The notes below the pieces were generated by a model. That model saw only the letters and a list, made by a program, of their open reading frames with translations, did no database searches and was not told the DNA's origin. 64,000 bases of DNA from Eubacteriales bacterium (GTDB lineage: Bacteria > Bacillota > Clostridia > Oscillospirales > CAG-272): NCBI GenBank assembly GCA_045613205.1, contig JAZLAO010000093.1, positions 18,274 through 82,273 on the forward strand, in the 5' to 3' direction. A program made the position numbers and the translations under genes. Below are positions 1-64,000 of this stretch, in pieces; within the stretch, counting starts at the first letter, position 1, and every line of letters starts with the position of its first letter.

Positions 1-1587
1 ATAGATGAAATTCATACAATTGTCGGCGCCGGCTCTGCAGAGGGCGCAATAGATGCGGCGAATATACTGAAGCCACAACTTTCGCGCTCGGAAATTCAGC
101 TTATAGGGGCAACGACCTTTGCCGAATATCACAAATACATCGAAAAGGACGCAGCTCTTGAAAGGCGTTTCCAAGCGCTCACAATAGAAGAGCCGTCACG
201 TGAGCAGACTATTGACATTCTGAAGGGACTGCGCCCTAAGTACGAAGAACATCATTCGGTGAAAATAACAGATGAGGCAATACTGTCTGCCGTTAATCTT
301 TCGGATAGATATATTCAAGACAGATTTTTTCCCGACAAGGCGATAGATATTATTGACGAGGCTTGTGCAAAGGCAAATATGTCACAGCATTCAAATGAGA
401 GTGAATCGGCATTTATTGAGGAAAAAATACGGCAGACAGAAGAAGACAAAGCTTTAGCTGTGAAAAACCAAGACTATTCTCTTGCACTCAAGCTTCGGGA
501 TAAAGAGCTGGAATATAGGAAAAAACTTGAGATTTTTTCTTGTTCCGATTCAAAATCAAACATCAAATCTGTTTTTTCAAGCGACGTTGAGGAAATCATA
601 AACGAAATGACCGGAATTCCAATTTCGGGATTAGCCTCTACGCACGTAGATTCAAAAACGCTTTCTGAAGCACTTAAGAAAAGAATATACGGGCAGGACG
701 AGGCGGTCGATTCACTCGTCATGTCGGTTATGCGAAGCGAAACCGGTATAAATAATCCCGACAAGCCCAAGGGTGTCTTCCTTTTTATCGGAGCAAGCGG
801 CGTCGGCAAGACCGAGCTGGCAAAAGTTCTTTCCGAGGAGCTTTTTCACGATAAAAAATCGCTTATAAGATATGATATGTCAGAATTTTCGGAAAAAAAT
901 TCCGTTACCATGCTTATTGGTTCCCCTCCCGGTTACGTAGGATACGAGGAGGGCGGCTCTCTGACTGAAAAAATAAGAAAGCATCCCTACTCCGTCATAT
1001 TGTTTGATGAAATTGAAAAAGCGGATAAAGAGGTATTAAACTTATTTCTGCAGATAATGGACGACGGAATGCTTACGGATTCCTGCGGAAGAACTGCAAG
1101 CTTCAAAAATTCCTATATAATTATGACGTCAAACGCAATAAATCCCGGATTTAAGGATGCCTCTCTCGGTTTTTTAAGAGATAACCGCGATGGCTTAAAC
1201 AACGAAAAGCTTTTTGATTTTTTCAGTCCCGAATTTATTAACCGCATAGATAACGTAATATATTTCAAGAATCTGACAAACGAATCAATGGTGAGAATAG
1301 CAAAAAAAGCGCTCTCGGAGCTGAAAGCGCGGCTTGAAATTATGAATATAAGGTTGGAATACGATTTGTCAGTCTGTGAGTATATTGCAGGAAAAACGGT
1401 TGATAAACGGCTCGGTGCGCGAACGGTTTTGCGTAGTGTTACTAACGAAATCGAAAATAAAATATCCGCTATTATGCTCGAGGGTGAGCTTAACTGCATA
1501 AAATTTTCAGTTAACAACGGTGAGCTGAAATGCACGCCTACGTTCAAAAATGATAAGCCCTCAAAAGCAGAGCTGATAACCGATTAA
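1..1587 (+). CDS. clpC: ClpC-type Clp/Hsp100 AAA+ ATPase, 5' end cut by the window edge
   Basis: Frame 1 is open from base 1 (IDEIHTIVGAG...RRFQAL) and runs into the tracked ORF at 259. It has a UVR-like linker (ALKLRDKELEYRK), a D2 Walker A (GASGVGKT), a Walker B (ILFDEIEKA), the GYVGY motif and an LGF tripeptide. Confidence 0.9.
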   Translation: MDEIHTIVGAGSAEGAIDAANILKPQLSRSEIQLIGATTFAEYHKYIEKDAALERRFQALTIEEPSREQTIDILKGLRPKYEEHHSVKITDEAILSAVNLSDRYIQDRFFPDKAIDIIDEACAKANMSQHSNESESAFIEEKIRQTEEDKALAVKNQDYSLALKLRDKELEYRKKLEIFSCSDSKSNIKSVFSSDVEEIINEMTGIPISGLASTHVDSKTLSEALKKRIYGQDEAVDSLVMSVMRSETGINNPDKPKGVFLFIGASGVGKTELAKVLSEELFHDKKSLIRYDMSEFSEKNSVTMLIGSPPGYVGYEEGGSLTEKIRKHPYSVILFDEIEKADKEVLNLFLQIMDDGMLTDSCGRTASFKNSYIIMTSNAINPGFKDASLGFLRDNRDGLNNEKLFDFFSPEFINRIDNVIYFKNLTNESMVRIAKKALSELKARLEIMNIRLEYDLSVCEYIAGKTVDKRLGARTVLRSVTNEIENKISAIMLEGELNCIKFSVNNGELKCTPTFKNDKPSKAELITD

Positions 1588-1733
1588 TTCTTATCTCACT
1601 TTCGGAGTATTTAGGACGTAAGGCGTATATCTCACAGTTTCTAAAGAAATTGCATATCATAGATGCATGCCAAAGCACGATGAGATACAGCACAATATCC
1701 GCGGTAAAAATATACCAAGCCTTCGGCTTAGAT

Positions 1734-1768
1734 AAAAAAATTCCGAGAAACAAGTTCTCGGAATTTTT
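1734..1768. terminator. Bidirectional Rho-independent terminator between clpC and the tRNA pair
   Basis: A 9-bp perfect stem (ttccgagaa 1741-1749 / ttctcggaa 1755-1763) with a 5-nt loop, flanked by an A-run (1734-1740) and a T-run (1764-1768). Confidence 0.6.
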
Positions 1769-1845
1769 GGGGTGAAATATGGGATTCGAACCCACGACCT
1801 CCAGGGCCACAACCTGGCGCTCTAACCAACTGAGCTAATTCCACC
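1768..1845 (-). tRNA. tRNA-His (anticodon GUG) with encoded G-1 and CCA
   Basis: The reverse complement folds by hand as G(-1)-GTGGAAT-TA-GCTC-AGTTGGTTA-GAGC-G-CCAGG-TTGTGGC-CCTGG-AGGTC-GTGGG-TTCGAAT-CCCAT-ATTTCAC-C-CCA. The extra 5' G opposite C73 is the His hallmark. Confidence 0.9.
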
Positions 1846-1853
1846 GTATAAAG

Positions 1854-1930
1854 TGGCGCGCCTTGAGGGACTCGAACCCCCGACCTACTGCTTAGAAGGC
1901 AGTTGCTCTATCCAGCTGAGCTAAAGGCGC
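1854..1930 (-). tRNA. tRNA-Arg (anticodon UCU), CCA encoded
   Basis: The reverse complement is GCGCCTT-TA-GCTC-AGCTGGATA-GAGC-A-ACTGC-CTTCTAA-GCAGT-AGGTC-GGGGG-TTCGAGT-CCCTC-AAGGCGC-G-CCA. This is a full 77-nt cloverleaf. Confidence 0.9.
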
Positions 1931-1948
1931 TTGCTGACAACGCATATT

Positions 1949-1977
1949 ATTATAACAGATTGATTCGGTGTTGTCAA
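1949..1977 (-). promoter_or_regulatory. Sigma-A-type promoter for the tRNA-Arg/tRNA-His pair
   Basis: On the minus strand: TTGACA (1977-1972), a 17-nt spacer, then TATAAT (1954-1949). It lies about 20 nt upstream of the tRNA-Arg 5' end. Confidence 0.55.
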
Positions 1978-2015
1978 TAGTTTTTTTCACATTTTCTTTT
2001 ATTTTTTATTACAAA

Positions 2016-2058
2016 TCCGAGGACATCTTGAATAAAAAACAATCAAGAAGCCCTCGGA
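2016..2058 (-). terminator. Imperfect hairpin downstream of the stomatin gene; possible terminator
   Basis: tccgagg..tcttga pairs with tcaaga..cctcgga (7 + 6 bp with an internal mismatch). T-rich sequence follows on the minus strand. Confidence 0.35.
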
Positions 2059-2081
2059 CTGCCGTTTTTGACGAATTTGAT

Positions 2082-3035
2082 TTATTTAAGCGTTTCGGTA
2101 ACCGAGCTCACAAGACCTGCTATTCCCTGTATATTTGAAGGAACGATAATCTTGGTCGCCTTTCCGTCTGCCGCTTTTTCAAACGATTCAAGGCTGCGGA
2201 GTGTTATAACCGCCTCGGAGGGTGCGGCTTCGTTGAGCATTTTAATACCCTGTGCCGTTGCCTCTTGAACCTTCAAAATAGCCTCTGCCTGACCCTCTGC
2301 CTCGCGAATTTTGGCTTCCTTAGCTGCTTCTGCGCGAAGAATTGCAGATTCCTTCTCTGCTTCTGCCGCAAGTATAATCTGCTGCTTCTGACCTTCTGCT
2401 ACAAGTATCGTAGAATTCTTTTCGCCCTCTGCCTTAAGGATAAGCTCGCGGCGCTCGCGCTCCGCCTTCATCTGCTTTTCCATTGCTTCCTGAATTTCTT
2501 TCGGAGGAATAATGTTTTTAAGCTCAACTCTGTTAACCTTTATTCCCCAAGGGTCTGTCGCTTCGTCAAGAATAGAACGCATTTTCGTGTTTATAATATC
2601 TCTTGAGGTAAGCGTCTGGTCAAGGTCAAGCTCACCTATAATATTACGAAGAGTTGTCGATGTAAGATTCTCGATAGCCAGAATGGGATTAGTAATTCCG
2701 TATGCATAAAGCTTACAGTCGGTTATCTGAAAGAATACGACCGTATCAATTTGCATTCTTACGTTATCCTTGGTTATAACCGGCTGCGGCGGAAAATCCG
2801 CTACCTGCTCCATCAAGGTAAGTCTTTTTGAGACAGTTTCAATAAAAGGAAGCTTAAAATGCATACCGGTATTCCAAGTCGTGCGGTATGCTCCGAGTCT
2901 TTCAACCACGAAAGCAGAACCCTGCGGAACTATTTTTACACAGGATATAAGCACGATAATAGCAATCGCGAGAAAAGCGATTACAATAATGACCGGCAGT
3001 ACGCTTCCCGTTGCCAACATAGTGTTAAATAACAT
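2082..3035 (-). CDS. SPFH/band-7 (stomatin/prohibitin-like) membrane protein
   Basis: An N-terminal TM segment, then an SPFH core (VPQGSAFVVERLGAY...PPQPVITKDNV...) and a C-terminal coiled coil rich in AEAEKE. The ATG at 3035 has AAGGA 10 nt upstream; the ORF-track start at 3044 is a GTG abutting that SD. Confidence 0.85.
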   Translation of the reverse strand: MLFNTMLATGSVLPVIIVIAFLAIAIIVLISCVKIVPQGSAFVVERLGAYRTTWNTGMHFKLPFIETVSKRLTLMEQVADFPPQPVITKDNVRMQIDTVVFFQITDCKLYAYGITNPILAIENLTSTTLRNIIGELDLDQTLTSRDIINTKMRSILDEATDPWGIKVNRVELKNIIPPKEIQEAMEKQMKAERERRELILKAEGEKNSTILVAEGQKQQIILAAEAEKESAILRAEAAKEAKIREAEGQAEAILKVQEATAQGIKMLNEAAPSEAVITLRSLESFEKAADGKATKIIVPSNIQGIAGLVSSVTETLK

Positions 3036-3056
3036 ATAAAACACATCCTTTCAGAT

Positions 3057-3485
3057 TTATTTTTTACAAATTACTTTTACGCCTTCAATGGCAACCACGT
3101 GCAATGCCTCACCGATTTCAAAAACGTCGCTTTCATCAACACCTCTGGCAGACCATATCTGGCCTTTGATTTTAACCTGACCGCAACCCACGTAGTTATC
3201 AATTTTTTCGGTTACTACACATCTTTCACCTATTATTGCTTCAATATTGGTTTTTATAACACGTGAGCTGAGTTTTTTTGAAAGGTATGCTTTAGCAAAG
3301 ACTATTCCCGCAGCGGCAAGCACAAGAACAGTAAGAACCTGCCACACAAAGCCAACATCAAGATAATCAAGAACCGTTGCAATTACAGCACCCGGAACAA
3401 ACCAGATTGATACAAGCTGATCGGTTATAACTTCGACTATGATTGCAGCGGCAATTATAGCAATCCACATCCAACCGTACAACAT
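3057..3485 (-). CDS. NfeD-family membrane protein, partner of the stomatin
   Basis: Three N-terminal TM helices plus a C-terminal OB-like domain (GQVKIKGQIWSAR...). It sits immediately upstream of the SPFH gene, the classical NfeD-stomatin operon. The RBS is GGAGGT, 5 nt from the ATG. Confidence 0.8.
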   Translation of the reverse strand: MLYGWMWIAIIAAAIIVEVITDQLVSIWFVPGAVIATVLDYLDVGFVWQVLTVLVLAAAGIVFAKAYLSKKLSSRVIKTNIEAIIGERCVVTEKIDNYVGCGQVKIKGQIWSARGVDESDVFEIGEALHVVAIEGVKVICKK

Positions 3486-3620
3486 ACATTACCTCCAATA
3501 TATATACTTTACAGATATATGGTATCATATTTCACCTACAATGTCAAGAGATTTTGAGAGCACGGATTTAAATAATGTTTCTCCTTTTTTTACAAAAAAG
3601 TCCTAATTTTGAAAAAAGTA

Positions 3621-3649
3621 TTGACAAAACGGATAAGTTATAGTATCAT
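3621..3649 (+). promoter_or_regulatory. Sigma-A-type promoter of the ACP gene
   Basis: TTGACA (3621-3626), a 17-nt spacer, then TATCAT (3644-3649). Confidence 0.5.
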
Positions 3650-3698
3650 AAACAGGTAAAGTGACATCTACACTTGCAAAACAATAAGGAGGACTGTT

Positions 3699-3923
3699 AT
3701 GTTTGAGAATCTCAAGAAGTTCCTGATTGATGAGCTTCACGTAAAAGCTGAGGACATCACCATGGAAGCAGAGCTTTCCGGTGACCTTGGAATAAATTCT
3801 CTCGAACTCGCCGATTTGGTTTATCTTTGCGAAGAGAAATTTAATGTTGTTATAGATGATGAAGATCTCCACAATTTTATTACTGTTGGCGATGTCGTTC
3901 GTTACCTTGAATCACAGAATTAA
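3699..3923 (+). CDS. Acyl carrier protein (stand-alone)
   Basis: A 74-aa acidic protein with four-helix ACP layout. The phosphopantetheine-serine context is DLGINSLELADLV (the canonical DSL is NSL here). The RBS is AAGGAGG. Confidence 0.8.
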   Translation: MFENLKKFLIDELHVKAEDITMEAELSGDLGINSLELADLVYLCEEKFNVVIDDEDLHNFITVGDVVRYLESQN

Positions 3924-3935
3924 TAGTTAATAAAT

Positions 3936-3969
3936 ATTGAAAGGGTTGCCTTTATGCAACCCTTTCAAT
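3936..3969. terminator. Bidirectional terminator between the convergent ACP and hypothetical genes
   Basis: A 14-bp perfect stem (attgaaagggttgc / gcaaccctttcaat) with a 6-nt loop. Confidence 0.75.
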
Positions 3970-3984
3970 ATTATACCCGCAGCA

Positions 3985-4311
3985 TTACAGCTTGACAGCG
4001 TAAAACATCCCGTCACGCTTTGTTTCTATTATATCCGGATATTTATTCTTCAAGTATTCGATTTCCGTAAGCGATGAATCAAAGTCACGGGATGAGGCAA
4101 AAAACTGAATAATTCCCTTTCGCTTCAAATCCTTGAGAATACGCGCGACGGATTCAAATCGCCTCAAATCCAATTCACCGAGGGATGCAGGTTTTATATC
4201 CAGAACGAAAATCTCTTCATTCACCGCCCTCGAGGAAGCGACGAAAAACATTATTTCGGTTGTAAGCTCTCTTAAAGATTTGCCGGTTACGGTTTGAGAT
4301 CTTATATTCAT
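3985..4311 (-). CDS. Hypothetical protein, 108 aa, no family recognised
   Basis: An intact ORF between two terminators with codon usage like its neighbours. The SD is weak. I recognised no motif. Confidence 0.4.
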   Translation of the reverse strand: MNIRSQTVTGKSLRELTTEIMFFVASSRAVNEEIFVLDIKPASLGELDLRRFESVARILKDLKRKGIIQFFASSRDFDSSLTEIEYLKNKYPDIIETKRDGMFYAVKL

Positions 4312-4395
4312 AGCAAAACACTCATCACTTTCATAAGTTGTATATATATTATACCACCTATTTTTCGCAAAGTAAAGTAGTACAGTGAGGATTTT

Positions 4396-5571
4396 ATGAC
4401 AGAACTATTATCAAAAATTTTCATAAAGAACCATAATGAGACCCAAAATGAAAGCGTAAGGAAATCCTACGGAACTCTTGCGAGCTTCGTTGGCATTTCA
4501 GTAAACATTATACTTTCTCTGACAAAGCTGGTGTTGGGAATTCTGACGGCATCTGCGGCAATAATTGCAGATGCGTTAAACAACCTTTCGGATGCCGGCT
4601 CATCGATAATTACACTCGTTAGCTTCAAAATGTCTGCAAAGCCCGCCGACCGAGATCACCCATTCGGTCATGCGAGAATAGAATATATTGCATCAATGAT
4701 TGTTTCATTTCTCATTCTTCTTGTCGGCTTTGAAACGCTAACAAGCTCATTTTCGGTGCTTTTTGGAATATCGGATACAGAATCACCCGATTTTTCAACC
4801 GTTTCCTTAATTATCCTTTCCCTTTCAATTATCCTTAAGCTATGGCTTGCCCTGTTTTACAGGACCGTCGGAAAAAAGATAAATTCCGGAGTGATAAAAG
4901 CTTCATCCGTTGATTCGCTTGCAGACTGCGTTTCTACGCTTGCCGTTCTTGTGTCCGCAATTATCATAAAAATCACAAATCTGCCGATAATCGACACAGT
5001 AGTTAGTATCGGTGTTGCGGTTATGATAGTCGTTGCCGGAATCAGAATACTTAATGAAACAAAAAATTCATTGCTTGGCGAAGCTCCCGTAGAGGAGCAG
5101 ATAAACGAGATTGATAAAATCATAGCCGAATTTCCCGATGTTATCGGAGTTCACGACCTTATGATTCACAATTACGGACCGAATCACTACATCGCATCCT
5201 TACACGCTGAGGTTGACGGAGCAAAGGATATATATATGCTCCACGATATGATAGATAATCTCGAAAAAAGAATTCACAATGAACTCAACATCACCTGCAC
5301 GATTCATATGGACCCAATAGTTACAGATGATGAGACCGTAAACGAACTTAAGGATTTTCTTCGGGATATTATTCGCGAGGACTTTTCAGATGAGTTCACA
5401 TTCCACGATTTCCGAGTAGTAGTAGGCGCAACGCATACCAACCTAATTTTTGATATTCTGCTTCCGTTTGAATATAAAGAAAGCCCCGAAGACGTAATAC
5501 TTAAAGTCAGCGAAGCGGTATTAAAAAGAAAAGATAACTGCTTCTGCGTAATAACAGTTGACAGAGGGTAG
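4396..5571 (+). CDS. Cation diffusion facilitator (CDF) family divalent-metal efflux transporter
   Basis: Six TM helices with HxxxD/DxxxD-type sites (IIADALNNLSDAGSS; DSLADCVST), the DHPFGHAR motif, and a C-terminal cytoplasmic domain (VHDLMIHNYGP...H). Confidence 0.85.
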   Translation: MTELLSKIFIKNHNETQNESVRKSYGTLASFVGISVNIILSLTKLVLGILTASAAIIADALNNLSDAGSSIITLVSFKMSAKPADRDHPFGHARIEYIASMIVSFLILLVGFETLTSSFSVLFGISDTESPDFSTVSLIILSLSIILKLWLALFYRTVGKKINSGVIKASSVDSLADCVSTLAVLVSAIIIKITNLPIIDTVVSIGVAVMIVVAGIRILNETKNSLLGEAPVEEQINEIDKIIAEFPDVIGVHDLMIHNYGPNHYIASLHAEVDGAKDIYMLHDMIDNLEKRIHNELNITCTIHMDPIVTDDETVNELKDFLRDIIREDFSDEFTFHDFRVVVGATHTNLIFDILLPFEYKESPEDVILKVSEAVLKRKDNCFCVITVDRG

Positions 5572-5577
5572 ATAAAC

Positions 5578-5623
5578 AAGCAGGACAGAACGCACTCAAT
5601 ATGTGTGTTCTGCCCTGCTTTTT
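5578..5623. terminator. Terminator hairpin between the convergent CDF and dehydrogenase genes
   Basis: aagcaggacagaac / gttctgccctgctt (14 bp, one mismatch) followed by TTTTT (5619-5623). Confidence 0.6.
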
Positions 5624-5631
5624 CATTCATT

Positions 5632-6585
5632 TTATAACAAATCCACTCTATTTAACTTATCGCCATTGAGGAATGATTTTATGTTATCCGAAATAATCTT
5701 CAAGCATCTTTCGCGAGCTTCGTATGCAGCCCATGCCGTGTGCGGAGTGAGAATGACGTTAGGGAGATTCTTGATTTTCGAATATGGGTGGTCATTCAAA
5801 AACGGCTCGCTTGAATATACGTCACAACCGAATGCTCCTATTTTTCCCGACAGTACCGCTTCTGTTACGTCCGCCTCGTTCAAAACCGCGCCTCTTGCCT
5901 CGTTAACAAGTATTACGTCCCGCTTCATGAGATTTATCCGTTCCTTGTTTATAATCCCGCGACTTGCGTCATTTAAAGGACAGTGAACGGTTATAATGTC
6001 GCTTTCTTCACAAAGGGTATCAATATCGACACAGTTTAGCTCGGGTGACGGAGTTCTTTTGTTCACTATAATACGAACACCGAAAGCCTCGGCAATTTTC
6101 ATAACTGCCTTTCCTATATTACCGCAGCCGACGATACCCCACGTCATACCCGCAAGCTCATGGAAGACCGGTGATATTTTATTTGGCAAACCGGATTCGG
6201 AATATTCTCCGCTTCTGACAAAATCATTATAGACTTTAAGATGGGTTACGAGTGACAGAACGGTAGCTACTGTAAACAACGCCACACTGTCCGTAGAATA
6301 TCCTGGCACGTTGCAAACAGCAACTCCGTATTTCCTTGCGGCTACAACGTCTATATTGTCGAACCCCGTTGCAAAAACGCAAATGAGCTTGAGATTTTTA
6401 CACTTTTCCATAATAGATGCGCTGATTTTGACTTTGTTGAGAATGATTACGTCGGAATTTCCTATATGCTCCACAACGTTATCCGCCACCGTGGCATCAT
6501 AAAATGCTACCTCTCCGATTTCGCTAAGAATCTCGAACGGCAAGTCTTCTCCCATGGATATTTTATCCAGTACGCTTATTTTCAT
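5632..6585 (-). CDS. D-isomer-specific 2-hydroxyacid dehydrogenase (glycerate/hydroxypyruvate reductase-like)
   Basis: An NAD fold (GIVGCGNIGKAV), the catalytic Arg/Glu/His context (VNEARG ... TPHTAWA) and FATGFDNIDV. The ATG at 6585 has GGAGA 7 nt upstream; the track start at 6591 is TTG. Confidence 0.85.
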   Translation of the reverse strand: MKISVLDKISMGEDLPFEILSEIGEVAFYDATVADNVVEHIGNSDVIILNKVKISASIMEKCKNLKLICVFATGFDNIDVVAARKYGVAVCNVPGYSTDSVALFTVATVLSLVTHLKVYNDFVRSGEYSESGLPNKISPVFHELAGMTWGIVGCGNIGKAVMKIAEAFGVRIIVNKRTPSPELNCVDIDTLCEESDIITVHCPLNDASRGIINKERINLMKRDVILVNEARGAVLNEADVTEAVLSGKIGAFGCDVYSSEPFLNDHPYSKIKNLPNVILTPHTAWAAYEARERCLKIISDNIKSFLNGDKLNRVDLL

Positions 6586-6676
6586 AAACAAGTCTCCAAT
6601 ATCTCTTTTTGAATATTATAGCAAAATGCTTTCTTTTTTTCAAGTGTATATATTATAAAAATATTTAAAAAAGGTA

Positions 6677-6705
6677 TTGACATTTAAAAAATGATGTGGT
6701 ATAAT
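6677..6705 (+). promoter_or_regulatory. Strong sigma-A promoter for rpmG-secE-nusG
   Basis: TTGACA (6677-6682), a 17-nt spacer, then an extended -10, TGgTATAAT (6697-6705). Confidence 0.6.
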
Positions 6706-6828
6706 TGACTTACCTCTGTCGGAGGCCTTTTTTTCGTGCTCTTTTTCTGGGACGGGCACGTACCTCTGGCATTGAGGGAGGTATTCAACGGGCTTAGCCC
6801 GAATTTCTATCAGGAGGTGCCGATAAAA

Positions 6829-6978
6829 ATGAGAGTCAAAATTACACTCGCATGCTCTGAATGCAAGCAAAGAAATTATGACACAAAGAAAAACAAGAAA
6901 AATGATCCGGACAGACTTGAGATGAACAAGTACTGCCGTTTCTGCCGCAAACACACTTTGCACAAAGAAACAAAGTAA
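6829..6978 (+). CDS. rpmG: 50S ribosomal protein L33 (Cys4 zinc-ribbon form)
   Basis: [49 protein letters not shown], with AGGAGG at 6812-6817. The longer tracked ORF from 6736 is an upstream read-through. Confidence 0.9.
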
Positions 6979-6996
6979 TTGAGAGGATTGTTTAAG

Positions 6997-7311
6997 ATGT
7001 CAGAACAGAACAACAATTTGCCCATCGAAAAAACCGAAGAGGTTGCCGCTGAGGTAAAAACAAAAACTAAATCCGACAACAAAAAGGCCGACAAAAAGCC
7101 TAATTTCTTTGTTCGCGTTTGCAAAAAAATAGCAAAGCTCTGGAGCGACGTCGTAGGCGAAATGAAAAAGGTTGTATGGACGCCTAAGGACGAGCTCAAA
7201 AAAAGCTCAAAGATAGTTTTGGCAACCGTCGTAGCCGTTGGTATCGCAATCGCGGTTGTTGATACTGCCTTCTCTTCTTTAGTCAATTTCATCGCAGGTT
7301 TGATTGGATAA
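6997..7311 (+). CDS. secE: Preprotein translocase subunit SecE
   Basis: A Lys-rich N-terminus, then the conserved EMKKVVWPtK-like segment (GEMKKVVWTPKDEL) and a single C-terminal TM helix. Its position between rpmG and nusG fits. Confidence 0.85.
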   Translation: MSEQNNNLPIEKTEEVAAEVKTKTKSDNKKADKKPNFFVRVCKKIAKLWSDVVGEMKKVVWTPKDELKKSSKIVLATVVAVGIAIAVVDTAFSSLVNFIAGLIG

Positions 7312-7323
7312 GAGGCAAAGGTA

Positions 7324-7866
7324 ATGAGTAATATTAACGAGAAAAACCTCGGTCCCAGATGGTACGTTGCTCATACGTTTACAGGCTATGAGAACAAGGT
7401 AAAAACCAACATCGAAAAGATTGTTGAAAACCGTGGATTGCAGCATCTTATCTACGACGTTCAGGTCCCCACCGAAATCACAGTCGTTACTAACGACAAG
7501 GGTGAACAGAAGGAAGTAGAAAACAAGCTTATCCCCGGATATGTCCTTGTTAAAATGACGATGACCGATGAGAGCTGGCACGTTGTCAGAAACATCACGG
7601 GCGTCACCGGTTTTGTAGGCCCCGGATCAGAACCTACACCCCTCACCGCCGAAGAGGTTGATATATTCAATGTTGAAGCTCACGCAGAAGAGCTTGCGTT
7701 TAAGGTTGGCGATAGGGTTGAAGTATTCTCCGGTATATTCACCGGCTATTCAGGAATACTTCAAGAAATTAATGAAGAGAAGAAAGAAGTCGTTATTCTT
7801 GCTTCTACAGAAAGACGTGACATTCCGATTTTTGTCGAGCTCAAAGATGTCCGTTTAGCACAGTAA
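7324..7866 (+). CDS. nusG: Transcription termination/antitermination factor NusG
   Basis: An NGN domain (WYVAHTFTGYENKVK...PGYVLVKM) followed by a KOW domain (FKVGDRVEVFSGIFTGYSGILQEI). Confidence 0.92.
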   Translation: MSNINEKNLGPRWYVAHTFTGYENKVKTNIEKIVENRGLQHLIYDVQVPTEITVVTNDKGEQKEVENKLIPGYVLVKMTMTDESWHVVRNITGVTGFVGPGSEPTPLTAEEVDIFNVEAHAEELAFKVGDRVEVFSGIFTGYSGILQEINEEKKEVVILASTERRDIPIFVELKDVRLAQ

Positions 7867-7969
7867 GTTATTCCCTTTTTAACGCTTCGCCATGAAGCAT
7901 TCGTGGGAGAGAGAAAATTCTATACTTAATTCTCTCGATTAAATTACCACATTTGGAGGTGTAAACAAA

Positions 7970-8395
7970 ATGGCAAAGAAAATAATGGGTTACATTAAAT
8001 TACAGCTTGCTGCAGGTAAGGCTACTCCCCAACCCCCCGTTGGTCCCGCACTTGGTCAGTATGGTGTATCTATCCCCAACTTTACAAAGGAATTCAACGA
8101 AAGAACAAAGAATGATATAGGACTTATTATTCCCGTTATCATTACTGTTTACGCAGACCATTCCTTTACGTTCATTACTAAGACTCCCCCCGCAGCAGTT
8201 CTTATCAAAAAAGCTTGCGGCATTGAGACCGCTTCTGCAACCCCTAACAAAACCAAGGTTGCAAAGCTTACCAAAGAACAGCTTCGCAAAATCGCAGAAA
8301 CCAAAATGCCCGACCTCAACGCAGCTTCCGTTGAAGCAGCTATGAGCATGGTTGCAGGCACTGCCCGCAGCATGGGTGTTACGGTTGAAGAGTAA
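7970..8395 (+). CDS. rplK: 50S ribosomal protein L11
   Basis: [24 protein letters not shown]... is the canonical L11 sequence. The RBS is GGAGGTG. Confidence 0.95.
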
Positions 8396-8411
8396 TTAGG
8401 AGGACTTAACA

Positions 8412-9107
8412 ATGGCTAATATGGGTAAGAAATATAAAGCAAGTGTCGAGCTCTTCGACAAAGCTAAACTCTATGATACTGAGGAAGCAGTTGGTCTTGT
8501 TTGCCAGACTGCAAAAGCAAAATTCGACGAGACTGTTGAAGTTCACATCCGTCTTGGTGTTGACTCCCGTCACGCTGACCAGCAGGTAAGAGGTGCTATC
8601 GTTCTTCCTAACGGTACCGGTAAGACTGTAAGAACTCTCGTTTTCGCTCGCGGTGACAAGGCTGAGGCTGCTCTCGCTGCAGGTGCTGACTACGTTGGCG
8701 CTGAAGATTACGTTCAGAAGATAACAACTGAGAACTGGTTTGAGTTTGACGTTGTAATTGCTTCTCCCGATATGATGGGTGTTATCGGCCGTCTTGGTAA
8801 GGTTCTCGGTCCTAAGGGACTTATGCCTAACCCCAAGGCAGGTACTGTTACTCCCGACGTTGCAAAGGCTGTTACCGAAGCAAAAGCAGGTAAGATTGAA
8901 TACCGTCTTGATAAGACTAACATCATTCACTGCCCCATCGGTAAGGCTTCTTTCGGTCCCGAAAAGCTTGTTGAGAACTTCAACACTCTTCTCGGCGCTG
9001 TTATCAAGGCTAAGCCCGCTGCTGCAAAGGGTCAGTACATTAAGAGCTGCGTTGTTGCTACAACCATGGGCCCCGGCATCAAGGTTAACTACGCAAAGCT
9101 TGGTTAA
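8412..9107 (+). CDS. rplA: 50S ribosomal protein L1
   Basis: [14 protein letters not shown]...[19 protein letters not shown] is canonical L1. The RBS is AGGAGG. Confidence 0.95.
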
Positions 9108-9133
9108 TTAAATATACGTTATCTAACGTAAAA

Positions 9134-9166
9134 AAGACGAAGAACCTTGGGTTCTTCGTCTTTTTT
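9134..9166. terminator. Bidirectional terminator shared by rplA (+) and ppa (-)
   Basis: A 13-bp perfect stem (aagacgaagaacc / ggttcttcgtctt) with an A-run before it and a T6 run after it. Confidence 0.8.
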
Positions 9167-9270
9167 GTCGCCTTGCACTTTTGGGCAAATGATACTTTCT
9201 TTTCTATATATTATATATAGAATTAAATTATTGTCTTTTCGAGATATTCGAGTGACATAGGATTGTTTAA

Positions 9271-9801
9271 CTAGCAAAAAGTGTCCTTGTAACTCTTTAT
9301 AGCGTTTTCTATAACTCTTGCAGCGACCTCCCTGGGACTAACCTCGTCTACTGCTGTAGTTTTGTTTTCCAGATTTTTATAAACTGTGAAAAAGTGACGC
9401 ATTTCCTCGAAAATATGAGACGGAAGCTGATCTATGTCGCTGTAATTATTATAGTTTGGGTCGTTAAAAGGTATTGCTATGATTTTTTCATCCTGTCTTC
9501 CGTTATCAATCATTGATATAACACCTATCGGGTAGGCTCTCACAAGGGACATCGGCTCAATCGGCTCTGCACACAAAAGCAAAACGTCGAGCGGATCGCC
9601 GTCGTCACCGTAAGTACGCGGAATAAATCCGTAATTCGCCGGATAGTGTGTTGAGGTATAAAGAATTCTGTCGAGAATAATAAGTCCTGTTTCTTTATCT
9701 AACTCATATTTCTTTTTGCTTCCCTTGGATATTTCTATTACACATATAAAATCCTGGGGTTTAATTCTGCTTGGCGAGATATCATGCCAGATATTAGACA
9801 T
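9271..9801 (-). CDS. ppa: Family I inorganic pyrophosphatase
   Basis: YPANYGFIPRTYGDDGDPLDVLLL and DEKIIAIP motifs, at 176 aa. Confidence 0.9.
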   Translation of the reverse strand: MSNIWHDISPSRIKPQDFICVIEISKGSKKKYELDKETGLIILDRILYTSTHYPANYGFIPRTYGDDGDPLDVLLLCAEPIEPMSLVRAYPIGVISMIDNGRQDEKIIAIPFNDPNYNNYSDIDQLPSHIFEEMRHFFTVYKNLENKTTAVDEVSPREVAARVIENAIKSYKDTFC

Positions 9802-9836
9802 TTGTATTTCCTTTCATATACGTAATATGCCAAACT

Positions 9837-10811
9837 TTATCCTTTTATATGCTCTTCCAAGAGCTCAGCGGTCATTCCGTATATATAATCATTAACAGTT
9901 ATGTTTTTGAGTGAATCCTTAATATTAAAAATTGATTTTCCGCGAAGCATATTTTCTATATAGAGAACGTCCTTCGTACCAAAAAAATCTCCGAAAAATT
10001 TAATATCGGAAATTATATCGTTTGACATAGACATATGCACTTCGAGAAGGCCGAAATCATATTTTTTCTTTTTGGTGACTTTATATTCCGAAAGATATGC
10101 CCTACTTGGAAAAATCCATTCAAGACTTTCGTTTCTTGTTTTTAAATTTTCCACCTCGAAGTTTTCCGGCGCGGAAATAATTTCGGGATTAAATTTCTGC
10201 TTTACGTACTCGGCAATTCTATCAATAAATTCGTCTACGCAAAGTTCTTCATCTATGAGGCTTTTAAGATTCACCACTCTTGAGCGCGCAGACTTTATCG
10301 AACGTGCCCGAAGCTTCTCCTCATCAACGTGAAGTGCCGATGAGAGCACCTCGAGGTTTGAATTAAAAAGTATGGTTCCATGATGCAGGACTCGGCTGCC
10401 AAGTGCGTGCTGAGCATTGCCCGAAAACTTCCTATCTCCCAAAATTAAGTCATTTCTGCCCGAAAGTTTTGCCGCAATTCCCATATTTTTAAGCGCTTCA
10501 ATGATTGGCTCAGTGAAATATTCAAAATCAATTCCCGAGTTTTTTTCACGTGTTGAAATAAAAGAATAATTGACATTACCGAGGTCATGATATACGGCTC
10601 CTCCGCCCGTTATACGGCGAACGATATGTATTTTGTTTTCCTTTACGTAATCCATATTTATCTCGGTATACGCATTCTGATTTTTACCTATTATTACGGA
10701 CGGCTCGTTTTGCCAAAGCATAAAGATATCGTCCGAGGTCTCGGAAAACAGATATTCTTCTATTGCCAGATTGATATACGGATTTTGCGTTTTTAATATT
10801 AAAAATTTCAT
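9837..10811 (-). CDS. lplA: Lipoate-protein ligase A
   Basis: RRITGGGAVYHDLGNVNYSF and KFSGNAQH motifs. Start taken at the ATG at 10811 (MKFLILKT...), because the track start at 10832 lies inside a GC-rich hairpin. Confidence 0.85.
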   Translation of the reverse strand: MKFLILKTQNPYINLAIEEYLFSETSDDIFMLWQNEPSVIIGKNQNAYTEINMDYVKENKIHIVRRITGGGAVYHDLGNVNYSFISTREKNSGIDFEYFTEPIIEALKNMGIAAKLSGRNDLILGDRKFSGNAQHALGSRVLHHGTILFNSNLEVLSSALHVDEEKLRARSIKSARSRVVNLKSLIDEELCVDEFIDRIAEYVKQKFNPEIISAPENFEVENLKTRNESLEWIFPSRAYLSEYKVTKKKKYDFGLLEVHMSMSNDIISDIKFFGDFFGTKDVLYIENMLRGKSIFNIKDSLKNITVNDYIYGMTAELLEEHIKG

Positions 10812-10827
10812 ACTCAATATATAGTAA

Positions 10828-10854
10828 TACATGGGGCGACGGGCGCCCGATGTA
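10828..10854 (-). other. GC-rich stem-loop between the E1 and lplA genes
   Basis: tacatggggcg / cgcccgatgta (5 + 5 bp around one mismatch, 5-nt loop), in an otherwise AT-rich spacer. Confidence 0.4.
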
Positions 10855-10864
10855 TTTTTGTTAA

Positions 10865-13351
10865 TTAAAGTCCCTTCTTTGCTCTGTCAACTTTCTCGAT
10901 ATCGGTAAAGTTGTTGGTCGGAACGTGTCCGGGCAAAGGCATAATCTTCTCATGAAGGGCATCGATAATCCAATCTGCCTGCGGGAAGAAGCTCTTTTCA
11001 AGCTCGAATGCAGGAGTTATCCAGTTACGAGAACCTACAACAACTGCAGGACCGTCAAGATAATCGAAGCACATTTCCGTGATATTGGACGCCATATCTC
11101 TCATTACAGAGTTTCTCTCGCAAGCATCGCCTACAAGAATTATCTTACCGGTCTTCTTAATAGACTCGATAACCTTCTCGTAGTTGAAAGGAACGATAGA
11201 ACGCGCATCAATAATTTCAGCGGAAACGCCATATTTCTCTTCAAGAATCTTTGCAGCTTCAAGGGCTCTGTAAAGAACTGCGCCGATGGTAAGAATTGTT
11301 ACGTCCTTACCCTCTTTCTTAACGTCGGGCTCACCGAACGGAATTTCGAAGTGTCCTTCAGGAACACCGTTCTTCTCGAACTGCTCACCAAATCCGTAAA
11401 TTCTCTGGCTCTCGAAGAATACAACGGGGTCGGTTCCGTCAAGGGCGCTTGTCATAAGACCCTTTGCATCTGTAGGTGTTGCGGGGAATACAACCTTAAG
11501 ACCGGGAATGTGAGCACAGAGAGCGGTCCAGTCCTGAGAGTGCTGTGCACCGTACTTTGAGCCAACAGAAACACGAAGAGTGATAGGCATCTTAAGGATA
11601 CCTGCAGACATAGCCTGCCACTTAGCCATCTGATTGAATATTTCGTCACCTGCGCAGCCAATGAAGTCAGCGTACATAAGCTCAACTATAGCACGGCCGC
11701 CGCACATTGCATAACCTACCGCAGAGCCTACAATTGCGGACTCGGAGATAGGAGAGTTGAAGAAACGGTGATAAGGAACAGCCTCGGTCATCTTCTTATA
11801 AACACCGAATGCTCCGCCCCAGTCGCGGTTATCTTCACCGTATGCGATAAGGGTGGGGTCATCGTAGAACTTATCGATGATAGGCTCAAAGAGAGCGTCG
11901 CATACGTTATACATCTTCATCTTGGAAACAGGCTTGCCGTTTGCATCGGTAGCAGTACGAACCTTGCCTGCGATTTCCTTAACTCTCGGGCATTCTTCCT
12001 TAGGAAGAAGCATTTCTGCCTTGCGCTCGGGATCCATGCTTACAACCTTCTGGTTGGAGAACATGATAGATGCGATTGCATCGGGCTCTTTGTTAAGGTC
12101 CATACGGGGAGAAATATCGTCGTTGATAGCGAGCTTCATAATCTCGGTCATGCGACTTGTAATCTCTTCGTGAAGAGTTGCGATCTCGTTTTCGGTTGCA
12201 ATTTTACCCTTGATAAGCTTGTTCTTAAATGCAAGGATAGGATCTGCAGCCTTCCAAGCCTCGATCTCCTCAGCAGTACGGTAGGTAGAGGAGTCAGAGG
12301 GAGAGTGACCGGATACACGGTATGTAACAACGTCAAGAAGAGCCGGTCCCTTACCTGCAAGAAGAAGCTCCTTTTTACGAGATACTGCATCAATAACTGC
12401 AAGAGGATCGTAACCGTTAACACGCTCTGCGTGCATCTGCTCGGGATTGAAGCCTGCGCCAAGACGTGCGACCATATCGAATCCCATGGTTTCGCCTCTT
12501 GTCTGACCGCCCATTCCGTAGTGGTTGTTGAAGACGTTGAAGAGGATAGGAAGACCTGCATCGCTGTACTTGCCGTCCATACCCCAGAGCTTTGTAATCT
12601 GGTCCATAGATGCGAAGTTGAGGGACTCAAGAACAGGTCCGCGTCCGGTAGCGCCGTCGCCGCAGTTGGAAACGATAATACCGGGCTTGCTGTTTGCTCT
12701 CTTATAAAGAGCCGCACCGAGCGCGATGGGAGCGGATGCTCCAACTATTGCGTTGTTGGGCATAAGTCCGAAAGGAATGAAGAATGCGTGCATCGAGCCG
12801 CCAAGACCGCGGTTGAAGCCCGTCTTACGAGCAAATATTTCTGCAAGAGCACCGTAAAGAAGGAAGTTTATCGCAAGCTCCTTTACGTTTCCATTGGCAT
12901 TCATATGCTTTTCAACAACAGAAAGAACGGTTCCGTCAAGGAATTCCTTCATTATGTCATAAACCTCTTGGTCATCAAGCTTATGAATCGAGGAAAGACC
13001 CTTTGCAAGAATTTCACCGTGGCTGCGGTGAGAACCGAAGGAAAGGTCGTTAATATCAAGGCTGTAAGCTTCACCGACAGCCGATGCTTCCTGACCTATC
13101 GAAAGGTGCGCAGGACCGGGGTTGTTGTACTCAACACCGTTGTAGTTAGACTTCGTTTTAACATCATTAAGCATGGTTTCAAACTCACGGATGATAGCCA
13201 TGTCACGATAGATACGAAGGAAATCCTCTTTAGTATAAATTTTCTTTTCTTCAGCAAGCGTTTTCTTGTACTGACAAACGGGAATATCCTCAAAGTGGAT
13301 ATAGCCTGCTTCAAACGCTTTGCCGGGATCAACGTATTGACTCTTAGGCAT
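10865..13351 (-). CDS. TPP-dependent 2-oxoacid/acetoin dehydrogenase E1 component, fused alpha-beta (828 aa)
   Basis: The N-terminal half carries E1-alpha features: a TPP motif (GDGATGRGPVLESLNFASM...NNHYGMG) and the phospho-loop-like YRVSGHSPSD. The C-terminal half is E1-beta (FNSPISESAIVGSAVGYAMCGGRAIVELMYADF). The RBS is AAGGAGA. Confidence 0.85.
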   Translation of the reverse strand: MPKSQYVDPGKAFEAGYIHFEDIPVCQYKKTLAEEKKIYTKEDFLRIYRDMAIIREFETMLNDVKTKSNYNGVEYNNPGPAHLSIGQEASAVGEAYSLDINDLSFGSHRSHGEILAKGLSSIHKLDDQEVYDIMKEFLDGTVLSVVEKHMNANGNVKELAINFLLYGALAEIFARKTGFNRGLGGSMHAFFIPFGLMPNNAIVGASAPIALGAALYKRANSKPGIIVSNCGDGATGRGPVLESLNFASMDQITKLWGMDGKYSDAGLPILFNVFNNHYGMGGQTRGETMGFDMVARLGAGFNPEQMHAERVNGYDPLAVIDAVSRKKELLLAGKGPALLDVVTYRVSGHSPSDSSTYRTAEEIEAWKAADPILAFKNKLIKGKIATENEIATLHEEITSRMTEIMKLAINDDISPRMDLNKEPDAIASIMFSNQKVVSMDPERKAEMLLPKEECPRVKEIAGKVRTATDANGKPVSKMKMYNVCDALFEPIIDKFYDDPTLIAYGEDNRDWGGAFGVYKKMTEAVPYHRFFNSPISESAIVGSAVGYAMCGGRAIVELMYADFIGCAGDEIFNQMAKWQAMSAGILKMPITLRVSVGSKYGAQHSQDWTALCAHIPGLKVVFPATPTDAKGLMTSALDGTDPVVFFESQRIYGFGEQFEKNGVPEGHFEIPFGEPDVKKEGKDVTILTIGAVLYRALEAAKILEEKYGVSAEIIDARSIVPFNYEKVIESIKKTGKIILVGDACERNSVMRDMASNITEMCFDYLDGPAVVVGSRNWITPAFELEKSFFPQADWIIDALHEKIMPLPGHVPTNNFTDIEKVDRAKKGL

Positions 13352-13372
13352 AATAATATCTCCTTAAATAAA

Positions 13373-14734
13373 TTATTCCATAAACATTGCTTCGCGAATT
13401 ACTTCGCAAACGGTGGGATGCGGGAATACGAGCTTCTGAACGTCGGCAACTCTCATTTCGGTTTCAACCATCATTGCTGCACCGTATATAATTTCAGAAG
13501 CGTAGCTGCCTATCATATGAACACCGATAATGTTGTGATGCTTATTGTCGGTTATGATTTTGACAACACCGTTTCCGTGCTCGTTTTCTGCTATGTAACG
13601 TCCGCTGTACTTAAGGGTTACGGTTTCAACAGAAGCGTCAAGCCCCTTCTCTTTTACAGACTCGGTTGTTTCACCTACAGATGCAACCTCGGGGTTTGTA
13701 TAAATAACGGCAGGAATAGAATTGTAATTGATTCTGTCCTTTTTGCCAAGAATATTATTAATGCAAACCTCACCCTCGCGATAAGCCGTGTGAGCGAGCA
13801 TAGACTTTCCGTTAACGTCGCCTGCTGCCCAGACACCCGGAACGTTGGTTTTACCGTATTCGTTGGTTACTATAGCACCGCGCTCAAGCTTAAGACCTAT
13901 GTTTTCGCAGCCAATTCCTGCTGTTCTTGCACGTCTGCCAATAGAGACGAGAGCATAATCTGCAACAATTTCTGTTACCTTGCCGTCCTTTTCGTAGGTA
14001 ACGGCATTGTTCTTAATCGATGTAACCTTTGCGCCAAGAATGAACTTGACTCCGCGCTTCGCATATTCCTTCTCAAGCATAGTAGAAATTTCACGGTCGG
14101 TAGCGCCTGCGATGTGGTCCATCATTTCTACAACGTATACTGCCGAGCCGACAGAGTTGAAATATGAAGCCATCTCAAGTCCGATAACACCGCCGCCTAC
14201 GATAACTATAGTTTTGGGAATCTCTTTGAGGTCGAGAACCTCTCTGTTTGTAAGAGCAAATCCCGATTTAAGAGAATCTGCAAGACCGTCAATGGGAGGA
14301 AGCGCTGCAGACGAGCCGGTAGCGATAAGGAGCTGTTTTCCAACGTAATCCTTACCGTCAGCTGTAACAACAAAGCCTTCAGCGTTTCTTTCTTTTATGC
14401 AGGCTGTCGCCTTTACAACCTCAACTCCAGCCTTTTTAAGCTTTGCTCCAACACCGGAAACAAGCTGCTTTACAACCTTGTTTTTTCTTTCGACTACGAA
14501 AGCATGGTCGATTGAGGCAGAGCCGAATTTTACTCCGTAATCCTCACCGTGCTTCGCATAATCGTAGATTTTTGCCGAATAAAGAAGCGTTTTAGTGGGA
14601 ATACAGCCTTCGTTAAGACATACTCCGCCAAGTGCTCTTTCTTCGATTACGAGGGTTTTGAGCCCTGCGTGACCTGCACGCTCAGCCGCGTTATATCCAC
14701 CGGGGCCGCCACCAAGAATTATAAGATCATACAT
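13373..14734 (-). CDS. lpdA: Dihydrolipoyl dehydrogenase (E3)
   Basis: An FAD fold (MYDLIILGGGPGGY), the redox disulfide (GGVCLNEGCIPTK) and a C-terminal HPT motif (FPHPTVCE). The ATG at 14734 is 8 nt after GGAGG; the track start at 14743 is a GTG inside the SD. Confidence 0.9.
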   Translation of the reverse strand: MYDLIILGGGPGGYNAAERAGHAGLKTLVIEERALGGVCLNEGCIPTKTLLYSAKIYDYAKHGEDYGVKFGSASIDHAFVVERKNKVVKQLVSGVGAKLKKAGVEVVKATACIKERNAEGFVVTADGKDYVGKQLLIATGSSAALPPIDGLADSLKSGFALTNREVLDLKEIPKTIVIVGGGVIGLEMASYFNSVGSAVYVVEMMDHIAGATDREISTMLEKEYAKRGVKFILGAKVTSIKNNAVTYEKDGKVTEIVADYALVSIGRRARTAGIGCENIGLKLERGAIVTNEYGKTNVPGVWAAGDVNGKSMLAHTAYREGEVCINNILGKKDRINYNSIPAVIYTNPEVASVGETTESVKEKGLDASVETVTLKYSGRYIAENEHGNGVVKIITDNKHHNIIGVHMIGSYASEIIYGAAMMVETEMRVADVQKLVFPHPTVCEVIREAMFME

Positions 14735-14749
14735 TAGTGACACCTCCGA

Positions 14750-16081
14750 TTACTTTGTAAGCAAAATATCAAAGTTTTCGAGTGCGAAGCAAAGCTCCTT
14801 CAAGAACTTCGCAGCAGGAGCTCCGTCAAGCGCTCTGTGGTCAAACGTAAGCGAAAGACCCATCGCGGGATAGGTAACGTCCTCTCCGTTGACTTCCTTA
14901 ATTCTCTTTGTGATATTGTTTACACCGAGAATAGCTGTCTGGGGAGGATTGATAACGGGAGTAAAGCTCTCAATTCCAAGCGAGCCAAGGTTAGTCACTG
15001 TAAACGAGCCGCCCTGAAGCTTATCGGGGCTGATGTTACCGGACTGCGCCTCAGTGATAACAGTCTTAGCTGCCTTGGAAAGCTCGTTCAAGGAAAGCTT
15101 TTCAGCGGCAAATACGGTAGGAACAAGAAGTCCTCTGTCTGTGTCTACCGCAATACCGAGGTTTACATTATTAAAGTATCTCATCACGTCATCAAGGTAA
15201 TGCGCGTTAAGCTCCTTATGATTAAGGATAACGCGTGATACTGCGAAGAGAATCATATCGTTAAGCGTGATATTCGCAAGCCCCATCTTTTCAGCTCCCG
15301 CCTTAAGAGATGCGCGAAGAGCCATAAGCTTGGTTGCGTCGAAGGAAGAATTGAGAGTGAGCTGTGCCATGTTCGAAAGAGAGGCATGCATTGCCTTTGC
15401 AATAACCTTTCTCACATTGGAAAGCTTAACGTCCTCGTAAGCTGCTACGGGTGCTGCGGTTGCCGCTTCAGGTGCTGCTGCTGCGGGAGCGTTAAGGTCG
15501 GAAAGAACAACCTTGCCGTTGATTCCGCTTCCCTCAACCGCTGAGGTGTAGCCTGCTTTAGCTGCAGCCGATACGGTAAGTCCCATATCAACAAGCTTCT
15601 GAACGTCTCTTTCAATAATTCTGCCGTTAGGTCCGGTAGGAACGGCCTTCAAAAGATCTGCGTTTGTTTTTTCTGCGAGAAGTCTTGCTCTCGGAGAAAT
15701 AGAGCCGATGCCCTGTGTTGCAACAGGTGCAGGTTCAGCGCTTACCGAAGCTGCGGGAGTTTCCTTTACCTCTGCCTTTTCCGCAGGTACTTCAGCAGGA
15801 GCTTCCCCCTCAGCCTTGGGTGCGAAAGCGGATACGTCCTCACCGTCGTTTCCGATTACGAGAACGTTTTCAAGACAAGGAACGTCATCGCCCTCTTCTC
15901 TGAATATTGCAAGAATCTTACCTGCGACAGGTGCGGGTTCTTCGAAAGAAGACTTATCCGTTTCATAAGAGAAAAGAATTTCCCCTGCTTCAACGGTATC
16001 ACCAAGCTTTTTGTTGAACGCGGTAATTATACAGCTTTCAACGCTCTGGCCCTGACGAGGCATAATTACTACTGTAGCCAT
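14750..16081 (-). CDS. Dihydrolipoamide acyltransferase (E2), single lipoyl domain
   Basis: A lipoyl-lysine context (SYETDKSSFE), an Ala/Pro linker, a peripheral-subunit-binding domain (ISPRARLLAEK...GPNGRIIERDV) and the catalytic motif DHRALDGAPAAKFL. Confidence 0.9.
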   Translation of the reverse strand: MATVVIMPRQGQSVESCIITAFNKKLGDTVEAGEILFSYETDKSSFEEPAPVAGKILAIFREEGDDVPCLENVLVIGNDGEDVSAFAPKAEGEAPAEVPAEKAEVKETPAASVSAEPAPVATQGIGSISPRARLLAEKTNADLLKAVPTGPNGRIIERDVQKLVDMGLTVSAAAKAGYTSAVEGSGINGKVVLSDLNAPAAAAPEAATAAPVAAYEDVKLSNVRKVIAKAMHASLSNMAQLTLNSSFDATKLMALRASLKAGAEKMGLANITLNDMILFAVSRVILNHKELNAHYLDDVMRYFNNVNLGIAVDTDRGLLVPTVFAAEKLSLNELSKAAKTVITEAQSGNISPDKLQGGSFTVTNLGSLGIESFTPVINPPQTAILGVNNITKRIKEVNGEDVTYPAMGLSLTFDHRALDGAPAAKFLKELCFALENFDILLTK

Positions 16082-16108
16082 TTATTTGCTCCTTTTTGGA
16101 ATAGAAAA

Positions 16109-16801
16109 TTATTTATTCTTTTCTTTGATAAGCTTAAGCAGAGTGGTGTCGCCAAAGGCGTCCTTCCAATCTCTATCAAAGCCTAATATAGACGTGTCGG
16201 TTGTAGTGTGAGAAATCAACATCTTCATAATTGTTGAACCAATAGTTGCTGCATGACAACCCGCGACGGCAACGTCAAGTACCTCTTTAGCCGTTTTGAA
16301 GCTTGCGGCAAGAATTTGTGTTTTAGTCCCGCAAGTCTTGAAAATCTTAGCAATATCTTCAACTGTACCAACTCCGTCAGCGCACAGATTTTCAGATCTG
16401 CTTATATACGGCGCAACATAAGATGCACCTGCGTTAGATGCAAGCATTGCCTGTGCTGCCGTAAGAACTGCCGTTACAGTAACACCGACACCTCTATCCG
16501 AAAGATATTTTGTAACTCTCAGTCCGGTATCGGTTATCGGAATTTTAACAAAGGTATTGATTCCAAGCATATCAACAAGAAGTCTTGATTCCTCAATAAT
16601 CTTATCAAAATCCTTTTCCGTAACCTGAACGTGAAGTTCCTTATCTTCCCCAATTATACCGCGAATCGTTTTCAGCTGTTCTACCACGTCTCCGCCCTCT
16701 TTTGAAAGAATAGTGGGATTTGTGGTAACGCCTTCAATCGGATAGAAGGTGTTGAAATAACGAATAGAATCTAAATTCGCGGTGTCGAGTAAAATTCTCA
16801 T
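16109..16801 (-). CDS. Short transaldolase / fructose-6-phosphate aldolase family (TalC/FSA type, 230 aa)
   Basis: LLDTANLDSI...GVTTNPTIL, and the Schiff-base lysine context NTFVKIPIT. Confidence 0.85.
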   Translation of the reverse strand: MRILLDTANLDSIRYFNTFYPIEGVTTNPTILSKEGGDVVEQLKTIRGIIGEDKELHVQVTEKDFDKIIEESRLLVDMLGINTFVKIPITDTGLRVTKYLSDRGVGVTVTAVLTAAQAMLASNAGASYVAPYISRSENLCADGVGTVEDIAKIFKTCGTKTQILAASFKTAKEVLDVAVAGCHAATIGSTIMKMLISHTTTDTSILGFDRDWKDAFGDTTLLKLIKEKNK

Positions 16802-16813
16802 ATTACCTCGAAA

Positions 16814-17434
16814 TTATCTCTTCCACTGAAGTGTGTAGTGAACGTCGTCAGCCTTCTCTTCAGCAGTGTATTTTCTGAGAGTGTTAACAACCTCACCGTT
16901 GTTGTACTTTCTGTCGTTGATAGGATCAGGAGTACCCATAACGGTTACGTTAAGCTGTCTGTGACGAGCGCGAACGTGGTCCCAGTCGATGAAGTAAACG
17001 TGAGCAAACTCACCGCCGTCAAGAACACCGTCCTTAATGGTCATAGTCTCGCTTCTTCCGAAGAAGCAGGAACGAAGGTGACCGTCTGTGTTCATGCTGG
17101 TGTAATCACCGGGCTCGTTTACATATCTTCCGAACTGAGAGTGAATAGGACCGGGATGACGGTACTGATGCTCCTCTGCAAAGTCGGGAATCATCTTTCT
17201 CATTATGTCGAGAAGGTCGTGCTGAAGATACTCAAGGTCGAAGGAATCAACATCGTGAGAGCACTCCTGAATCATTACTGAGCAGGTGGTGTGGTGAGAA
17301 GCGATACATACGGTACCGTTCTTGATTCCTGACTCCTCAACGATATGAAGGATGTCGCTTGTTACGTCGTGGAAAGTGGGAATCCAGCCTCTTGACTGGA
17401 GTTCAATTTCCTTTTGAAATACCTTAAATTCCAT
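16814..17434 (-). CDS. YjbQ/UPF0047-family protein, extended form (206 aa)
   Basis: HHTTCSVMIQE and TDGHLRSCFFGRSETMTIKDGVLDGGEFAHVYFIDWD align by eye with E. coli YjbQ (HTSASLTLNE; PSHIKSSMLGTSLVLPV...G.WQGIWL). It has an internal insertion and a C-terminal extension of about 45 aa. Confidence 0.7.
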   Translation of the reverse strand: MEFKVFQKEIELQSRGWIPTFHDVTSDILHIVEESGIKNGTVCIASHHTTCSVMIQECSHDVDSFDLEYLQHDLLDIMRKMIPDFAEEHQYRHPGPIHSQFGRYVNEPGDYTSMNTDGHLRSCFFGRSETMTIKDGVLDGGEFAHVYFIDWDHVRARHRQLNVTVMGTPDPINDRKYNNGEVVNTLRKYTAEEKADDVHYTLQWKR

Positions 17435-17463
17435 AATTTGAAAATCTCCTTTTATAAAATAAA

Positions 17464-18060
17464 TTAATTATTGTTAAGTCTTTTTCCGACAGCTCCGCCG
17501 GGATGAATGAGGGCAAAATCCATTTTCTGATAGCCTGTGTAATCAAGGATTGCCGCCTGAAGCGCATCAAATATAGCATTGGTAACAGCAAAGCTTGTAG
17601 TTCCCTGGCAATTATACTTATCACATTCCTTTGTGACCTTCATTGCAAGAACTATATCCGAAGCTTTTGCAAGGGGGGATTCAAGATTTTCGGTAACACC
17701 GATTATCGTTGCACCCTTTACCTTACATACATCGATTATAGTCATAAGCTCGTCTGTTTTTCCACCGCGGGAAACGAAGAGCATAACGTCGCCCTTTTTT
17801 ATGTATCCAAGGCCACCGTGTACCGCTTCGGCAGGAGAGATAAATTTTGCGGGTCGCTCGATGCAGCACATAAGATGCGCAAAATGCCTGCAGGCAATGC
17901 CGGAGTGACCGCATCCCGATGCACCTATTCGTTCTGCGTTTGCAAGTGCAACTACTGCGCGGCGCATCTCTTCTCTGTCAAGAACCTTTGCCGTTTCAAG
18001 AATTGATTCGGCTTCCGTGCGGAATGCTTCGTATGCCTGGTCGAGAGAATTTTCTATCAC
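17464..18060 (-). CDS. KpsF/GutQ-type SIS-domain sugar-phosphate isomerase without CBS domains
   Basis: GASGCGHSG, SPAEAVHGGLGYIKKGDVMLFVSRGGKTDE and ALIHPGGAVGKRL match the arabinose-5-phosphate-isomerase SIS core. The likely start is the GTG at 18060, overlapping the upstream stop as GTGA, with GAGGTG 8 nt upstream. Confidence 0.8.
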   Translation of the reverse strand: MIENSLDQAYEAFRTEAESILETAKVLDREEMRRAVVALANAERIGASGCGHSGIACRHFAHLMCCIERPAKFISPAEAVHGGLGYIKKGDVMLFVSRGGKTDELMTIIDVCKVKGATIIGVTENLESPLAKASDIVLAMKVTKECDKYNCQGTTSFAVTNAIFDALQAAILDYTGYQKMDFALIHPGGAVGKRLNNN

Positions 18061-18761
18061 TTTCCGTTCACCTCGTCCCAAGTTTTGCGAAGTGTGTAAA
18101 GCATCTCCTCGGCAGCTGCCTCGGGATCCTTTGCCTTCATAACACCGCTGGTACAGCCGGTAGCCTGAGCTCCTGCTCTGATAACATTTGCAACGTCATC
18201 GGGACCGGAAATTCCTGCGCCCTGAAGAACCATAATATCGGGGTTGATTGCGCGAACCGCTGCAATCGTATCTCTTACGTATCCCATATCGCTTGCAACG
18301 CCCGTTCCGATAAGCTCGGTAGGCTCTGCAACGATAAGGTTGGGAGCGAGGAGCGCAACCTGCTTTATCTCCTCAACCGAATCAGCGCAAACGATAGTTG
18401 CAAGTCCAACCTCGTCTGCACGTGCGATGGTCGCTTTGATTTCATCAAGCGTGAGCTTCTTTTCAGCGTGGTTAAGCATTACGCCAACAGCGCCCGCCTC
18501 TTTAACCGCTTCTGGAAGCACCGAGCCAAGACCGCGTCCGGGCACGAGAGAATCCATATGCTGAGCATAGATATGTACTCTTTCGGTATTTTCAGCGAGA
18601 AGTCTGATGTCGGTGTACTGAGGGGTGAGTATAACGTCAAGGTCATACTTCATAGCGATTTTATCAACCGCCTTTGCGAGCTTCAACATTCTTTCGCCCC
18701 ACATGAAGCATTTGGGACCGATTTCGAAGTAAGGAGCTCGGATTTTGTAATTCTTTAGCAT
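18057..18761 (-). CDS. Triosephosphate-isomerase-family protein of the short archaeal type (234 aa)
   Basis: Catalytic contexts are retained: EIGPKCF (Lys), GVMLNHAEKK (His) and VAEPTELIGTG (Glu). The length and the LNHxE/EPxELIGTG spelling resemble archaeal TIM rather than bacterial TpiA. Confidence 0.75.
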   Translation of the reverse strand: MLKNYKIRAPYFEIGPKCFMWGERMLKLAKAVDKIAMKYDLDVILTPQYTDIRLLAENTERVHIYAQHMDSLVPGRGLGSVLPEAVKEAGAVGVMLNHAEKKLTLDEIKATIARADEVGLATIVCADSVEEIKQVALLAPNLIVAEPTELIGTGVASDMGYVRDTIAAVRAINPDIMVLQGAGISGPDDVANVIRAGAQATGCTSGVMKAKDPEAAAEEMLYTLRKTWDEVNGK

Positions 18762-18786
18762 CTTTAAATCCTTCCGAAAATTATAT

Positions 18787-20211
18787 TTAATTTAATAATT
18801 TGTCAAGCTTGTTGTAGTTTTCGTAAGCCGCGGTGTAATCCGCACCTGTTGGCTGATAGGTACTTTTCGTTTTAACGACCGAATCAACCGCCTCTTTAAG
18901 TGAAGCAAAATCTCCCACTCCTACAGCTGCTGCAAGAGCCGAGCCAAGACATGCCGTTTCACTCTCGGTAAGAGTTTTAAGAACCTTTCCCGTAACGTCG
19001 GATTTTATTGTAGCCCAGAGGGGACTTGCTGCTCCGCCGCCGGTGATTCTTATTTCCTTGATTTTGTCGTCGCCCACGTACTCGAGATCTTGCTTTAACG
19101 TGAATGCAATAGCCTCCATTATAGCTCTGGCAAAATGACCGCGGGTGTGCGAGAGATTTATTCCCGAGAATACCGCTCTTGCGTCGGGATTATACTTAGG
19201 CATTGTAGAACCGGTAAAATACGGAAGCATAGTCAATCCGTCAGAGCCCGGAGCGATATCCTTTGCGAGCTCATCAAGCTCTTTAAAGGAAAAGCTTTCC
19301 GCGAAATTGTTTTTAAACCATTTAAGCGCCATTCCCGCGGTCGATGACCAGAGGATGAGACAATATTTACCGTCAACTGCGTGCAGATGGCACGGAATGA
19401 TGCTGTCAGGATTGTATTCGGGAATCTTATCTGTCATAACGCAAATTGCCATTATAGTTCCGGTCATTTCGCTGATTCGGCTTTCGTCAGTAACACCTGC
19501 GCCAAGCGTTCCTGCAATCTGGTCAAGCATACCGCTGACAACCTTTATTCCCTTATACTCTCCGACGGGAGTCGCGGATTTTACAACTTTCGGAAGAAGC
19601 GACACATCTATGCCTATAAAGTCAAGCATTTCGTCCCACCACTTGCCGTTTACCACGTCATAATATATGGTAGAAGACTGAATGGTAGGCTCGGTCACAA
19701 AATTGCCTGTAAGACGATACATGACGTAATCCTCAAGCATGAAAATTTTGCGAACCTTTGAAAACGCCTCAGGCTCGTTGTTTTTCATCCACAATAACTT
19801 TGACGCGGGCCAGCCGGCAGTGATTTCGGGCTGTCCTGTTACCTCGTATACTCTTTTATTTCCAAAGTGCGCTTTTATTTCTTCAGCTTCCTTTACGGCA
19901 CGGTTGTCGAGCCAGACTATCGCAGGATACACCGCTACTCCGTCATCATCCGTCATAATAAGCGTTTCCCCCTGTGTATCTATCGAGAGGGCTTCAATTT
20001 TTCCGCATTCTTCGGTAAGCTCGTCGATAACCTGCTTGCACATCTCGACGTATTTTTCAGCCTCAAATTCTATGTATCCCGTCGCAGAATCGGTATCAAG
20101 AATGTAGTCAACGGACCTTAATGCAAGTCTTTTTCCGTCTTTCGAAAAAACAGCGGCTTTTATAGACGTCGTTCCGATGTCCAAGCCGAGATATTTTTTT
20201 GTTTCGCTCAT
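18787..20211 (-). CDS. FGGY-family carbohydrate kinase (xylulokinase-like)
   Basis: LGLDIGTTSIKAAVF at the N-terminus, DTQGETL, and GGGAASPLWATIKSDVTG at the C-terminus. Confidence 0.85.
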   Translation of the reverse strand: MSETKKYLGLDIGTTSIKAAVFSKDGKRLALRSVDYILDTDSATGYIEFEAEKYVEMCKQVIDELTEECGKIEALSIDTQGETLIMTDDDGVAVYPAIVWLDNRAVKEAEEIKAHFGNKRVYEVTGQPEITAGWPASKLLWMKNNEPEAFSKVRKIFMLEDYVMYRLTGNFVTEPTIQSSTIYYDVVNGKWWDEMLDFIGIDVSLLPKVVKSATPVGEYKGIKVVSGMLDQIAGTLGAGVTDESRISEMTGTIMAICVMTDKIPEYNPDSIIPCHLHAVDGKYCLILWSSTAGMALKWFKNNFAESFSFKELDELAKDIAPGSDGLTMLPYFTGSTMPKYNPDARAVFSGINLSHTRGHFARAIMEAIAFTLKQDLEYVGDDKIKEIRITGGGAASPLWATIKSDVTGKVLKTLTESETACLGSALAAAVGVGDFASLKEAVDSVVKTKSTYQPTGADYTAAYENYNKLDKLLN

Positions 20212-20246
20212 AACCCTATACCTTTCATTTAATGCAACCGCAGTTT

Positions 20247-20280
20247 TGTTTCGGTTATGTTTCGTTTATGGTTTGTTTTA
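20247..20280 (-). promoter_or_regulatory. Three tandem 11-12-bp direct repeats in the leader of the kinase operon; candidate DeoR operator
   Basis: Plus strand: TGTTTCGGTTA | TGTTTCGTTTA | TGGTTTGTTTTA. The repeats lie between the predicted -10 box (20289-20294) and the RBS of the kinase gene. Confidence 0.4.
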
Positions 20281-20288
20281 GTTACTTT

Positions 20289-20317
20289 ATTGTAACACAA
20301 AACCGCGAGAAAGTCAA
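20289..20317 (-). promoter_or_regulatory. Sigma-A-type promoter of the kinase-to-ppa gene array
   Basis: On the minus strand: TTGACT (20317-20312), a 17-nt spacer, then an extended -10, TGtTACAAT (-10 hexamer at 20294-20289). Confidence 0.55.
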
Positions 20318-20403
20318 TAAAAAACTCTTGATTTTTTACTAAAAAATAAATGGAAAATATTACTTATTTCCAGTTCAAAACGGCAATCGTTCTTTTTTTG
20401 CGC

Positions 20404-20432
20404 TTGCATTTTTAAAAAGCCTATGATATACT
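20404..20432 (+). promoter_or_regulatory. Promoter of the DeoR regulator gene
   Basis: TTGCAT (20404-20409), a 17-nt spacer, then TATACT (20427-20432). Confidence 0.5.
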
Positions 20433-20466
20433 GTACTTAAGATTATAACAAAGGGGCATTTATACT

Positions 20467-21234
20467 ATGTCAACATCCTCAGAAAAACGGCATGAAGAAA
20501 TAATAGAGCTTATACAGATTCACGGAAAGGTTAAGGTTTCCGAGTTAAGTGAAAAATACGGAATTTCCGAGGTTTCGATTCGAAAAGATTTAGAAATGCT
20601 TGAAGCGCAAGGTCACTTGACGAGAATTCACGGCGGAGCGGTAGGCATGAATAAGCTTTACGTAAACATGAACCTCACCGAACGCTTCAAAACTAATGCG
20701 TCATTAAAAAAAGAATTAGCGCCTACCGTGGCAAAATTTATAGATGACAACGATACAATTATGATGAACGGCGGAACAACCCTCACCTACGTTTTACGGG
20801 CGCTTCGCGGAAAACAGAATATTACAATAGTTACAAACTCTATTCCGAACGCAACCGAAGCTGCGCTCTACCCCTCATTTAACGTTATTTTGGTTGGCGG
20901 CCAGCTCGATTCGACATATCAGTTTACTTATGGTCAAGATGCCATACACCAGCTCGAAAATTATCACGCAACGAAATGTATTCTTTCGGTAGACGGAGTA
21001 AGCGCAGAATCCGGACTTACTCTCTATTCCTCGAATGAAGCAGCGCTTGCAAGAAAAATGGTAGAATGCTCGGATGTTACCATAATCGCTGCCGATGCAA
21101 CCAAGATAGGCAAAAAGGTTTTCGCTAAAATAATTGACGCTTCAAAAATCGACATTCTCGCCACCACAAAAACCGATAAATCAAACGAGGTTTCAGAACT
21201 CGAAAAACTGGGCGTTAAAGTACATCAATCATAG
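20467..21234 (+). CDS. DeoR-family transcriptional repressor
   Basis: An N-terminal wHTH (RHEEIIELIQIHGKVKVSELSEKYGISEVSIRKDLEMLEAQG) plus a DeoR C-terminal sugar-phosphate sensor domain (MMNGGTT...ILSVDGV). It is divergent from the kinase operon. Confidence 0.9.
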   Translation: MSTSSEKRHEEIIELIQIHGKVKVSELSEKYGISEVSIRKDLEMLEAQGHLTRIHGGAVGMNKLYVNMNLTERFKTNASLKKELAPTVAKFIDDNDTIMMNGGTTLTYVLRALRGKQNITIVTNSIPNATEAALYPSFNVILVGGQLDSTYQFTYGQDAIHQLENYHATKCILSVDGVSAESGLTLYSSNEAALARKMVECSDVTIIAADATKIGKKVFAKIIDASKIDILATTKTDKSNEVSELEKLGVKVHQS

Positions 21235-21338
21235 TACAATTTTATACTTTCGCTCTACATGCGTGTTTTTTTATACAAAACGTGTATTTTTTTGTACGCT
21301 AAAGAACACAAAATATTATATAATGGACGTGTAAGATA

Positions 21339-22226
21339 ATGCAATACGATACTGTAAAATTCAAAATGAACAAAGCCCTTGATATAAGCTCGATAACGTC
21401 GATTCACTATTTTGAATTCAGCGATGATTTTATCGATACTCTTGAATCGCACGAGCAGTGGGAGCTTGTATATATGGACAGAGGCGAATGCGATATAATA
21501 GCAGACGACAGAATCTTTCTCTTAAAGCAGGGAGAGATGTATTTCCACAAGCCGAACGAGCCGCATATGCTCAAAACGATTAAAGGTGTCGCGCCGAACG
21601 TTTTTATTATAACCTTCTCTTCCCCATCGGTTGCTATGTCGTACTTTGAGGAAAAGAAAATACACGCTTCAATGTCCACAAAGCAGCATATATCAGCAAT
21701 TATACATGAAGCGCAAGAGACATTTGACCTTCCGTTTAACACCCCGGATATGAAAGGCTTAAAGCTTAAGTCAAACGGTTCTTTATGGGGCGGTGCTCAA
21801 TCGGTGTTTTTACGGTTTGAGCTTATGCTTATCGAGATAATCAGAGAAAACAATTATTACACCGAACAAAAGAAAATGTTTTTCCCTAAAGATATTATTG
21901 ATGACGAATTTGCTCTTAAGATAATTGCTTTTATGGAAAAGCGTATATACGGCAAATTTACGATGTCCGAGCTCAGCCGCGAGCTATCCTTTGGAAAAAC
22001 CTACATTTCAAAATACTTTTCCAAGGTATCCGGATACTCTATCGTGAACTACTTCACAATGATGAAAATCAACGAGGCAAAAAGGCTTATTCGCGAAACC
22101 ACGCACAATTTCTTCGAAATTTCGGAGATGCTGATGTTTACAAATTCGCACTACTTTTCTTCTGTTTTTAAAAAATACACGGGTATGACCCCGACCCAGT
22201 ACAAAAAATCTTGTATAAATAAATAA
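21339..22226 (+). CDS. AraC-family transcriptional regulator (cupin sensor plus double HTH)
   Basis: An N-terminal cupin-like domain (HEQWELVYMDRGE...) and a C-terminal AraC signature (FTNSHYFSSVFKKYTGMTPTQYKK). Confidence 0.85.
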   Translation: MQYDTVKFKMNKALDISSITSIHYFEFSDDFIDTLESHEQWELVYMDRGECDIIADDRIFLLKQGEMYFHKPNEPHMLKTIKGVAPNVFIITFSSPSVAMSYFEEKKIHASMSTKQHISAIIHEAQETFDLPFNTPDMKGLKLKSNGSLWGGAQSVFLRFELMLIEIIRENNYYTEQKKMFFPKDIIDDEFALKIIAFMEKRIYGKFTMSELSRELSFGKTYISKYFSKVSGYSIVNYFTMMKINEAKRLIRETTHNFFEISEMLMFTNSHYFSSVFKKYTGMTPTQYKKSCINK

Positions 22227-22239
22227 AGGAGATTACGGA

Positions 22240-23382
22240 ATGAAAACAGCTATAATCAACACCACGATTGTACTTCCCGACTATCTGATTCCTAACGGAA
22301 CTATAGTTATTGAAGACGGAGTTATCATTGATTTCGGCAAAAAAATCTCTACCGAAGGCATGGACGTTATTGATGCAAAGGGCGGATATACAGGCCCCGG
22401 ACTTATTGACATACATACACATGCGGACGGTGACACATTTTTTACGGAAGATCCGGTAAAGGCGGCTAACAAAATTCTCAGTCACGGTATAACCGACGTC
22501 ATGCCCGCACTTTATTTCAGTGCTTCTGGTCCCGAGCTTATCGAACAAATAAATGAGCTCAAAAAGGCTAAGGACTCAGGCGGCGCCCCAAACATCATAG
22601 GTCTTTATATGGAAGCTCCTTATATGAATCCCAAATTCGGATGCAACCGCGAGAACAATCCTTGGAGATTTGATATAAAAAAAGAGGAATATATGCCCGT
22701 GCTTGAAGCCGGACGTGATTTTGTAAAGGTTTGGGTAGTCGCTCCCGAGCGTGAAGGAATAGAGAATTTTGTTAAGGATGCAAAGGCTATCGACCCCAAA
22801 GTACGATTCTCTGTAGGACACAGCGAAGCTGAACCCGCAGAGATTGAAGCACTTATTCCCTACGGCCTCTGCCTTGCAACTCACCATATGAACGCTACAG
22901 GAACGCTTCAAAAATATCCCGAATGCCGTACTGCCTGCGTTGACGAAGCTGCGCTTTACAACAATTCTATATATACCGAGCTTATATGCGATAAAGTTGG
23001 TATACACGTTTCCCCTTATCTTCTCCGTCTTGTTAAGAAAATAAAGGGTGACGACAGAATAATCCTTATTTCCGATGCATACGTCGATCACGGTCCTATT
23101 CCCGAAGGCGACCTTTATGAAGGCGCTGACGATATCAATTTCGACTTCTCCGGTGAAATTGCCGGAAGCAAGATGATTCTTGACGGCTCTTGCCGAAATA
23201 TGATGATACATACAGGCGCATCTCTTTGCCAGGTATTCAAATATGCATCTACAAACCCGGCAACTATGCTCGGTCTTACCGACAGAGGCGTTATTAAAAA
23301 AGGCAACAAAGCCAACCTTATCACCGTAAGCGCCGAATTCGAGGTGCAATCGGTATACCTTGACGGTAAAAAAGTTAGGTAA
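22240..23382 (+). CDS. NagA-like amidohydrolase (N-acetylhexosamine-6-phosphate deacetylase family)
   Basis: A metal-binding motif (GPGLIDIHTHADG), an overall amidohydrolase layout at 380 aa, and the C-terminal ending ANLITV...VQSVYLDGKKV, typical of NagA. Confidence 0.7.
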   Translation: MKTAIINTTIVLPDYLIPNGTIVIEDGVIIDFGKKISTEGMDVIDAKGGYTGPGLIDIHTHADGDTFFTEDPVKAANKILSHGITDVMPALYFSASGPELIEQINELKKAKDSGGAPNIIGLYMEAPYMNPKFGCNRENNPWRFDIKKEEYMPVLEAGRDFVKVWVVAPEREGIENFVKDAKAIDPKVRFSVGHSEAEPAEIEALIPYGLCLATHHMNATGTLQKYPECRTACVDEAALYNNSIYTELICDKVGIHVSPYLLRLVKKIKGDDRIILISDAYVDHGPIPEGDLYEGADDINFDFSGEIAGSKMILDGSCRNMMIHTGASLCQVFKYASTNPATMLGLTDRGVIKKGNKANLITVSAEFEVQSVYLDGKKVR

Positions 23383-23414
23383 TCAAACAAAATTTACATA
23401 AAGGAGAAAAAGAA

Positions 23415-24386
23415 ATGAATTTTATCACAGATCCCGCAACAAAATTTGATTTTATGCCGGCTGACTTTGTTCCTTTTAAGGACAAAAAAGTATGCGAATA
23501 CGTTCGCAGCCCCAGCGGCAAGGATCTCGAAAAACGCGAGGCTTGGTGGCATCCCGAATTCGAGGTTAAGGTTATGATGAACCCTCATCCCGTTCTTATG
23601 TCTACCCTTTTCACTCGTCTTAAGGCAGCCAGCGAAGCAGGCAAGTCCTTCACCATGATTCTCGGAAACCCCGAGCCTGATACCTACATTCCTCTTGCAC
23701 AGCTTATCAACTACTTCAAGGTTGACTGTTCAAAGGTTCACCTTGTAGCCGAGGACGAATGGGCTGACCAGGACGGAAACATTGCTCCCATCACCTACGA
23801 GGCTGGCTTTGCTCACTCTATGATTAAGTATCTCTACTACCAGATAGACGAGAAGCTTCGTATGCCCATGGAGAACGTTCACTTCCCCACCAACGCTAAC
23901 ATCAAGGATTACTCCAAGATAATCGACGACATCACCGAGGGAACCGGTGCTGACATCGCTTCTACTTCTCCCGGATGGGCAGGTCACATGGCATTTGTTG
24001 ACCCCATTCCCGAATTCATCGGCTCGGGCGACATCGAAGAGTGGCTCAATCAGCCCGCACAGATAGTTAAGCTTCACCCCATGACTATCATGCAGAACTC
24101 CCTTAACGGTACGTTCGGTCAGTCGGGCGACATTGCTAACGTTCCTCCCTGCGCGGCAACCATCGGTCCTCTTGACGTAATGCGCGCTAAAGAAAGAATC
24201 GAGGTTCACGCACTTGCAACCTGCGGTACCTTCTCTTCATGGCAGAGAATGACCAGCCGTCTTTGCACACACGGTCCTATCACTCCTTACCTTCCTTCTA
24301 CTATGCTTCAGACAAAGAAGACCCAGGTATACATTTCCGAAGAGCTCGCAGCTCCGTTTGAGTGCTGGGAAAAGGTTGGATATTAA
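23415..24386 (+). CDS. Divergent, long (323 aa) NagB/6-phosphogluconolactonase-superfamily sugar-phosphate deaminase/isomerase-like protein
   Basis: FTMILGNPEPDTY, VAEDEW and SPGWAGHMAFVDP correspond by eye to the NagB motifs GLPTGGTP, NMDEY and GxDGHIAFNEP. It has about 60 extra N-terminal residues. Confidence 0.6.
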   Translation: MNFITDPATKFDFMPADFVPFKDKKVCEYVRSPSGKDLEKREAWWHPEFEVKVMMNPHPVLMSTLFTRLKAASEAGKSFTMILGNPEPDTYIPLAQLINYFKVDCSKVHLVAEDEWADQDGNIAPITYEAGFAHSMIKYLYYQIDEKLRMPMENVHFPTNANIKDYSKIIDDITEGTGADIASTSPGWAGHMAFVDPIPEFIGSGDIEEWLNQPAQIVKLHPMTIMQNSLNGTFGQSGDIANVPPCAATIGPLDVMRAKERIEVHALATCGTFSSWQRMTSRLCTHGPITPYLPSTMLQTKKTQVYISEELAAPFECWEKVGY

Positions 24387-24400
24387 TCCAAGAATAGTAT

Positions 24401-24438
24401 AAAAAATAATCAGCCGATACGTCGGCTGATTATTTTTT
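24401..24438. terminator. Bidirectional terminator between the convergent nagB-like and comF genes
   Basis: ataatcagccga / tcggctgattat (12-bp perfect stem, 4-nt loop) flanked by an A5 run and a T5 run. Confidence 0.8.
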
Positions 24439-25197
24439 ATATGGATGAAAACGGTCGTCGGTATTAAACGGAACATAGCTGTCCTTATAGGCTATAGAAA
24501 CTGCAGCTCCTATTATTTTCTTTGTGCCGAGTGCGCGTACAAGCATTGCACACGCGGACATTGATGCGCCTGTCGTTACTATATCGTCAACGATTATTAC
24601 GGTCCTTCCCGACAGATTTTTTGCATTTTTCTTTAGCTTAAAGCTGGCGTTTTGGATTCGTTCAGCTCCAACAGTTTTCTTTTGCGGTTTCTTTGCTTTC
24701 GAAATTAACGGCTGATAATACTCGGCAGAAAAGCGTTTTGCAAGAGCTTTTGCCAGTTCAGATGCGTGATCTATACCGTATTTTATCTTCTCCTTGCGCC
24801 GCCGCGGAACATTTAGAAAAACACACTTATCAATATCCTTTACCGACGCGGAAAGCGCCCTGCCAAGTTCATCGACAAGAAAAGCGAGCACGTCCTTTCG
24901 GTTATCTCTTTTCAAGCTGTAAATCAGATTGTTTGAAGGAAGCTCGTCCTTATCCACGTATCTGAACACCTTTATAACCTTACGCACGTAATGGCTTTCG
25001 AGGTATTTATTTGAGCAGTCGCATCTTTCGAGCTCCTTTGAGCATATAGAACAGTTGCGTTTTTTAATCTCACGGTATTCGGATAAGCAATCCGGGCACA
25101 AAACTCTGTCCTCTACCGATAATCGTTTTTTGCACCCAACGCACTTAGGTACTGAAAGATAAAATAAAATTTTGTCCTTAATTTCACTGAAATTCAT
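24430..25197 (-). CDS. comF: ComF-family protein (zinc-finger N-terminus plus phosphoribosyltransferase domain)
   Basis: An N-terminal Cys cluster (CVGCKK...CPDC...CSIC) and a PRT motif (VIIVDDIVTTGASM). Start taken at the ATG at 25197; the upstream in-frame ATG at 25245 would place a GC hairpin inside the coding sequence. Confidence 0.8.
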   Translation of the reverse strand: MNFSEIKDKILFYLSVPKCVGCKKRLSVEDRVLCPDCLSEYREIKKRNCSICSKELERCDCSNKYLESHYVRKVIKVFRYVDKDELPSNNLIYSLKRDNRKDVLAFLVDELGRALSASVKDIDKCVFLNVPRRRKEKIKYGIDHASELAKALAKRFSAEYYQPLISKAKKPQKKTVGAERIQNASFKLKKNAKNLSGRTVIIVDDIVTTGASMSACAMLVRALGTKKIIGAAVSIAYKDSYVPFNTDDRFHPYKK

Positions 25198-25210
25198 ACA
25201 CACTATCAAG

Positions 25211-25236
25211 TACGCCGCCATAAAAATGGCGGCGTA
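25211..25236 (-). other. 11-bp perfect GC-rich hairpin in the glnS-comF spacer
   Basis: tacgccgccat-aaaa-atggcggcgta. No U-tract follows on the transcribed (minus) strand, so it is not a canonical terminator. Confidence 0.5.
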
Positions 25237-25241
25237 AAAAA

Positions 25242-26897
25242 TCATTTTTGTTTCGGGAAGCTGTCTTTAAGACCTACTATTCTGTTAAAGGTATTCTCAT
25301 TCTTGGTATCCTTAACAAAGTATCCGCATCTTACAAACTGGAACTTCTCAAGCGGCTCTGCATCTTTAAGCGACGGCTCAATTTTTGCTCCCTCAATCTT
25401 TGTTACAGAATCGCGGTTAAGATAATCGTCGAAGGTTTTACCCTCGGGTATTTCCGATGTATTTTCAATATCAAAGAGAAAATCGTACATCATAACCGTT
25501 GTATCAACGGCATTTTCGGTTGAAAGCCAATGGATAGTTCCCTTCACCTTTCTTCCGTCCACAGGATTTCCGTTTTTCGTTTCAAGGTCGGCAGTACAGT
25601 GAATTTCAATTACGTTGCCGTCATTATCCTTGATTATCTCGTTACACTTAACGATATACGCACCCATAAGACGAACCTCTCCGTCGGGCTTCATGCGGAA
25701 GAATTTTGGAGGCGGAACCTCGGCAAAATCATCTCTGTCAATGTAAAGCTCACGAGTAAATGCAAGATTACGAACGCCTGCATTTTCATCATTAGGATTA
25801 TTGGGAACCGGGAAATATTCAACCTGTCCCTCAGGATAGTTAGTTACAACAACCTTTATGGGATGTAGTATCGCAATTCTACGCTGTGCGGATAAATTAA
25901 GCTCTTCTCTTATGCAATGCTCAAGAAGCTCGTAATCAACGACGCTGTATGCCTTTGCGACACCCGCCCTTGAAACAAAATCAAATATAGCCTCGGGCGT
26001 ATATCCGCGTCTGCGAAGACCGCAAAGTGTAGGCATTCTGGGATCATCCCAACCGTCAACCAGTCCCGTTTCAACAAGCTGGCGCAAATATCTTTTCGAC
26101 ATAACGGTATGAGTCACGTTGAGTCTTGCAAATTCACGCTGCTTAGGCTTGTTTTCAAAACCGATATTATCAACCACCCACTCGTAGAGCGGACGGTGGT
26201 TTTCAAATTCAATTGAGCAAAGGGAATGCGTGATACTCTCAAGCGCGTCCTGAATGGGATGCGCGTAATCGTAGAGCGGATATATACACCACTTATTTCC
26301 CTGCCTGTGATGATCGGTATGAACGATTCTGTAAATCGCAGGGTCGCGAAGATTCATATTCGAAGACGACATGTCGATTTTAGCGCGCAAGGTCTTTGCA
26401 CCGTCGGGAAATTCTCCGTTCTTCATACGCTCGAACAAATCGAGGTTTTCCTCTACGCTTCTGTTTCTGTACGGACTGTTTTTACCCGGAACGGTAAGAG
26501 TTCCTCTGTATTCACGAAGCTCGTCCGCATTCAAATCACATACGTATGCCTTACCGTCTTTGATAAGCTGTACTGCATATTCGTAGCATTTATCAAAATA
26601 GTCGGAGCCGTAAAAAACACCGCCTGTAGGCTCGCATCCGAGCCATTTCAAATCCTCGTATATGCTTTCTACGTACTCGTTATCCTCTTTTGCCGGGTTG
26701 GTATCGTCGTATCTGAGGTTAAAAAGACCGCCGTACTTTTTAGCAGTCATTGTGTTTATCCATATCGCTTTTGCTGAGCCGATATGCAAATATCCGTTGG
26801 GCTCGGGCGGAAAACGCGTATGAATCTTCAAATCGGGATTATCCGCAATGTCCTTATCGATAATGTCATGAATGAAATTGCTTCTTACTTCTTCCAT
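25242..26897 (-). CDS. glnS: Glutaminyl-tRNA synthetase
   Basis: A class I HIGH motif ([14 protein letters not shown]), a KMSKS variant (VMSKR), and a GlnRS-type anticodon-binding beta-barrel C-terminus. 551 aa. Confidence 0.93.
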
Positions 26898-26910
26898 GGT
26901 TTTGCCTTTT

Positions 26911-27525
26911 CTATATAAAGTTTATTTTAATATCTTCGAGTTTCGCCTTATCACCGTGACCGGAATATACCGTCAACTGATGAGGAAGGCTCAAGAGCCT
27001 GTTAATAGATTCCCGCAAGAGATAAAAATTACCGCCGGGCAGGTCGCATCTGCCAACACCTCCGCCTTGAAAAACGGTATCGCCTACAAATACGCAGTCT
27101 TGCCCCAAAAGAGATATTGAACCCGGTGTGTGCCCCGGAGTTTCGATTACGGTAAGCTTTTCTTCTCCCAAAAGCAAAATGTTGCCATCGGCAACCGTGA
27201 TACATTCACCGTAATATCCTTTATTTACGCCGAGAAACGTTCTGTAGCAATTAAGGTAGGAATCCGAGAGCATATTTCTGTCCCCCATACCCACGACTAC
27301 GTTCGCGGAAGGAAACTTCTCAACCCAACTGTCAATCCCTGAGATATGATCAAAATGTGCGTGAGTAAGTATTATATAACGCAACGTGAGATTGCTTCTC
27401 TCCAAACGGTCACAAATTTTTGCAACGTCTACCGACGGGTCGATAACGGCAGACTCCGAGCCCGAGGATACAAGGTACATATTTGAACCGAAATAATCTC
27501 TTGGAGTAAATGTTATAATTTCCAC
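26911..27525 (-). CDS. MBL-fold metallo-hydrolase (glyoxalase II-like)
   Basis: [18 protein letters not shown] and the GRCD motif. The probable start is the GTG at 27525, 5 nt after GGAGGG; the ATG at 27543 lacks an SD and sits at the predicted transcription start. Confidence 0.8.
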
Positions 27526-27556
27526 AAACACCCTCCACTGCATTATTTTACACTAT

Positions 27557-27585
27557 AGTATATCATATTATTATTAAAATGTCCA
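27557..27585 (-). promoter_or_regulatory. Promoter for the MBL-glnS-comF unit
   Basis: On the minus strand: TGGACA, a 17-nt spacer, then TATACT. Confidence 0.45.
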
Positions 27586-27689
27586 GAGCTTTAAGATAAA
27601 AAACTCTAAAAACAAGATTTTACTGTAACTATAAGCACAACTTTTCATAAACTGATATTGCAATTATATTGCAAAGGAGGAGCTACGGC

Positions 27690-27908
27690 TTGAACACAGT
27701 AACGATAAAAGTAAGTTCGGTCACCTATGCAATTAAAGCAAAAAAGCTGTTCGAACGTGCAGGCATAAAAGCCGCCCTTATAAAAGATTCATCGGAAGCG
27801 AGCAAGGGTTGCGCGTACGGTGTTAATATAAATTCGTCTTTTCTTTACGATGCAGTATCAATACTGAAAAATTACGGAATCGAGTATTCCGTGGGTACTG
27901 TACAATGA
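27690..27908 (+). CDS. Small DUF3343-like protein (putative S/Se carrier-like)
   Basis: A 72-aa alpha/beta protein with a single Cys in SKGCAYGV. The TTG start is 9 nt after AAGGAGG, and its stop overlaps the next start as ATGA. The family assignment comes from memory of the fold and pattern and is tentative. Confidence 0.55.
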   Translation: MNTVTIKVSSVTYAIKAKKLFERAGIKAALIKDSSEASKGCAYGVNINSSFLYDAVSILKNYGIEYSVGTVQ

Positions 27909-29026
27909 TATATTTTGACAACGCAGCTACGACTTTTCCTAAACCGAAATGCGTGTTAAAGGCGACAAATCGCTGCATAAAAGAATATTGCGGCAACCCC
28001 GGAAGGAGTTCGCACAGACTGTCAATAAAGACCAGTGAAAAAATTTTTGAAGCCCGTGAGTGCGTATCGGATTTTTTAGGCGTCTCCAATCCGGAAAACG
28101 TAGTATTCACTCAAAACGCGACACACGCTTTAAATCTGGCGATAAAAACTACGGTGAAGCCTAATTCGCATATTCTCATATCGGATATTGAGCATAATTC
28201 CGTACTGCGACCCGTACACGCTTTAAAGAATAGAATAGGGGTTGACTATTCTGTATTCGAGTCCTCGGGGAACCTTGAAAAAAACATTTGTTCCAAAATA
28301 ACTCCGAACACAAAATATATTGTTTCAAGCCTTGCCTCAAACGTCATAGGACGCGAAATATCTTTAAAAGAGCTGTCGGATATTTCAAAAAAGTACGGAC
28401 TCTCTCTGATTGTTGACGCTTCTCAGCTAATCGGACACAAAAGAATAGACCTGAAAGAAACCCCCTGCGACGTACTCTGCGCCCCCGCTCACAAGGCACT
28501 TTTTGGAATCCAAGGCGCAGGCTTCTGCATTTTTATGGATAAACTCAACAGAGAGACAATTTTTGAAGGCGGCAGCGGCAACGATTCAAAAAATCTTCTT
28601 ATGCCCGAGTTTTTACCCGAAAGATTTGAGGCAGGCACGCTTTCATCCCCCGCCATTATTTCTCTGCTTGCCGGAATAGAATTTATAAACAGCGTAGGCA
28701 TAGATGAAATTGAAGAAAAGCTATTCTTTCTTACGGAAAAACTCGCGGATGTCATACATTCAATTAAAAATGCAATTTTATACGAATACGGAAACGGTGT
28801 AATTTCATTTAATATATCGGGTGCACCCGCTGAAAATATATCGAAAGAGCTTGACAAATTCGGAATATGCACAAGAAGCGGACTGCACTGCTCGCCCCTT
28901 GCCCACAAGACTGTAGGAACTCTGAATATCGGGACGGTCAGATTAAGTCTCTCTTATCTTAACAGCAAGCGTGAAATAGACGAATTTTATAAGCAAATCA
29001 AAAAAATTTCAAGAAGCTACGCATAA
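27905..29026 (+). CDS. Class V aminotransferase-fold PLP enzyme (cysteine desulfurase / selenocysteine lyase family)
   Basis: A PLP lysine context (CAPAHKALFGIQGAG) and a catalytic Cys loop (TRSGLHCSPLAH, group-II-like RxGxHC). Confidence 0.85.
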   Translation: MIYFDNAATTFPKPKCVLKATNRCIKEYCGNPGRSSHRLSIKTSEKIFEARECVSDFLGVSNPENVVFTQNATHALNLAIKTTVKPNSHILISDIEHNSVLRPVHALKNRIGVDYSVFESSGNLEKNICSKITPNTKYIVSSLASNVIGREISLKELSDISKKYGLSLIVDASQLIGHKRIDLKETPCDVLCAPAHKALFGIQGAGFCIFMDKLNRETIFEGGSGNDSKNLLMPEFLPERFEAGTLSSPAIISLLAGIEFINSVGIDEIEEKLFFLTEKLADVIHSIKNAILYEYGNGVISFNISGAPAENISKELDKFGICTRSGLHCSPLAHKTVGTLNIGTVRLSLSYLNSKREIDEFYKQIKKISRSYA

Positions 29027-29072
29027 GCTGCGAGCCGAAACAATAAGGCTTCGGAATAGGGTTTATTAGTAA

Positions 29073-29101
29073 AGCAGCACGGGATAAAAACCCGTGCTGC
29101 T
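29073..29101. terminator. Bidirectional terminator between the class V enzyme and aroK genes
   Basis: agcagcacggg / cccgtgctgct, an 11-bp perfect stem with a 7-nt loop. Confidence 0.75.
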
Positions 29102-29113
29102 CCGGTTTTATAG

Positions 29114-29611
29114 TTAACCTTGTATTGTTTTTAAAAGCTCGGCGCGGTATCTCGGATAATCTTCACCGTCGCAATTGATAGTTACATCTGCATATTTTTC
29201 ATAAAGCGCCGTTCTTTCGTTATAAAGGTCTTTTATCGTTTGGTCGGGGCGTATGATTATTCCTCGCTTCGAATAATCCCCTATCCTTTTAATCATCGTT
29301 TCAAAGCTGACGTAAAGATATATAACCTTACCGATAGCTTTAAGGTGTTTCATTGCCGATTCGCTGTAAACCGCACTGCCGCCGGTCGCGAGAAGTAAAG
29401 CCTCGTCACCTTTTATTCCAAGAAGAGTTCTCTCTTCAATTTTCTTAAAGCCGTCATTTCCGACCTCATTAATTATTTCAGCCAACTTTTTTCCTTCAGC
29501 GGCTTCTATTAATCTGTCGGAATCAATAATTTTAATATCAATTTTTCCAACCATTGCACGCGACATACAAGATTTTCCCGAGCCCGGCATACCTATAAGC
29601 GTAAACACCAT
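29114..29611 (-). CDS. aroK: Shikimate kinase
   Basis: A P-loop (LIGMPGSGKS), the D..IE substrate motif (DSDRLIEAAEG) and GGS (ATGGSAVY). 165 aa. Confidence 0.85.
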   Translation of the reverse strand: MVFTLIGMPGSGKSCMSRAMVGKIDIKIIDSDRLIEAAEGKKLAEIINEVGNDGFKKIEERTLLGIKGDEALLLATGGSAVYSESAMKHLKAIGKVIYLYVSFETMIKRIGDYSKRGIIIRPDQTIKDLYNERTALYEKYADVTINCDGEDYPRYRAELLKTIQG

Positions 29612-29890
29612 TGTTTGTTCTGCCGCAATTTATTACGGATTTCCTTTCGTTTTATCAAATATTAATTGTTATCGTCTTTTGTTTTTGATTATTGCTGATT
29701 AGCTTGATTTTAAATATAAAGCGCATTGCCTGTTTTATATACATATATTATATCAAAAAAAACTGAAATTTCAATATAAAAACAGTATTTTTTCGCAATT
29801 AATTTGATAAATCGGGGATTCCGTCAGTTTTCGCTCCTAAAATATTAGCGTTAATTTTTGCCTTTCGCTCGGTATTTGAAATTCACCAAG

Positions 29891-32377
29891 CTACTCGGAT
29901 TTTTCATCGTTGCGTACTCTGTTTACCGGCTTTGCATGCCAGATTTCTTCGGCATATTTTTTGATTGTGTTATCAGAAGAAAATATTCCGCTTCTCGCTG
30001 TATTGATAAGCGATTTTCTTGCCCACAGTTCTCTGTTTTGATAATCGGAAACAGCTTCTTTATAAGAGTTCATATATGAATCAAAGTCGGCAAGACACAT
30101 AAACGGGTCTGCTACAGCGAAGCTGCTGTTTAGAAGATAATCTATTATATATGAGAAATCCTGCGAGGCTATCGGATAACCAAGTCTGTCTACTGCTCGC
30201 TTCAACACCTGTGATGCGTAATAATAATCACGAGCGACGTATCCTGTTCTCCAAAGCTCATCCACTTCATTTGTATTAAGACCGAAAATATAAATGTTTT
30301 CCCTGCCTACCGCTTCTTTTATTTCAACATTTGCGCCGTCAAGCGTTCCGAGTGTTAAAGCACCGTTCATCATAAGCTTCATACAGCCTGTGCCGCTTGC
30401 CTCTTTTCCGGCAAGAGAAATTTGTTCCGATATATCGGCTGCAGGTATCAGCTTTTCTGCAATAGATACGTTGTAGTCCTCCATGAAAAGTATCTTAATT
30501 TTATCTTTTGCAATAGGATTATTTTCAATTTCTTCGGCAAGAAACCAAATCAGCTTAATTATCCTTTTTGCCATGACATATCCCGGAGCAGCCTTGCACC
30601 CGAATATGAAGGTCTGCGGTATGACGTCCATGTTCGGATTCTCGCAAATATCGTTATAAAGCGCAACTATTTTCAAAACGTTCAGAAGCTGACGCTTATA
30701 TTCGTGCATTCGCTTTATCTGTACGTCAAATATTGAATTCGGGTCAATCTTTTTTCCTGTTTTCAGGTACGCGTATTTTGAAAAATTCTGCTTATTAATT
30801 TGCTTGATAGAGTTAATCTCTGAAAGTACAGAATTGTCATCTTTGAATTTTTCAAGTCCTATAAGCAGATTTGCGTCATCCCTGAAGCCCTCGCCTAACA
30901 GACTGTAAAGAAGCTCGGTAAGAGGTTGGTTCGCCGAAACAAGCCATCTTCGGTGAACTACACCGTTCGTTACGTTAGTAAATTTCCACGGGGTCATTTT
31001 ATAAAAATCATGGAAAATAGTTTTTTTGAGTATTTCACTGTGAAGCTTAGAAACACCGTTTACAGCGTGAGAGCCCACTACAGACAGATTAGCCATTCGC
31101 ACCTGGTTATAGGCAACTATTGACATTCTCGAAATTCTGTCCCAATCACCCGGATACAAATTCCAAAGGTCTGCCGTGAATTTTTTGTTGATTTCGTTAA
31201 CTATGGCAAATAATCTCGGCAGCTTCATACTGAACAAATCTACTCTCCAGCATTCAAGTGCCTCGGGCAAAACCGTGTGGTTTGTATAGGAAACCGTCCG
31301 CACAACCACGCTCCAAGCATCGTCCCAGCTGTAAGAGTACACGTCCATAAAAATTCTCATAAGCTCCGGAATGCAAAGCGCCGGATGGGTATCATTTATG
31401 TGAATAGATATATTGTCTTCAAAATTGTTAAGTGAACCGTGCTCGGCAAAATAGTCTGCTATTATACTTTGAAGCGATGCCGAAACCAAGAAATACTGTT
31501 GCGTGAGTCTTAAAAGCTTTCCCTCGTCGTAGTCATCCTTGGGATAAAGCTGCTTTGTGATTATTTCGGCACTGTTACTTTCGCTGATATTTTTAAGATA
31601 TGCATATTGGTCAAAGTTACCGTACAAGCTTGGAGTATAGGCTGACTTAGCCTTCCATAGTCTGATTTTATTTACGGCATTTGTGGTAGTTCCGGGTATC
31701 AAAAGGTCATAAGGGACCGCCATTACTTCCTCATATCCTGTGTGAACAATCTTAAACTCTCCCATCTCAATTCGCTCATCAACTTTACCGCCAAGTCTGA
31801 CATAAACGCTGTTTTCAGGATGAGCCACAAGCCAACCGCCGTCAGCCTCAAGCCACATATCAGGTATTTCTACTTGCTCTCCGTCTATTATTTTTTGGCG
31901 AAAAAGCCCCGTTTCATAGAGTAATGAATATCCGTTCGCAAAATAATCAAGCGCAGAAAGCGAATCCATAAAGCAGGCTGCAAGTCTGCCAAGACCCCCG
32001 TTCCCAAGTCCGGGGTCGACCTCACAGGCATAAACCTTTTCAAAGCTTGAACCGAATTCATCTAAAACATCACACAGGTCCTCATAAATCCCAAGATTTA
32101 CCGATACATTCTTGAGAGAACGTCCAACCAAAAATTCCATACAGAGATAGCATATTTTTTTAGCGGACGCAGCTCTTGCTCTTCTTTTAAACTGTTCTCT
32201 CTCGGAAATCATAATGTCTTTTACAGTGTGTACTACAGCTTGATACAATTGCTCGTCTGTGGCTTCGCTGAAATTTGCAACACCTCTGGATATTAGTTTC
32301 CCTTCAATTTTTGATTTCAGTTTCTTTTTAGATATTGACTTCTTTTTTTCAAAGGATTCATTTGTGTTTTTAACCAT
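29891..32377 (-). CDS. glgP: Glycogen/maltodextrin phosphorylase
   Basis: A PLP-lysine region (EASGTGCMKLMMNGALTLGTLDGANVE) and the GLGNGGLGRLAACF motif. 828 aa. Its start overlaps the glgA stop as TAATG. Confidence 0.92.
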   Translation of the reverse strand: MVKNTNESFEKKKSISKKKLKSKIEGKLISRGVANFSEATDEQLYQAVVHTVKDIMISEREQFKRRARAASAKKICYLCMEFLVGRSLKNVSVNLGIYEDLCDVLDEFGSSFEKVYACEVDPGLGNGGLGRLAACFMDSLSALDYFANGYSLLYETGLFRQKIIDGEQVEIPDMWLEADGGWLVAHPENSVYVRLGGKVDERIEMGEFKIVHTGYEEVMAVPYDLLIPGTTTNAVNKIRLWKAKSAYTPSLYGNFDQYAYLKNISESNSAEIITKQLYPKDDYDEGKLLRLTQQYFLVSASLQSIIADYFAEHGSLNNFEDNISIHINDTHPALCIPELMRIFMDVYSYSWDDAWSVVVRTVSYTNHTVLPEALECWRVDLFSMKLPRLFAIVNEINKKFTADLWNLYPGDWDRISRMSIVAYNQVRMANLSVVGSHAVNGVSKLHSEILKKTIFHDFYKMTPWKFTNVTNGVVHRRWLVSANQPLTELLYSLLGEGFRDDANLLIGLEKFKDDNSVLSEINSIKQINKQNFSKYAYLKTGKKIDPNSIFDVQIKRMHEYKRQLLNVLKIVALYNDICENPNMDVIPQTFIFGCKAAPGYVMAKRIIKLIWFLAEEIENNPIAKDKIKILFMEDYNVSIAEKLIPAADISEQISLAGKEASGTGCMKLMMNGALTLGTLDGANVEIKEAVGRENIYIFGLNTNEVDELWRTGYVARDYYYASQVLKRAVDRLGYPIASQDFSYIIDYLLNSSFAVADPFMCLADFDSYMNSYKEAVSDYQNRELWARKSLINTARSGIFSSDNTIKKYAEEIWHAKPVNRVRNDEKSE

Positions 32378-33816
32378 TAATTTGCATTTCCTATCACCAA
32401 ATCGTTATAGATTTTTATATATTCAAGGGCTGAATTTTTCCAAGAAAAATCCGAATTTAGAGCTCGCTTAACAAGTTTCTGCCACTCTTTATCATTGGTA
32501 TTATATAAATCAAGCGCTCGTTTGATTTCAAAAAGCAGCTCATGAGCGTTATAATTATTAAAAGCAAATCCGTTTGAATTTTCCTCTCCGTAAGGAACAA
32601 CAGTGTCGTATAATCCGCCTACCGCCCTTACCAGAGGTACTGCCCCGTAAGAGCAGGCAATCATTTGCGCAAGTCCGCAAGGCTCGCTTTTAGAGGGCAT
32701 CAGGAAGATGTCCGCTGCCGCGTAGAGTTTCTTTGAAAGTGCGCGGTCAAACTGTATAAGTGCTTTGAAATTTGAGTATTTTCCATCAAGGAGACGAAAG
32801 GCCCTTTCGTATTCAGCATCTCCTACGCCAAGCACAGCAAACTGTATTTTTTCCTGCAGCAATTCTTCGAGTATTCGTAAAACAAGGTCGATTCCCTTTG
32901 CGGATGCAAGTCTTGTTATCATAACAATAAGCGGAGTTTTGTCTTCCTCGCAAAAACCAAGCTCCCTCTGTAATTCTCTTTTATTTTTCGCTTTTCCCGA
33001 TTTATATGCCCGCTTCGTATACGGATAATATATTTCTGTGTCGTTTTCCGGAGAAAAAACGCTATAGTCGATGCCGTTAATCACACCGCGCATTTTTCCG
33101 TGCGCATTTGAGATTACGTCGGAAAGTCCGAAAGAGAAAAAGTCGTGATGCAATTCATTGGCATAATTGGGACTTACGGTAGTAACTCTATCTGAAACTG
33201 TAATAGCAGCTTTTGTAAGGTTAATTGCACCCTCATATTCTACTATATCCTTGAATTCATCATTGATAGCAAAGACGTCACCCAAAATTGACATATCGTA
33301 TTTGCCTTGATACTCAATATTATGAATTGTGTATACAGTCTTTATCTCCGAAAGCTCTTTTACTCCTTTATATTTCGTCTTCAAATATATTACCGAAAGC
33401 GCGGCTTGCCAGTCATTTGCGTGAAGCACATCGGGAACGTTAGCCGATGCGATAATATATTCTATTACCGCCATAGAAAAGAAAGCAAATCGCTCTCCGT
33501 CATCAAATTCGCTATATAGCATTTCTCTGTCAAAATAAGAGTGGTTTTCGACAAAGTAATAAGTGACCTTTCCCTCTTTTAATTTAAAAATACTTGCTCC
33601 CGTAGTTCTCCAGGATAGTTTAAAGCTTATATCAATTACCTTTTCCATTCGTTCTTTGTAACACTCCCGAATGGTTTTATAGAGAGGCATAATAACCTCT
33701 GCGCTGATATTTTCGTCAGCATCGGATATTGCATACGGAAGAGCTCCCATAACGTCGCCAAGTCCTCCGCTTGCAGCATAAGGCGATGCCTCGCTTGTTA
33801 CGTATAATATTTTCAT
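32377..33816 (-). CDS. glgA: Glycogen synthase (ADP-glucose type)
   Basis: MKILYVTSEASPYAASGGLGDV (the KxGGL-like N-terminal motif) and the C-terminal PSKSEPCGLAQM. Confidence 0.92.
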   Translation of the reverse strand: MKILYVTSEASPYAASGGLGDVMGALPYAISDADENISAEVIMPLYKTIRECYKERMEKVIDISFKLSWRTTGASIFKLKEGKVTYYFVENHSYFDREMLYSEFDDGERFAFFSMAVIEYIIASANVPDVLHANDWQAALSVIYLKTKYKGVKELSEIKTVYTIHNIEYQGKYDMSILGDVFAINDEFKDIVEYEGAINLTKAAITVSDRVTTVSPNYANELHHDFFSFGLSDVISNAHGKMRGVINGIDYSVFSPENDTEIYYPYTKRAYKSGKAKNKRELQRELGFCEEDKTPLIVMITRLASAKGIDLVLRILEELLQEKIQFAVLGVGDAEYERAFRLLDGKYSNFKALIQFDRALSKKLYAAADIFLMPSKSEPCGLAQMIACSYGAVPLVRAVGGLYDTVVPYGEENSNGFAFNNYNAHELLFEIKRALDLYNTNDKEWQKLVKRALNSDFSWKNSALEYIKIYNDLVIGNAN

Positions 33817-33822
33817 TTTAAA

Positions 33823-34953
33823 TTAAACCTTCCTGCTCTTTTCAATATAAAATGGCATATTTTCACTGCCTGATAACTTTACACCGTCGGTTATATAAAC
33901 GTCCTTGTCGGTAACTATGGAGTTTATCTCACAATTCTTTCCTACTCGTGTCCCGTGAAAAAGCACCGAATTTTTGACAACCGCCCCTTTTTCTATCCGT
34001 ACGCCGCGGAAAATCATAGAGTTAATTACAGTGCCCTCTATCACGCATTCATCTGCAATCATAGAATTTTTGACCCGCGAGCCGCCTTTATATGCGGTTG
34101 GCGAAGAGTTATATACACGAGTAAATATAGGCAAGTCCTTTTGACCGAGAAGCGATTCCCTTGCTTCTCCATCGCACGCTAACATAATCGAATATTTATA
34201 ATAATCAAGAAAGCTTGATACCGGAGCGACGAACCCTGTGTGAGAGTAGGTTCTGTAGTTTTCACGTTTGAATCCGGAGAGAAAAACCGACGTCAAACTG
34301 TCACGCGAATAAGAGTTTGCCGATTCAATTATTTTTCTGAGCTTCAAGGTTTTCATTACAAATATATTGAGCACAAGCTCGGGGGTTTCGGGATTATATG
34401 AAGAATTCATTGATATATCGTTTACTCGACCCAAAACCGAGGAAACCATCATTCTCGGTGATTTCGAAGTATATTCCGGTGAAACCAGCTTCGTAACGAA
34501 GGTTATTTCCGCACCGCTTTTCTGATGATTTTCAATCACGTCCTTCAAGTTGATATTCAAAACGTAATCGGAATCGCTTAAAACAACGTACTCTTCCTTG
34601 AATTCATCAATATATTCCTTCATATTTTTTAGTGCTTCCATACGGGTGGAAAATACACTTACAGAGGAAGCGCGGGCAGTCTGATATGGAGAGATAACGT
34701 TTATTCCTCCCGAACGCCTTGCTAAATCCCAATCCTTGCCGCTTCCTATATGCTCAAGCAGAGAGCGATAGTTGTAATTCGCAACTATATTAATATTCGA
34801 TATATTTGCGTTAACCATATTAGATAAGCAGAAGTCTATCAATCTGTATCTGCACGCAAACGGAATTGCCGCAACCGTTCTATCACTTGTAAGGCGCGAG
34901 AGCGTATTACTGTTAAGACTTGAAAAAATAATGCCTGCTGCACTGATAGCCAT
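33823..34953 (-). CDS. glgD: Glucose-1-phosphate adenylyltransferase, regulatory GlgD subunit
   Basis: Paralogous to GlgC, including the left-handed beta-helix C-terminus, but it lacks the GGxGxRL nucleotide loop (it has GIIFSSLNSNTLSRLT). It lies between glgC and glgA. Confidence 0.85.
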   Translation of the reverse strand: MAISAAGIIFSSLNSNTLSRLTSDRTVAAIPFACRYRLIDFCLSNMVNANISNINIVANYNYRSLLEHIGSGKDWDLARRSGGINVISPYQTARASSVSVFSTRMEALKNMKEYIDEFKEEYVVLSDSDYVLNINLKDVIENHQKSGAEITFVTKLVSPEYTSKSPRMMVSSVLGRVNDISMNSSYNPETPELVLNIFVMKTLKLRKIIESANSYSRDSLTSVFLSGFKRENYRTYSHTGFVAPVSSFLDYYKYSIMLACDGEARESLLGQKDLPIFTRVYNSSPTAYKGGSRVKNSMIADECVIEGTVINSMIFRGVRIEKGAVVKNSVLFHGTRVGKNCEINSIVTDKDVYITDGVKLSGSENMPFYIEKSRKV

Positions 34954-34962
34954 ATTTGCCTC

Positions 34963-36135
34963 CTACTGCACGATAGCCGTTTTTGAATTGATTTTACTGC
35001 CTTTTTTGATTACGGTAACACCGTCCTTACTCGCGCCTTCTTTTCCTATTACAGAATTTTCGGAAATTACCGAATCCGAATCTATTATAGCTGTATATAC
35101 TCTGGCGCTTTTCTTAATCACTACGTCGTCCATAATAACACTGTCGCGCACGAGCGCGCCCTCCTCTATCACCACTCCGCCCGACAGTATAGAGTTTTCA
35201 ACCGTACCAAAAATTTTACACCCCTCTGAGATAAGAGAGTTCGTTATATTGGCATTTTCTCCGACAAACTGCGGAGGACGGGCAAAATTCCTTGAGAATA
35301 TTCTTGCGGCTTTATCAAGTATATTGATTTTGGGCTCGTCTCCTATAATATCCATATTTGATTCCCAAAGCGAAGCAATCGTACCGACGTCCTTCCAATA
35401 TCCCGTGAATTTATACGAATAGATTTTTTCCCCGGAAGCTAAAAGATTAGGAATTACGTTTTTACCGAAGTCGTTGCTTGAATGCTCGTCTGCTTCGTCA
35501 ATTTCGAGATATTTTATAAGTGTTTCTGTGTTGAAAATATAGATTCCCATTGAAGCTTGATCACATTTAGGATATTGCGGTTTTTCTTCAAATCCGTATA
35601 TTTCGCCATCATCAAGAGTGTTACATATACCGAAGCGATATGCTTCTTGAATTGGAACAGTAATTGTTGCTATCGTGCAAACTGCCCCGCTTTTTTTATG
35701 CTGTTTCAACATATCAGAATAATTCATTTTGTAAATATGATCGCCTGACAAAATGAGAACGTAGTCAGGGTCGTACTGCTTGATAAAATCAATATTCTGA
35801 TAAATCGCGTTTGCAGTTCCCTTATACCAATCAGATTTTTCGTTTCCCTGATACGGAGGAAGAACAGAAACACCGCCGCGAAAGCGATCTAAATCCCAAG
35901 GAGCACCGTTGCCTATGTACTCGTTGAGTGCAAGAGGCTGGTATTGTGTAAGAACGCCTACGGTATCAATTCCCGAATTAATACAGTTCGATAAAGGAAA
36001 ATCAATTATTTTGTATTTTCCACCGAAAGAAACGGCAGGCTTCGCCGTTTCGCGAGTCAGCTCGTACAACCTTGAGCCCTGCCCGCCTGCGAGCAGCATT
36101 GCTATACATTCTTTCTTAAATTTAATTGTTATCAC
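34963..36135 (-). CDS. glgC: Glucose-1-phosphate adenylyltransferase catalytic subunit
   Basis: [27 protein letters not shown] and the LbH C-terminus. The start codon is uncertain; see findings. Confidence 0.92.
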
Positions 36136-36264
36136 CTCCCAAAAAAGCTTTATACCGTAAAAAGTATTTAGCGCATCTATAAAAACTTGTCCTCATAAGA
36201 GCTGTAAAGGTCGTCTTTACGGGATTGCTACGTGAGCTGCCTTTAATTTTTTCTATTAACTTAG

Positions 36265-36861
36265 TTATATTTTCAGCCGCATCAGATTATTAATTCCTTT
36301 AATCTTCTTTTTTAGCAGCCTTTCAAATCGCCTTTTTCTCACAGCTTTGGCTACAGGACTAAAAATTCTTTTTATAAGCGGTGTAAGCATAAGTACCAAT
36401 TTATACGCAGGAAAAAAGAAAAGAGATATTAAAAGCAGTGTTATAAAATATATTACCCCAAAAATCTCATCAAATACAAGCGAGAACATTTTTCCTATAT
36501 ATTTCTTTGATAAAAAGAAAAAAATCACTGTCAGAACAAATATATACAATCTGATATATCCGTCAAGAGCAATGTAGGAAATAAGTATCATAGCTATACC
36601 GAAAAAAGAAAACAAAAAGGCTTCAAATATATTTCTTTCTACAGAAGATAGCTTGATTTCCTTGCGGCTTTTAATGCTGTTTCTAAGAGTCTTCCACGAT
36701 AGATAAGGCAAAAGCTTTATTCCTTTCCAAAATACGAAAAGCATCTCTTTTAAAAAAGCAAAAACGCTCTCGGAGGCCGAGTAAATTCCCCCAAATATAA
36801 TTCCAGAAACAGCAGCAAAAAGTATAGAATTTAATATTTCATAAACGGTGAAAAATTTCAT
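36265..36861 (-). CDS. yabQ: Polytopic membrane protein in the yabQ position (spore cortex biosynthesis protein YabQ-like)
   Basis: About five TM helices. It overlaps the yabP stop by 4 nt. The assignment rests on synteny with B. subtilis yabO-yabP-yabQ, not on motifs. Confidence 0.5.
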   Translation of the reverse strand: MKFFTVYEILNSILFAAVSGIIFGGIYSASESVFAFLKEMLFVFWKGIKLLPYLSWKTLRNSIKSRKEIKLSSVERNIFEAFLFSFFGIAMILISYIALDGYIRLYIFVLTVIFFFLSKKYIGKMFSLVFDEIFGVIYFITLLLISLFFFPAYKLVLMLTPLIKRIFSPVAKAVRKRRFERLLKKKIKGINNLMRLKI

Positions 36862-37124
36862 CTGAACATTTTGCCAAAAAGCCTTTTGCCCGGTTTGTTT
36901 TCACAGTAAAACACTCCGCAAATTTCGCCCGTAATATAAATTTTTCCGTTTTCTTGCCTGAGCTCTTCGATTTTTAAATCACTGCCTTCAACTTCAATTC
37001 TTCCGGAATTTGACGATAGCTCAAGATAGTCCTCTCTGAAGCTTTCTACGTTTATTATCCCGTCTATAGTAAGCTTTTTTCTATCCTCAAGCAAAAGTGT
37101 CTGTTTTTGATTTACAGAATCCAT
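36858..37124 (-). CDS. yabP: Sporulation protein YabP
   Basis: LLLEDRKKLTIDGIINVESFREDYLELSS..GRIEVEGSDLKIEEL...GKIYITGEI is the typical YabP core. The ATG at 37124 follows GGAGGT; the track start at 37151 would run into the upstream terminator. Confidence 0.8.
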   Translation of the reverse strand: MDSVNQKQTLLLEDRKKLTIDGIINVESFREDYLELSSNSGRIEVEGSDLKIEELRQENGKIYITGEICGVFYCENKPGKRLFGKMFR

Positions 37125-37143
37125 ATAACCTCCAAAAAGCAAA

Positions 37144-37186
37144 AAGAACAACGCATATCCTCACTAAAAGAATATGCGTTGTTCTT
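37144..37186 (-). terminator. Terminator after the S4-domain gene
   Basis: aagaacaacgcatat / atatgcgttgttctt, a 15-bp perfect stem with a 13-nt loop. A T-run follows on the minus strand. Confidence 0.7.
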
Positions 37187-37191
37187 TTTTG

Positions 37192-37446
37192 TTATGCATC
37201 GGTTTCCGAAATTACTTCGTACATTCCGACGGATTCGGTTTTTTTGGTTGTTTCCCTGATGTCGAGAACCTTAACGGTTACTGTTTTCTGACCAAAAGCA
37301 ACGGTAATTTTATCACCGAGCTTTACGTCGTATGATGCTTTAACTGTCCTGCCGTTAACCGAAACTCTATCAGAGTCACATGCCTCGTTGGCAACCGTTC
37401 GTCTTTTTATAAGTCGGGAAACCTTCAAATACTTATCAAGGCGCAT
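37192..37446 (-). CDS. yabO: S4-domain RNA-binding protein (YabO/RqcP-like, Hsp15 family)
   Basis: MRLDKYLKVSRLIKRRTVANEACDSDRVSVNGRTVKASYDVKLGD is an S4 alpha-L motif. 84 aa, in the yabO position. Confidence 0.8.
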   Translation of the reverse strand: MRLDKYLKVSRLIKRRTVANEACDSDRVSVNGRTVKASYDVKLGDKITVAFGQKTVTVKVLDIRETTKKTESVGMYEVISETDA

Positions 37447-37452
37447 TAAAGA

Positions 37453-37728
37453 TTAAGCGTTAACTTCGTCCTTAAGAACCTTGGAAGCGGAAAATGCAGG
37501 CTTCTTGGAAGCAGCTATCTTAATGGTTTCGCCAGTCTTGGGGTTGCGGCCTTCTCTTTCAGCAGTAGCCTTAACCTCGAAAGTACCGAAGCCGATAAGC
37601 TGAACCTTGTCGCCAGCCTTAAGTGCGGAAGTTATTGCAGAAAAAGTAGCAGCAACAACTGCGTCAACGTCCTTCTTGGTAAGTCCGGTTTCAGAAGCTA
37701 CTACGTCTACGAGATTTGTCTTGTTCAT
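37453..37728 (-). CDS. hup: DNA-binding protein HU
   Basis: MNKTNLVD...[42 protein letters not shown] is canonical HU. Confidence 0.93.
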
Positions 37729-37763
37729 AGTTTAAATTTCCTTTCTATTTAAAAGATATATAT

Positions 37764-37792
37764 ATTATAACAATATTTTCATACAATTGCAA
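37764..37792 (-). promoter_or_regulatory. Promoter of hup
   Basis: On the minus strand: TTGCAA, a 17-nt spacer, then an extended -10, TGtTATAAT. Confidence 0.55.
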
Positions 37793-37847
37793 TACTTATA
37801 CGGGTATTTTTGTGCCCCCTTTATGCATTTTCGTCCTTATATATAAT

Positions 37848-39416
37848 TTAAATATTTATTTTTTGTATATTTTTGCCATTTTTAGTATTAAAAAGATAAA
37901 CCGATAATGTTATACTGCAATAAATCAGGGCAAAAATAATCAGCTCTGCCATATAAACATATATATTTTCGCTTTCAATCAGGTTTCTGAATAAACGGCA
38001 AATAAAAATAGAGATTAAAGACGCCGCGAAAACCGGCAGCAAAGCCGACATAAATCCTATCCTTATTTTCTTACGCACCGAAAGATAATATACCGATATA
38101 ATAAAACTAATTATATAGGAAATTACCGTTCCTATAGGAGCACCGTAAATGCCGAAATTATCATTATTTATTAAAACACCGCTTACAGTAACCTTTAAAA
38201 CTAAACCTATAAGCAAAGATAGGAAAGGGATTTTAGTATCCCCTATTCCCTCAAGTGATGTGTTTACTACGGTAAGAAGACACATAAAAATTACGCTTGG
38301 CGCTAAAACCGATAAGAGAGGCGCTGCCATAAAGGCACTGGAATCCTCAAATAATATAGAAAGTATCTCTTTTGAACGAAACATAAAAAGAACAGCTGCA
38401 GGAACAGATATAAATGACAGTATTTTTACGGCAACGGATATTTTTTCGGAAAGCTCGCGAGAATCGTTTTTGACTCCGCCTTTAGAAACAATGGGAAGCA
38501 AAACCGTTGACAACGGTGCTACAAAGGTTGCCACAAGATTTAACATCGGGATAACGAGCGTTGTATAATTCCCGTAGATTATACCTGCCTGCAGCTCTGT
38601 GAAACCCACTCTTTTCAGTCCGTTCATAACCACAAGCAAATCAATTATTCCGCTGATGCTGGCTACTGCAGCGGTCAAAGTAATTGGTATTGCTATCCTT
38701 AAAATCCTCTTGGTTATGCGGAAATTTATTTCTACAATTTCATGATTCTGCCCCTTTTTAACATGTCTTTTTTCTCTTTTTTGATAGATGTACAAGTATA
38801 AATATCCAAGGAACGCTCCCAGCGTAGCACCCAGAATAGTTAAGGCGGAAACTATTGTTAAATCGTATCTCATATAATTTGCATAAAGAGCAAACACAAG
38901 TCCAAGCACAACTCTTGAAGCACCTGAAATCGCCTCGGATACGGCAATCGGAACGAAATTCATAACTCCGTTAAAATAACCGCGTATCACACCTGCCGAA
39001 CAGGTAAACATCACCGACGGTGCGATAGCAAGCATAGTGAGAAAAGAATTTCGGTTTCCTATTACCAGTGATATTGGCTTTGAAATCAGCAAAAACAGCG
39101 CGGTAATAATCACCCCCAGCAAGCCAAATACCTTTGCGGAGCTTTTATATATTGAATTCACAAGAAAGCAATTTCCGTCTCCCTCGGATTCGGAGATTAA
39201 AATTGAAATCGCTTTCGGAATTCCCGCTGTACATATTATATAAAAAAAGGTATAAACGGTATAAGCAGAATTAAAATACCCCATTCCCTCGTCAGAAAGT
39301 ATATAAGAAAGAGGTATTTTGTAAATTAGCCCGAGTGCTTTTACGATAACGCCGGAGAGCATCAGTAAAACTGTACCGCTTAACAGGTTTTTTCCGTAAC
39401 TGGTTCTTTTTTTCAT
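37848..39416 (-). CDS. MOP-superfamily flippase (SpoVB/YabM-like polysaccharide or lipid II flippase)
   Basis: 522 aa with about 14 TM helices. The N-terminus (LLSGTVLLMLSGVIVKALGLIYKIPLSYILSDEGMGYFNSAYTVY) is typical of SpoVB/MurJ-like proteins. Confidence 0.8.
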   Translation of the reverse strand: MKKRTSYGKNLLSGTVLLMLSGVIVKALGLIYKIPLSYILSDEGMGYFNSAYTVYTFFYIICTAGIPKAISILISESEGDGNCFLVNSIYKSSAKVFGLLGVIITALFLLISKPISLVIGNRNSFLTMLAIAPSVMFTCSAGVIRGYFNGVMNFVPIAVSEAISGASRVVLGLVFALYANYMRYDLTIVSALTILGATLGAFLGYLYLYIYQKREKRHVKKGQNHEIVEINFRITKRILRIAIPITLTAAVASISGIIDLLVVMNGLKRVGFTELQAGIIYGNYTTLVIPMLNLVATFVAPLSTVLLPIVSKGGVKNDSRELSEKISVAVKILSFISVPAAVLFMFRSKEILSILFEDSSAFMAAPLLSVLAPSVIFMCLLTVVNTSLEGIGDTKIPFLSLLIGLVLKVTVSGVLINNDNFGIYGAPIGTVISYIISFIISVYYLSVRKKIRIGFMSALLPVFAASLISIFICRLFRNLIESENIYVYMAELIIFALIYCSITLSVYLFNTKNGKNIQKINI

Positions 39417-39432
39417 CTGCTACCTCAATAAA

Positions 39433-39465
39433 AAAATTCGCTAACACAGTATATTAGCGAATTTT
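39433..39465 (-). terminator. Terminator after hemZ
   Basis: aaaattcgctaa / ttagcgaatttt stem with a 9-nt loop, followed by T7 on the minus strand. Confidence 0.7.
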
Positions 39466-39492
39466 AAAATTTATTAAACTGTTTATTGCTCT

Positions 39493-40995
39493 TTAGCCGT
39501 AAAAATCAAGGATTTGACGGTTTACTTGCTTTTTATCCTCTCCCATACGGCGATTTTCTGCCTCGCGGAGATATTCGTAAGGATATTTGGGATTAAATAT
39601 ACGTGTTATTTTAGCGCCGCCCTCCTCTTCGGGTCTATCGTCAACAAGCTTAGTTACCGCGCCCGCACCGACGGCAAAAATAGACTGCACCTCTTCCATC
39701 ATAAAGACGTTATACATTCCCTCGTGACCGTCAATCGAAAATCCTACGTTTTCAAGATTGCTTACGGTATTTTTCTGCCTGTACATATAATAGGGCTTAT
39801 ATCCTGCAAATTTCGCCTTAAGCTGTGAATAGGAAACGCCCTTGTTTGCATCAGAGACGTTTATTGAATAAATGCCCGAATTCTTACGGAGAGCATCTGC
39901 AGCTTTTTTCACACAAAAGGTATGAACCGTTATATTGGTAGGCGCAAGCTCAATTACCTTATCTACGGTTTCTGAAAAATTCTTGAAATCGTCATTGGGC
40001 AAGCCTGCAATAAGGTCTACATTAATGTCTCTTATTCCGCTGTTTTTCGCAATTTTATACGCGCGGTAAAAATCTTCCACGGTATGCTTACGACCTATTT
40101 CCTTTAAAATTTCATCGTTCAAGGTCTGCGGATTCACGCTTATGCGGGTTACACCGTATTCCTTTGCCACTTTAAGCTTTTCTTCGGTTATCGTATCAGG
40201 TCTTCCCGCTTCAAGAGTAAATTCCCAGAGAGAATTTACGTCAACGTGCTCGCAAATCTTTTTGAAGATACGTTCGAGCTGTGAAGGAGTCAAAGTGGTA
40301 GGCGTGCCTCCGCCTATATATACCGTTAAAAGCTCAAGACCTATAGTCTTAATTGCAAAAAAGCGTTCCTCAAGCTCCAGAAGCAGAGCGTCTATATACT
40401 CGTCAATGAGCGAGAGCAGTCTTGGCGTCGTGTAGGAAACAAAGCTGCAATACGAGCACCTAGACGGGCAAAAAGGAATAGATATGTAAAGCGAACACGA
40501 ATTTTTCGGTATCTTTTTTAAGAGCTTTGCCTCAGCCGATGCCACGGAAACGGCAAGAGCCGCTTTCTGTGGATTAAGAAAGTATTCGTCACGCATTATG
40601 CGTTTTGATTTGATAATTCCCTTTCCGCGCTTCAATAGATTTCCCGCAACCTTTGCAGGTCTTATTCCGGTTAATATTCCCCACGGCGGTGTATGACCGA
40701 GCAGCTCTTTTCCCGCTGCAAACATAGCCCGTCCAACAGCTATACACTCATGAGTCGCAAACGCAATCTCCTCATCAAGCGATACAGTCTCGGTAGCCTC
40801 ACATACTCTGTCATTCAGATTTATTGAAACGTACGCTGTAACGAAACCGTCTCCGTCAGGATATACGTGCACCTTAACCTCAGGAATATCCTCACCGCGA
40901 ACTTCATTTGCGCCAAAGGTAGAGCCCGGAAAGAAAATCATACAGAGCGTTTGAACATAATACTTATTTATGTTGCCGTCTATATGAAGAATCAT
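39493..40995 (-). CDS. hemZ: HemN/HemZ-like radical SAM protein (oxygen-independent coproporphyrinogen oxidase family)
   Basis: A radical-SAM cluster motif (CPSRCSYCSF) and GGGTPT. 500 aa with the N-terminal extension typical of HemZ. Confidence 0.8.
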   Translation of the reverse strand: MILHIDGNINKYYVQTLCMIFFPGSTFGANEVRGEDIPEVKVHVYPDGDGFVTAYVSINLNDRVCEATETVSLDEEIAFATHECIAVGRAMFAAGKELLGHTPPWGILTGIRPAKVAGNLLKRGKGIIKSKRIMRDEYFLNPQKAALAVSVASAEAKLLKKIPKNSCSLYISIPFCPSRCSYCSFVSYTTPRLLSLIDEYIDALLLELEERFFAIKTIGLELLTVYIGGGTPTTLTPSQLERIFKKICEHVDVNSLWEFTLEAGRPDTITEEKLKVAKEYGVTRISVNPQTLNDEILKEIGRKHTVEDFYRAYKIAKNSGIRDINVDLIAGLPNDDFKNFSETVDKVIELAPTNITVHTFCVKKAADALRKNSGIYSINVSDANKGVSYSQLKAKFAGYKPYYMYRQKNTVSNLENVGFSIDGHEGMYNVFMMEEVQSIFAVGAGAVTKLVDDRPEEEGGAKITRIFNPKYPYEYLREAENRRMGEDKKQVNRQILDFYG

Positions 40996-41444
40996 TTTTT
41001 TAAAACCTCTGAATTCATAACTATAGTAACCGGACCGTCGGTAGACATTTCGGTGCGCATATCAGCGCCGAACCTGCCGGTTTGTGTATTCTTGACTTTT
41101 CCGGATATGAGCTTTACAAAATACTCGTAAAGCTCGTTTGCCATATCGGGAGCTGCTGCTCCAAAGTAATCAGGTCTGTTTCCGTGAGAATAATTTGCAC
41201 AGAGAGTGAAATTTGACACTACCATAACTTCTCCGTCAATATCCATGACAGAGAGATTCATCTTACCTGCATCGTCGCAGAAGATGCGAAGCTTGGAGAT
41301 TTTCTCAGAAAGAAGCTCGGCATCTTTTCGCTCGTCACCCTTTTCGACTCCGAGCAACACGTAAAGTCCGCGGCCGACCGTCCCCGATAAAACACCGTCG
41401 GCATATACCGTTGCATTATTGATTCTTTGAAGTACAGCTATCAT
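40992..41444 (-). CDS. dtd: D-aminoacyl-tRNA deacylase
   Basis: MIAVLQRI...GLYVLLGV...SNFTL...GNRP..., at 150 aa. An ATGA overlap couples it to hemZ. Confidence 0.92.
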   Translation of the reverse strand: MIAVLQRINNATVYADGVLSGTVGRGLYVLLGVEKGDERKDAELLSEKISKLRIFCDDAGKMNLSVMDIDGEVMVVSNFTLCANYSHGNRPDYFGAAAPDMANELYEYFVKLISGKVKNTQTGRFGADMRTEMSTDGPVTIVMNSEVLKK

Positions 41445-41458
41445 ATTTAAAATCCTCT

Positions 41459-43675
41459 TTAATTCGTGAAGCCGCGTGTCACTGAAAGAACGGAAGATAC
41501 CGAACGCAGCTTTGATACTATTGCCGCATAATGAGAAGTGCTCTTACAGCCAATCAACAGATTAATCATCGCGTTACCGTTTTTAAGCGTTTGCGTATTG
41601 ATTTGGGATATTGAAACCTTCATGTCGGCAAGAACGGCAGATATAGCCGCAATAACACCGATTCCGTCCTCTGCGGTAATCTGAAGCAGTGCTTCATAAG
41701 TTTCGGACGAAGACTGTGCATCGCTCGGAGCTTCCCACTCGGCAACTACCCATCTTGATATGTTATCCTCGACCCGTCTTGAAGAAATTACGTTCGGACA
41801 GTCTGCCTTGTGTATTGATACACCGAAGCCTCTCGTAACAAATCCTACTATTTTATCACCCGGCAAGGGATTACAGCACTTTGCAAACTTGACCTGACAG
41901 CCCGGCTCACCGTCGATTATTATGCCACCGTGAGTGCGGTTGCGCCTTGCGGGAGTTGCCATTTTAATCTTGGAAATCTCTTCAGCTTGTGTTGTGGCTT
42001 TTTCATTATTTTCGTTAAGCTTATCAAGTGCTTCCTTAATTTTAGGCATAAAGCGCTGAAGGGATATTCCACCGAAACCGAGGGTGTTATAAAAATCATC
42101 CGCGTTGCTTATACCAACGCGCTTTGCCACGTTTGCAACGATTTCCGAAAGCTGCGCTTCCGTGCAAGGCTTTCCGTATCTTTTAACTTCCCTTTCGACC
42201 TCGGTTTTTCCTACTACAATATTCTCGGAACGGCGTTCCTTTTTAAACCACTGGCGTATTTTACTGCGCGCCTCTCCCGTCTTAACGATTTTAAGCCAGT
42301 CACGGCTCGGACCTTTAGACGCTTGAGAGGTTATTATTTCAATAATATCACCGTTCTGCGGAACTCTGTCTATCGGGACGATAACACCGTTAACCTTTGC
42401 ACCGGTCATTTTATTTCCTACCGCCGAATGAATGGCATAAGCAAAATCTATAACCGTTGCTCCCAGAGGCAAGGATATAACGTCGCCTTTAGGCGTAAAT
42501 ACGAAGGTTTCGTCATGGAATATATCGGTTTTAAAGGAGCGCATAAACTCGTCGGGATCCCTTGTGTTTTCATCCGATTCAAGAATTTTTGCGATCCAGC
42601 GGAGCTTTTCGTCCATGTTTGTATCCGACTGCTCACCGCTTTTATATTTCCAGTGCGCCGCAATACCGTACTCCGCCTCCTCGTGCATCTGACGGGTTCT
42701 TATCTGAACCTCGAAAGGAATACCGCTTCTGCCTATAACGGTGGTGTGAAGCGAACGGTAAAGATTAGGCTTAGGCGTTGATATATAGTCCTTAAATCTG
42801 CCGGGAACCGATTTAAAAAGCTCATGAACCAAGCCAAGAGAGGTATAACATTCAAGCTCGGTATCCACAATGATTCTTACCGCGTAAAAATCATATATTT
42901 CGTCAAATTCCTTATTCTGCGCGTACATCTTACGGTAGAGACTGTATACCGATTTGATTCTTCCCTCCAGCTTAAAGTTGACGTGATTTTCGGAAAGCTT
43001 ATCATTCAGAATGTGTTTTGCTTCTTCTATAAGGCCGGCATTCTGACCGTATTTTTTGTTAATAGATTCCTGAACCTCGTCATATCCGACTCTGTCAAGA
43101 TAATAAAGGCTTATATTTTCAAGCTCGTGCTTTATCTTCTGAATACCGAGTCGGTGCGCCAAGGGGGCGTAAATGTACATCGTTTCGAGGGCAATCGCTC
43201 TCTGACGGTCCTCTTTTTTTGCCGAAAGAGTTCTCATATTATGAAGACGGTCGCAAAGCTTAATGAAAATAACTCTTATGTCGCGGTTCATTGCAAGGAG
43301 CATTTTACGGATATTCTCTATATGCGCCTCTTCCTTATCGGCAACCTGAACCTGAATTATCTTTGTTAAACCGTCAACAAGCATCGAAACCTCAGCGCCG
43401 AACATCTTTGACAGTATATCCAGATTAGTTTTGTCAGCACAATCCTCAACGGTATCGTGAAGCAACGCTGCGCATATCGAATCGGTATCAAGTCCAAGCT
43501 CGGCAACTATGACCGCAACGGCAACGGGATGGCTGATGTAGGGTTCACCGCTGAGGCGAAACTGCCCATCGTGAAGCTTTGCCGAATACTCAAATGCTTG
43601 CTTAATTTTGTCAATATTGTAGCTTTTTTCGTTTTTTTCTATTACGTCAAGTAATGGTTGTAGTTCTTTGTACAT
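41459..43675 (-). CDS. relA: Bifunctional (p)ppGpp synthetase/hydrolase (RelA/SpoT homologue)
   Basis: An HD domain (HPVAVA...LHDTVED), a synthetase domain (YRSLHTTV...EVQIRT), and TGS and ACT domains. Confidence 0.93.
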   Translation of the reverse strand: MYKELQPLLDVIEKNEKSYNIDKIKQAFEYSAKLHDGQFRLSGEPYISHPVAVAVIVAELGLDTDSICAALLHDTVEDCADKTNLDILSKMFGAEVSMLVDGLTKIIQVQVADKEEAHIENIRKMLLAMNRDIRVIFIKLCDRLHNMRTLSAKKEDRQRAIALETMYIYAPLAHRLGIQKIKHELENISLYYLDRVGYDEVQESINKKYGQNAGLIEEAKHILNDKLSENHVNFKLEGRIKSVYSLYRKMYAQNKEFDEIYDFYAVRIIVDTELECYTSLGLVHELFKSVPGRFKDYISTPKPNLYRSLHTTVIGRSGIPFEVQIRTRQMHEEAEYGIAAHWKYKSGEQSDTNMDEKLRWIAKILESDENTRDPDEFMRSFKTDIFHDETFVFTPKGDVISLPLGATVIDFAYAIHSAVGNKMTGAKVNGVIVPIDRVPQNGDIIEIITSQASKGPSRDWLKIVKTGEARSKIRQWFKKERRSENIVVGKTEVEREVKRYGKPCTEAQLSEIVANVAKRVGISNADDFYNTLGFGGISLQRFMPKIKEALDKLNENNEKATTQAEEISKIKMATPARRNRTHGGIIIDGEPGCQVKFAKCCNPLPGDKIVGFVTRGFGVSIHKADCPNVISSRRVEDNISRWVVAEWEAPSDAQSSSETYEALLQITAEDGIGVIAAISAVLADMKVSISQINTQTLKNGNAMINLLIGCKSTSHYAAIVSKLRSVSSVLSVTRGFTN

Positions 43676-43699
43676 ATGCAATTACCGAAAAATATGTGA

Positions 43700-45883
43700 T
43701 TAATCTTTTCTCTGTTGATTTCTGAATCTGCGAAGCAAACTCGATTTGTCAAGATTTGTTTTTTGGGCATAACGGACCGTAAATTTATAGTTTTCCTCTT
43801 CGAACTCGTCTATTCCCAAAACGTTTAATTCCTGAAATACTTTTATGATGATTTTGAGCTTTATATATCCTATATCTGCCGAGGGGGCGCTTTTAGAAAG
43901 CCTTACCGCCAAATCTCTGTGTGTGAAGGTATCAAGTCCCACTCTGCTTGAAGCTAAAACGTACTGATAAACCGCAACAAAATCCTCGCGCGAGGGCAAA
44001 ACGTTTTCTTCTGCATCGAAAGGCGCTCCGTTCCAAATCTGAGAAAATCTTTCGCGTTCTGCCTCTGTCAAGCGTGCGTCACTGTCAGATTTCTTTATAT
44101 CCTTAACAATCAGCTGAACACTCTTTCTTCCAAGCCATTCGTTAATATCCACGTTGAAAAGAAGGTCTATTCTGTCACCGTTATAAACACCGAGCGATTC
44201 AGGAGAGGTTGAAAAGCACATTGCCGTTATGCTTGAAGCTCCGTCACTCAAAACCAGTCGTGTATGCTTCGAATCGCTGACGGCAGTAACCTCGTTAACC
44301 CATACGTTTCTCATAACGAAAGTCGGAATTGGATTTCCAACTCCGTACGGCTCAAGCTGCTGCAGCTGCTGAGCTAAATACAGGTTAATATCACCGAATT
44401 CAATTGTACAGTCGGCATCGAGAATAGGTATCATATCAACGCTTGAAAGATTTTTTCTTGCGTACTCGTTAATTTTATCTCTGAAGGTATCAAGCTCGGC
44501 TCTTGTAACCGAAAGTCCTGCCGCAAGCTCATGACCGCCAAACTTAAGAAGATGCTGCTCACAATAGCAAAGTGCGTCTACGAGATTAAGTCCTTTTATA
44601 CTTCTTCCCGAGCCCTTTCCAACGTCACTCGAGGAAGGCTCGTCCCCATCGTTACCTTCAAATGAAACAAGAATCGAAGGACGGGAATATTTTTCCGTTA
44701 TCCTCGAAGAAACGATTCCGATAACTCCGTGATGCCAATTATCAGCATCAAGCACGATTACGGGATTATTGTTAAGGTCCATCTTTTCAATTTTCTCGTA
44801 CGCTTCCTTGATTATCTTGTTTTCTTCATTCTGACGCTCTTTGTTTGCATTACAGAGCTCCTCTGCAATATGCATTGCTTTAGCAGTGTCTTCCGCTAAA
44901 AAAAGCTCAACGGCAATTGTTGCACTTCTTATTCTTCCTGCAGCATTTATTCTGGGAGCGAGAGTATATCCAACATATCCCGAGGTGATTTTCGAGCGTT
45001 TCTTTACCCTGTCGCTTTTTTGCGGGTCTTTGGAGGCTGAAGCATCCATAAGCGCAATTATTCCGGGTCTTTTGGTGTTTTCTATCATCTTAAGACCGTA
45101 GCTTACTATTATGCGGTTTTCGCTTTTGATAGGCATAACGTCGGCTATAGTTCCTATTGCAACAAGATCTGCGTATTCGGAGAATATTTTAAGCGCTGCC
45201 TCTTTTCTGGATTTGCCAGTCGTGCGTTCCTCGTATGCCGATATAAGCTTAAAAACAACGCCTACACCCGCGAGTTCTTTGAAGGGATATTCGCAATCGG
45301 GTCTGTGGGGGTTGACGACAGCACAAGCACGAGGTGAATCAGCGTGACATTCGTGGTGGTCGGTTATAACGAAATCAACGTCAATAGTTTTGGCATACTC
45401 TACCTCATCGTGTGCGGTAATGCCCGTATCAACAGTGATTATAAGCTTCGTGCCGCGCTCTTTTATCTGATTGATTGCCGCAACGGAAACACCGTATCCC
45501 TCCCCTGCTCGATTTGGTATGTAATAGTCTATATCCGCACCCTTCGATTTGAGATAGAGATAAAGCGTACATACAGAGGTTACTCCGTCAACGTCATAGT
45601 CACCGTATACGGTAATTTTTTCCTTTTTTTCAACTGCTGTGCGAATTCTTTCGATAGCCTTATCTACATCACGCATCTTGAACGGATCGCAAAGCATTTC
45701 GCTCTCCATTCCGATAAAGGTTCTTACCGAATTTTCATCATTGTAACCGCGGTAATATAAAAGCTTCGCGATTATCGGGTGAATATTCAAAGATTTTGCA
45801 ATTTTCGCAATTTGTTGTTTTGAAAGTGCGTCATCGCATTCTTTAAGAATCCACTTCTTCTCCTTTGCTGTTTTGAGTTTCAT
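43700..45883 (-). CDS. recJ: Single-stranded-DNA-specific exonuclease RecJ
   Basis: DHH motifs (YGDYDVDGVTS; DTGIT; ITDHHE) and DHHA1 (GGHELAAG). Confidence 0.92.
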   Translation of the reverse strand: MKLKTAKEKKWILKECDDALSKQQIAKIAKSLNIHPIIAKLLYYRGYNDENSVRTFIGMESEMLCDPFKMRDVDKAIERIRTAVEKKEKITVYGDYDVDGVTSVCTLYLYLKSKGADIDYYIPNRAGEGYGVSVAAINQIKERGTKLIITVDTGITAHDEVEYAKTIDVDFVITDHHECHADSPRACAVVNPHRPDCEYPFKELAGVGVVFKLISAYEERTTGKSRKEAALKIFSEYADLVAIGTIADVMPIKSENRIIVSYGLKMIENTKRPGIIALMDASASKDPQKSDRVKKRSKITSGYVGYTLAPRINAAGRIRSATIAVELFLAEDTAKAMHIAEELCNANKERQNEENKIIKEAYEKIEKMDLNNNPVIVLDADNWHHGVIGIVSSRITEKYSRPSILVSFEGNDGDEPSSSDVGKGSGRSIKGLNLVDALCYCEQHLLKFGGHELAAGLSVTRAELDTFRDKINEYARKNLSSVDMIPILDADCTIEFGDINLYLAQQLQQLEPYGVGNPIPTFVMRNVWVNEVTAVSDSKHTRLVLSDGASSITAMCFSTSPESLGVYNGDRIDLLFNVDINEWLGRKSVQLIVKDIKKSDSDARLTEAERERFSQIWNGAPFDAEENVLPSREDFVAVYQYVLASSRVGLDTFTHRDLAVRLSKSAPSADIGYIKLKIIIKVFQELNVLGIDEFEEENYKFTVRYAQKTNLDKSSLLRRFRNQQRKD

Positions 45884-45990
45884 ATAATTAAACCATTAGT
45901 CGGGACAAGTCCCGCCCTCCATATTTATTATCAACGTTAGTTTGTGGCGGTCTGATTTTCACCCGCCGCGGACGAGAGTGAAGCCAAATA

Positions 45991-47616
45991 TCACGCTCGC
46001 CCGGGTTTGTATCTTTTAATTATCGCAATCGCGGTTTTTAAGCCGTCTATTGCCGCGCTGGTAATACCGCCGGCATATCCTGCGCCTTCTCCGCACGGAT
46101 AAAAATTGTCCGTTCCGAAGGCAAGCCGTGTCTCTTCGTTACGCAAAATGCGAACGGGAGCACTGGTTCTCGTTTCAGCACCCGTCAAAACTGCAGTGTC
46201 GGATGCGAATCCGCATATTTTTTTATCAAAGTCAAATAGTGCATTTTTTATGGAATCGCATACAAAACTCGGCAAATATTCGTATGGCGACGCTATTTTC
46301 GTATGCATAGACGAATTCATATAGGTGGGTATAACCTCGCGGGGCTCGCTTATACACCTATCGCTGAGAAAATCACCTACGGTTATTATAGGAGCAGAAT
46401 AATCACTGCCGCCGGTAAGGTACGCCGCTCTTTCGATTTTTCTTTGAAATTCTATTGCTTTTTCGGGTGATGAGCCGTAATCCTCTTTGAAAATACTGCA
46501 CACGACTGCTGAGTTGGAATTCCTTCCTCCTCTCGAATGATAGCTCATTCCGTTAACTACGGCACCGCCGTCCTCGCTCGCCGCAGCAACTACCTCACCT
46601 CCGGGACACATGCAGAAGGTATATACTCCTCTAACCTTGGTATTATAAGCGAGATTATACTCGGCATGACCAAGATTAGGATGTCCTGCGAAGTCACCGT
46701 ATAACGCTTTATCTATATTCGCCGTAAGATGTTCTATACGCATACCGACGGAAAATGGCTTTCCTTCAACCGTATAGCCCTCATGAATCAAATTTGAGTA
46801 GGTATCGCGGGCACTGTGTCCGATTGCGAGTATTAACGCACCGTACTCTATTTCACCTCTGTCCGTTATGGCAACACAGGTTTTTCCGCGTTGGACAGCA
46901 GAAATATACTTTGTATGATATAAAACCCTGCCGCCAAGCCTCTCTATTTCTTCAGTAATTTTTTCAACTATCGGCCCAAGAACGTCTGTGCCGATATGGG
47001 GCTTTGCGATATACAGTATTTCCTCGGGCGCACCAAAATCCACAAGCTTTCTCAAAACGTAAGAGGAAAGCGGGTCATTTATTCGGGTTACAAGCTTTCC
47101 GTCCGAAAATGTTCCTGCTCCGCCCGCGCCAAACTGAATATTGGTTTCCGTATCAAGCAGATGACTCTCATAAAATCTGTTAACGGCGTCGCGTCGCTCC
47201 GATATGCTGCCGCCTCTTTCAATAAGAATCGGTGAGTATCCCTCTTCTGCCAGCATCAAAGCTGAAAACAGACCTGCCGGTCCCGCGCCAACTACAAGCG
47301 GTGGGGCAAGCATCGGCTCTTCTCCAAAATTCAGCTCGAACTCACCTCTGAAATCAAGCACGGTTGCACTTATCTCTTTAAGCTGACGGTCGGATATTTT
47401 ACCGAACACTCCCTCCGCGGCAACTGAATAAACGAATTTTATATCGCTCTTCTTACGGGCATCTACGCTTTTTTTGTAAAGCGAGAGTTTTAAATCGCGC
47501 GCAGAAGCCTTTAATTTCGAAAGTCTTCGCCTTGCAACCGAAAACGCCTCTTCGACAGAGGCGTTAACAGGTAAAGTTATATTGTTAACAACTAAAATCT
47601 GAGTTTTAAAACTCAT
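45991..47616 (-). CDS. FAD-dependent oxidoreductase of the COG2509 type (uncharacterised NAD(FAD)-utilising dehydrogenase)
   Basis: A dinucleotide fold (VVGAGPAGLFSALMLAEEGYSPILIERG), GAGGAGTFSDGKL, and the C-terminal GEGAGYAGGI. Confidence 0.8.
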   Translation of the reverse strand: MSFKTQILVVNNITLPVNASVEEAFSVARRRLSKLKASARDLKLSLYKKSVDARKKSDIKFVYSVAAEGVFGKISDRQLKEISATVLDFRGEFELNFGEEPMLAPPLVVGAGPAGLFSALMLAEEGYSPILIERGGSISERRDAVNRFYESHLLDTETNIQFGAGGAGTFSDGKLVTRINDPLSSYVLRKLVDFGAPEEILYIAKPHIGTDVLGPIVEKITEEIERLGGRVLYHTKYISAVQRGKTCVAITDRGEIEYGALILAIGHSARDTYSNLIHEGYTVEGKPFSVGMRIEHLTANIDKALYGDFAGHPNLGHAEYNLAYNTKVRGVYTFCMCPGGEVVAAASEDGGAVVNGMSYHSRGGRNSNSAVVCSIFKEDYGSSPEKAIEFQRKIERAAYLTGGSDYSAPIITVGDFLSDRCISEPREVIPTYMNSSMHTKIASPYEYLPSFVCDSIKNALFDFDKKICGFASDTAVLTGAETRTSAPVRILRNEETRLAFGTDNFYPCGEGAGYAGGITSAAIDGLKTAIAIIKRYKPGRA

Positions 47617-47617
47617 T

Positions 47618-47773
47618 TCAACCTCTTAAAACATCAAACAAATGCAAAGAACTTACCATCGCACCGAGATCGGAACGATAGCTAACTAACATCCAGATGG
47701 CAAAAGCAACCGCAAGACAAACAAAAAACGTCAAAACAGTACTTAGCTTTATACCGAAAATTCTCTTTTTCAT
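47618..47773 (-). CDS. Small (51 aa) single-pass membrane protein ORF, below the ORF-track cutoff
   Basis: My own translation: MKKRIFGIKLSTVLTFFVCLAVAFAIWMLVSYRSDLGAMVSSLHLFDVLRG*. GAGGT lies 7 nt upstream. It starts 15 nt after the cdaA stop, and its TGA is 1 nt before the ATG of the next gene. Confidence 0.4.
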   Translation of the reverse strand: MKKRIFGIKLSTVLTFFVCLAVAFAIWMLVSYRSDLGAMVSSLHLFDVLRG

Positions 47774-47788
47774 TTCAGATTACCTCAA

Positions 47789-48649
47789 TTAATCCTTGTC
47801 ATCCTGAGATTTTCTCAACAACTTTTTCGTAAGAAAAGAACGAAGAGATTCGGAACTGTAGTTTCTCGTCAACGTGCAATCGTATGCAACTGAAATAGTT
47901 CCGGTTTCCTCGGACACTACGATAACTATAGCGTCGCTGGTCTCGCTCATACCGATAGCGGCTCTGTGTCTTGTGCCAAGGTCAGCATCCACATCGGTTC
48001 TCCTTGTAAGAGGAAGAAGACATCCGGCTGCGGCAATACGCGCGTCGTCTATCACTATTGCGCCGTCGTGCAGAGGTGCTTTATCAAAGAATATGTTGCG
48101 AATCAAAAACGAATTAACATCCGAATTGATAGCAATTCCCGTTTCGATAATATCGTCAAGCTTCGTAGTTCTGGAAATTACAATCAAAGCTCCGGTCTTG
48201 GTTTTTGAAAGGTCGTTAACAGCTGAACATATCTGCTCGATAGCCTTAGAATACATCTGTCTTTTTCGCTTCTGGTCGCCAAATGACATAATGCCCACCA
48301 TCGAGCCGGAACCGACTTTTTCAAGCGCATCGCGTATTTCAGGCTGAAAAAGTATTATGAGCGCCAGAACTCCGATATCAAGGATTGCGGAAAAGATAAA
48401 ATGAGTAGCGTTTAGATTAAACAAATATGCCACGTAAGTAAGGGTGACTGTCAGAACAACTCCCACAAGCAAAACACCTGCTTTTCTGCTTTTGAAAAAA
48501 CGAAAAGCAAAAAACAAGATAGCTGTAAGAAGTAATATATCTATAACATCATTGGCGCCAAATTCCTGCAATGCATTCTTTACAGCCGCGAAAAATCTCG
48601 AAAAAGCACTGCCGACATCGCCTACGGAAGTCTTAAGTATCGTATTCAT
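47789..48649 (-). CDS. cdaA: Diadenylate cyclase CdaA (membrane-anchored DisA_N/DAC domain)
   Basis: Three N-terminal TM helices and DAC motifs (DGAIVI and GTRHRAA). The ATG at 48649 is 6 nt after GAGG. Confidence 0.9.
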   Translation of the reverse strand: MNTILKTSVGDVGSAFSRFFAAVKNALQEFGANDVIDILLLTAILFFAFRFFKSRKAGVLLVGVVLTVTLTYVAYLFNLNATHFIFSAILDIGVLALIILFQPEIRDALEKVGSGSMVGIMSFGDQKRKRQMYSKAIEQICSAVNDLSKTKTGALIVISRTTKLDDIIETGIAINSDVNSFLIRNIFFDKAPLHDGAIVIDDARIAAAGCLLPLTRRTDVDADLGTRHRAAIGMSETSDAIVIVVSEETGTISVAYDCTLTRNYSSESLRSFLTKKLLRKSQDDKD

Positions 48650-48773
48650 ATAAAACCTCAAAGCTTTAAAAGCAATAAAATTATTATAATTTATAATATA
48701 ACAGATTAATTATACCACACTTTCAGTATAAATGCAATGGTTTTAAAAAAAATATTTTATTTACAAAAATCCA

Positions 48774-48802
48774 TTGACTTTCCTTCCTTAATATGCTATG
48801 AT
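48774..48802 (+). promoter_or_regulatory. Promoter of the crp-ABC operon
   Basis: TTGACT, a 17-nt spacer, then TATGAT. Confidence 0.5.
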
Positions 48803-48831
48803 TGTATCAAATGATACACTTTCGAGGGAAT

Positions 48832-49506
48832 ATGAAAAGTAATCTATATGATTTTTTATCCTGCGTTTTTCTTTTTCGGGGTATGGAAAAAGATGCACTT
48901 GCCGACGTAATAAAAAATATTACCCCGGAAATAAAAACATACTCCTGCAAGGAAGAAATATACACTCCAAACGATTACGAGCACAAGCTTTGCTTTATAG
49001 TGAATGGTGAATGCGCGGTAGAAAGGGTCAAAGGAGACGGAAATTCCGTGCCTCTGAATTTACTAAAAAAAGGCGATTCCTTTGGGATAATGACAATACT
49101 CTCTTGTGAAGACGAATTTCCCACTCGAATAGTTGCCAAACGAACCTCGGAAATACTTTTCATTTCAAAAGAAGATACCCTGAAGATTATAAATAAATAC
49201 CCGCAGATTGCGATGAACGTAATTGCCTTTCTCTCAAACAAAATTTCTTTTTTGAACAGCAAAATCGCCACTTTTTCTTCTTCCAGCGTAGAAGAAAAGC
49301 TTTCAAACTATATTTTGTCGGAACACAAGAAACAGAAATCCGACGTGCTCCCCTTCAACTGCAAAAAAAGTGCAGAAGCTATCAGCGCCGGCAGGGCTTC
49401 TCTGTACAGAGCGATAGCCGCGCTCTCTGATTTGGGAATCATAAAGCTTGAAAACAAAAAAATTTATATATTAGACCCAAAAGGTCTCGAAAGGAACTCA
49501 AAATGA
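48832..49506 (+). CDS. Crp/Fnr-family transcriptional regulator
   Basis: A cNMP-binding-like beta-roll (LFRGMEKDAL...GDSFGIMTIL) and a C-terminal HTH (SAEAISAGRASLYRAIAALSDLGII). It has no Fnr-type N-terminal Cys cluster. The ATG at 48832 lies downstream of the predicted -10. Confidence 0.8.
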   Translation: MKSNLYDFLSCVFLFRGMEKDALADVIKNITPEIKTYSCKEEIYTPNDYEHKLCFIVNGECAVERVKGDGNSVPLNLLKKGDSFGIMTILSCEDEFPTRIVAKRTSEILFISKEDTLKIINKYPQIAMNVIAFLSNKISFLNSKIATFSSSSVEEKLSNYILSEHKKQKSDVLPFNCKKSAEAISAGRASLYRAIAALSDLGIIKLENKKIYILDPKGLERNSK

Positions 49507-50492
49507 AAAAACTTTTAGCAACAATCCTGATTCTCTCCCTTTCACTTTTCCTCTTCGCAGGATGCGGTGATACCCCCGACCCCGACAACACGCAATTAAG
49601 AGTCGGTTTTTTATCCGGTCCAACCGGCATCGGAATGGCAAAGCTGATTAACGACAACGGCGGACTTGAAGGAAATGAAAAATATTCCTTCCGCTCATAT
49701 GCAGCAGAAAAACAGCCTACAACAATAGCGAAGGGCGAGCTGCTTACAGGCAAGGTCGACGTTATCTGTCTTCCAACCAACGAAGCGGCAGCATATTACA
49801 ACTCAGAAGATGACAGGTGTGTTGTACTTTCGATAAACACACTTAATACGCTTTTCTTCATAAGCGACGAAAACAACACTATCAATTCCCTTTCCGATCT
49901 TAACGGAAAAACAATCTACACCTGTGAAAACGGAACTCCCAAAACCGTACTCAAGCATCTTCTTGAAAAAGCAAAAATCGATGCTACAATTTCAACAAAA
50001 GACGGAAGCATCGGCTCACCCGACGACCTCAAGCAGCAAATAATCGCAGGCGCAGTTCCAATCGCCTTTGCTCCCGAGCCCATTGTTTCAGCTTCGGCAT
50101 TTGCAAGAAGCAATTCTAACAAAACACCCTACTCGGTTGACCTTTCTTGCGATGAGCTTTGGGAGGCTAACTGTGACAGCACTCTTGCAATGGGATGCAT
50201 AGTTGCAAGCAAGACATTTGTCGAAAGCCACCCCACTGTAATCGATGCTTTTCTCGAGGAATACAAAGCTTCTATCGAGTATATTTCCAATGCGCAAAAT
50301 GTTGATTCTGCCGCAGAATATGTCAAGAATGCAGGAATTCTTCCGAATTTAAACGTTGCAAAATCCGCATTGGCAAATCTCGGAAATTCAATCACATACA
50401 TTGACGGAGCCGATATGAAGACTATGCTCGAAGCCTTCTACAAGGAGATTGGAATAACAGCTCCGGACGACTTCTTCTATTATGAAAAATAA
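49503..50492 (+). CDS. ABC-transporter substrate-binding lipoprotein (NitT/TauT / NMT1-like family)
   Basis: A signal peptide with a lipobox (LFLFAGC). LRVGFLSGPTGIGMAKL is typical of this SBP class. An ATGA overlap couples it to crp. Confidence 0.75.
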   Translation: MKKLLATILILSLSLFLFAGCGDTPDPDNTQLRVGFLSGPTGIGMAKLINDNGGLEGNEKYSFRSYAAEKQPTTIAKGELLTGKVDVICLPTNEAAAYYNSEDDRCVVLSINTLNTLFFISDENNTINSLSDLNGKTIYTCENGTPKTVLKHLLEKAKIDATISTKDGSIGSPDDLKQQIIAGAVPIAFAPEPIVSASAFARSNSNKTPYSVDLSCDELWEANCDSTLAMGCIVASKTFVESHPTVIDAFLEEYKASIEYISNAQNVDSAAEYVKNAGILPNLNVAKSALANLGNSITYIDGADMKTMLEAFYKEIGITAPDDFFYYEK

Positions 50493-51225
50493 GCTCAAAT
50501 CGGCTTTAAAAATAATAATCCCCATTGCTTTTTGGCTTGCCGTTTGGGAAGTATGCGCCTTAATTTTAGACTTTCAATATTTTCTTCCTGACATTATTGC
50601 AACGCTTAAGGCTATGGGAAAAATAATCATATCTCCCGAAACCTACAGCATACTTTTCAAAACCTTCTCAAGAGTTATAATTTCAATCATTATCAGCGCA
50701 ATATTCGCTGTTATTCTTGCTGTTTTTTCGCACAAATACGAGCCTGTAAGAATAATGTTTTCACCCCTTCTGGCAGTGATGAAATCTGTGCCGGTCGCTA
50801 TATTTTCGGTGCTTTTCTACGTATTCATACGCGGTGAGGTTATTCCAGTTTTAATCGCTTTCTTTATGATTATGCCTATGATATGGCAAAACCTTCTTGA
50901 CGGCTACAACTCAATAGACAAAAATCTATATGAGGTCTGTCAGGCATATGAATTTTCACCCAAAAAGCGTCTTAAGGTTTTAATTTTTCCCGCGCTTATA
51001 AAGTATTTTATTCCTGCTTTAATTACCTCTGTGGGATTTGCATGGAAGGCTGTAATTTCCTCTGAAATCCTGGTCAGAACCGTGGATTCCGTAGGACTTA
51101 TGATATCGGATTCTAAATATCAGATGGATACGGCAACATCATTTGCGTGGACCTTTATCGCAGTTATTTTAAGCATTGCTCTTGAAAAAATTGTAAAACA
51201 ACTGCTTGGGAGATGTAAGATATGA
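50482..51225 (+). CDS. ABC-transporter permease (NitT/TauT family)
   Basis: Six TM helices and an EAA-like loop (EVCQAYEFSPKKRLKVLIFPAL). Confidence 0.8.
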   Translation: MKNKLKSALKIIIPIAFWLAVWEVCALILDFQYFLPDIIATLKAMGKIIISPETYSILFKTFSRVIISIIISAIFAVILAVFSHKYEPVRIMFSPLLAVMKSVPVAIFSVLFYVFIRGEVIPVLIAFFMIMPMIWQNLLDGYNSIDKNLYEVCQAYEFSPKKRLKVLIFPALIKYFIPALITSVGFAWKAVISSEILVRTVDSVGLMISDSKYQMDTATSFAWTFIAVILSIALEKIVKQLLGRCKI

Positions 51226-51806
51226 GCTTGACACTTTCAAACATTAGTAAAAAATTCGGTGATAAAATAATATTTGAGAATTTTTCTTATGAATTTTCAG
51301 ATACAGGAATCTATGCACTTATCGGTGACAGCGGTACAGGAAAAACTACCCTGCTGCGAATGATATCCGGACTTGATACATCATACAGCGGAAGCATTAT
51401 TGGCGGTGGAATACAAAACACAGCCTTTGCTTTTCAGGAATACCGTCTTTTTCCGCATCTCACAGCTCTGGAAAACGTAGTTGTTGCCAACGGAGCTCTT
51501 GACGATTCTGCGCTTTTAGAAAAGAGTAAAGAGTTTTTAATGAAGCTTGGATTTACAGATTCGGATTTATCTCTTTTCCCCTCGGAATTATCCGGCGGAA
51601 TGAAGCAGCGCGTTTCACTCGTTCGTTCATTTATAAGAAACACACCGATTTTGCTTCTTGACGAGCCGACAAAAGAGCTTGATGAAAGTCTCAAAAAAAT
51701 TCTCTACAAGTTTATTTTAGATGAGGGAAAAAAGCGTCTGGTAATACTCGTTTCACACCACAATGAAGATTTAGAAAATTTAAATGCAATAAAAATAAAC
51801 ATATGA
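51222..51806 (+). CDS. ABC-transporter ATP-binding protein (short, 194 aa)
   Basis: Walker A (GDSGTGKTT), Q-loop (FQEYRLFP), signature (LSGGMKQR), Walker B (LLLDEP) and H-loop (VSHH). Confidence 0.88.
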   Translation: MSLTLSNISKKFGDKIIFENFSYEFSDTGIYALIGDSGTGKTTLLRMISGLDTSYSGSIIGGGIQNTAFAFQEYRLFPHLTALENVVVANGALDDSALLEKSKEFLMKLGFTDSDLSLFPSELSGGMKQRVSLVRSFIRNTPILLLDEPTKELDESLKKILYKFILDEGKKRLVILVSHHNEDLENLNAIKINI

Positions 51807-51812
51807 ATTTAA

Positions 51813-51840
51813 GGCGGAGCTCTGCGGCTCCGCCTTCTTT
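51813..51840 (+). terminator. Terminator of the ABC operon
   Basis: ggcggagc / gctccgcc stem with a 6-nt loop, followed by TTCTTT. Confidence 0.65.
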
Positions 51841-51861
51841 ATATTAAATATTAAAAATGTA

Positions 51862-51890
51862 TTGACTTTTTTGGGATTTGGTGGTATAGT
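51862..51890 (+). promoter_or_regulatory. Promoter of the decarboxylase operon
   Basis: TTGACT (51862-51867), a 17-nt spacer, then an extended -10, TGgTATAGT (51882-51890). Confidence 0.55.
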
Positions 51891-51976
51891 ATATTTGGTG
51901 AAAATTGGGCTAAATAAGATTTTGCTGTCAATTTTACCGAAAATAGTTATTAATATGGAAGGAGAGATTTGCCAAA

Positions 51977-53434
51977 ATGGCAAATCGGGAATTCGGTTTG
52001 AACAAATACACAAAAACTGAAATCTGTGGACTTCCGACAGTCAAGGAACTTCGCGCTTCCCTTCTTGCAGGTGAAAATTCCACCGCAAGAGAGCGTCTTG
52101 CTCTTCTCTTCGACAAAAACACCTTTGTTGAGACAAGTGCATACGCAAAGCGTAGTTTTTCCGACTTTTTGTCCACGGAAAGTGCAAATGAATTTGAGGG
52201 CGTTATTTGCGGATACGGTGCAATAGACGGCAAACTCATATTCGCATTTGCAGAGGATTCTTCAAGAATGGGTGGCGTTATTGACGAGCGTCACGCAAAG
52301 AAAATTGCCGACACGTACAAGCTCGCAATGGAAAACGGCGCTCCCATCATCGCTATTTTCGATTCTAACGGCACTGACATTTTCGAAGGCACGGTCGGCC
52401 TCGCAGCCTACGCAAAAATCATGGCTTGCGTTTCGAAGGCTTCGGGTGTTATTCCTCAGATTGCTTTCGTTTCCGGAAAATGTATCGGAACTGCAGCCGC
52501 TATTGCTTCGATGTTTGACTTCGTAGTTAAGAGCTCTGAAGCTGAGTTCTACGTTTCCTCACCCAACCTTACCGGTGCAGAAAACGCGCAGGACACTACC
52601 CTTGCATACACTGCTTCTGCAGACCAGTGCGCGGCATACATAAGAAGCCTCGTTTCCTATATCCCAAATAACGCTTCAGAGGGCGTTATTGTTAACGAGT
52701 GCACAGATAACCTCAACAAGATGCTTGGTGAACTTGATTTTGCAGGCGATTCCCTCGCTGCAATTTCGGTAATTGCAGATAACAGCATATTCTACGAGGT
52801 TGCTCACGATTTTGAGCCGGGTGTTGCTACAGCATTTGCCACTGTCGGAGGCGTAAAATGCGGTATCGTTGCAAACGCATTTTCTCAAAACGACGGAAAA
52901 ATCTCGGTTTCTGTTGCAAGAAAGATTTCGAAATTTGTTAATTTCTGCGATGCTTTCTCTATTCCCGTAGTTACTCTTGTTGATTCACTCGGTCTTGCCG
53001 TTGAAAAAGACAATGAGCGTTCATACTTCGCTTCTGAGCTTGCAAAGCTTGCATTTGCTTATTCGACCGCTTCGGTTCCCAAAATAACAGTCATTCTCGG
53101 TCACGCAATAGGCGCTGCCTTCGTTCTTCTTGGCTCAAAGGCACTCGGTGCAGACCTCGTTTACGCAACTGACAATTCCGAAATCGGCGCTCTTTCTGCT
53201 GAAAGCGGTGTTGCATTTGCGTGGGATAAATATATCACTCTTGAAAAAACTCGCGAGGAGCTTATAGGTGAATGGAAGGCTTCGGTTTCCTCTCCTGCTG
53301 TAGCTGCAGCCAGCGGTGAAATCGATGACATTATAAGCGTGAATGAATTGAGAGCGAGAATCTGCTCTGCACTTCTGATGCTTGCAACTAAGAACACCTC
53401 CATTGTTGCTCGTCGCAAAGTGCTTCCTCTCTAA
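51977..53434 (+). CDS. Acyl-CoA carboxyltransferase, 12S/MmdA/PccB family, divergent
   Basis: A two-lobed crotonase-type carboxyltransferase layout (MGGVIDERHAKKI...APIIAIFDSNGTDIFEG...IPQIAFVSGKCIGTAAA; second lobe GGVKCGIVAN...FCDAFSIPVVTLVDSLG...VPKITVILGHAIGAAF). Confidence 0.8.
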   Translation: MANREFGLNKYTKTEICGLPTVKELRASLLAGENSTARERLALLFDKNTFVETSAYAKRSFSDFLSTESANEFEGVICGYGAIDGKLIFAFAEDSSRMGGVIDERHAKKIADTYKLAMENGAPIIAIFDSNGTDIFEGTVGLAAYAKIMACVSKASGVIPQIAFVSGKCIGTAAAIASMFDFVVKSSEAEFYVSSPNLTGAENAQDTTLAYTASADQCAAYIRSLVSYIPNNASEGVIVNECTDNLNKMLGELDFAGDSLAAISVIADNSIFYEVAHDFEPGVATAFATVGGVKCGIVANAFSQNDGKISVSVARKISKFVNFCDAFSIPVVTLVDSLGLAVEKDNERSYFASELAKLAFAYSTASVPKITVILGHAIGAAFVLLGSKALGADLVYATDNSEIGALSAESGVAFAWDKYITLEKTREELIGEWKASVSSPAVAAASGEIDDIISVNELRARICSALLMLATKNTSIVARRKVLPL

Positions 53435-53450
53435 TTATCGGAGGGTTAAT

Positions 53451-53798
53451 ATGAATAACTTTATTCTCTCTATATCTGCAGACCAGTATGCCGAAAAGCT
53501 TAATTTTTCCGAAGCTCTTGGCTTTGGCGGTCAGATGATTCTTCTCGGTATGGGGGCTGTTTTTGCAGTTCTTGGAATAATCTGGGCAATTCTTACCGTT
53601 TTTAAAATGGTATTTACAAACACAAACAAAAAAGAAAAGCCCGTCAAAGTCAAAGAAGAAAGCGTTGTTTCTGCTCCCGCGCCCGTTTATACTGCCGACA
53701 CGGAAATTGTTGCAGTTATTGCGGCAGCTATCGCAATGGCTGAAGCAGAAAGCGGAAGCAACCTGAAGTTCAGAGTTGTATCTTTTAAAAGAAAATAA
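53451..53798 (+). CDS. OadG/MmdD-like small membrane subunit of Na+-translocating decarboxylase
   Basis: 115 aa with a single N-terminal TM helix (GGQMILLGMGAVFAVLGIIWAILTVF) and an Ala-rich tail (EIVAVIAAAIAMAEA). The ATG at 53451 is 5 nt after GGAGGG. Confidence 0.65.
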   Translation: MNNFILSISADQYAEKLNFSEALGFGGQMILLGMGAVFAVLGIIWAILTVFKMVFTNTNKKEKPVKVKEESVVSAPAPVYTADTEIVAVIAAAIAMAEAESGSNLKFRVVSFKRK

Positions 53799-53831
53799 TT
53801 CACTATACGATAATACGAAAGGATTTACAAA

Positions 53832-54227
53832 ATGAAAAAGTATAATATAACTGTTAATGGCACGACCTACGAGGTTGTTGTAGAGGAAGCCGGTGAAGTC
53901 GCACAGGCACCCGTTGTTTCCGCGCCTATCGTTTCTGCTCCCGCAGTTTCTGCCGCTCCTGCCGCTCCCGCGGCCGCTCCTAAGGCAGCTCCCGCAGCAA
54001 GCGGTGCACAGGGCGCAAACAAGGTTACAGCTCCAATGCCCGGAACTATTCTTGACGTTAAGGTTTCTGTTGGTCAGAGCGTAAAGAAGGGCGACGTTAT
54101 CTGTGTTCTTGAGGCTATGAAAATGGAGAATGACATTCCTGCGCCCTGCGACGGTGTCGTTGCTTCTGTTAGCGTTCAGAAGGGCGCTTCGGTCAACGCA
54201 AACGACGTAATTGCTACACTTAACTAA
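53832..54227 (+). CDS. Biotin carboxyl carrier protein (1.3S/MmdC-like)
   Basis: An Ala/Pro linker and a biotinyl domain with EAMKMEN. Confidence 0.85.
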
Positions 54228-54253
54228 TTTATTTTGCGGCAGAGGTAATATAA

Positions 54254-55483
54254 ATGTTAGATGCTGTCAAAAACTTTTTAGGCTCAACCGGCATTAGTAA
54301 ATTATTTGCCGAGAGCAATTGGTGGCAATACATAGTTATGTACGTCATCGTTGGCGTTCTCTTCTATCTTGCTATTGTCAAAAAATTTGAGCCGCTGCTT
54401 TTAATGCCTATTGCATTCGGTATGCTGCTTGCCAACCTCCCCGGTGCAAATCTTATGCACCTCGATTTCTTCTTCGACGATTACTATATTGAACAATATG
54501 GAGCTCAGTTGCTCGTAGATGGGCACGTACCGATGTCACGAATCATTGAAGAAGTAATCAACAAAGGCGGTCTGCTTGATATTCTATACCTTGGCGTTAA
54601 GCTCGGTGTTTATCCCTCGCTTATATTCCTTGGCGTTGGTGCTATGACCGACTTCTCTCCCCTTATTTCCAATCCAAAGTCACTCTTTATGGGAGCGGGC
54701 GCACAGCTCGGTGTTTTCGTAGCCTTCTTTGGAGCGCTTCTGCTTGGATTCACTCCTATGGAAGCCGGCTCTATAGGAATTATCGGCGGCGCCGACGGCC
54801 CTACGGCAATACTTGTTACGAAAACTCTTGCACCCCATCTTCTCGGTGCGATAGCAATAGCCGCATACTCGTATATGGCACTTATTCCTATCATTCAGCC
54901 TCCTTTTATGAAGCTCTTGACTACCGAAAAGGAACGTTCGATAAAGATGACTAACCTTCGTTCCGTTTCCAAGGTTGAAAAGGTTATATTCCCTATCGTC
55001 GTTACACTTATAGTTACTCTTATCGTTCCTGACGCGGCTCCTCTCGTAGGATTTTTGATGCTTGGAAACCTCTTTAACGTTTCCGGCGTTTCCGACAGAC
55101 TTTCAAAAACCGCGCAAAACGAGCTCATCAATATAGTTACTATTTTCCTCGGAGTTTCGGTCGGTGCTACAGCAAATGCCGAGAACTTCCTTAAGCTTGA
55201 AACAATTTACATAATCCTTCTTGGACTTTGCGCATTCATAATTTCTACTTGCGGCGGACTCATTACCGGTAAGATCATGTGTAAGCTTTCAGGAGGAAAA
55301 ATAAATCCGCTTATCGGTTCGGCAGGTGTTTCTGCCGTTCCCATGGCAGCAAGAGTTGCCCAGGACGTAGGACGCAAGACTGACCCCTCAAACTTCCTGC
55401 TTATGCACGCTATGGGCCCCAACGTCGCAGGCGTTATCGGTTCAGCTGTTGCCGCAGGCGTATTCCTCAGTTTCTTCGGCTAA
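54254..55483 (+). CDS. Na+-translocating decarboxylase beta subunit (OadB/MmdB/GcdB family)
   Basis: 409 aa and polytopic, with conserved stretches GIIGGADGPTA, LIGSAGVSAVPMAARV and LLMHAMGPNVAGVIGSA. Confidence 0.9.
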   Translation: MLDAVKNFLGSTGISKLFAESNWWQYIVMYVIVGVLFYLAIVKKFEPLLLMPIAFGMLLANLPGANLMHLDFFFDDYYIEQYGAQLLVDGHVPMSRIIEEVINKGGLLDILYLGVKLGVYPSLIFLGVGAMTDFSPLISNPKSLFMGAGAQLGVFVAFFGALLLGFTPMEAGSIGIIGGADGPTAILVTKTLAPHLLGAIAIAAYSYMALIPIIQPPFMKLLTTEKERSIKMTNLRSVSKVEKVIFPIVVTLIVTLIVPDAAPLVGFLMLGNLFNVSGVSDRLSKTAQNELINIVTIFLGVSVGATANAENFLKLETIYIILLGLCAFIISTCGGLITGKIMCKLSGGKINPLIGSAGVSAVPMAARVAQDVGRKTDPSNFLLMHAMGPNVAGVIGSAVAAGVFLSFFG

Positions 55484-55504
55484 TATATTGAAAGGAAAAA
55501 CAAA

Positions 55505-56905
55505 ATGTCAAAAGTTTTAATAACAGAAACAGTCCTCCGTGATGCGCATCAATCTCTCGCGGCAACCCGTATGACTACCGAGGAGATGATTCCGATTCTC
55601 GAGGATATGGATAAAGTAGGTTACTATTCCCTTGAGGCTTGGGGCGGTGCTACGTTTGATACCTGCCTCAGATTCCTTCACGAAGACCCTTGGACGAGAC
55701 TTCGTACCATTAGAGACCACGTTAAGAACACAAAGCTTCAGATGCTCTTCCGCGGTCAGAACATTCTTGGCTACCGTCATTATGCCGACGACGTGGTCGA
55801 ATACTTCGTTCAGAAATCAATCGCAAACGGTATTGATATAATCCGTATATTCGACGCTCTTAACGACGCAAGAAACCTTGAAACAGCTATAAAGGCAACA
55901 ATCAAGGAAGGCGGTCACGTTCAAGCCGCTATATCCTATACAACATCCCCATTCCATACCAACGACAGCTTTGCAGATTACGCAAAAAGACTCGAGGATA
56001 TGGGTGCTAACTCAATCTGTATCAAGGATATGTCGGGCCTTCTTAAGCCATTTGATGCATTCCAGCTCGTTAAATCACTTAAGAAAACGGTTAAAATTCC
56101 GATTCACCTTCATACCCACTATACCGCAGGTCTTGGCTCAATGACTCTTCTTAAAGCTATTGAGGCTAACGTCGACGGTGTTGATACGGCTATATCTCCT
56201 CTTGCAATGGGAACTTCGCACACACCTACAGAATCGCTTGTTGCTACTCTTAGCAACACTCCTTACGACACCGGACTTGAGCTTGAGAAGCTCGACGTTG
56301 TTGCTAAGCATTTCAACAAAATCCGCGAAAAATACCTGGCAGACGGTCTTATCGACCCCAAGGTTCTTAAGGTTGACGTAAACACTCTTCGTTATCAGGT
56401 TCCGGGCGGTATGCTCTCAAACCTTATCTCGCAGCTTAAGATGGCAGGAAAATCCGACAAGCTTGACGAGGTTCTTGAAGAGGTTGCAAGAGTTCGTGAG
56501 GACGCAGGATATCCCCCGCTTGTTACTCCTACCTCGCAGATAGTCGGCACGCAGGCGGTTAACAACGTAATCTTCGCTGATGAAGGCAGATATGCAAGAG
56601 TTACCAAGGAATTCAAGGGACTTGTCCGCGGTGATTACGGAAAATGCCCTGCTCCCGTTTCTGAAAACTTCAGAAAAATGATTATCGGTGATGACGACGT
56701 TATAGATTACAGACCCGCTGATAAAATTGCTCCCGAAATTGATGCACTCCGTCAGAGAGTTGCGCCCTATCAGGAACAGGATGAGGACCTTCTTTCTCTT
56801 GCCCTTTTCGAGCAGGTTGCAATCAAATATTTCGACTGGAGAAAACAGCAGAAGTACAACCTTGATAATAACGCTGACGTTGCCAACGGTATACACTGTA
56901 TTTAA
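55505..56905 (+). CDS. Oxaloacetate decarboxylase alpha / transcarboxylase 5S-type carboxyltransferase, without a biotinyl domain
   Basis: A TIM-barrel carboxyltransferase (ITETVLRDAHQSL...CIKDMSGLL...HLHTHYTAG) plus the conserved carboxylase C-terminal region. There is no xMKM biotinylation motif anywhere in its 466 aa. Confidence 0.85.
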   Translation: MSKVLITETVLRDAHQSLAATRMTTEEMIPILEDMDKVGYYSLEAWGGATFDTCLRFLHEDPWTRLRTIRDHVKNTKLQMLFRGQNILGYRHYADDVVEYFVQKSIANGIDIIRIFDALNDARNLETAIKATIKEGGHVQAAISYTTSPFHTNDSFADYAKRLEDMGANSICIKDMSGLLKPFDAFQLVKSLKKTVKIPIHLHTHYTAGLGSMTLLKAIEANVDGVDTAISPLAMGTSHTPTESLVATLSNTPYDTGLELEKLDVVAKHFNKIREKYLADGLIDPKVLKVDVNTLRYQVPGGMLSNLISQLKMAGKSDKLDEVLEEVARVREDAGYPPLVTPTSQIVGTQAVNNVIFADEGRYARVTKEFKGLVRGDYGKCPAPVSENFRKMIIGDDDVIDYRPADKIAPEIDALRQRVAPYQEQDEDLLSLALFEQVAIKYFDWRKQQKYNLDNNADVANGIHCI

Positions 56906-56944
56906 TTCTACGTCGCATTTATGCGAAAGTTAATAATAACAACA

Positions 56945-57020
56945 GGCAGAGGTGCAAAAAGCTCCTCTGCCTAAAAGTATCTTATATGAGAAAACCAAGG
57001 TTAAAGCCTTCGGTTTTCTC
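56945..57020 (+). terminator. Two tandem hairpins terminating the decarboxylase operon
   Basis: ggcagagg / cctctgcc (56945-56971), and gagaaaaccaagg / ccttcggttttctc (56988-57020) followed by ATTTTC. Confidence 0.6.
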
Positions 57021-57100
57021 ATTTTCTATTGCTTAAAATCATCCGATTAATCAAGCTGATAACGAAGACTTCCGGTGAAGCCTTCGTTATACAAAAATAA

Positions 57101-57127
57101 TTGGCGAAGAGATTTCCTCTTCGCCAA
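57101..57127 (-). terminator. Terminator of the secreted-protein operon
   Basis: ttggcgaagag / ctcttcgccaa, an 11-bp stem with a 5-nt loop, followed on the minus strand by TTATTTTTG. Confidence 0.7.
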
Positions 57128-57138
57128 TATCTTTTTAA

Positions 57139-60100
57139 TTATGCATTTTGGTTTTTAGCGTTTACAGACAGAACGTAGAGTGCTTTTGCAAAGCCGCTGT
57201 CTGTTTCCTTGATATAATTTGCAAGGCTATACATTCCTGCAGCAGTACCGATTTCGATTTTGATTTCATCTGCAAGGTTAGCAAGCTCTATTCCGCTCAA
57301 GGTATATTCAACATACTCACCGTTTGCCATACCCGTAACAGCCACACCGTTAATCTTAACCGTTGCCGCCTCGCTTAAGAAAATCGAGAACGCGTACTTG
57401 ACGTTATTCTCATCGTCCGTAACGAGAGTAAAGGAATACTTTGCAACAAGAGATTTGATGTTCGTATCATCGGAGACATTCTCTGAAGGCGTATAGTTTA
57501 CTTCACCGCAAGTGCAATCGGTTTTATGGAATATCTTGTATTTCTGCCATTCAGTATCAACCTCTTCCTTGAGATCATCACTGGGAGTTGATGCTAAAAA
57601 TGCAGTATGCTTATACTCCATCATTGCATATACGAGTTTGCTCTCGGCAGAACCACAGCCATAGGTAGAATCAATTCTGTAAGCGTAATTGAATATGTCA
57701 ATTCTTACGTCTGCTTCAAGCTCCTGTCCGTCAACAGTATACTTAACGGTAATCGTCTTAGCCGCAAATTCATCGGTTGCAAAAAGACCTATAAGACGAT
57801 TCCAGCCTTCAACACCGTCAAGAGTAACGCCAGAATATACGTTGTTTGTAATCTTGCCGTTTGCATCGAAGAAGCCGACAAATGACATCACGTAGTTTTC
57901 AACGGAAGGCGTGGGAACGTAAATATTGTAAGCCAAATCGTTGTATATAGATATGCCAACCTTTACAGTATTCAAATCAGCAACATACTTGGGTTCGGGC
58001 TTAAATTTGTTTTCCTTATCGGCATAAACCGTGAAGTTTTCCTTGTTTGTTTCGCCCGCGGTTACGTTCATCCATTTTTCATAGGTGATATCGAACCAGT
58101 TGTTATTGAGGTCTACTTTCTCAAAATCATTAAGTGATTCACGAAGCTCTGCCACAATTTCACTGCCGGCAACCCAGTAGGTAGTCTTGTAAAGCGAGCC
58201 GTCGGGATTAAGCCAGCTCACAGGCTTTATGCATTCTTCGATTTTATCGCCTGTAAAGGTGATAAGAGTAGCTTCAAAATCTGTGGTAATAGAAGCAAAT
58301 CCAGGAACCGATATTGCAACATCCTTGATTAGGTATTTTTCATTGTTTGAGAACGCCATGAGCGTTCCACTATCACAGCCGATTTCGGAATTAAGCTTTG
58401 CATTGAATTTGTTTGCCGCGCCGAGAGTTACGTTATACTTGTTCTCAAATCCGAGCACCACACTCTCTTTAATATAAATCTTCGACGCAGTATTCCATTC
58501 TTTTATGAATGTGCCGACGGTGTAGCCATCATCTGTGATTTTTCCGGCAAACATATTTGATTTCTCAACATTTACGTCGGCTGAAGATACGTACGGTGCG
58601 ATTAGCGAGAAGATAGCTTCACCGTTCGCGGTTACTATATCAGCGTTTTTGATATTGAATTTCATATCAACGTCGGATATCGGGAAGAGCGCTCCGTTAG
58701 AAGCCACAGTGCCGTAATAATTACCGCCGTTGAGATTTACTTCTATAGCCTTGGGTGCCTCAGGTTTCATTTCAGTACCCATAAGATATACTATTGAAGA
58801 GCCATACAAAGTAAGGTTATCGCCAGACTTATCGTTATCGGTTATTTTGCTTAGATTGATTTTAACGTTATTAACATTGTTTGCGGAAATGATTGCACGT
58901 CCCGCACCCGTCTGATATACTTCTGCACCTGCTTTATCGGAATAAAGATTAAGGGTTATTCCGCTGTTAACAGCGAATATCGAAGAGTCAGAATTTGCTG
59001 CCTGACTAATCTTATATCCGTTAAGGTTAAAATTAACAGTAGCATTCTTGGGTATACGGAGGGTTTGTTCTGCTGTAAGGTCGGAATAAAGGGTGATACT
59101 GTAGTTTTTGCCCTTTTCCATATTCGCCATTGCACCAGCTATAGTAGAAATTTTTTCAAATTTCTCGAAATCATAATCGGGAGCATAAAGCTTAGCTTCT
59201 TCGCCATCGCTAAAGATAGCATATGCAACAGGCTTTTCTTCAAACTGCGCGATTAGCTGAATTTCCTTTATTCCCTTTTCGATAAATTGCTCGTTAATCT
59301 CAGATCTTGTGAACGTTTTTTCGAAATCCTCACCGAAGATTTCGTTTGCAGGCTTATCGCCCTCATCAATTTTACCGTTTCCGTTAACGTCCCAATGCCA
59401 ATCCTTGAAAAGTCCTATAGTGGGAGCACCGGACTCGGTTGTTTTAAATCCGCTTGTTATTTTCAAATTATTTGCAAGAGGCTGCATTGGCAAAAGCTTC
59501 TGTTCTTTTCCGGACTCTGCATTTCCGTAGGCTCCTTCGAACAGCCACCTGACAGTTACGTCATTTTCTCCGCCATAACAAACGGTATATATATCAACGG
59601 TTAGCGTTTCGGTTTCATCACCGATTTGCTCTCCCTTTTCATCAAGCTTCGGTATTATAAGCTTTCGCTGCGTATGCTGAAGCTTAAAATGTTCTTCCGC
59701 TTCAGAAGATAAGGAAACCCTAGAGCCGTTCACAGAAGTGAAAGTGATAACCCTCATTTCATCAGGATTGGGGTTGAAATTCTCAACGTCATACTCTATT
59801 TCGACGAAGTCACTGTTACGAACGCCCTTGTGCACAGAATTCTTAGTGTAGCAGTTAGTTTTGTTTCCGTCAGCGTGTGTTATCGTTGCTCGCAGAGGAA
59901 CGCCTGGAGTGTAGTAATCATCGTTATAAACTACGTTCTTACATTTCATTATGGCAAGACTCTCTTTATACTCATCAGAGGACATAAACTCGCCCAGTCC
60001 GCCGGCAATCTCAGCGTCATCCTCGCTATAGTAGTTAAGCGCTACGTTATCAAATGCGAGGGAGTATTTATCGTACATCTTATCTGCGATATTGCCTTCA

Positions 60101-61095
60101 GCCACCTTTTTGTGGAATGCAAGTGTCATCTGGTAGAATACGTTGCAGTTTTTAACAGAACCTGTCATTTCCCAGTTAGGCAACTGCAACATATACTCTC
60201 CGTTGATATAGGCGTGAGGCTGTACCGTAAGTCCACCGTCAAGAACCTTGAAAACCATGGTTACGTGGTCAAACTTAGCAACTTCATTTTTAAGCTTATA
60301 GGTAACTGTTTCACCTGCGCTTGATGTTCCCTGCAGATACCAGCCGTCATCCTTTTTAACAACAGAAAATGCGGTTTTGCTTACGGTTTGCCAGTTAGTA
60401 CTTGCGCTATTCTGCACAAGCGTTGCATTAGGTGTCTGAGATTTTGAAGACAAAAACACAAATTGGAAGTTAAGAGGAGTCTTCGTGTCAGGGTATGCAA
60501 GCTGTTTCGAATCTATTGCTTCTTTAGCGCACTCCTCTGCTTTCGCTTTATCAGAGGTCAAGGTGTTTATATACGCTTTAAACTCTTCGTCGCTTGCTGC
60601 GGTTTTGTAACCGGTTTCACCGTCGAGGGTATAGGTATATGCCCATCTGTCAGCGCTGAAATCAAAATCCAAGGTGAGATATGCATGTTCTTTCAAATCA
60701 TATGCGGAATTGTAGGTGGTATGCGCTCTCCATCTTACTGTAGATTCGCGGAACGGATTTGCCGGATTGGAATCCAAAGCTCCGGAAGTATAATGTATAC
60801 GTATGTAGGTATTATCGCGTCCCGATTCCTGAACGTGCGAAGCCGAAATATGTGCGGACTTTACAGAGTTTTCTGTACCGAAACGTTGTTTGTCACCCGT
60901 GGAAGAAATGAGATATTCTTTTTCACTTACACCGGTAGTACAGTCATCTGTTACGTTGTAGGAGTGACCCGTAACGTCGAGTTGGTTTGCCCCTACTGCT
61001 GACGCTTCCTCTGCAGAAGCAAGAATTGCCGTGCTAATACCGAAGAGCATGCACGCCGCCAGAAGAAACGTTAAAATTTTAGTGGATTTCTTCAT
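57139..61095 (-). CDS. Very large secreted protein (about 1318 aa from the ATG at 61095), uncharacterised, with a beta-helix-like central region
   Basis: A signal peptide (MKKSTKILTFLLAACMLFGISTAILASAEEASA) preceded by GAGGAGA. I recognised no LPXTG, SLH, dockerin pair or lipobox. It is paralogous to the upstream gene. Confidence 0.75.
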   Translation of the reverse strand: MKKSTKILTFLLAACMLFGISTAILASAEEASAVGANQLDVTGHSYNVTDDCTTGVSEKEYLISSTGDKQRFGTENSVKSAHISASHVQESGRDNTYIRIHYTSGALDSNPANPFRESTVRWRAHTTYNSAYDLKEHAYLTLDFDFSADRWAYTYTLDGETGYKTAASDEEFKAYINTLTSDKAKAEECAKEAIDSKQLAYPDTKTPLNFQFVFLSSKSQTPNATLVQNSASTNWQTVSKTAFSVVKKDDGWYLQGTSSAGETVTYKLKNEVAKFDHVTMVFKVLDGGLTVQPHAYINGEYMLQLPNWEMTGSVKNCNVFYQMTLAFHKKVAEGNIADKMYDKYSLAFDNVALNYYSEDDAEIAGGLGEFMSSDEYKESLAIMKCKNVVYNDDYYTPGVPLRATITHADGNKTNCYTKNSVHKGVRNSDFVEIEYDVENFNPNPDEMRVITFTSVNGSRVSLSSEAEEHFKLQHTQRKLIIPKLDEKGEQIGDETETLTVDIYTVCYGGENDVTVRWLFEGAYGNAESGKEQKLLPMQPLANNLKITSGFKTTESGAPTIGLFKDWHWDVNGNGKIDEGDKPANEIFGEDFEKTFTRSEINEQFIEKGIKEIQLIAQFEEKPVAYAIFSDGEEAKLYAPDYDFEKFEKISTIAGAMANMEKGKNYSITLYSDLTAEQTLRIPKNATVNFNLNGYKISQAANSDSSIFAVNSGITLNLYSDKAGAEVYQTGAGRAIISANNVNNVKINLSKITDNDKSGDNLTLYGSSIVYLMGTEMKPEAPKAIEVNLNGGNYYGTVASNGALFPISDVDMKFNIKNADIVTANGEAIFSLIAPYVSSADVNVEKSNMFAGKITDDGYTVGTFIKEWNTASKIYIKESVVLGFENKYNVTLGAANKFNAKLNSEIGCDSGTLMAFSNNEKYLIKDVAISVPGFASITTDFEATLITFTGDKIEECIKPVSWLNPDGSLYKTTYWVAGSEIVAELRESLNDFEKVDLNNNWFDITYEKWMNVTAGETNKENFTVYADKENKFKPEPKYVADLNTVKVGISIYNDLAYNIYVPTPSVENYVMSFVGFFDANGKITNNVYSGVTLDGVEGWNRLIGLFATDEFAAKTITVKYTVDGQELEADVRIDIFNYAYRIDSTYGCGSAESKLVYAMMEYKHTAFLASTPSDDLKEEVDTEWQKYKIFHKTDCTCGEVNYTPSENVSDDTNIKSLVAKYSFTLVTDDENNVKYAFSIFLSEAATVKINGVAVTGMANGEYVEYTLSGIELANLADEIKIEIGTAAGMYSLANYIKETDSGFAKALYVLSVNAKNQNA

Positions 61096-61158
61096 AATTT
61101 TCTCCTCATGAATTGCATCGTGTTTTAACAGTTTGATGCTCATATATGCTTAATTTAA

Positions 61159-62898
61159 TTAACGGATTATAAGAATTCCGTAGCCGTCAACGGTTCCGTT
61201 GTCCTTAAATGAGTTTTTAACAATATTTGTTACACCTGCAGAAACTGCTGTGTCGGTCGTGCCGGTAAGCTGATTTGAGGAAGAATTCCAGATAGCGCTT
61301 GCTCCCTGTGCGGCAGAGCCTTCGGGAAGAGTCGCCTTGCCGTCTACGATTTCGTAGTACACAACGTCGCTGTCCCAGGTTGCCTTCTCTGCTTCAAAAG
61401 TTGCAATATCTTTATAATTTTCGTATCCGCCATCAGAATCTTCGATAGGAGTGAACACGCCGTTCTTCTCATATCCCGCGATATAAGCGTAATCGGAGAA
61501 ATCGATAAACTCTACGGCGCCATCCTCTGCAGTAGCGGAGGCGATAAGAATTCCGTCAAACTCTTCTCTGATAAGCGCCGCCTCGGAATCCGAGAGTCCG
61601 CGAATAGCTTCGGGGTCATAAAGGTTGATAGCTTCGGGAACGTCACCGTCAACGTCAATGCTCCAGTTTGCGACAGTGCCGGTGTAAAGCTTCAAACCGT
61701 TCAAATCAAAATACGTGAAGGTAACGTCATTTTCGGGTGCAAGAAGGAATATAAATTCCGCAGAGCTTATTACGAGCTCCTTATCACCATACTCAACCAC
61801 ACGCTTGAGCATGAGCTTGTCATTCTCCGTAGATTTTCTAACGGTATAAGTAGTTTCTCCGTTTTTGATGATGAAGAATTCTTTCGCATCGTCTTCACAA
61901 ATGGAAAACTCGGTTTCTTCGGGATTATAAGTCAAAGTAAACTTTTCTACTCCGTCGGGAATATCGAAATCGACAACGTCAACCTTAGTTTCTATTTCCG
62001 CGCCATCGTTAATGGAAGAGAGAGCTGTTTCAGCAGCATCGGGAATATAAAACTTCTTTCCGTCTACCGCAATGACATAATCGCTATTAGGGAGAACGTA
62101 GTATGCGTTGTAAATAACCGCATCGCTCGTGGAATCATAAAGATTTTTGCTTGTATCTTCTACAATATCAGCAAGAGCCTTGGTTCCCGAGTAGTCACCG
62201 GTCTTGTATCCCTTTCCAATGTAGCTATACGAAGCGCCATACACTTTCTTGAATGCATCACTTTCATCCTTTTCATTCCAGTCGGTTGATTTCGTCAACT
62301 GGTTACCCTGTACTGAGAAACGCGACAGCGATACTTCCTGGCTGGTAAGCTCACAATTCTCTGTATCAACGTAATTTCCGTTAACGTAAAGCATCAAGTC
62401 GATACCCGTAATAGCGCCTTCGTTTCTAACCACCTTGTATACAACGGTGATGTGGTCATAAACACCGGATTCACAAGAAATTCTCGCCGCTTCGGACACG
62501 GAACTGGCATTGTTTGCAAATCCTAAGTAATAAAATCCGTCGTTGTGCTTATAAAAATAAATATAAGAAAGCAAAGAACTGTTGCCTCCGTCCTTTATAG
62601 CTCTCTGGGGGCTAATCTTAAAAGCCTGAGGATACGACTCATAACCCTCAGGCAACGTGAGGTCCATATCAACGGTAAAGTAATCAAAGGTTCTAATATC
62701 CCAATCCGCAGTGTACGTGTTTTGACCAAACGGCACCTTGTTGGAATTATTGGTGTGCTTTGTAAGGTTGCTCTTAACTCCGTCCACTACACCGGTATCA
62801 GGCGACTCGGCGTCAGCCGACGCAAGGAATGCAGTCGTTGCTCCGAAAAGCAAGCAAACAGACATTAAAACTGCTAGAATTTTAGAGAATTTACTCAT
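61159..62898 (-). CDS. Secreted protein (579 aa), a shorter paralogue of the downstream giant
   Basis: A signal peptide (MSKFSKILAVLMSVCLLFGATTAFLASADAESP). The RBS is AGGGAG. It shares blocks with the 1318-aa protein; see findings. Confidence 0.75.
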   Translation of the reverse strand: MSKFSKILAVLMSVCLLFGATTAFLASADAESPDTGVVDGVKSNLTKHTNNSNKVPFGQNTYTADWDIRTFDYFTVDMDLTLPEGYESYPQAFKISPQRAIKDGGNSSLLSYIYFYKHNDGFYYLGFANNASSVSEAARISCESGVYDHITVVYKVVRNEGAITGIDLMLYVNGNYVDTENCELTSQEVSLSRFSVQGNQLTKSTDWNEKDESDAFKKVYGASYSYIGKGYKTGDYSGTKALADIVEDTSKNLYDSTSDAVIYNAYYVLPNSDYVIAVDGKKFYIPDAAETALSSINDGAEIETKVDVVDFDIPDGVEKFTLTYNPEETEFSICEDDAKEFFIIKNGETTYTVRKSTENDKLMLKRVVEYGDKELVISSAEFIFLLAPENDVTFTYFDLNGLKLYTGTVANWSIDVDGDVPEAINLYDPEAIRGLSDSEAALIREEFDGILIASATAEDGAVEFIDFSDYAYIAGYEKNGVFTPIEDSDGGYENYKDIATFEAEKATWDSDVVYYEIVDGKATLPEGSAAQGASAIWNSSSNQLTGTTDTAVSAGVTNIVKNSFKDNGTVDGYGILIIR

Positions 62899-62953
62899 TA
62901 TGTTTCTCCCTTATTTTTGATTTCGAAATAATTTCGATAAAATATCTACAGTA

Positions 62954-62982
62954 ATTATACATTAAAAGCTTTTGAAAGTCAA
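62954..62982 (-). promoter_or_regulatory. Promoter of the two secreted-protein genes
   Basis: On the minus strand: TTGACT (62982-62977), a 17-nt spacer, then TATAAT (62959-62954). Confidence 0.5.
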
Positions 62983-63111
62983 TCTAAAACTGCCAAAATT
63001 CCGCGTGTTTTGGAAGATTTGTATACATCACCATATATACGATAATATATTTGTTTAAAATGCGAATAAATTTTAGCTCTAAATCTCTGTTTCATGCATT
63101 TAACTGTTTTT

Positions 63112-63146
63112 AACGAAAATAGGCGAGCCCCTAACAGAGCTCGCCT
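63112..63146 (-). terminator. Terminator after ftsH
   Basis: aggcgagc / gctcgcct stem with a 10-nt loop, followed on the minus strand by ATTTTCGTT. Confidence 0.55.
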
Positions 63147-63161
63147 TTAGCGAATATATGA

Positions 63162-64000
63162 CTATTCTTTGGTTTCGTCAGCGTCGGCTTTGGGTGCTTC
63201 GTCCTTCGCCTCCGATGCGGTATCTTCGTCATCCTTCGGAGCGTTAAAGACTGTGCTAAAGAAATCGTCAACGGGGAATTTTCCCGACCTTTCCATCTCT
63301 TCCCTCTTTTTTTGAGCTTCCTCTTCAGCCTTACGCTTAGCTTCCTCGGCAGCCTTTTCGTTGTTTTCGTGAGCGGTCTTATTTTCCATTTCGCTCTTGC
63401 GTTTTCTCTCTATTGCAATTTCCTCAATCTCCTCAATAGTGGGAGAGTCGGACTCCATTGCTGCTCTGAACTGCTCTTCGTCCATTGATTCATTTTTGAG
63501 AAGAAATTCCGCAACGAAGTGAAGCTTCTCGATATTTTCCTCGAGATGCTTTTTACATACTGCGTAGCAATCGGAAATAATTTCTCTGATTTCGTCGTCA
63601 ATATCCGACGCTGTTTTTTCGGAATAGTTCTTTCCCGACGAGAAATCTCTGCCGAGGAACACCTCGTCAGCAGAGTGCTCCGAGCCGTACAAAACCGTAC
63701 CTAATTTCTTGCTCATGCCATACCGTGTCACCATATTGCGTGCTATAGCGGTGGCTTGCTGTATATCGTTTGATGCTCCGGTGGATATATCGTCAAGCAC
63801 TATTTCCTCTGCAACTCTGCCGCCAAGCGCCAAAACTATACGGTCAATCATTTCATTGCGCGAGGTAACCATTCTGTCCTCGGTGGGAACGCTAATGGTA
63901 ACACCTCCTGCAGAGCCAGCAGGAATAATGGTAATATGCTTCACAGGGTCGGTATGCTTACAGAAATAGGAAGCAACCGCGTGACCTGCTTCGTGATATG
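63162..64000 (-). CDS. ftsH: ATP-dependent zinc metalloprotease FtsH, C-terminal part (the gene continues past the window edge)
   Basis: The reverse complement of the last bases reads YHEAGHAVASYF (the HEXXH zinc site), in frame with the tracked ORF. A protease domain follows, then a long Lys/Glu-rich tail. Confidence 0.92.
   Translation of the reverse strand, partial: YHEAGHAVASYFCKHTDPVKHITIIPAGSAGGVTISVPTEDRMVTSRNEMIDRIVLALGGRVAEEIVLDDISTGASNDIQQATAIARNMVTRYGMSKKLGTVLYGSEHSADEVFLGRDFSSGKNYSEKTASDIDDEIREIISDCYAVCKKHLEENIEKLHFVAEFLLKNESMDEEQFRAAMESDSPTIEEIEEIAIERKRKSEMENKTAHENNEKAAEEAKRKAEEEAQKKREEMERSGKFPVDDFFSTVFNAPKDDEDTASEAKDEAPKADADETKE

Follow-up and report, generated by a model that had tools for sequence, protein, structure and literature searches.

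A clostridial operon encoding two carboxyltransferase-type proteins, a single biotin carrier and a predicted Na+-pump subunit

Described biotin-dependent decarboxylases and transcarboxylases

Three Na+-pumping biotin decarboxylases, Oad, Mmd and Gcd, have been studied biochemically, and each contains, as far as we could find, one carboxyltransferase; three studied subfamilies are named in the paper on Gcd (PMC7145394). The statement in the original prediction that only one carboxyltransferase accompanies the pump in known systems is supported by the searchable papers (PMC7145394, PMC9403272), and according to a survey of gut genomes, no genome studied contains both alternatives, Mmd and transcarboxylase (PMC9403272). 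The Mmd pump (MmdABCDE in Veillonella and Propionigenium, MmdABCD in Bacteroidia) is composed of a carboxyltransferase, a transmembrane (TM) anchor (delta), a biotin carrier (BCCP, gamma) and a beta pump subunit, and its genes follow in one operon the order carboxyltransferase (CT)-anchor-BCCP-beta that is also seen at the locus described here; it differs in having a canonical alpha subunit, in the absence of a 5S subunit and in the epimerase or mutase genes that usually adjoin it, as they do at 10 loci in our data.

The transcarboxylase of Propionibacterium (12S + 5S + 1.3S) resembles the locus in its two carboxyltransferases and one small biotin carrier. Its 12S subunit is the top structural match of our CT and its 5S subunit is matched at E = 1e-132, but it is a soluble enzyme with neither pump nor TM anchor, and its 12S is canonical and methylmalonyl-CoA-specific. 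A soluble Firmicutes transcarboxylase with separate subunits is already known: the propionyl-CoA:oxaloacetate transcarboxylase of Pelotomaculum thermopropionicum, encoded by mmcH (alpha), mmcI (epsilon), mmcJ (gamma/BCCP) and mmcL (5S), resembles our locus in that CT and BCCP are separate proteins and the 5S subunit carries no biotin domain. The mmcI epsilon subunit matches a peptide of 56-60 aa encoded in three soluble-type clusters of our collection (L112, L114 and L133), which carries the C-terminal motif of the anchor (G) protein described below but, in contrast to that protein, no TM anchor. The mmc genes as listed include no OadB and are part of a larger cluster that also contains mutase, epimerase and TCA-branch genes.

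Oxaloacetate decarboxylases of the Firmicutes type, of which OadA-OadB-OadD-OadH of Enterococcus faecalis is an example, likewise combine an OadA without a biotin domain, a separate biotin carrier and an OadB pump, and our 5S protein passes the cut-off of the corresponding family model, NF008985. They contain OadH instead of an OadG-like anchor, are linked to citrate fermentation genes and, to our knowledge, include no acyl-CoA carboxyltransferase.

Clusters with the layout CT, small ORF, BCCP and OadA-like protein, which we liken to ours by description, occur in Clostridium thermocellum (Clo1313_1523-1526) and C. bescii; they differ in that no OadB is listed, and their function is a model assumption in one case and an expression correlation in the other. 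The former was proposed as a source of malonyl-CoA in an organism reportedly lacking a standard acetyl-CoA carboxylase (ACC) (PMC5414155), and the latter increased in parallel with the fab genes in strains that have FapR/Cra mutations, a rise tabulated by its authors under FapR/Cra regulatory effects (PMC7071700). A similar cluster in strain BL-4 was proposed to be a methylmalonyl-CoA transcarboxylase, yet no mutase was found (PMC7764203). Our literature search found no paper describing or testing the combination CT-G-BCCP-OadB-5S.

Operon layout and gene products

The stretch of DNA that we analysed (the window) is 64 kb long and contains the following features.

51862-57128, + strand: five-gene operon, one transcription unit, order CT-G-BCCP-OadB-5S
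51862-51890, + strand: promoter-like site TTGACT-17-TATAGT with a TG-extended -10 (consensus scan, 10/12 matches)
51957-51986, + strand: invariant Shine-Dalgarno GGAAGGAGAG, then a conserved leader hairpin (comparison of relatives)
51966-51973 and 51979-51986, + strand: arms of the 8-bp leader hairpin (covariation, RNAalifold)
51998-53434 (longest ORF from 51977), + strand: divergent 12S-like acyl-CoA carboxyltransferase, CT (PF01039)
53451-53798, + strand: OadG/MmdD-like anchor, G (PF04277, 61.5 bits against 27)
53832-54227, + strand: BCCP with the motif EAMKMEN (PF00364, 79 bits)
54254-55483, + strand: predicted OadB/MmdB-type carboxybiotin decarboxylase/Na+ pump (PF03977, 523 bits)
55505-56905, + strand: predicted 5S/OadA-type oxaloacetate:biotin carboxyltransferase (HMGL-like and PYC_OADA)
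56944-57128, strand not assigned: terminator region with four stable hairpins (folding z = -10.6; terminator scan)

This layout agrees with the original prediction of one promoter, gaps of 16-33 nt, tandem terminators and five products: all five ORFs are found on the + strand with their families matched by profile models, and the intergenic gaps measure, in gene order, 16, 33, 26 and 21 nt. The promoter-like site, kept in approximately 60 related loci, lies 3' of the terminator (51811-51836) that ends the upstream ABC-transporter genes, and direct repeats of ATTTGGTG stand on both sides of its -10 element. In the leader hairpin, 98.4% of cells across relatives are paired and four pairs have changed on both sides; its score was reached by 0 of 500 shuffles, and RNAalifold gives the same helix. 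The terminator hairpins (56944-56972, 56986-57022, 57057-57093 and 57100-57128) all lie 3' of the last gene, the last of them being bidirectional and common to the operon and a convergent gene of 1334 aa.

The anchor, carrier, pump and 5S assignments also held on closer analysis. Hydropathy and motif analysis of the G protein, whose gene has GGAGGG 5 nt upstream of its ATG, gave one N-terminal TM helix (peak 19-residue hydropathy 2.6), a linker and a conserved C-terminal EIVAVIAAAIAMAEAES..KFRVVSFKRK, and its score against TIGR01195 was borderline (35.8 against 36.05). The BCCP has an Ala/Pro-rich linker and the sole biotin domain of the operon, and its nearest NCBIfam model is MmdC (117 bits). 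OadB scored 487 bits against TIGR01109 (cut-off, 190.6) and keeps all of D203, Y229, N373, G377, S382 and R389 in the numbering of Salmonella OadB (6iva). The 5S protein (466 aa) passes NF008985, "oxaloacetate decarboxylase subunit alpha," at 732.6 bits (cut-off, 718), matches Vibrio cholerae OadA (2nx9) at E = 4.9e-148 and has the metal ligands D13, K174, H203 and H205, equivalent to V. cholerae D17, K178, H207 and H209. It is the most conserved subunit, with 83-94% identity and a dN/dS of approximately 0.05, a rough value since dS is saturated. A domain profile search of this protein gave no Biotin_lipoyl match and no association domain. An OadA of the Klebsiella/Vibrio type was considered for it and rejected: it lacks the fused association and biotinyl domains, and its score against TIGR01108 (667.6 bits) is under the cut-off (756.5) and covers only model positions 1-443 of 582.

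The carboxyltransferase clade and the distribution of oadB

The CT gene had been predicted to begin at ATG 51977, and the ORF is indeed open from there. TTG 51998 is the likelier start on comparison of relatives, because ATG 51977 sits in the loop of the leader hairpin and is missing from relatives, whereas the TTG is invariant among them and gives a protein of 478 aa, in keeping with the 477-478 aa of most homologues. The two-domain product matches PF01039 (Carboxyl_trans) at 254 bits over residues 34-480, its AlphaFold model (pLDDT 70) finds 12S (1on3) as top fold match with TM 0.77, and it is approximately 30% identical to 12S, PccB and MmdA-like structures. The 12S-like fold of the predicted "12S/MmdA-type" protein is therefore upheld, but the label itself is too specific: the score against TIGR01117 (mmdA) is 292 bits, far under the cut-off of 998.8, and motif alignment found none of the canonical GGARIQEG, CAGGA and YGGAY, so that we rejected a canonical MmdA/12S identity.

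The changes fall in what would be the active site, in motifs that almost all active carboxyltransferases share. DSNGTDIFEG stands where the canonical sequence is DSGGARIQEG, and the oxyanion holes G182-G183 and G419-A420 (ScPccB numbering) are replaced by G171-T172 and A380-A381. The altered motif positions also differ among members of the clade, in which hardly any variation is seen at G171, the leading glycine of oxyanion hole 1, or at G379, and positions 380 and 381 are always occupied by small residues. V383 aligns with the specificity position D422 of ScPccB and is hydrophobic like I420 of ScAcCCB, an enzyme that accepts acetyl-CoA. Motif loss is no proof of inactivity, since human MCC beta has Ala-Gly in each of its oxyanion holes, and the dN/dS of approximately 0.12 (rough, for the same reason as above) indicates purifying selection. 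The CT is presumably an active enzyme, although the motif changes may have altered or abolished catalysis.

By sequence comparison, the CT falls in a large and as yet unnamed clade with divergent motifs and many 50%-identity clusters, made up of proteins of 440-500 aa that are 36-47% identical to it and seen only in uncultured Clostridia; all carrier genomes are MAGs or metagenome contigs. Canonical Mmd and soluble transcarboxylase loci retain the CT motifs (the CTs of L112, L114 and L133, whose clusters have only the short peptide in place of G, fall outside the clade), whereas the CTs in our gene order do not.

Far from being confined to the window, the cluster is common among uncultured Clostridia and is conserved in over 70 genomes related to this one. 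The co-occurrence of 12S- and 5S-type genes with oadB, a survey suggested along with the original prediction, was determined for 80 loci that were long enough to judge and whose CT was at least 36% identical to ours. Sixty-nine (approximately 86%), with CTs 36-100% identical to that of the window, retain oadB in the order CT-G-BCCP-OadB-5S; 11 run from CT to 5S with no OadB at the locus, and none of the 80 has OadB without 5S. CT, BCCP and 5S were thus inherited together in 80 of 80. The loci without oadB occupy separate places in the tree, a pattern that calls for six or more independent losses; their CT, G, BCCP and 5S genes are intact and adjacent, and both the TM helix and the C-terminal motif are retained in their G proteins. 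Canonical MmdA-type CTs, unlike those of the clade, do occur with the pump alone. In a sister clade, the operon has a Na+/H+ antiporter gene as its neighbour.

Genes for methylmalonyl-CoA epimerase, mutase or MeaB flank 10 canonical CT (Mmd) loci and none of 87 5S-carrying loci, for which flanks of up to 10 kb were searched; the 64-kb window contains none of them. Neither fab nor FapR genes were seen next to the operon, and no pathway producing methylmalonyl-CoA or glutaconyl-CoA was found near it. Since the operon is not accompanied by genes of the methylmalonyl-CoA pathway, methylmalonyl-CoA is not the obvious substrate.

Proposed function and alternatives

We suggest, with a probability of about one half, that the operon encodes a membrane-tethered transcarboxylase core (CT, BCCP and 5S) to which a Na+ pump is added as an optional outlet for carboxybiotin. 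The five proteins would form one physical complex, a biotin-dependent multienzyme around the single BCCP, in which the 5S/OadA-type subunit would transfer the carboxyl group of oxaloacetate, the probable donor, to biotin and release pyruvate; the carboxybiotin could then either be decarboxylated by OadB with export of Na+ or pass its carboxyl group, by way of the divergent CT, to a short acyl-CoA. Our guess for the acceptor is acetyl-CoA, which would be converted to malonyl-CoA without ATP, propionyl-CoA and methylmalonyl-CoA being other candidates. The hydrophobic V383 and the clusters described for C. thermocellum and C. bescii speak for the proposal, and the lack of neighbouring fab or FapR genes and the canonical motifs of the CTs in L112, L114 and L133 speak against it. 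The G protein would act as the tether, its TM helix lying in the membrane near OadB and its C-terminal peptide, the motif that stands alone as the epsilon subunit of soluble Firmicutes transcarboxylases, docking the soluble subunits. The evolutionary core would therefore be the transcarboxylase, with the pump as an optional module. The loss of oadB from loci that keep CT, BCCP and 5S points to a function independent of the pump; if oadB is present nowhere else in those genomes, the remaining genes can be understood only as those of a transcarboxylase, and both carboxyltransferases would share the BCCP. Of the two readings offered originally, that of a transcarboxylase that can also pump is hence favoured by the co-inheritance of CT and 5S and by the repeated loss of oadB, while its assembly, its activity and the direction of carboxyl flux are what we infer. 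An extension that we put forward tentatively is that the operon represents a fourth kind of biotin-dependent Na+-decarboxylase, a three-site carboxybiotin hub that divides the carboxyl groups of oxaloacetate between energy-conserving Na+ export and ATP-free conversion of acetyl-CoA to malonyl-CoA, the latter in place of acetyl-CoA carboxylase in a large group of uncultured gut Clostridia; the divergent clade would then be the enzyme adapted to the malonyl-CoA role.

The other original reading was a dual-substrate Na+-translocating decarboxylase, in which both carboxyltransferases load one BCCP, from oxaloacetate and from malonyl-, methylmalonyl- or another carboxy-acyl-CoA, and OadB decarboxylates all the carboxybiotin formed to pump Na+, net transcarboxylation being incidental. 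The presence of an intact pump and of components for each of the two half-reactions, the retention of oadB in 69 of the 80 loci and the antiporter gene of the sister clade are in its favour, but it appears unlikely in view of the repeated oadB losses, a CT clade that never accompanies the pump alone as canonical MmdA-type CTs do, and the lack of a nearby pathway supplying methylmalonyl- or glutaconyl-CoA. Decidedly unlikely, in our estimation, is a methylmalonyl-CoA:pyruvate transcarboxylase that works between succinate and propionate in either direction, as in Propionibacterium or Pelotomaculum, with OadB as an overflow valve: the best fold match to 12S, the mmcH/I/J/L-like subunit layout and the proposal made for BL-4 (PMC7764203) speak for it, and against it stand the epimerase, mutase and MeaB genes, which are found beside 10 canonical loci, beside none of the 87 with 5S and nowhere in the window, the CT's mmdA score and missing motifs, and the lack of a mutase even in BL-4.

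The loss or variability of hallmark motifs across the clade, together with the title of structure 1on3, in which 12S is called the hexameric core of the classical enzyme, and the passing of the OadA equivalog model by 5S, would also accord with a CT that is a noncatalytic, 12S-derived scaffold holding 5S and BCCP at the membrane in a Firmicutes-type oxaloacetate decarboxylase Na+ pump. We consider this very unlikely, as oadB-less operons with an intact CT, BCCP and 5S would achieve no overall conversion with an inactive CT, and the near-invariance of G171 and G379, the small residues at 380-381, the precedent of human MCC beta and the low dN/dS all argue against it. The least likely of the explanations weighed here is that a Na+ gradient generated elsewhere drives OadB backwards, so that biotin is carboxylated from CO2 and the two carboxyltransferases form oxaloacetate and malonyl-CoA without ATP. 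The three-site architecture permits backward flow, and the Oad and Mmd pumps are said to have been found reversible in vitro by Dimroth and Hilpert in 1984; the operon, however, carries no sign of direction, a large sodium-motive force would be needed, and oadB-less variants could not operate in this manner.

If the tethered transcarboxylase with an optional pump outlet is correct, competition of two carboxyltransferases and a pump for one carboxybiotin would constitute a new form of energy-conservation wiring, one that would let the cell either preserve the carboxyl bond through transcarboxylation or convert it into a sodium gradient. Should the product be malonyl-CoA, fatty-acid precursors would be formed at no cost in ATP by many abundant Clostridia of the gut and rumen, which would be relevant to metabolic models of uncultured organisms and to malonyl-CoA engineering. 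Annotation pipelines miss the system because relatives of the CT are labelled "hypothetical protein" by NCBI.

Organization and distribution of the hybrid operon

The hybrid operon is real, conserved, and widespread. ORF calls and profile searches bore out the five same-strand genes at 51977-56905 and the families assigned to them in the original prediction, in the order CT-G-BCCP-OadB-5S, where CT is a divergent 12S-like acyl-CoA carboxyltransferase, G is an OadG-like anchor, BCCP is the biotin carrier, and 5S is an OadA-type oxaloacetate carboxyltransferase.

Profile matches of the products of the five-gene operon
CT: PF01039 Carboxyl_trans, 254 bits
G: PF04277 OAD_gamma
BCCP: Biotin_lipoyl carrier, motif EAMKMEN
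OadB: PF03977 OAD_beta, 523 bits; TIGR01109, 487 bits versus a cut-off of 190.6
5S: 466 aa; HMGL-like and PYC_OADA; NF008985, 732.6 versus 718

A domain search agreed with the expectation that 5S has no biotinyl domain, and the protein scores above the equivalog cut-off of the NF008985 model ("oxaloacetate decarboxylase subunit alpha"). The intergenic gaps, put at 16 to 33 nt, are 16, 33, 26, and 21 nt; the single promoter that had been claimed is represented by a TG-extended promoter-like site at 51862-51890, 3' of the terminator of the upstream ABC transporter genes, and four very stable hairpins downstream of 5S (z = -10.6) account for the tandem terminators.

A genome scan in which each species was represented by a single genome gave 80 loci, virtually all of them from uncultured Eubacteriales/Clostridia MAGs of ruminant and human guts, and the order CT-G-BCCP-OadB-5S was kept in nearly all that were sufficiently long. 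Neither a cultured carrier nor an experimental model organism carrying CT turned up among these 80 genome matches or the best matches of two protein searches, all of which are MAGs, are unnamed, or are annotated as "hypothetical protein"; JGI annotates some as "acetyl-CoA carboxylase carboxyltransferase component," and a look-up of the exact window CT in the contig index gave no record. When 1.8 billion cluster representatives were searched, the window CT fell into a broad clade of proteins of 440 to 500 aa with 36 to 47% identity, all of them unnamed or listed as "hypothetical protein." When metagenomes were scanned with the diversity of this clade as seed, the five genes recurred in the same order at CT identities as low as 36%, and the source pipelines call the same genes in a sister clade (CT ~45% identical).

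Gene content of all loci long enough to judge, binned by CT identity to the window
CT identity; CT..OadB..5S; CT..5S without OadB; OadB without 5S
At least 60%; 57; 8; 0
36-59%; 12; 3; 0
Below 36%; 2; 5; 5

The co-occurrence survey proposed with the original prediction therefore yields 69 loci with CT, 5S, and oadB at CT identities of at least 36%. Below 36%, there appear canonical operons of the methylmalonyl-CoA decarboxylase (Mmd) Na+-pump type (CT-BCCP-OadB, without 5S), soluble transcarboxylase-type clusters (CT-small ORF-BCCP-5S), and a few hybrids in another gene order; all of these loci carry canonical CT motifs, with the exception of one hybrid, L128, and the loci that share the gene order of the window have CTs with relaxed motifs. 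Hybrid clusters ordered CT-5S-BCCP-OadB (L115:1502-6418, L116, and L134) have canonical CT motifs, and because they differ in this way and in gene order, two carboxyltransferases may have been combined with a pump on more than one occasion.

According to a gut-genome survey, no genome studied contained both the Mmd and the transcarboxylase alternative (PMC9403272), and full-text searches gave no description of an operon with CT, 5S, and OadB. The individual components all come from known families, and both parent systems are known as well; as far as can be told, what is new is the combination of CT, 5S, and OadB, together with the divergent CT clade dedicated to it and the optional status of the pump.

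Repeated loss of the pump gene

The loci without oadB (CT-G-BCCP-5S) are scattered over a tree of CT and 5S sequences, occupying six separate positions in the close clade, with L084 placed deeper; the ancestral state therefore included the pump, and oadB was lost repeatedly. After each loss, CT, G, BCCP, and 5S are intact and directly adjacent. If oadB is absent from the rest of the genome, the net reaction in such loci requires a transcarboxylase, since carboxybiotin from one carboxyltransferase must be used at the other, and these loci are the strongest indirect indication that the two carboxyltransferases probably serve one BCCP and that CT is likely to be active. The original prediction had left a choice between a dual-substrate Na+-translocating decarboxylase and a membrane-associated transcarboxylase able to pump; repeated loss of oadB with retention of CT, BCCP, and 5S favors the latter, and we suggest that the operon is best read as a transcarboxylase tethered to the membrane, for which the Na+ pump is an optional outlet.

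The anchor G comprises an N-terminal transmembrane helix and a strongly conserved C-terminal peptide (EIVAVIAAAIAMAE..KFRVVSFKR), and both are retained in the loci lacking oadB. In three soluble-type clusters (L112, L114, and L133), the ORF between CT and BCCP is 56 to 60 aa long and represents the C-terminal peptide alone; it corresponds to the "epsilon" subunit, mmcI, of the Pelotomaculum transcarboxylase, the genes of which are mmcH (alpha), mmcI (epsilon), mmcJ (gamma), and mmcL (5S). The peptide may thus serve as a docking element for the soluble subunits, to which the transmembrane helix would add attachment to the membrane and OadB.

Catalytic residues and candidate substrates

Residues D203, Y229, N373, G377, S382, and R389 of Salmonella OadB (6iva) are all kept in the aligned window OadB. 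The 5S protein aligns with Vibrio cholerae OadA (E = 4.9e-148) and with Propionibacterium 5S (E = 1e-132), and its four metal ligands, D13, K174, H203, and H205, match D17, K178, H207, and H209 of V. cholerae OadA. The best structural match of CT, in a predicted model of moderate confidence, is the 12S subunit (TM 0.77), indicating that CT has the right fold for a carboxyltransferase; identity to 12S, PccB, and archaeal MmdA-like structures is ~30%, and the score on the mmdA model is 292 bits versus a cut-off of 998.8. The oxyanion holes formed in ScPccB, the numbering reference, by G182-G183 and G419-A420 are G171-T172 and A380-A381 in CT, and DSNGTDIFEG replaces the near-universal motif DSGGARIQEG. 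These changes are no proof of inactivity, because both holes are Ala-Gly in human MCC beta. Purifying selection acts on all five genes, with dN/dS values of 0.12 (CT), 0.11 (BCCP), 0.08 (OadB), 0.05 (5S), and 0.23 (G), at saturated dS.

Two routes to the CT substrate were set aside. A GcdA-type (glutaconyl-CoA) identity is unlikely, given that no GcdA structure was present among 44 PDB sequence matches. The ScPccB specificity position D422, which is V383 in CT, was rejected as a substrate marker, as 12S has Leu and Thermotoga has Ile there; according to the literature, this position is a partial determinant only.

Methylmalonyl-CoA epimerase adjoins CT in 10 canonical loci, with mutase and MeaB nearby in several, and none of the three was present in the available flanks (up to 10 kb) of the 87 loci with 5S; no acc, fab, mutase, or epimerase genes lie within the 64-kb window. 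The surroundings of the close-clade operon offer no metabolic clues, the conserved neighbors being housekeeping genes (a XerC-like recombinase, an amidase, FtsH, RadA, TilS, EF-G, DnaB, and an XRE-type regulator), and no pathway genes recur in the flanks of 17 distant hybrid or transcarboxylase-type loci. An analogous four-gene cluster in C. thermocellum, in which the standard acetyl-CoA carboxylase is reportedly absent, has been taken as the source of malonyl-CoA (PMC5414155), and a matching cluster in C. bescii rose with the fab genes in FapR/Cra-mutant strains (PMC7071700); for a similar cluster in strain BL-4, the proposed function was that of a methylmalonyl-CoA transcarboxylase, even though a mutase was not found there (PMC7764203). 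Taken together, these observations lead us to favor oxaloacetate as the putative carboxyl donor and to infer that acetyl-CoA is the likeliest acceptor.

Leader elements and neighboring genes

51876-51915: direct repeat ATTTGGTG, present on both sides of the -10 box (ATTTGGTGGTATAGTATATTTGGTGAAAATTGGG)
51957-52000: invariant Shine-Dalgarno sequence GGAAGGAGAG, conserved 8-bp hairpin, and CT start
56417-56896, minus strand: antisense ORF of 159 aa within the 5S gene
48802-51806: Crp/Fnr-family regulator and SsuA/NMT1-like ABC transporter
57139-62898, minus strand: ORFs of 1334 aa (signal-like N terminus) and 579 aa, between the operon and ftsH
9837-16081, minus strand: 2-oxoacid dehydrogenase complex
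37848-39416: SpoVB

Translation of CT probably begins at TTG 51998, since this codon is invariant in 62 loci, the ATG at 51977 lies in the loop of the leader hairpin and is missing from relatives, and homologues are mostly 477 to 478 aa long. The hairpin has compensatory changes across related loci (98.4% of cells paired; both sides changed in 4 pairs), and its score was reached by none of 500 shuffles; folding would leave ~11 nt between the Shine-Dalgarno sequence and the start codon, and the hairpin may therefore control translation or act as a spacer. The direct repeat is nearly invariant in ~60 related loci and could be an operator, or the second of its copies could contribute to a stem in the leader RNA; we know of no regulator site that resembles it. 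An Rfam scan of the operon and leader gave no meaningful match, and no FapR-like or Rex-like palindromes were seen on inspection of the promoter by eye. The antisense frame, also open in 42 related loci, is most likely no gene of its own but a by-product of the strong conservation of the 5S coding sequence.

An XRE-type HTH protein of ~280 aa is encoded directly upstream of CT, on the same strand, in 38 related loci (e.g., L028:7816-8658); in the window, its place is taken by the Crp/Fnr-family regulator and the ABC transporter, the permease and ATPase genes of which are also found in 17 other related loci. The 1334-aa and 579-aa ORFs, which have no Pfam or NCBIfam match, look like a lineage-specific insertion, because they do not recur in related loci and the FtsH gene is nearer to the operon in 44 of these. 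In L161, a sister-clade locus, a divergent Na_H_antiporter gene (PF03553; L161:5089-6867) lies upstream of the five-gene operon, a position that fits with sodium cycling. The remaining window genes concern glycogen, sugar phosphates, 2-oxoacid dehydrogenase, and housekeeping. The E1 alpha and beta parts of the dehydrogenase complex are fused in a protein of 828 aa, with E3, E2, and lipoate-protein ligase encoded alongside; such a complex is unusual for a spore-forming anaerobe.
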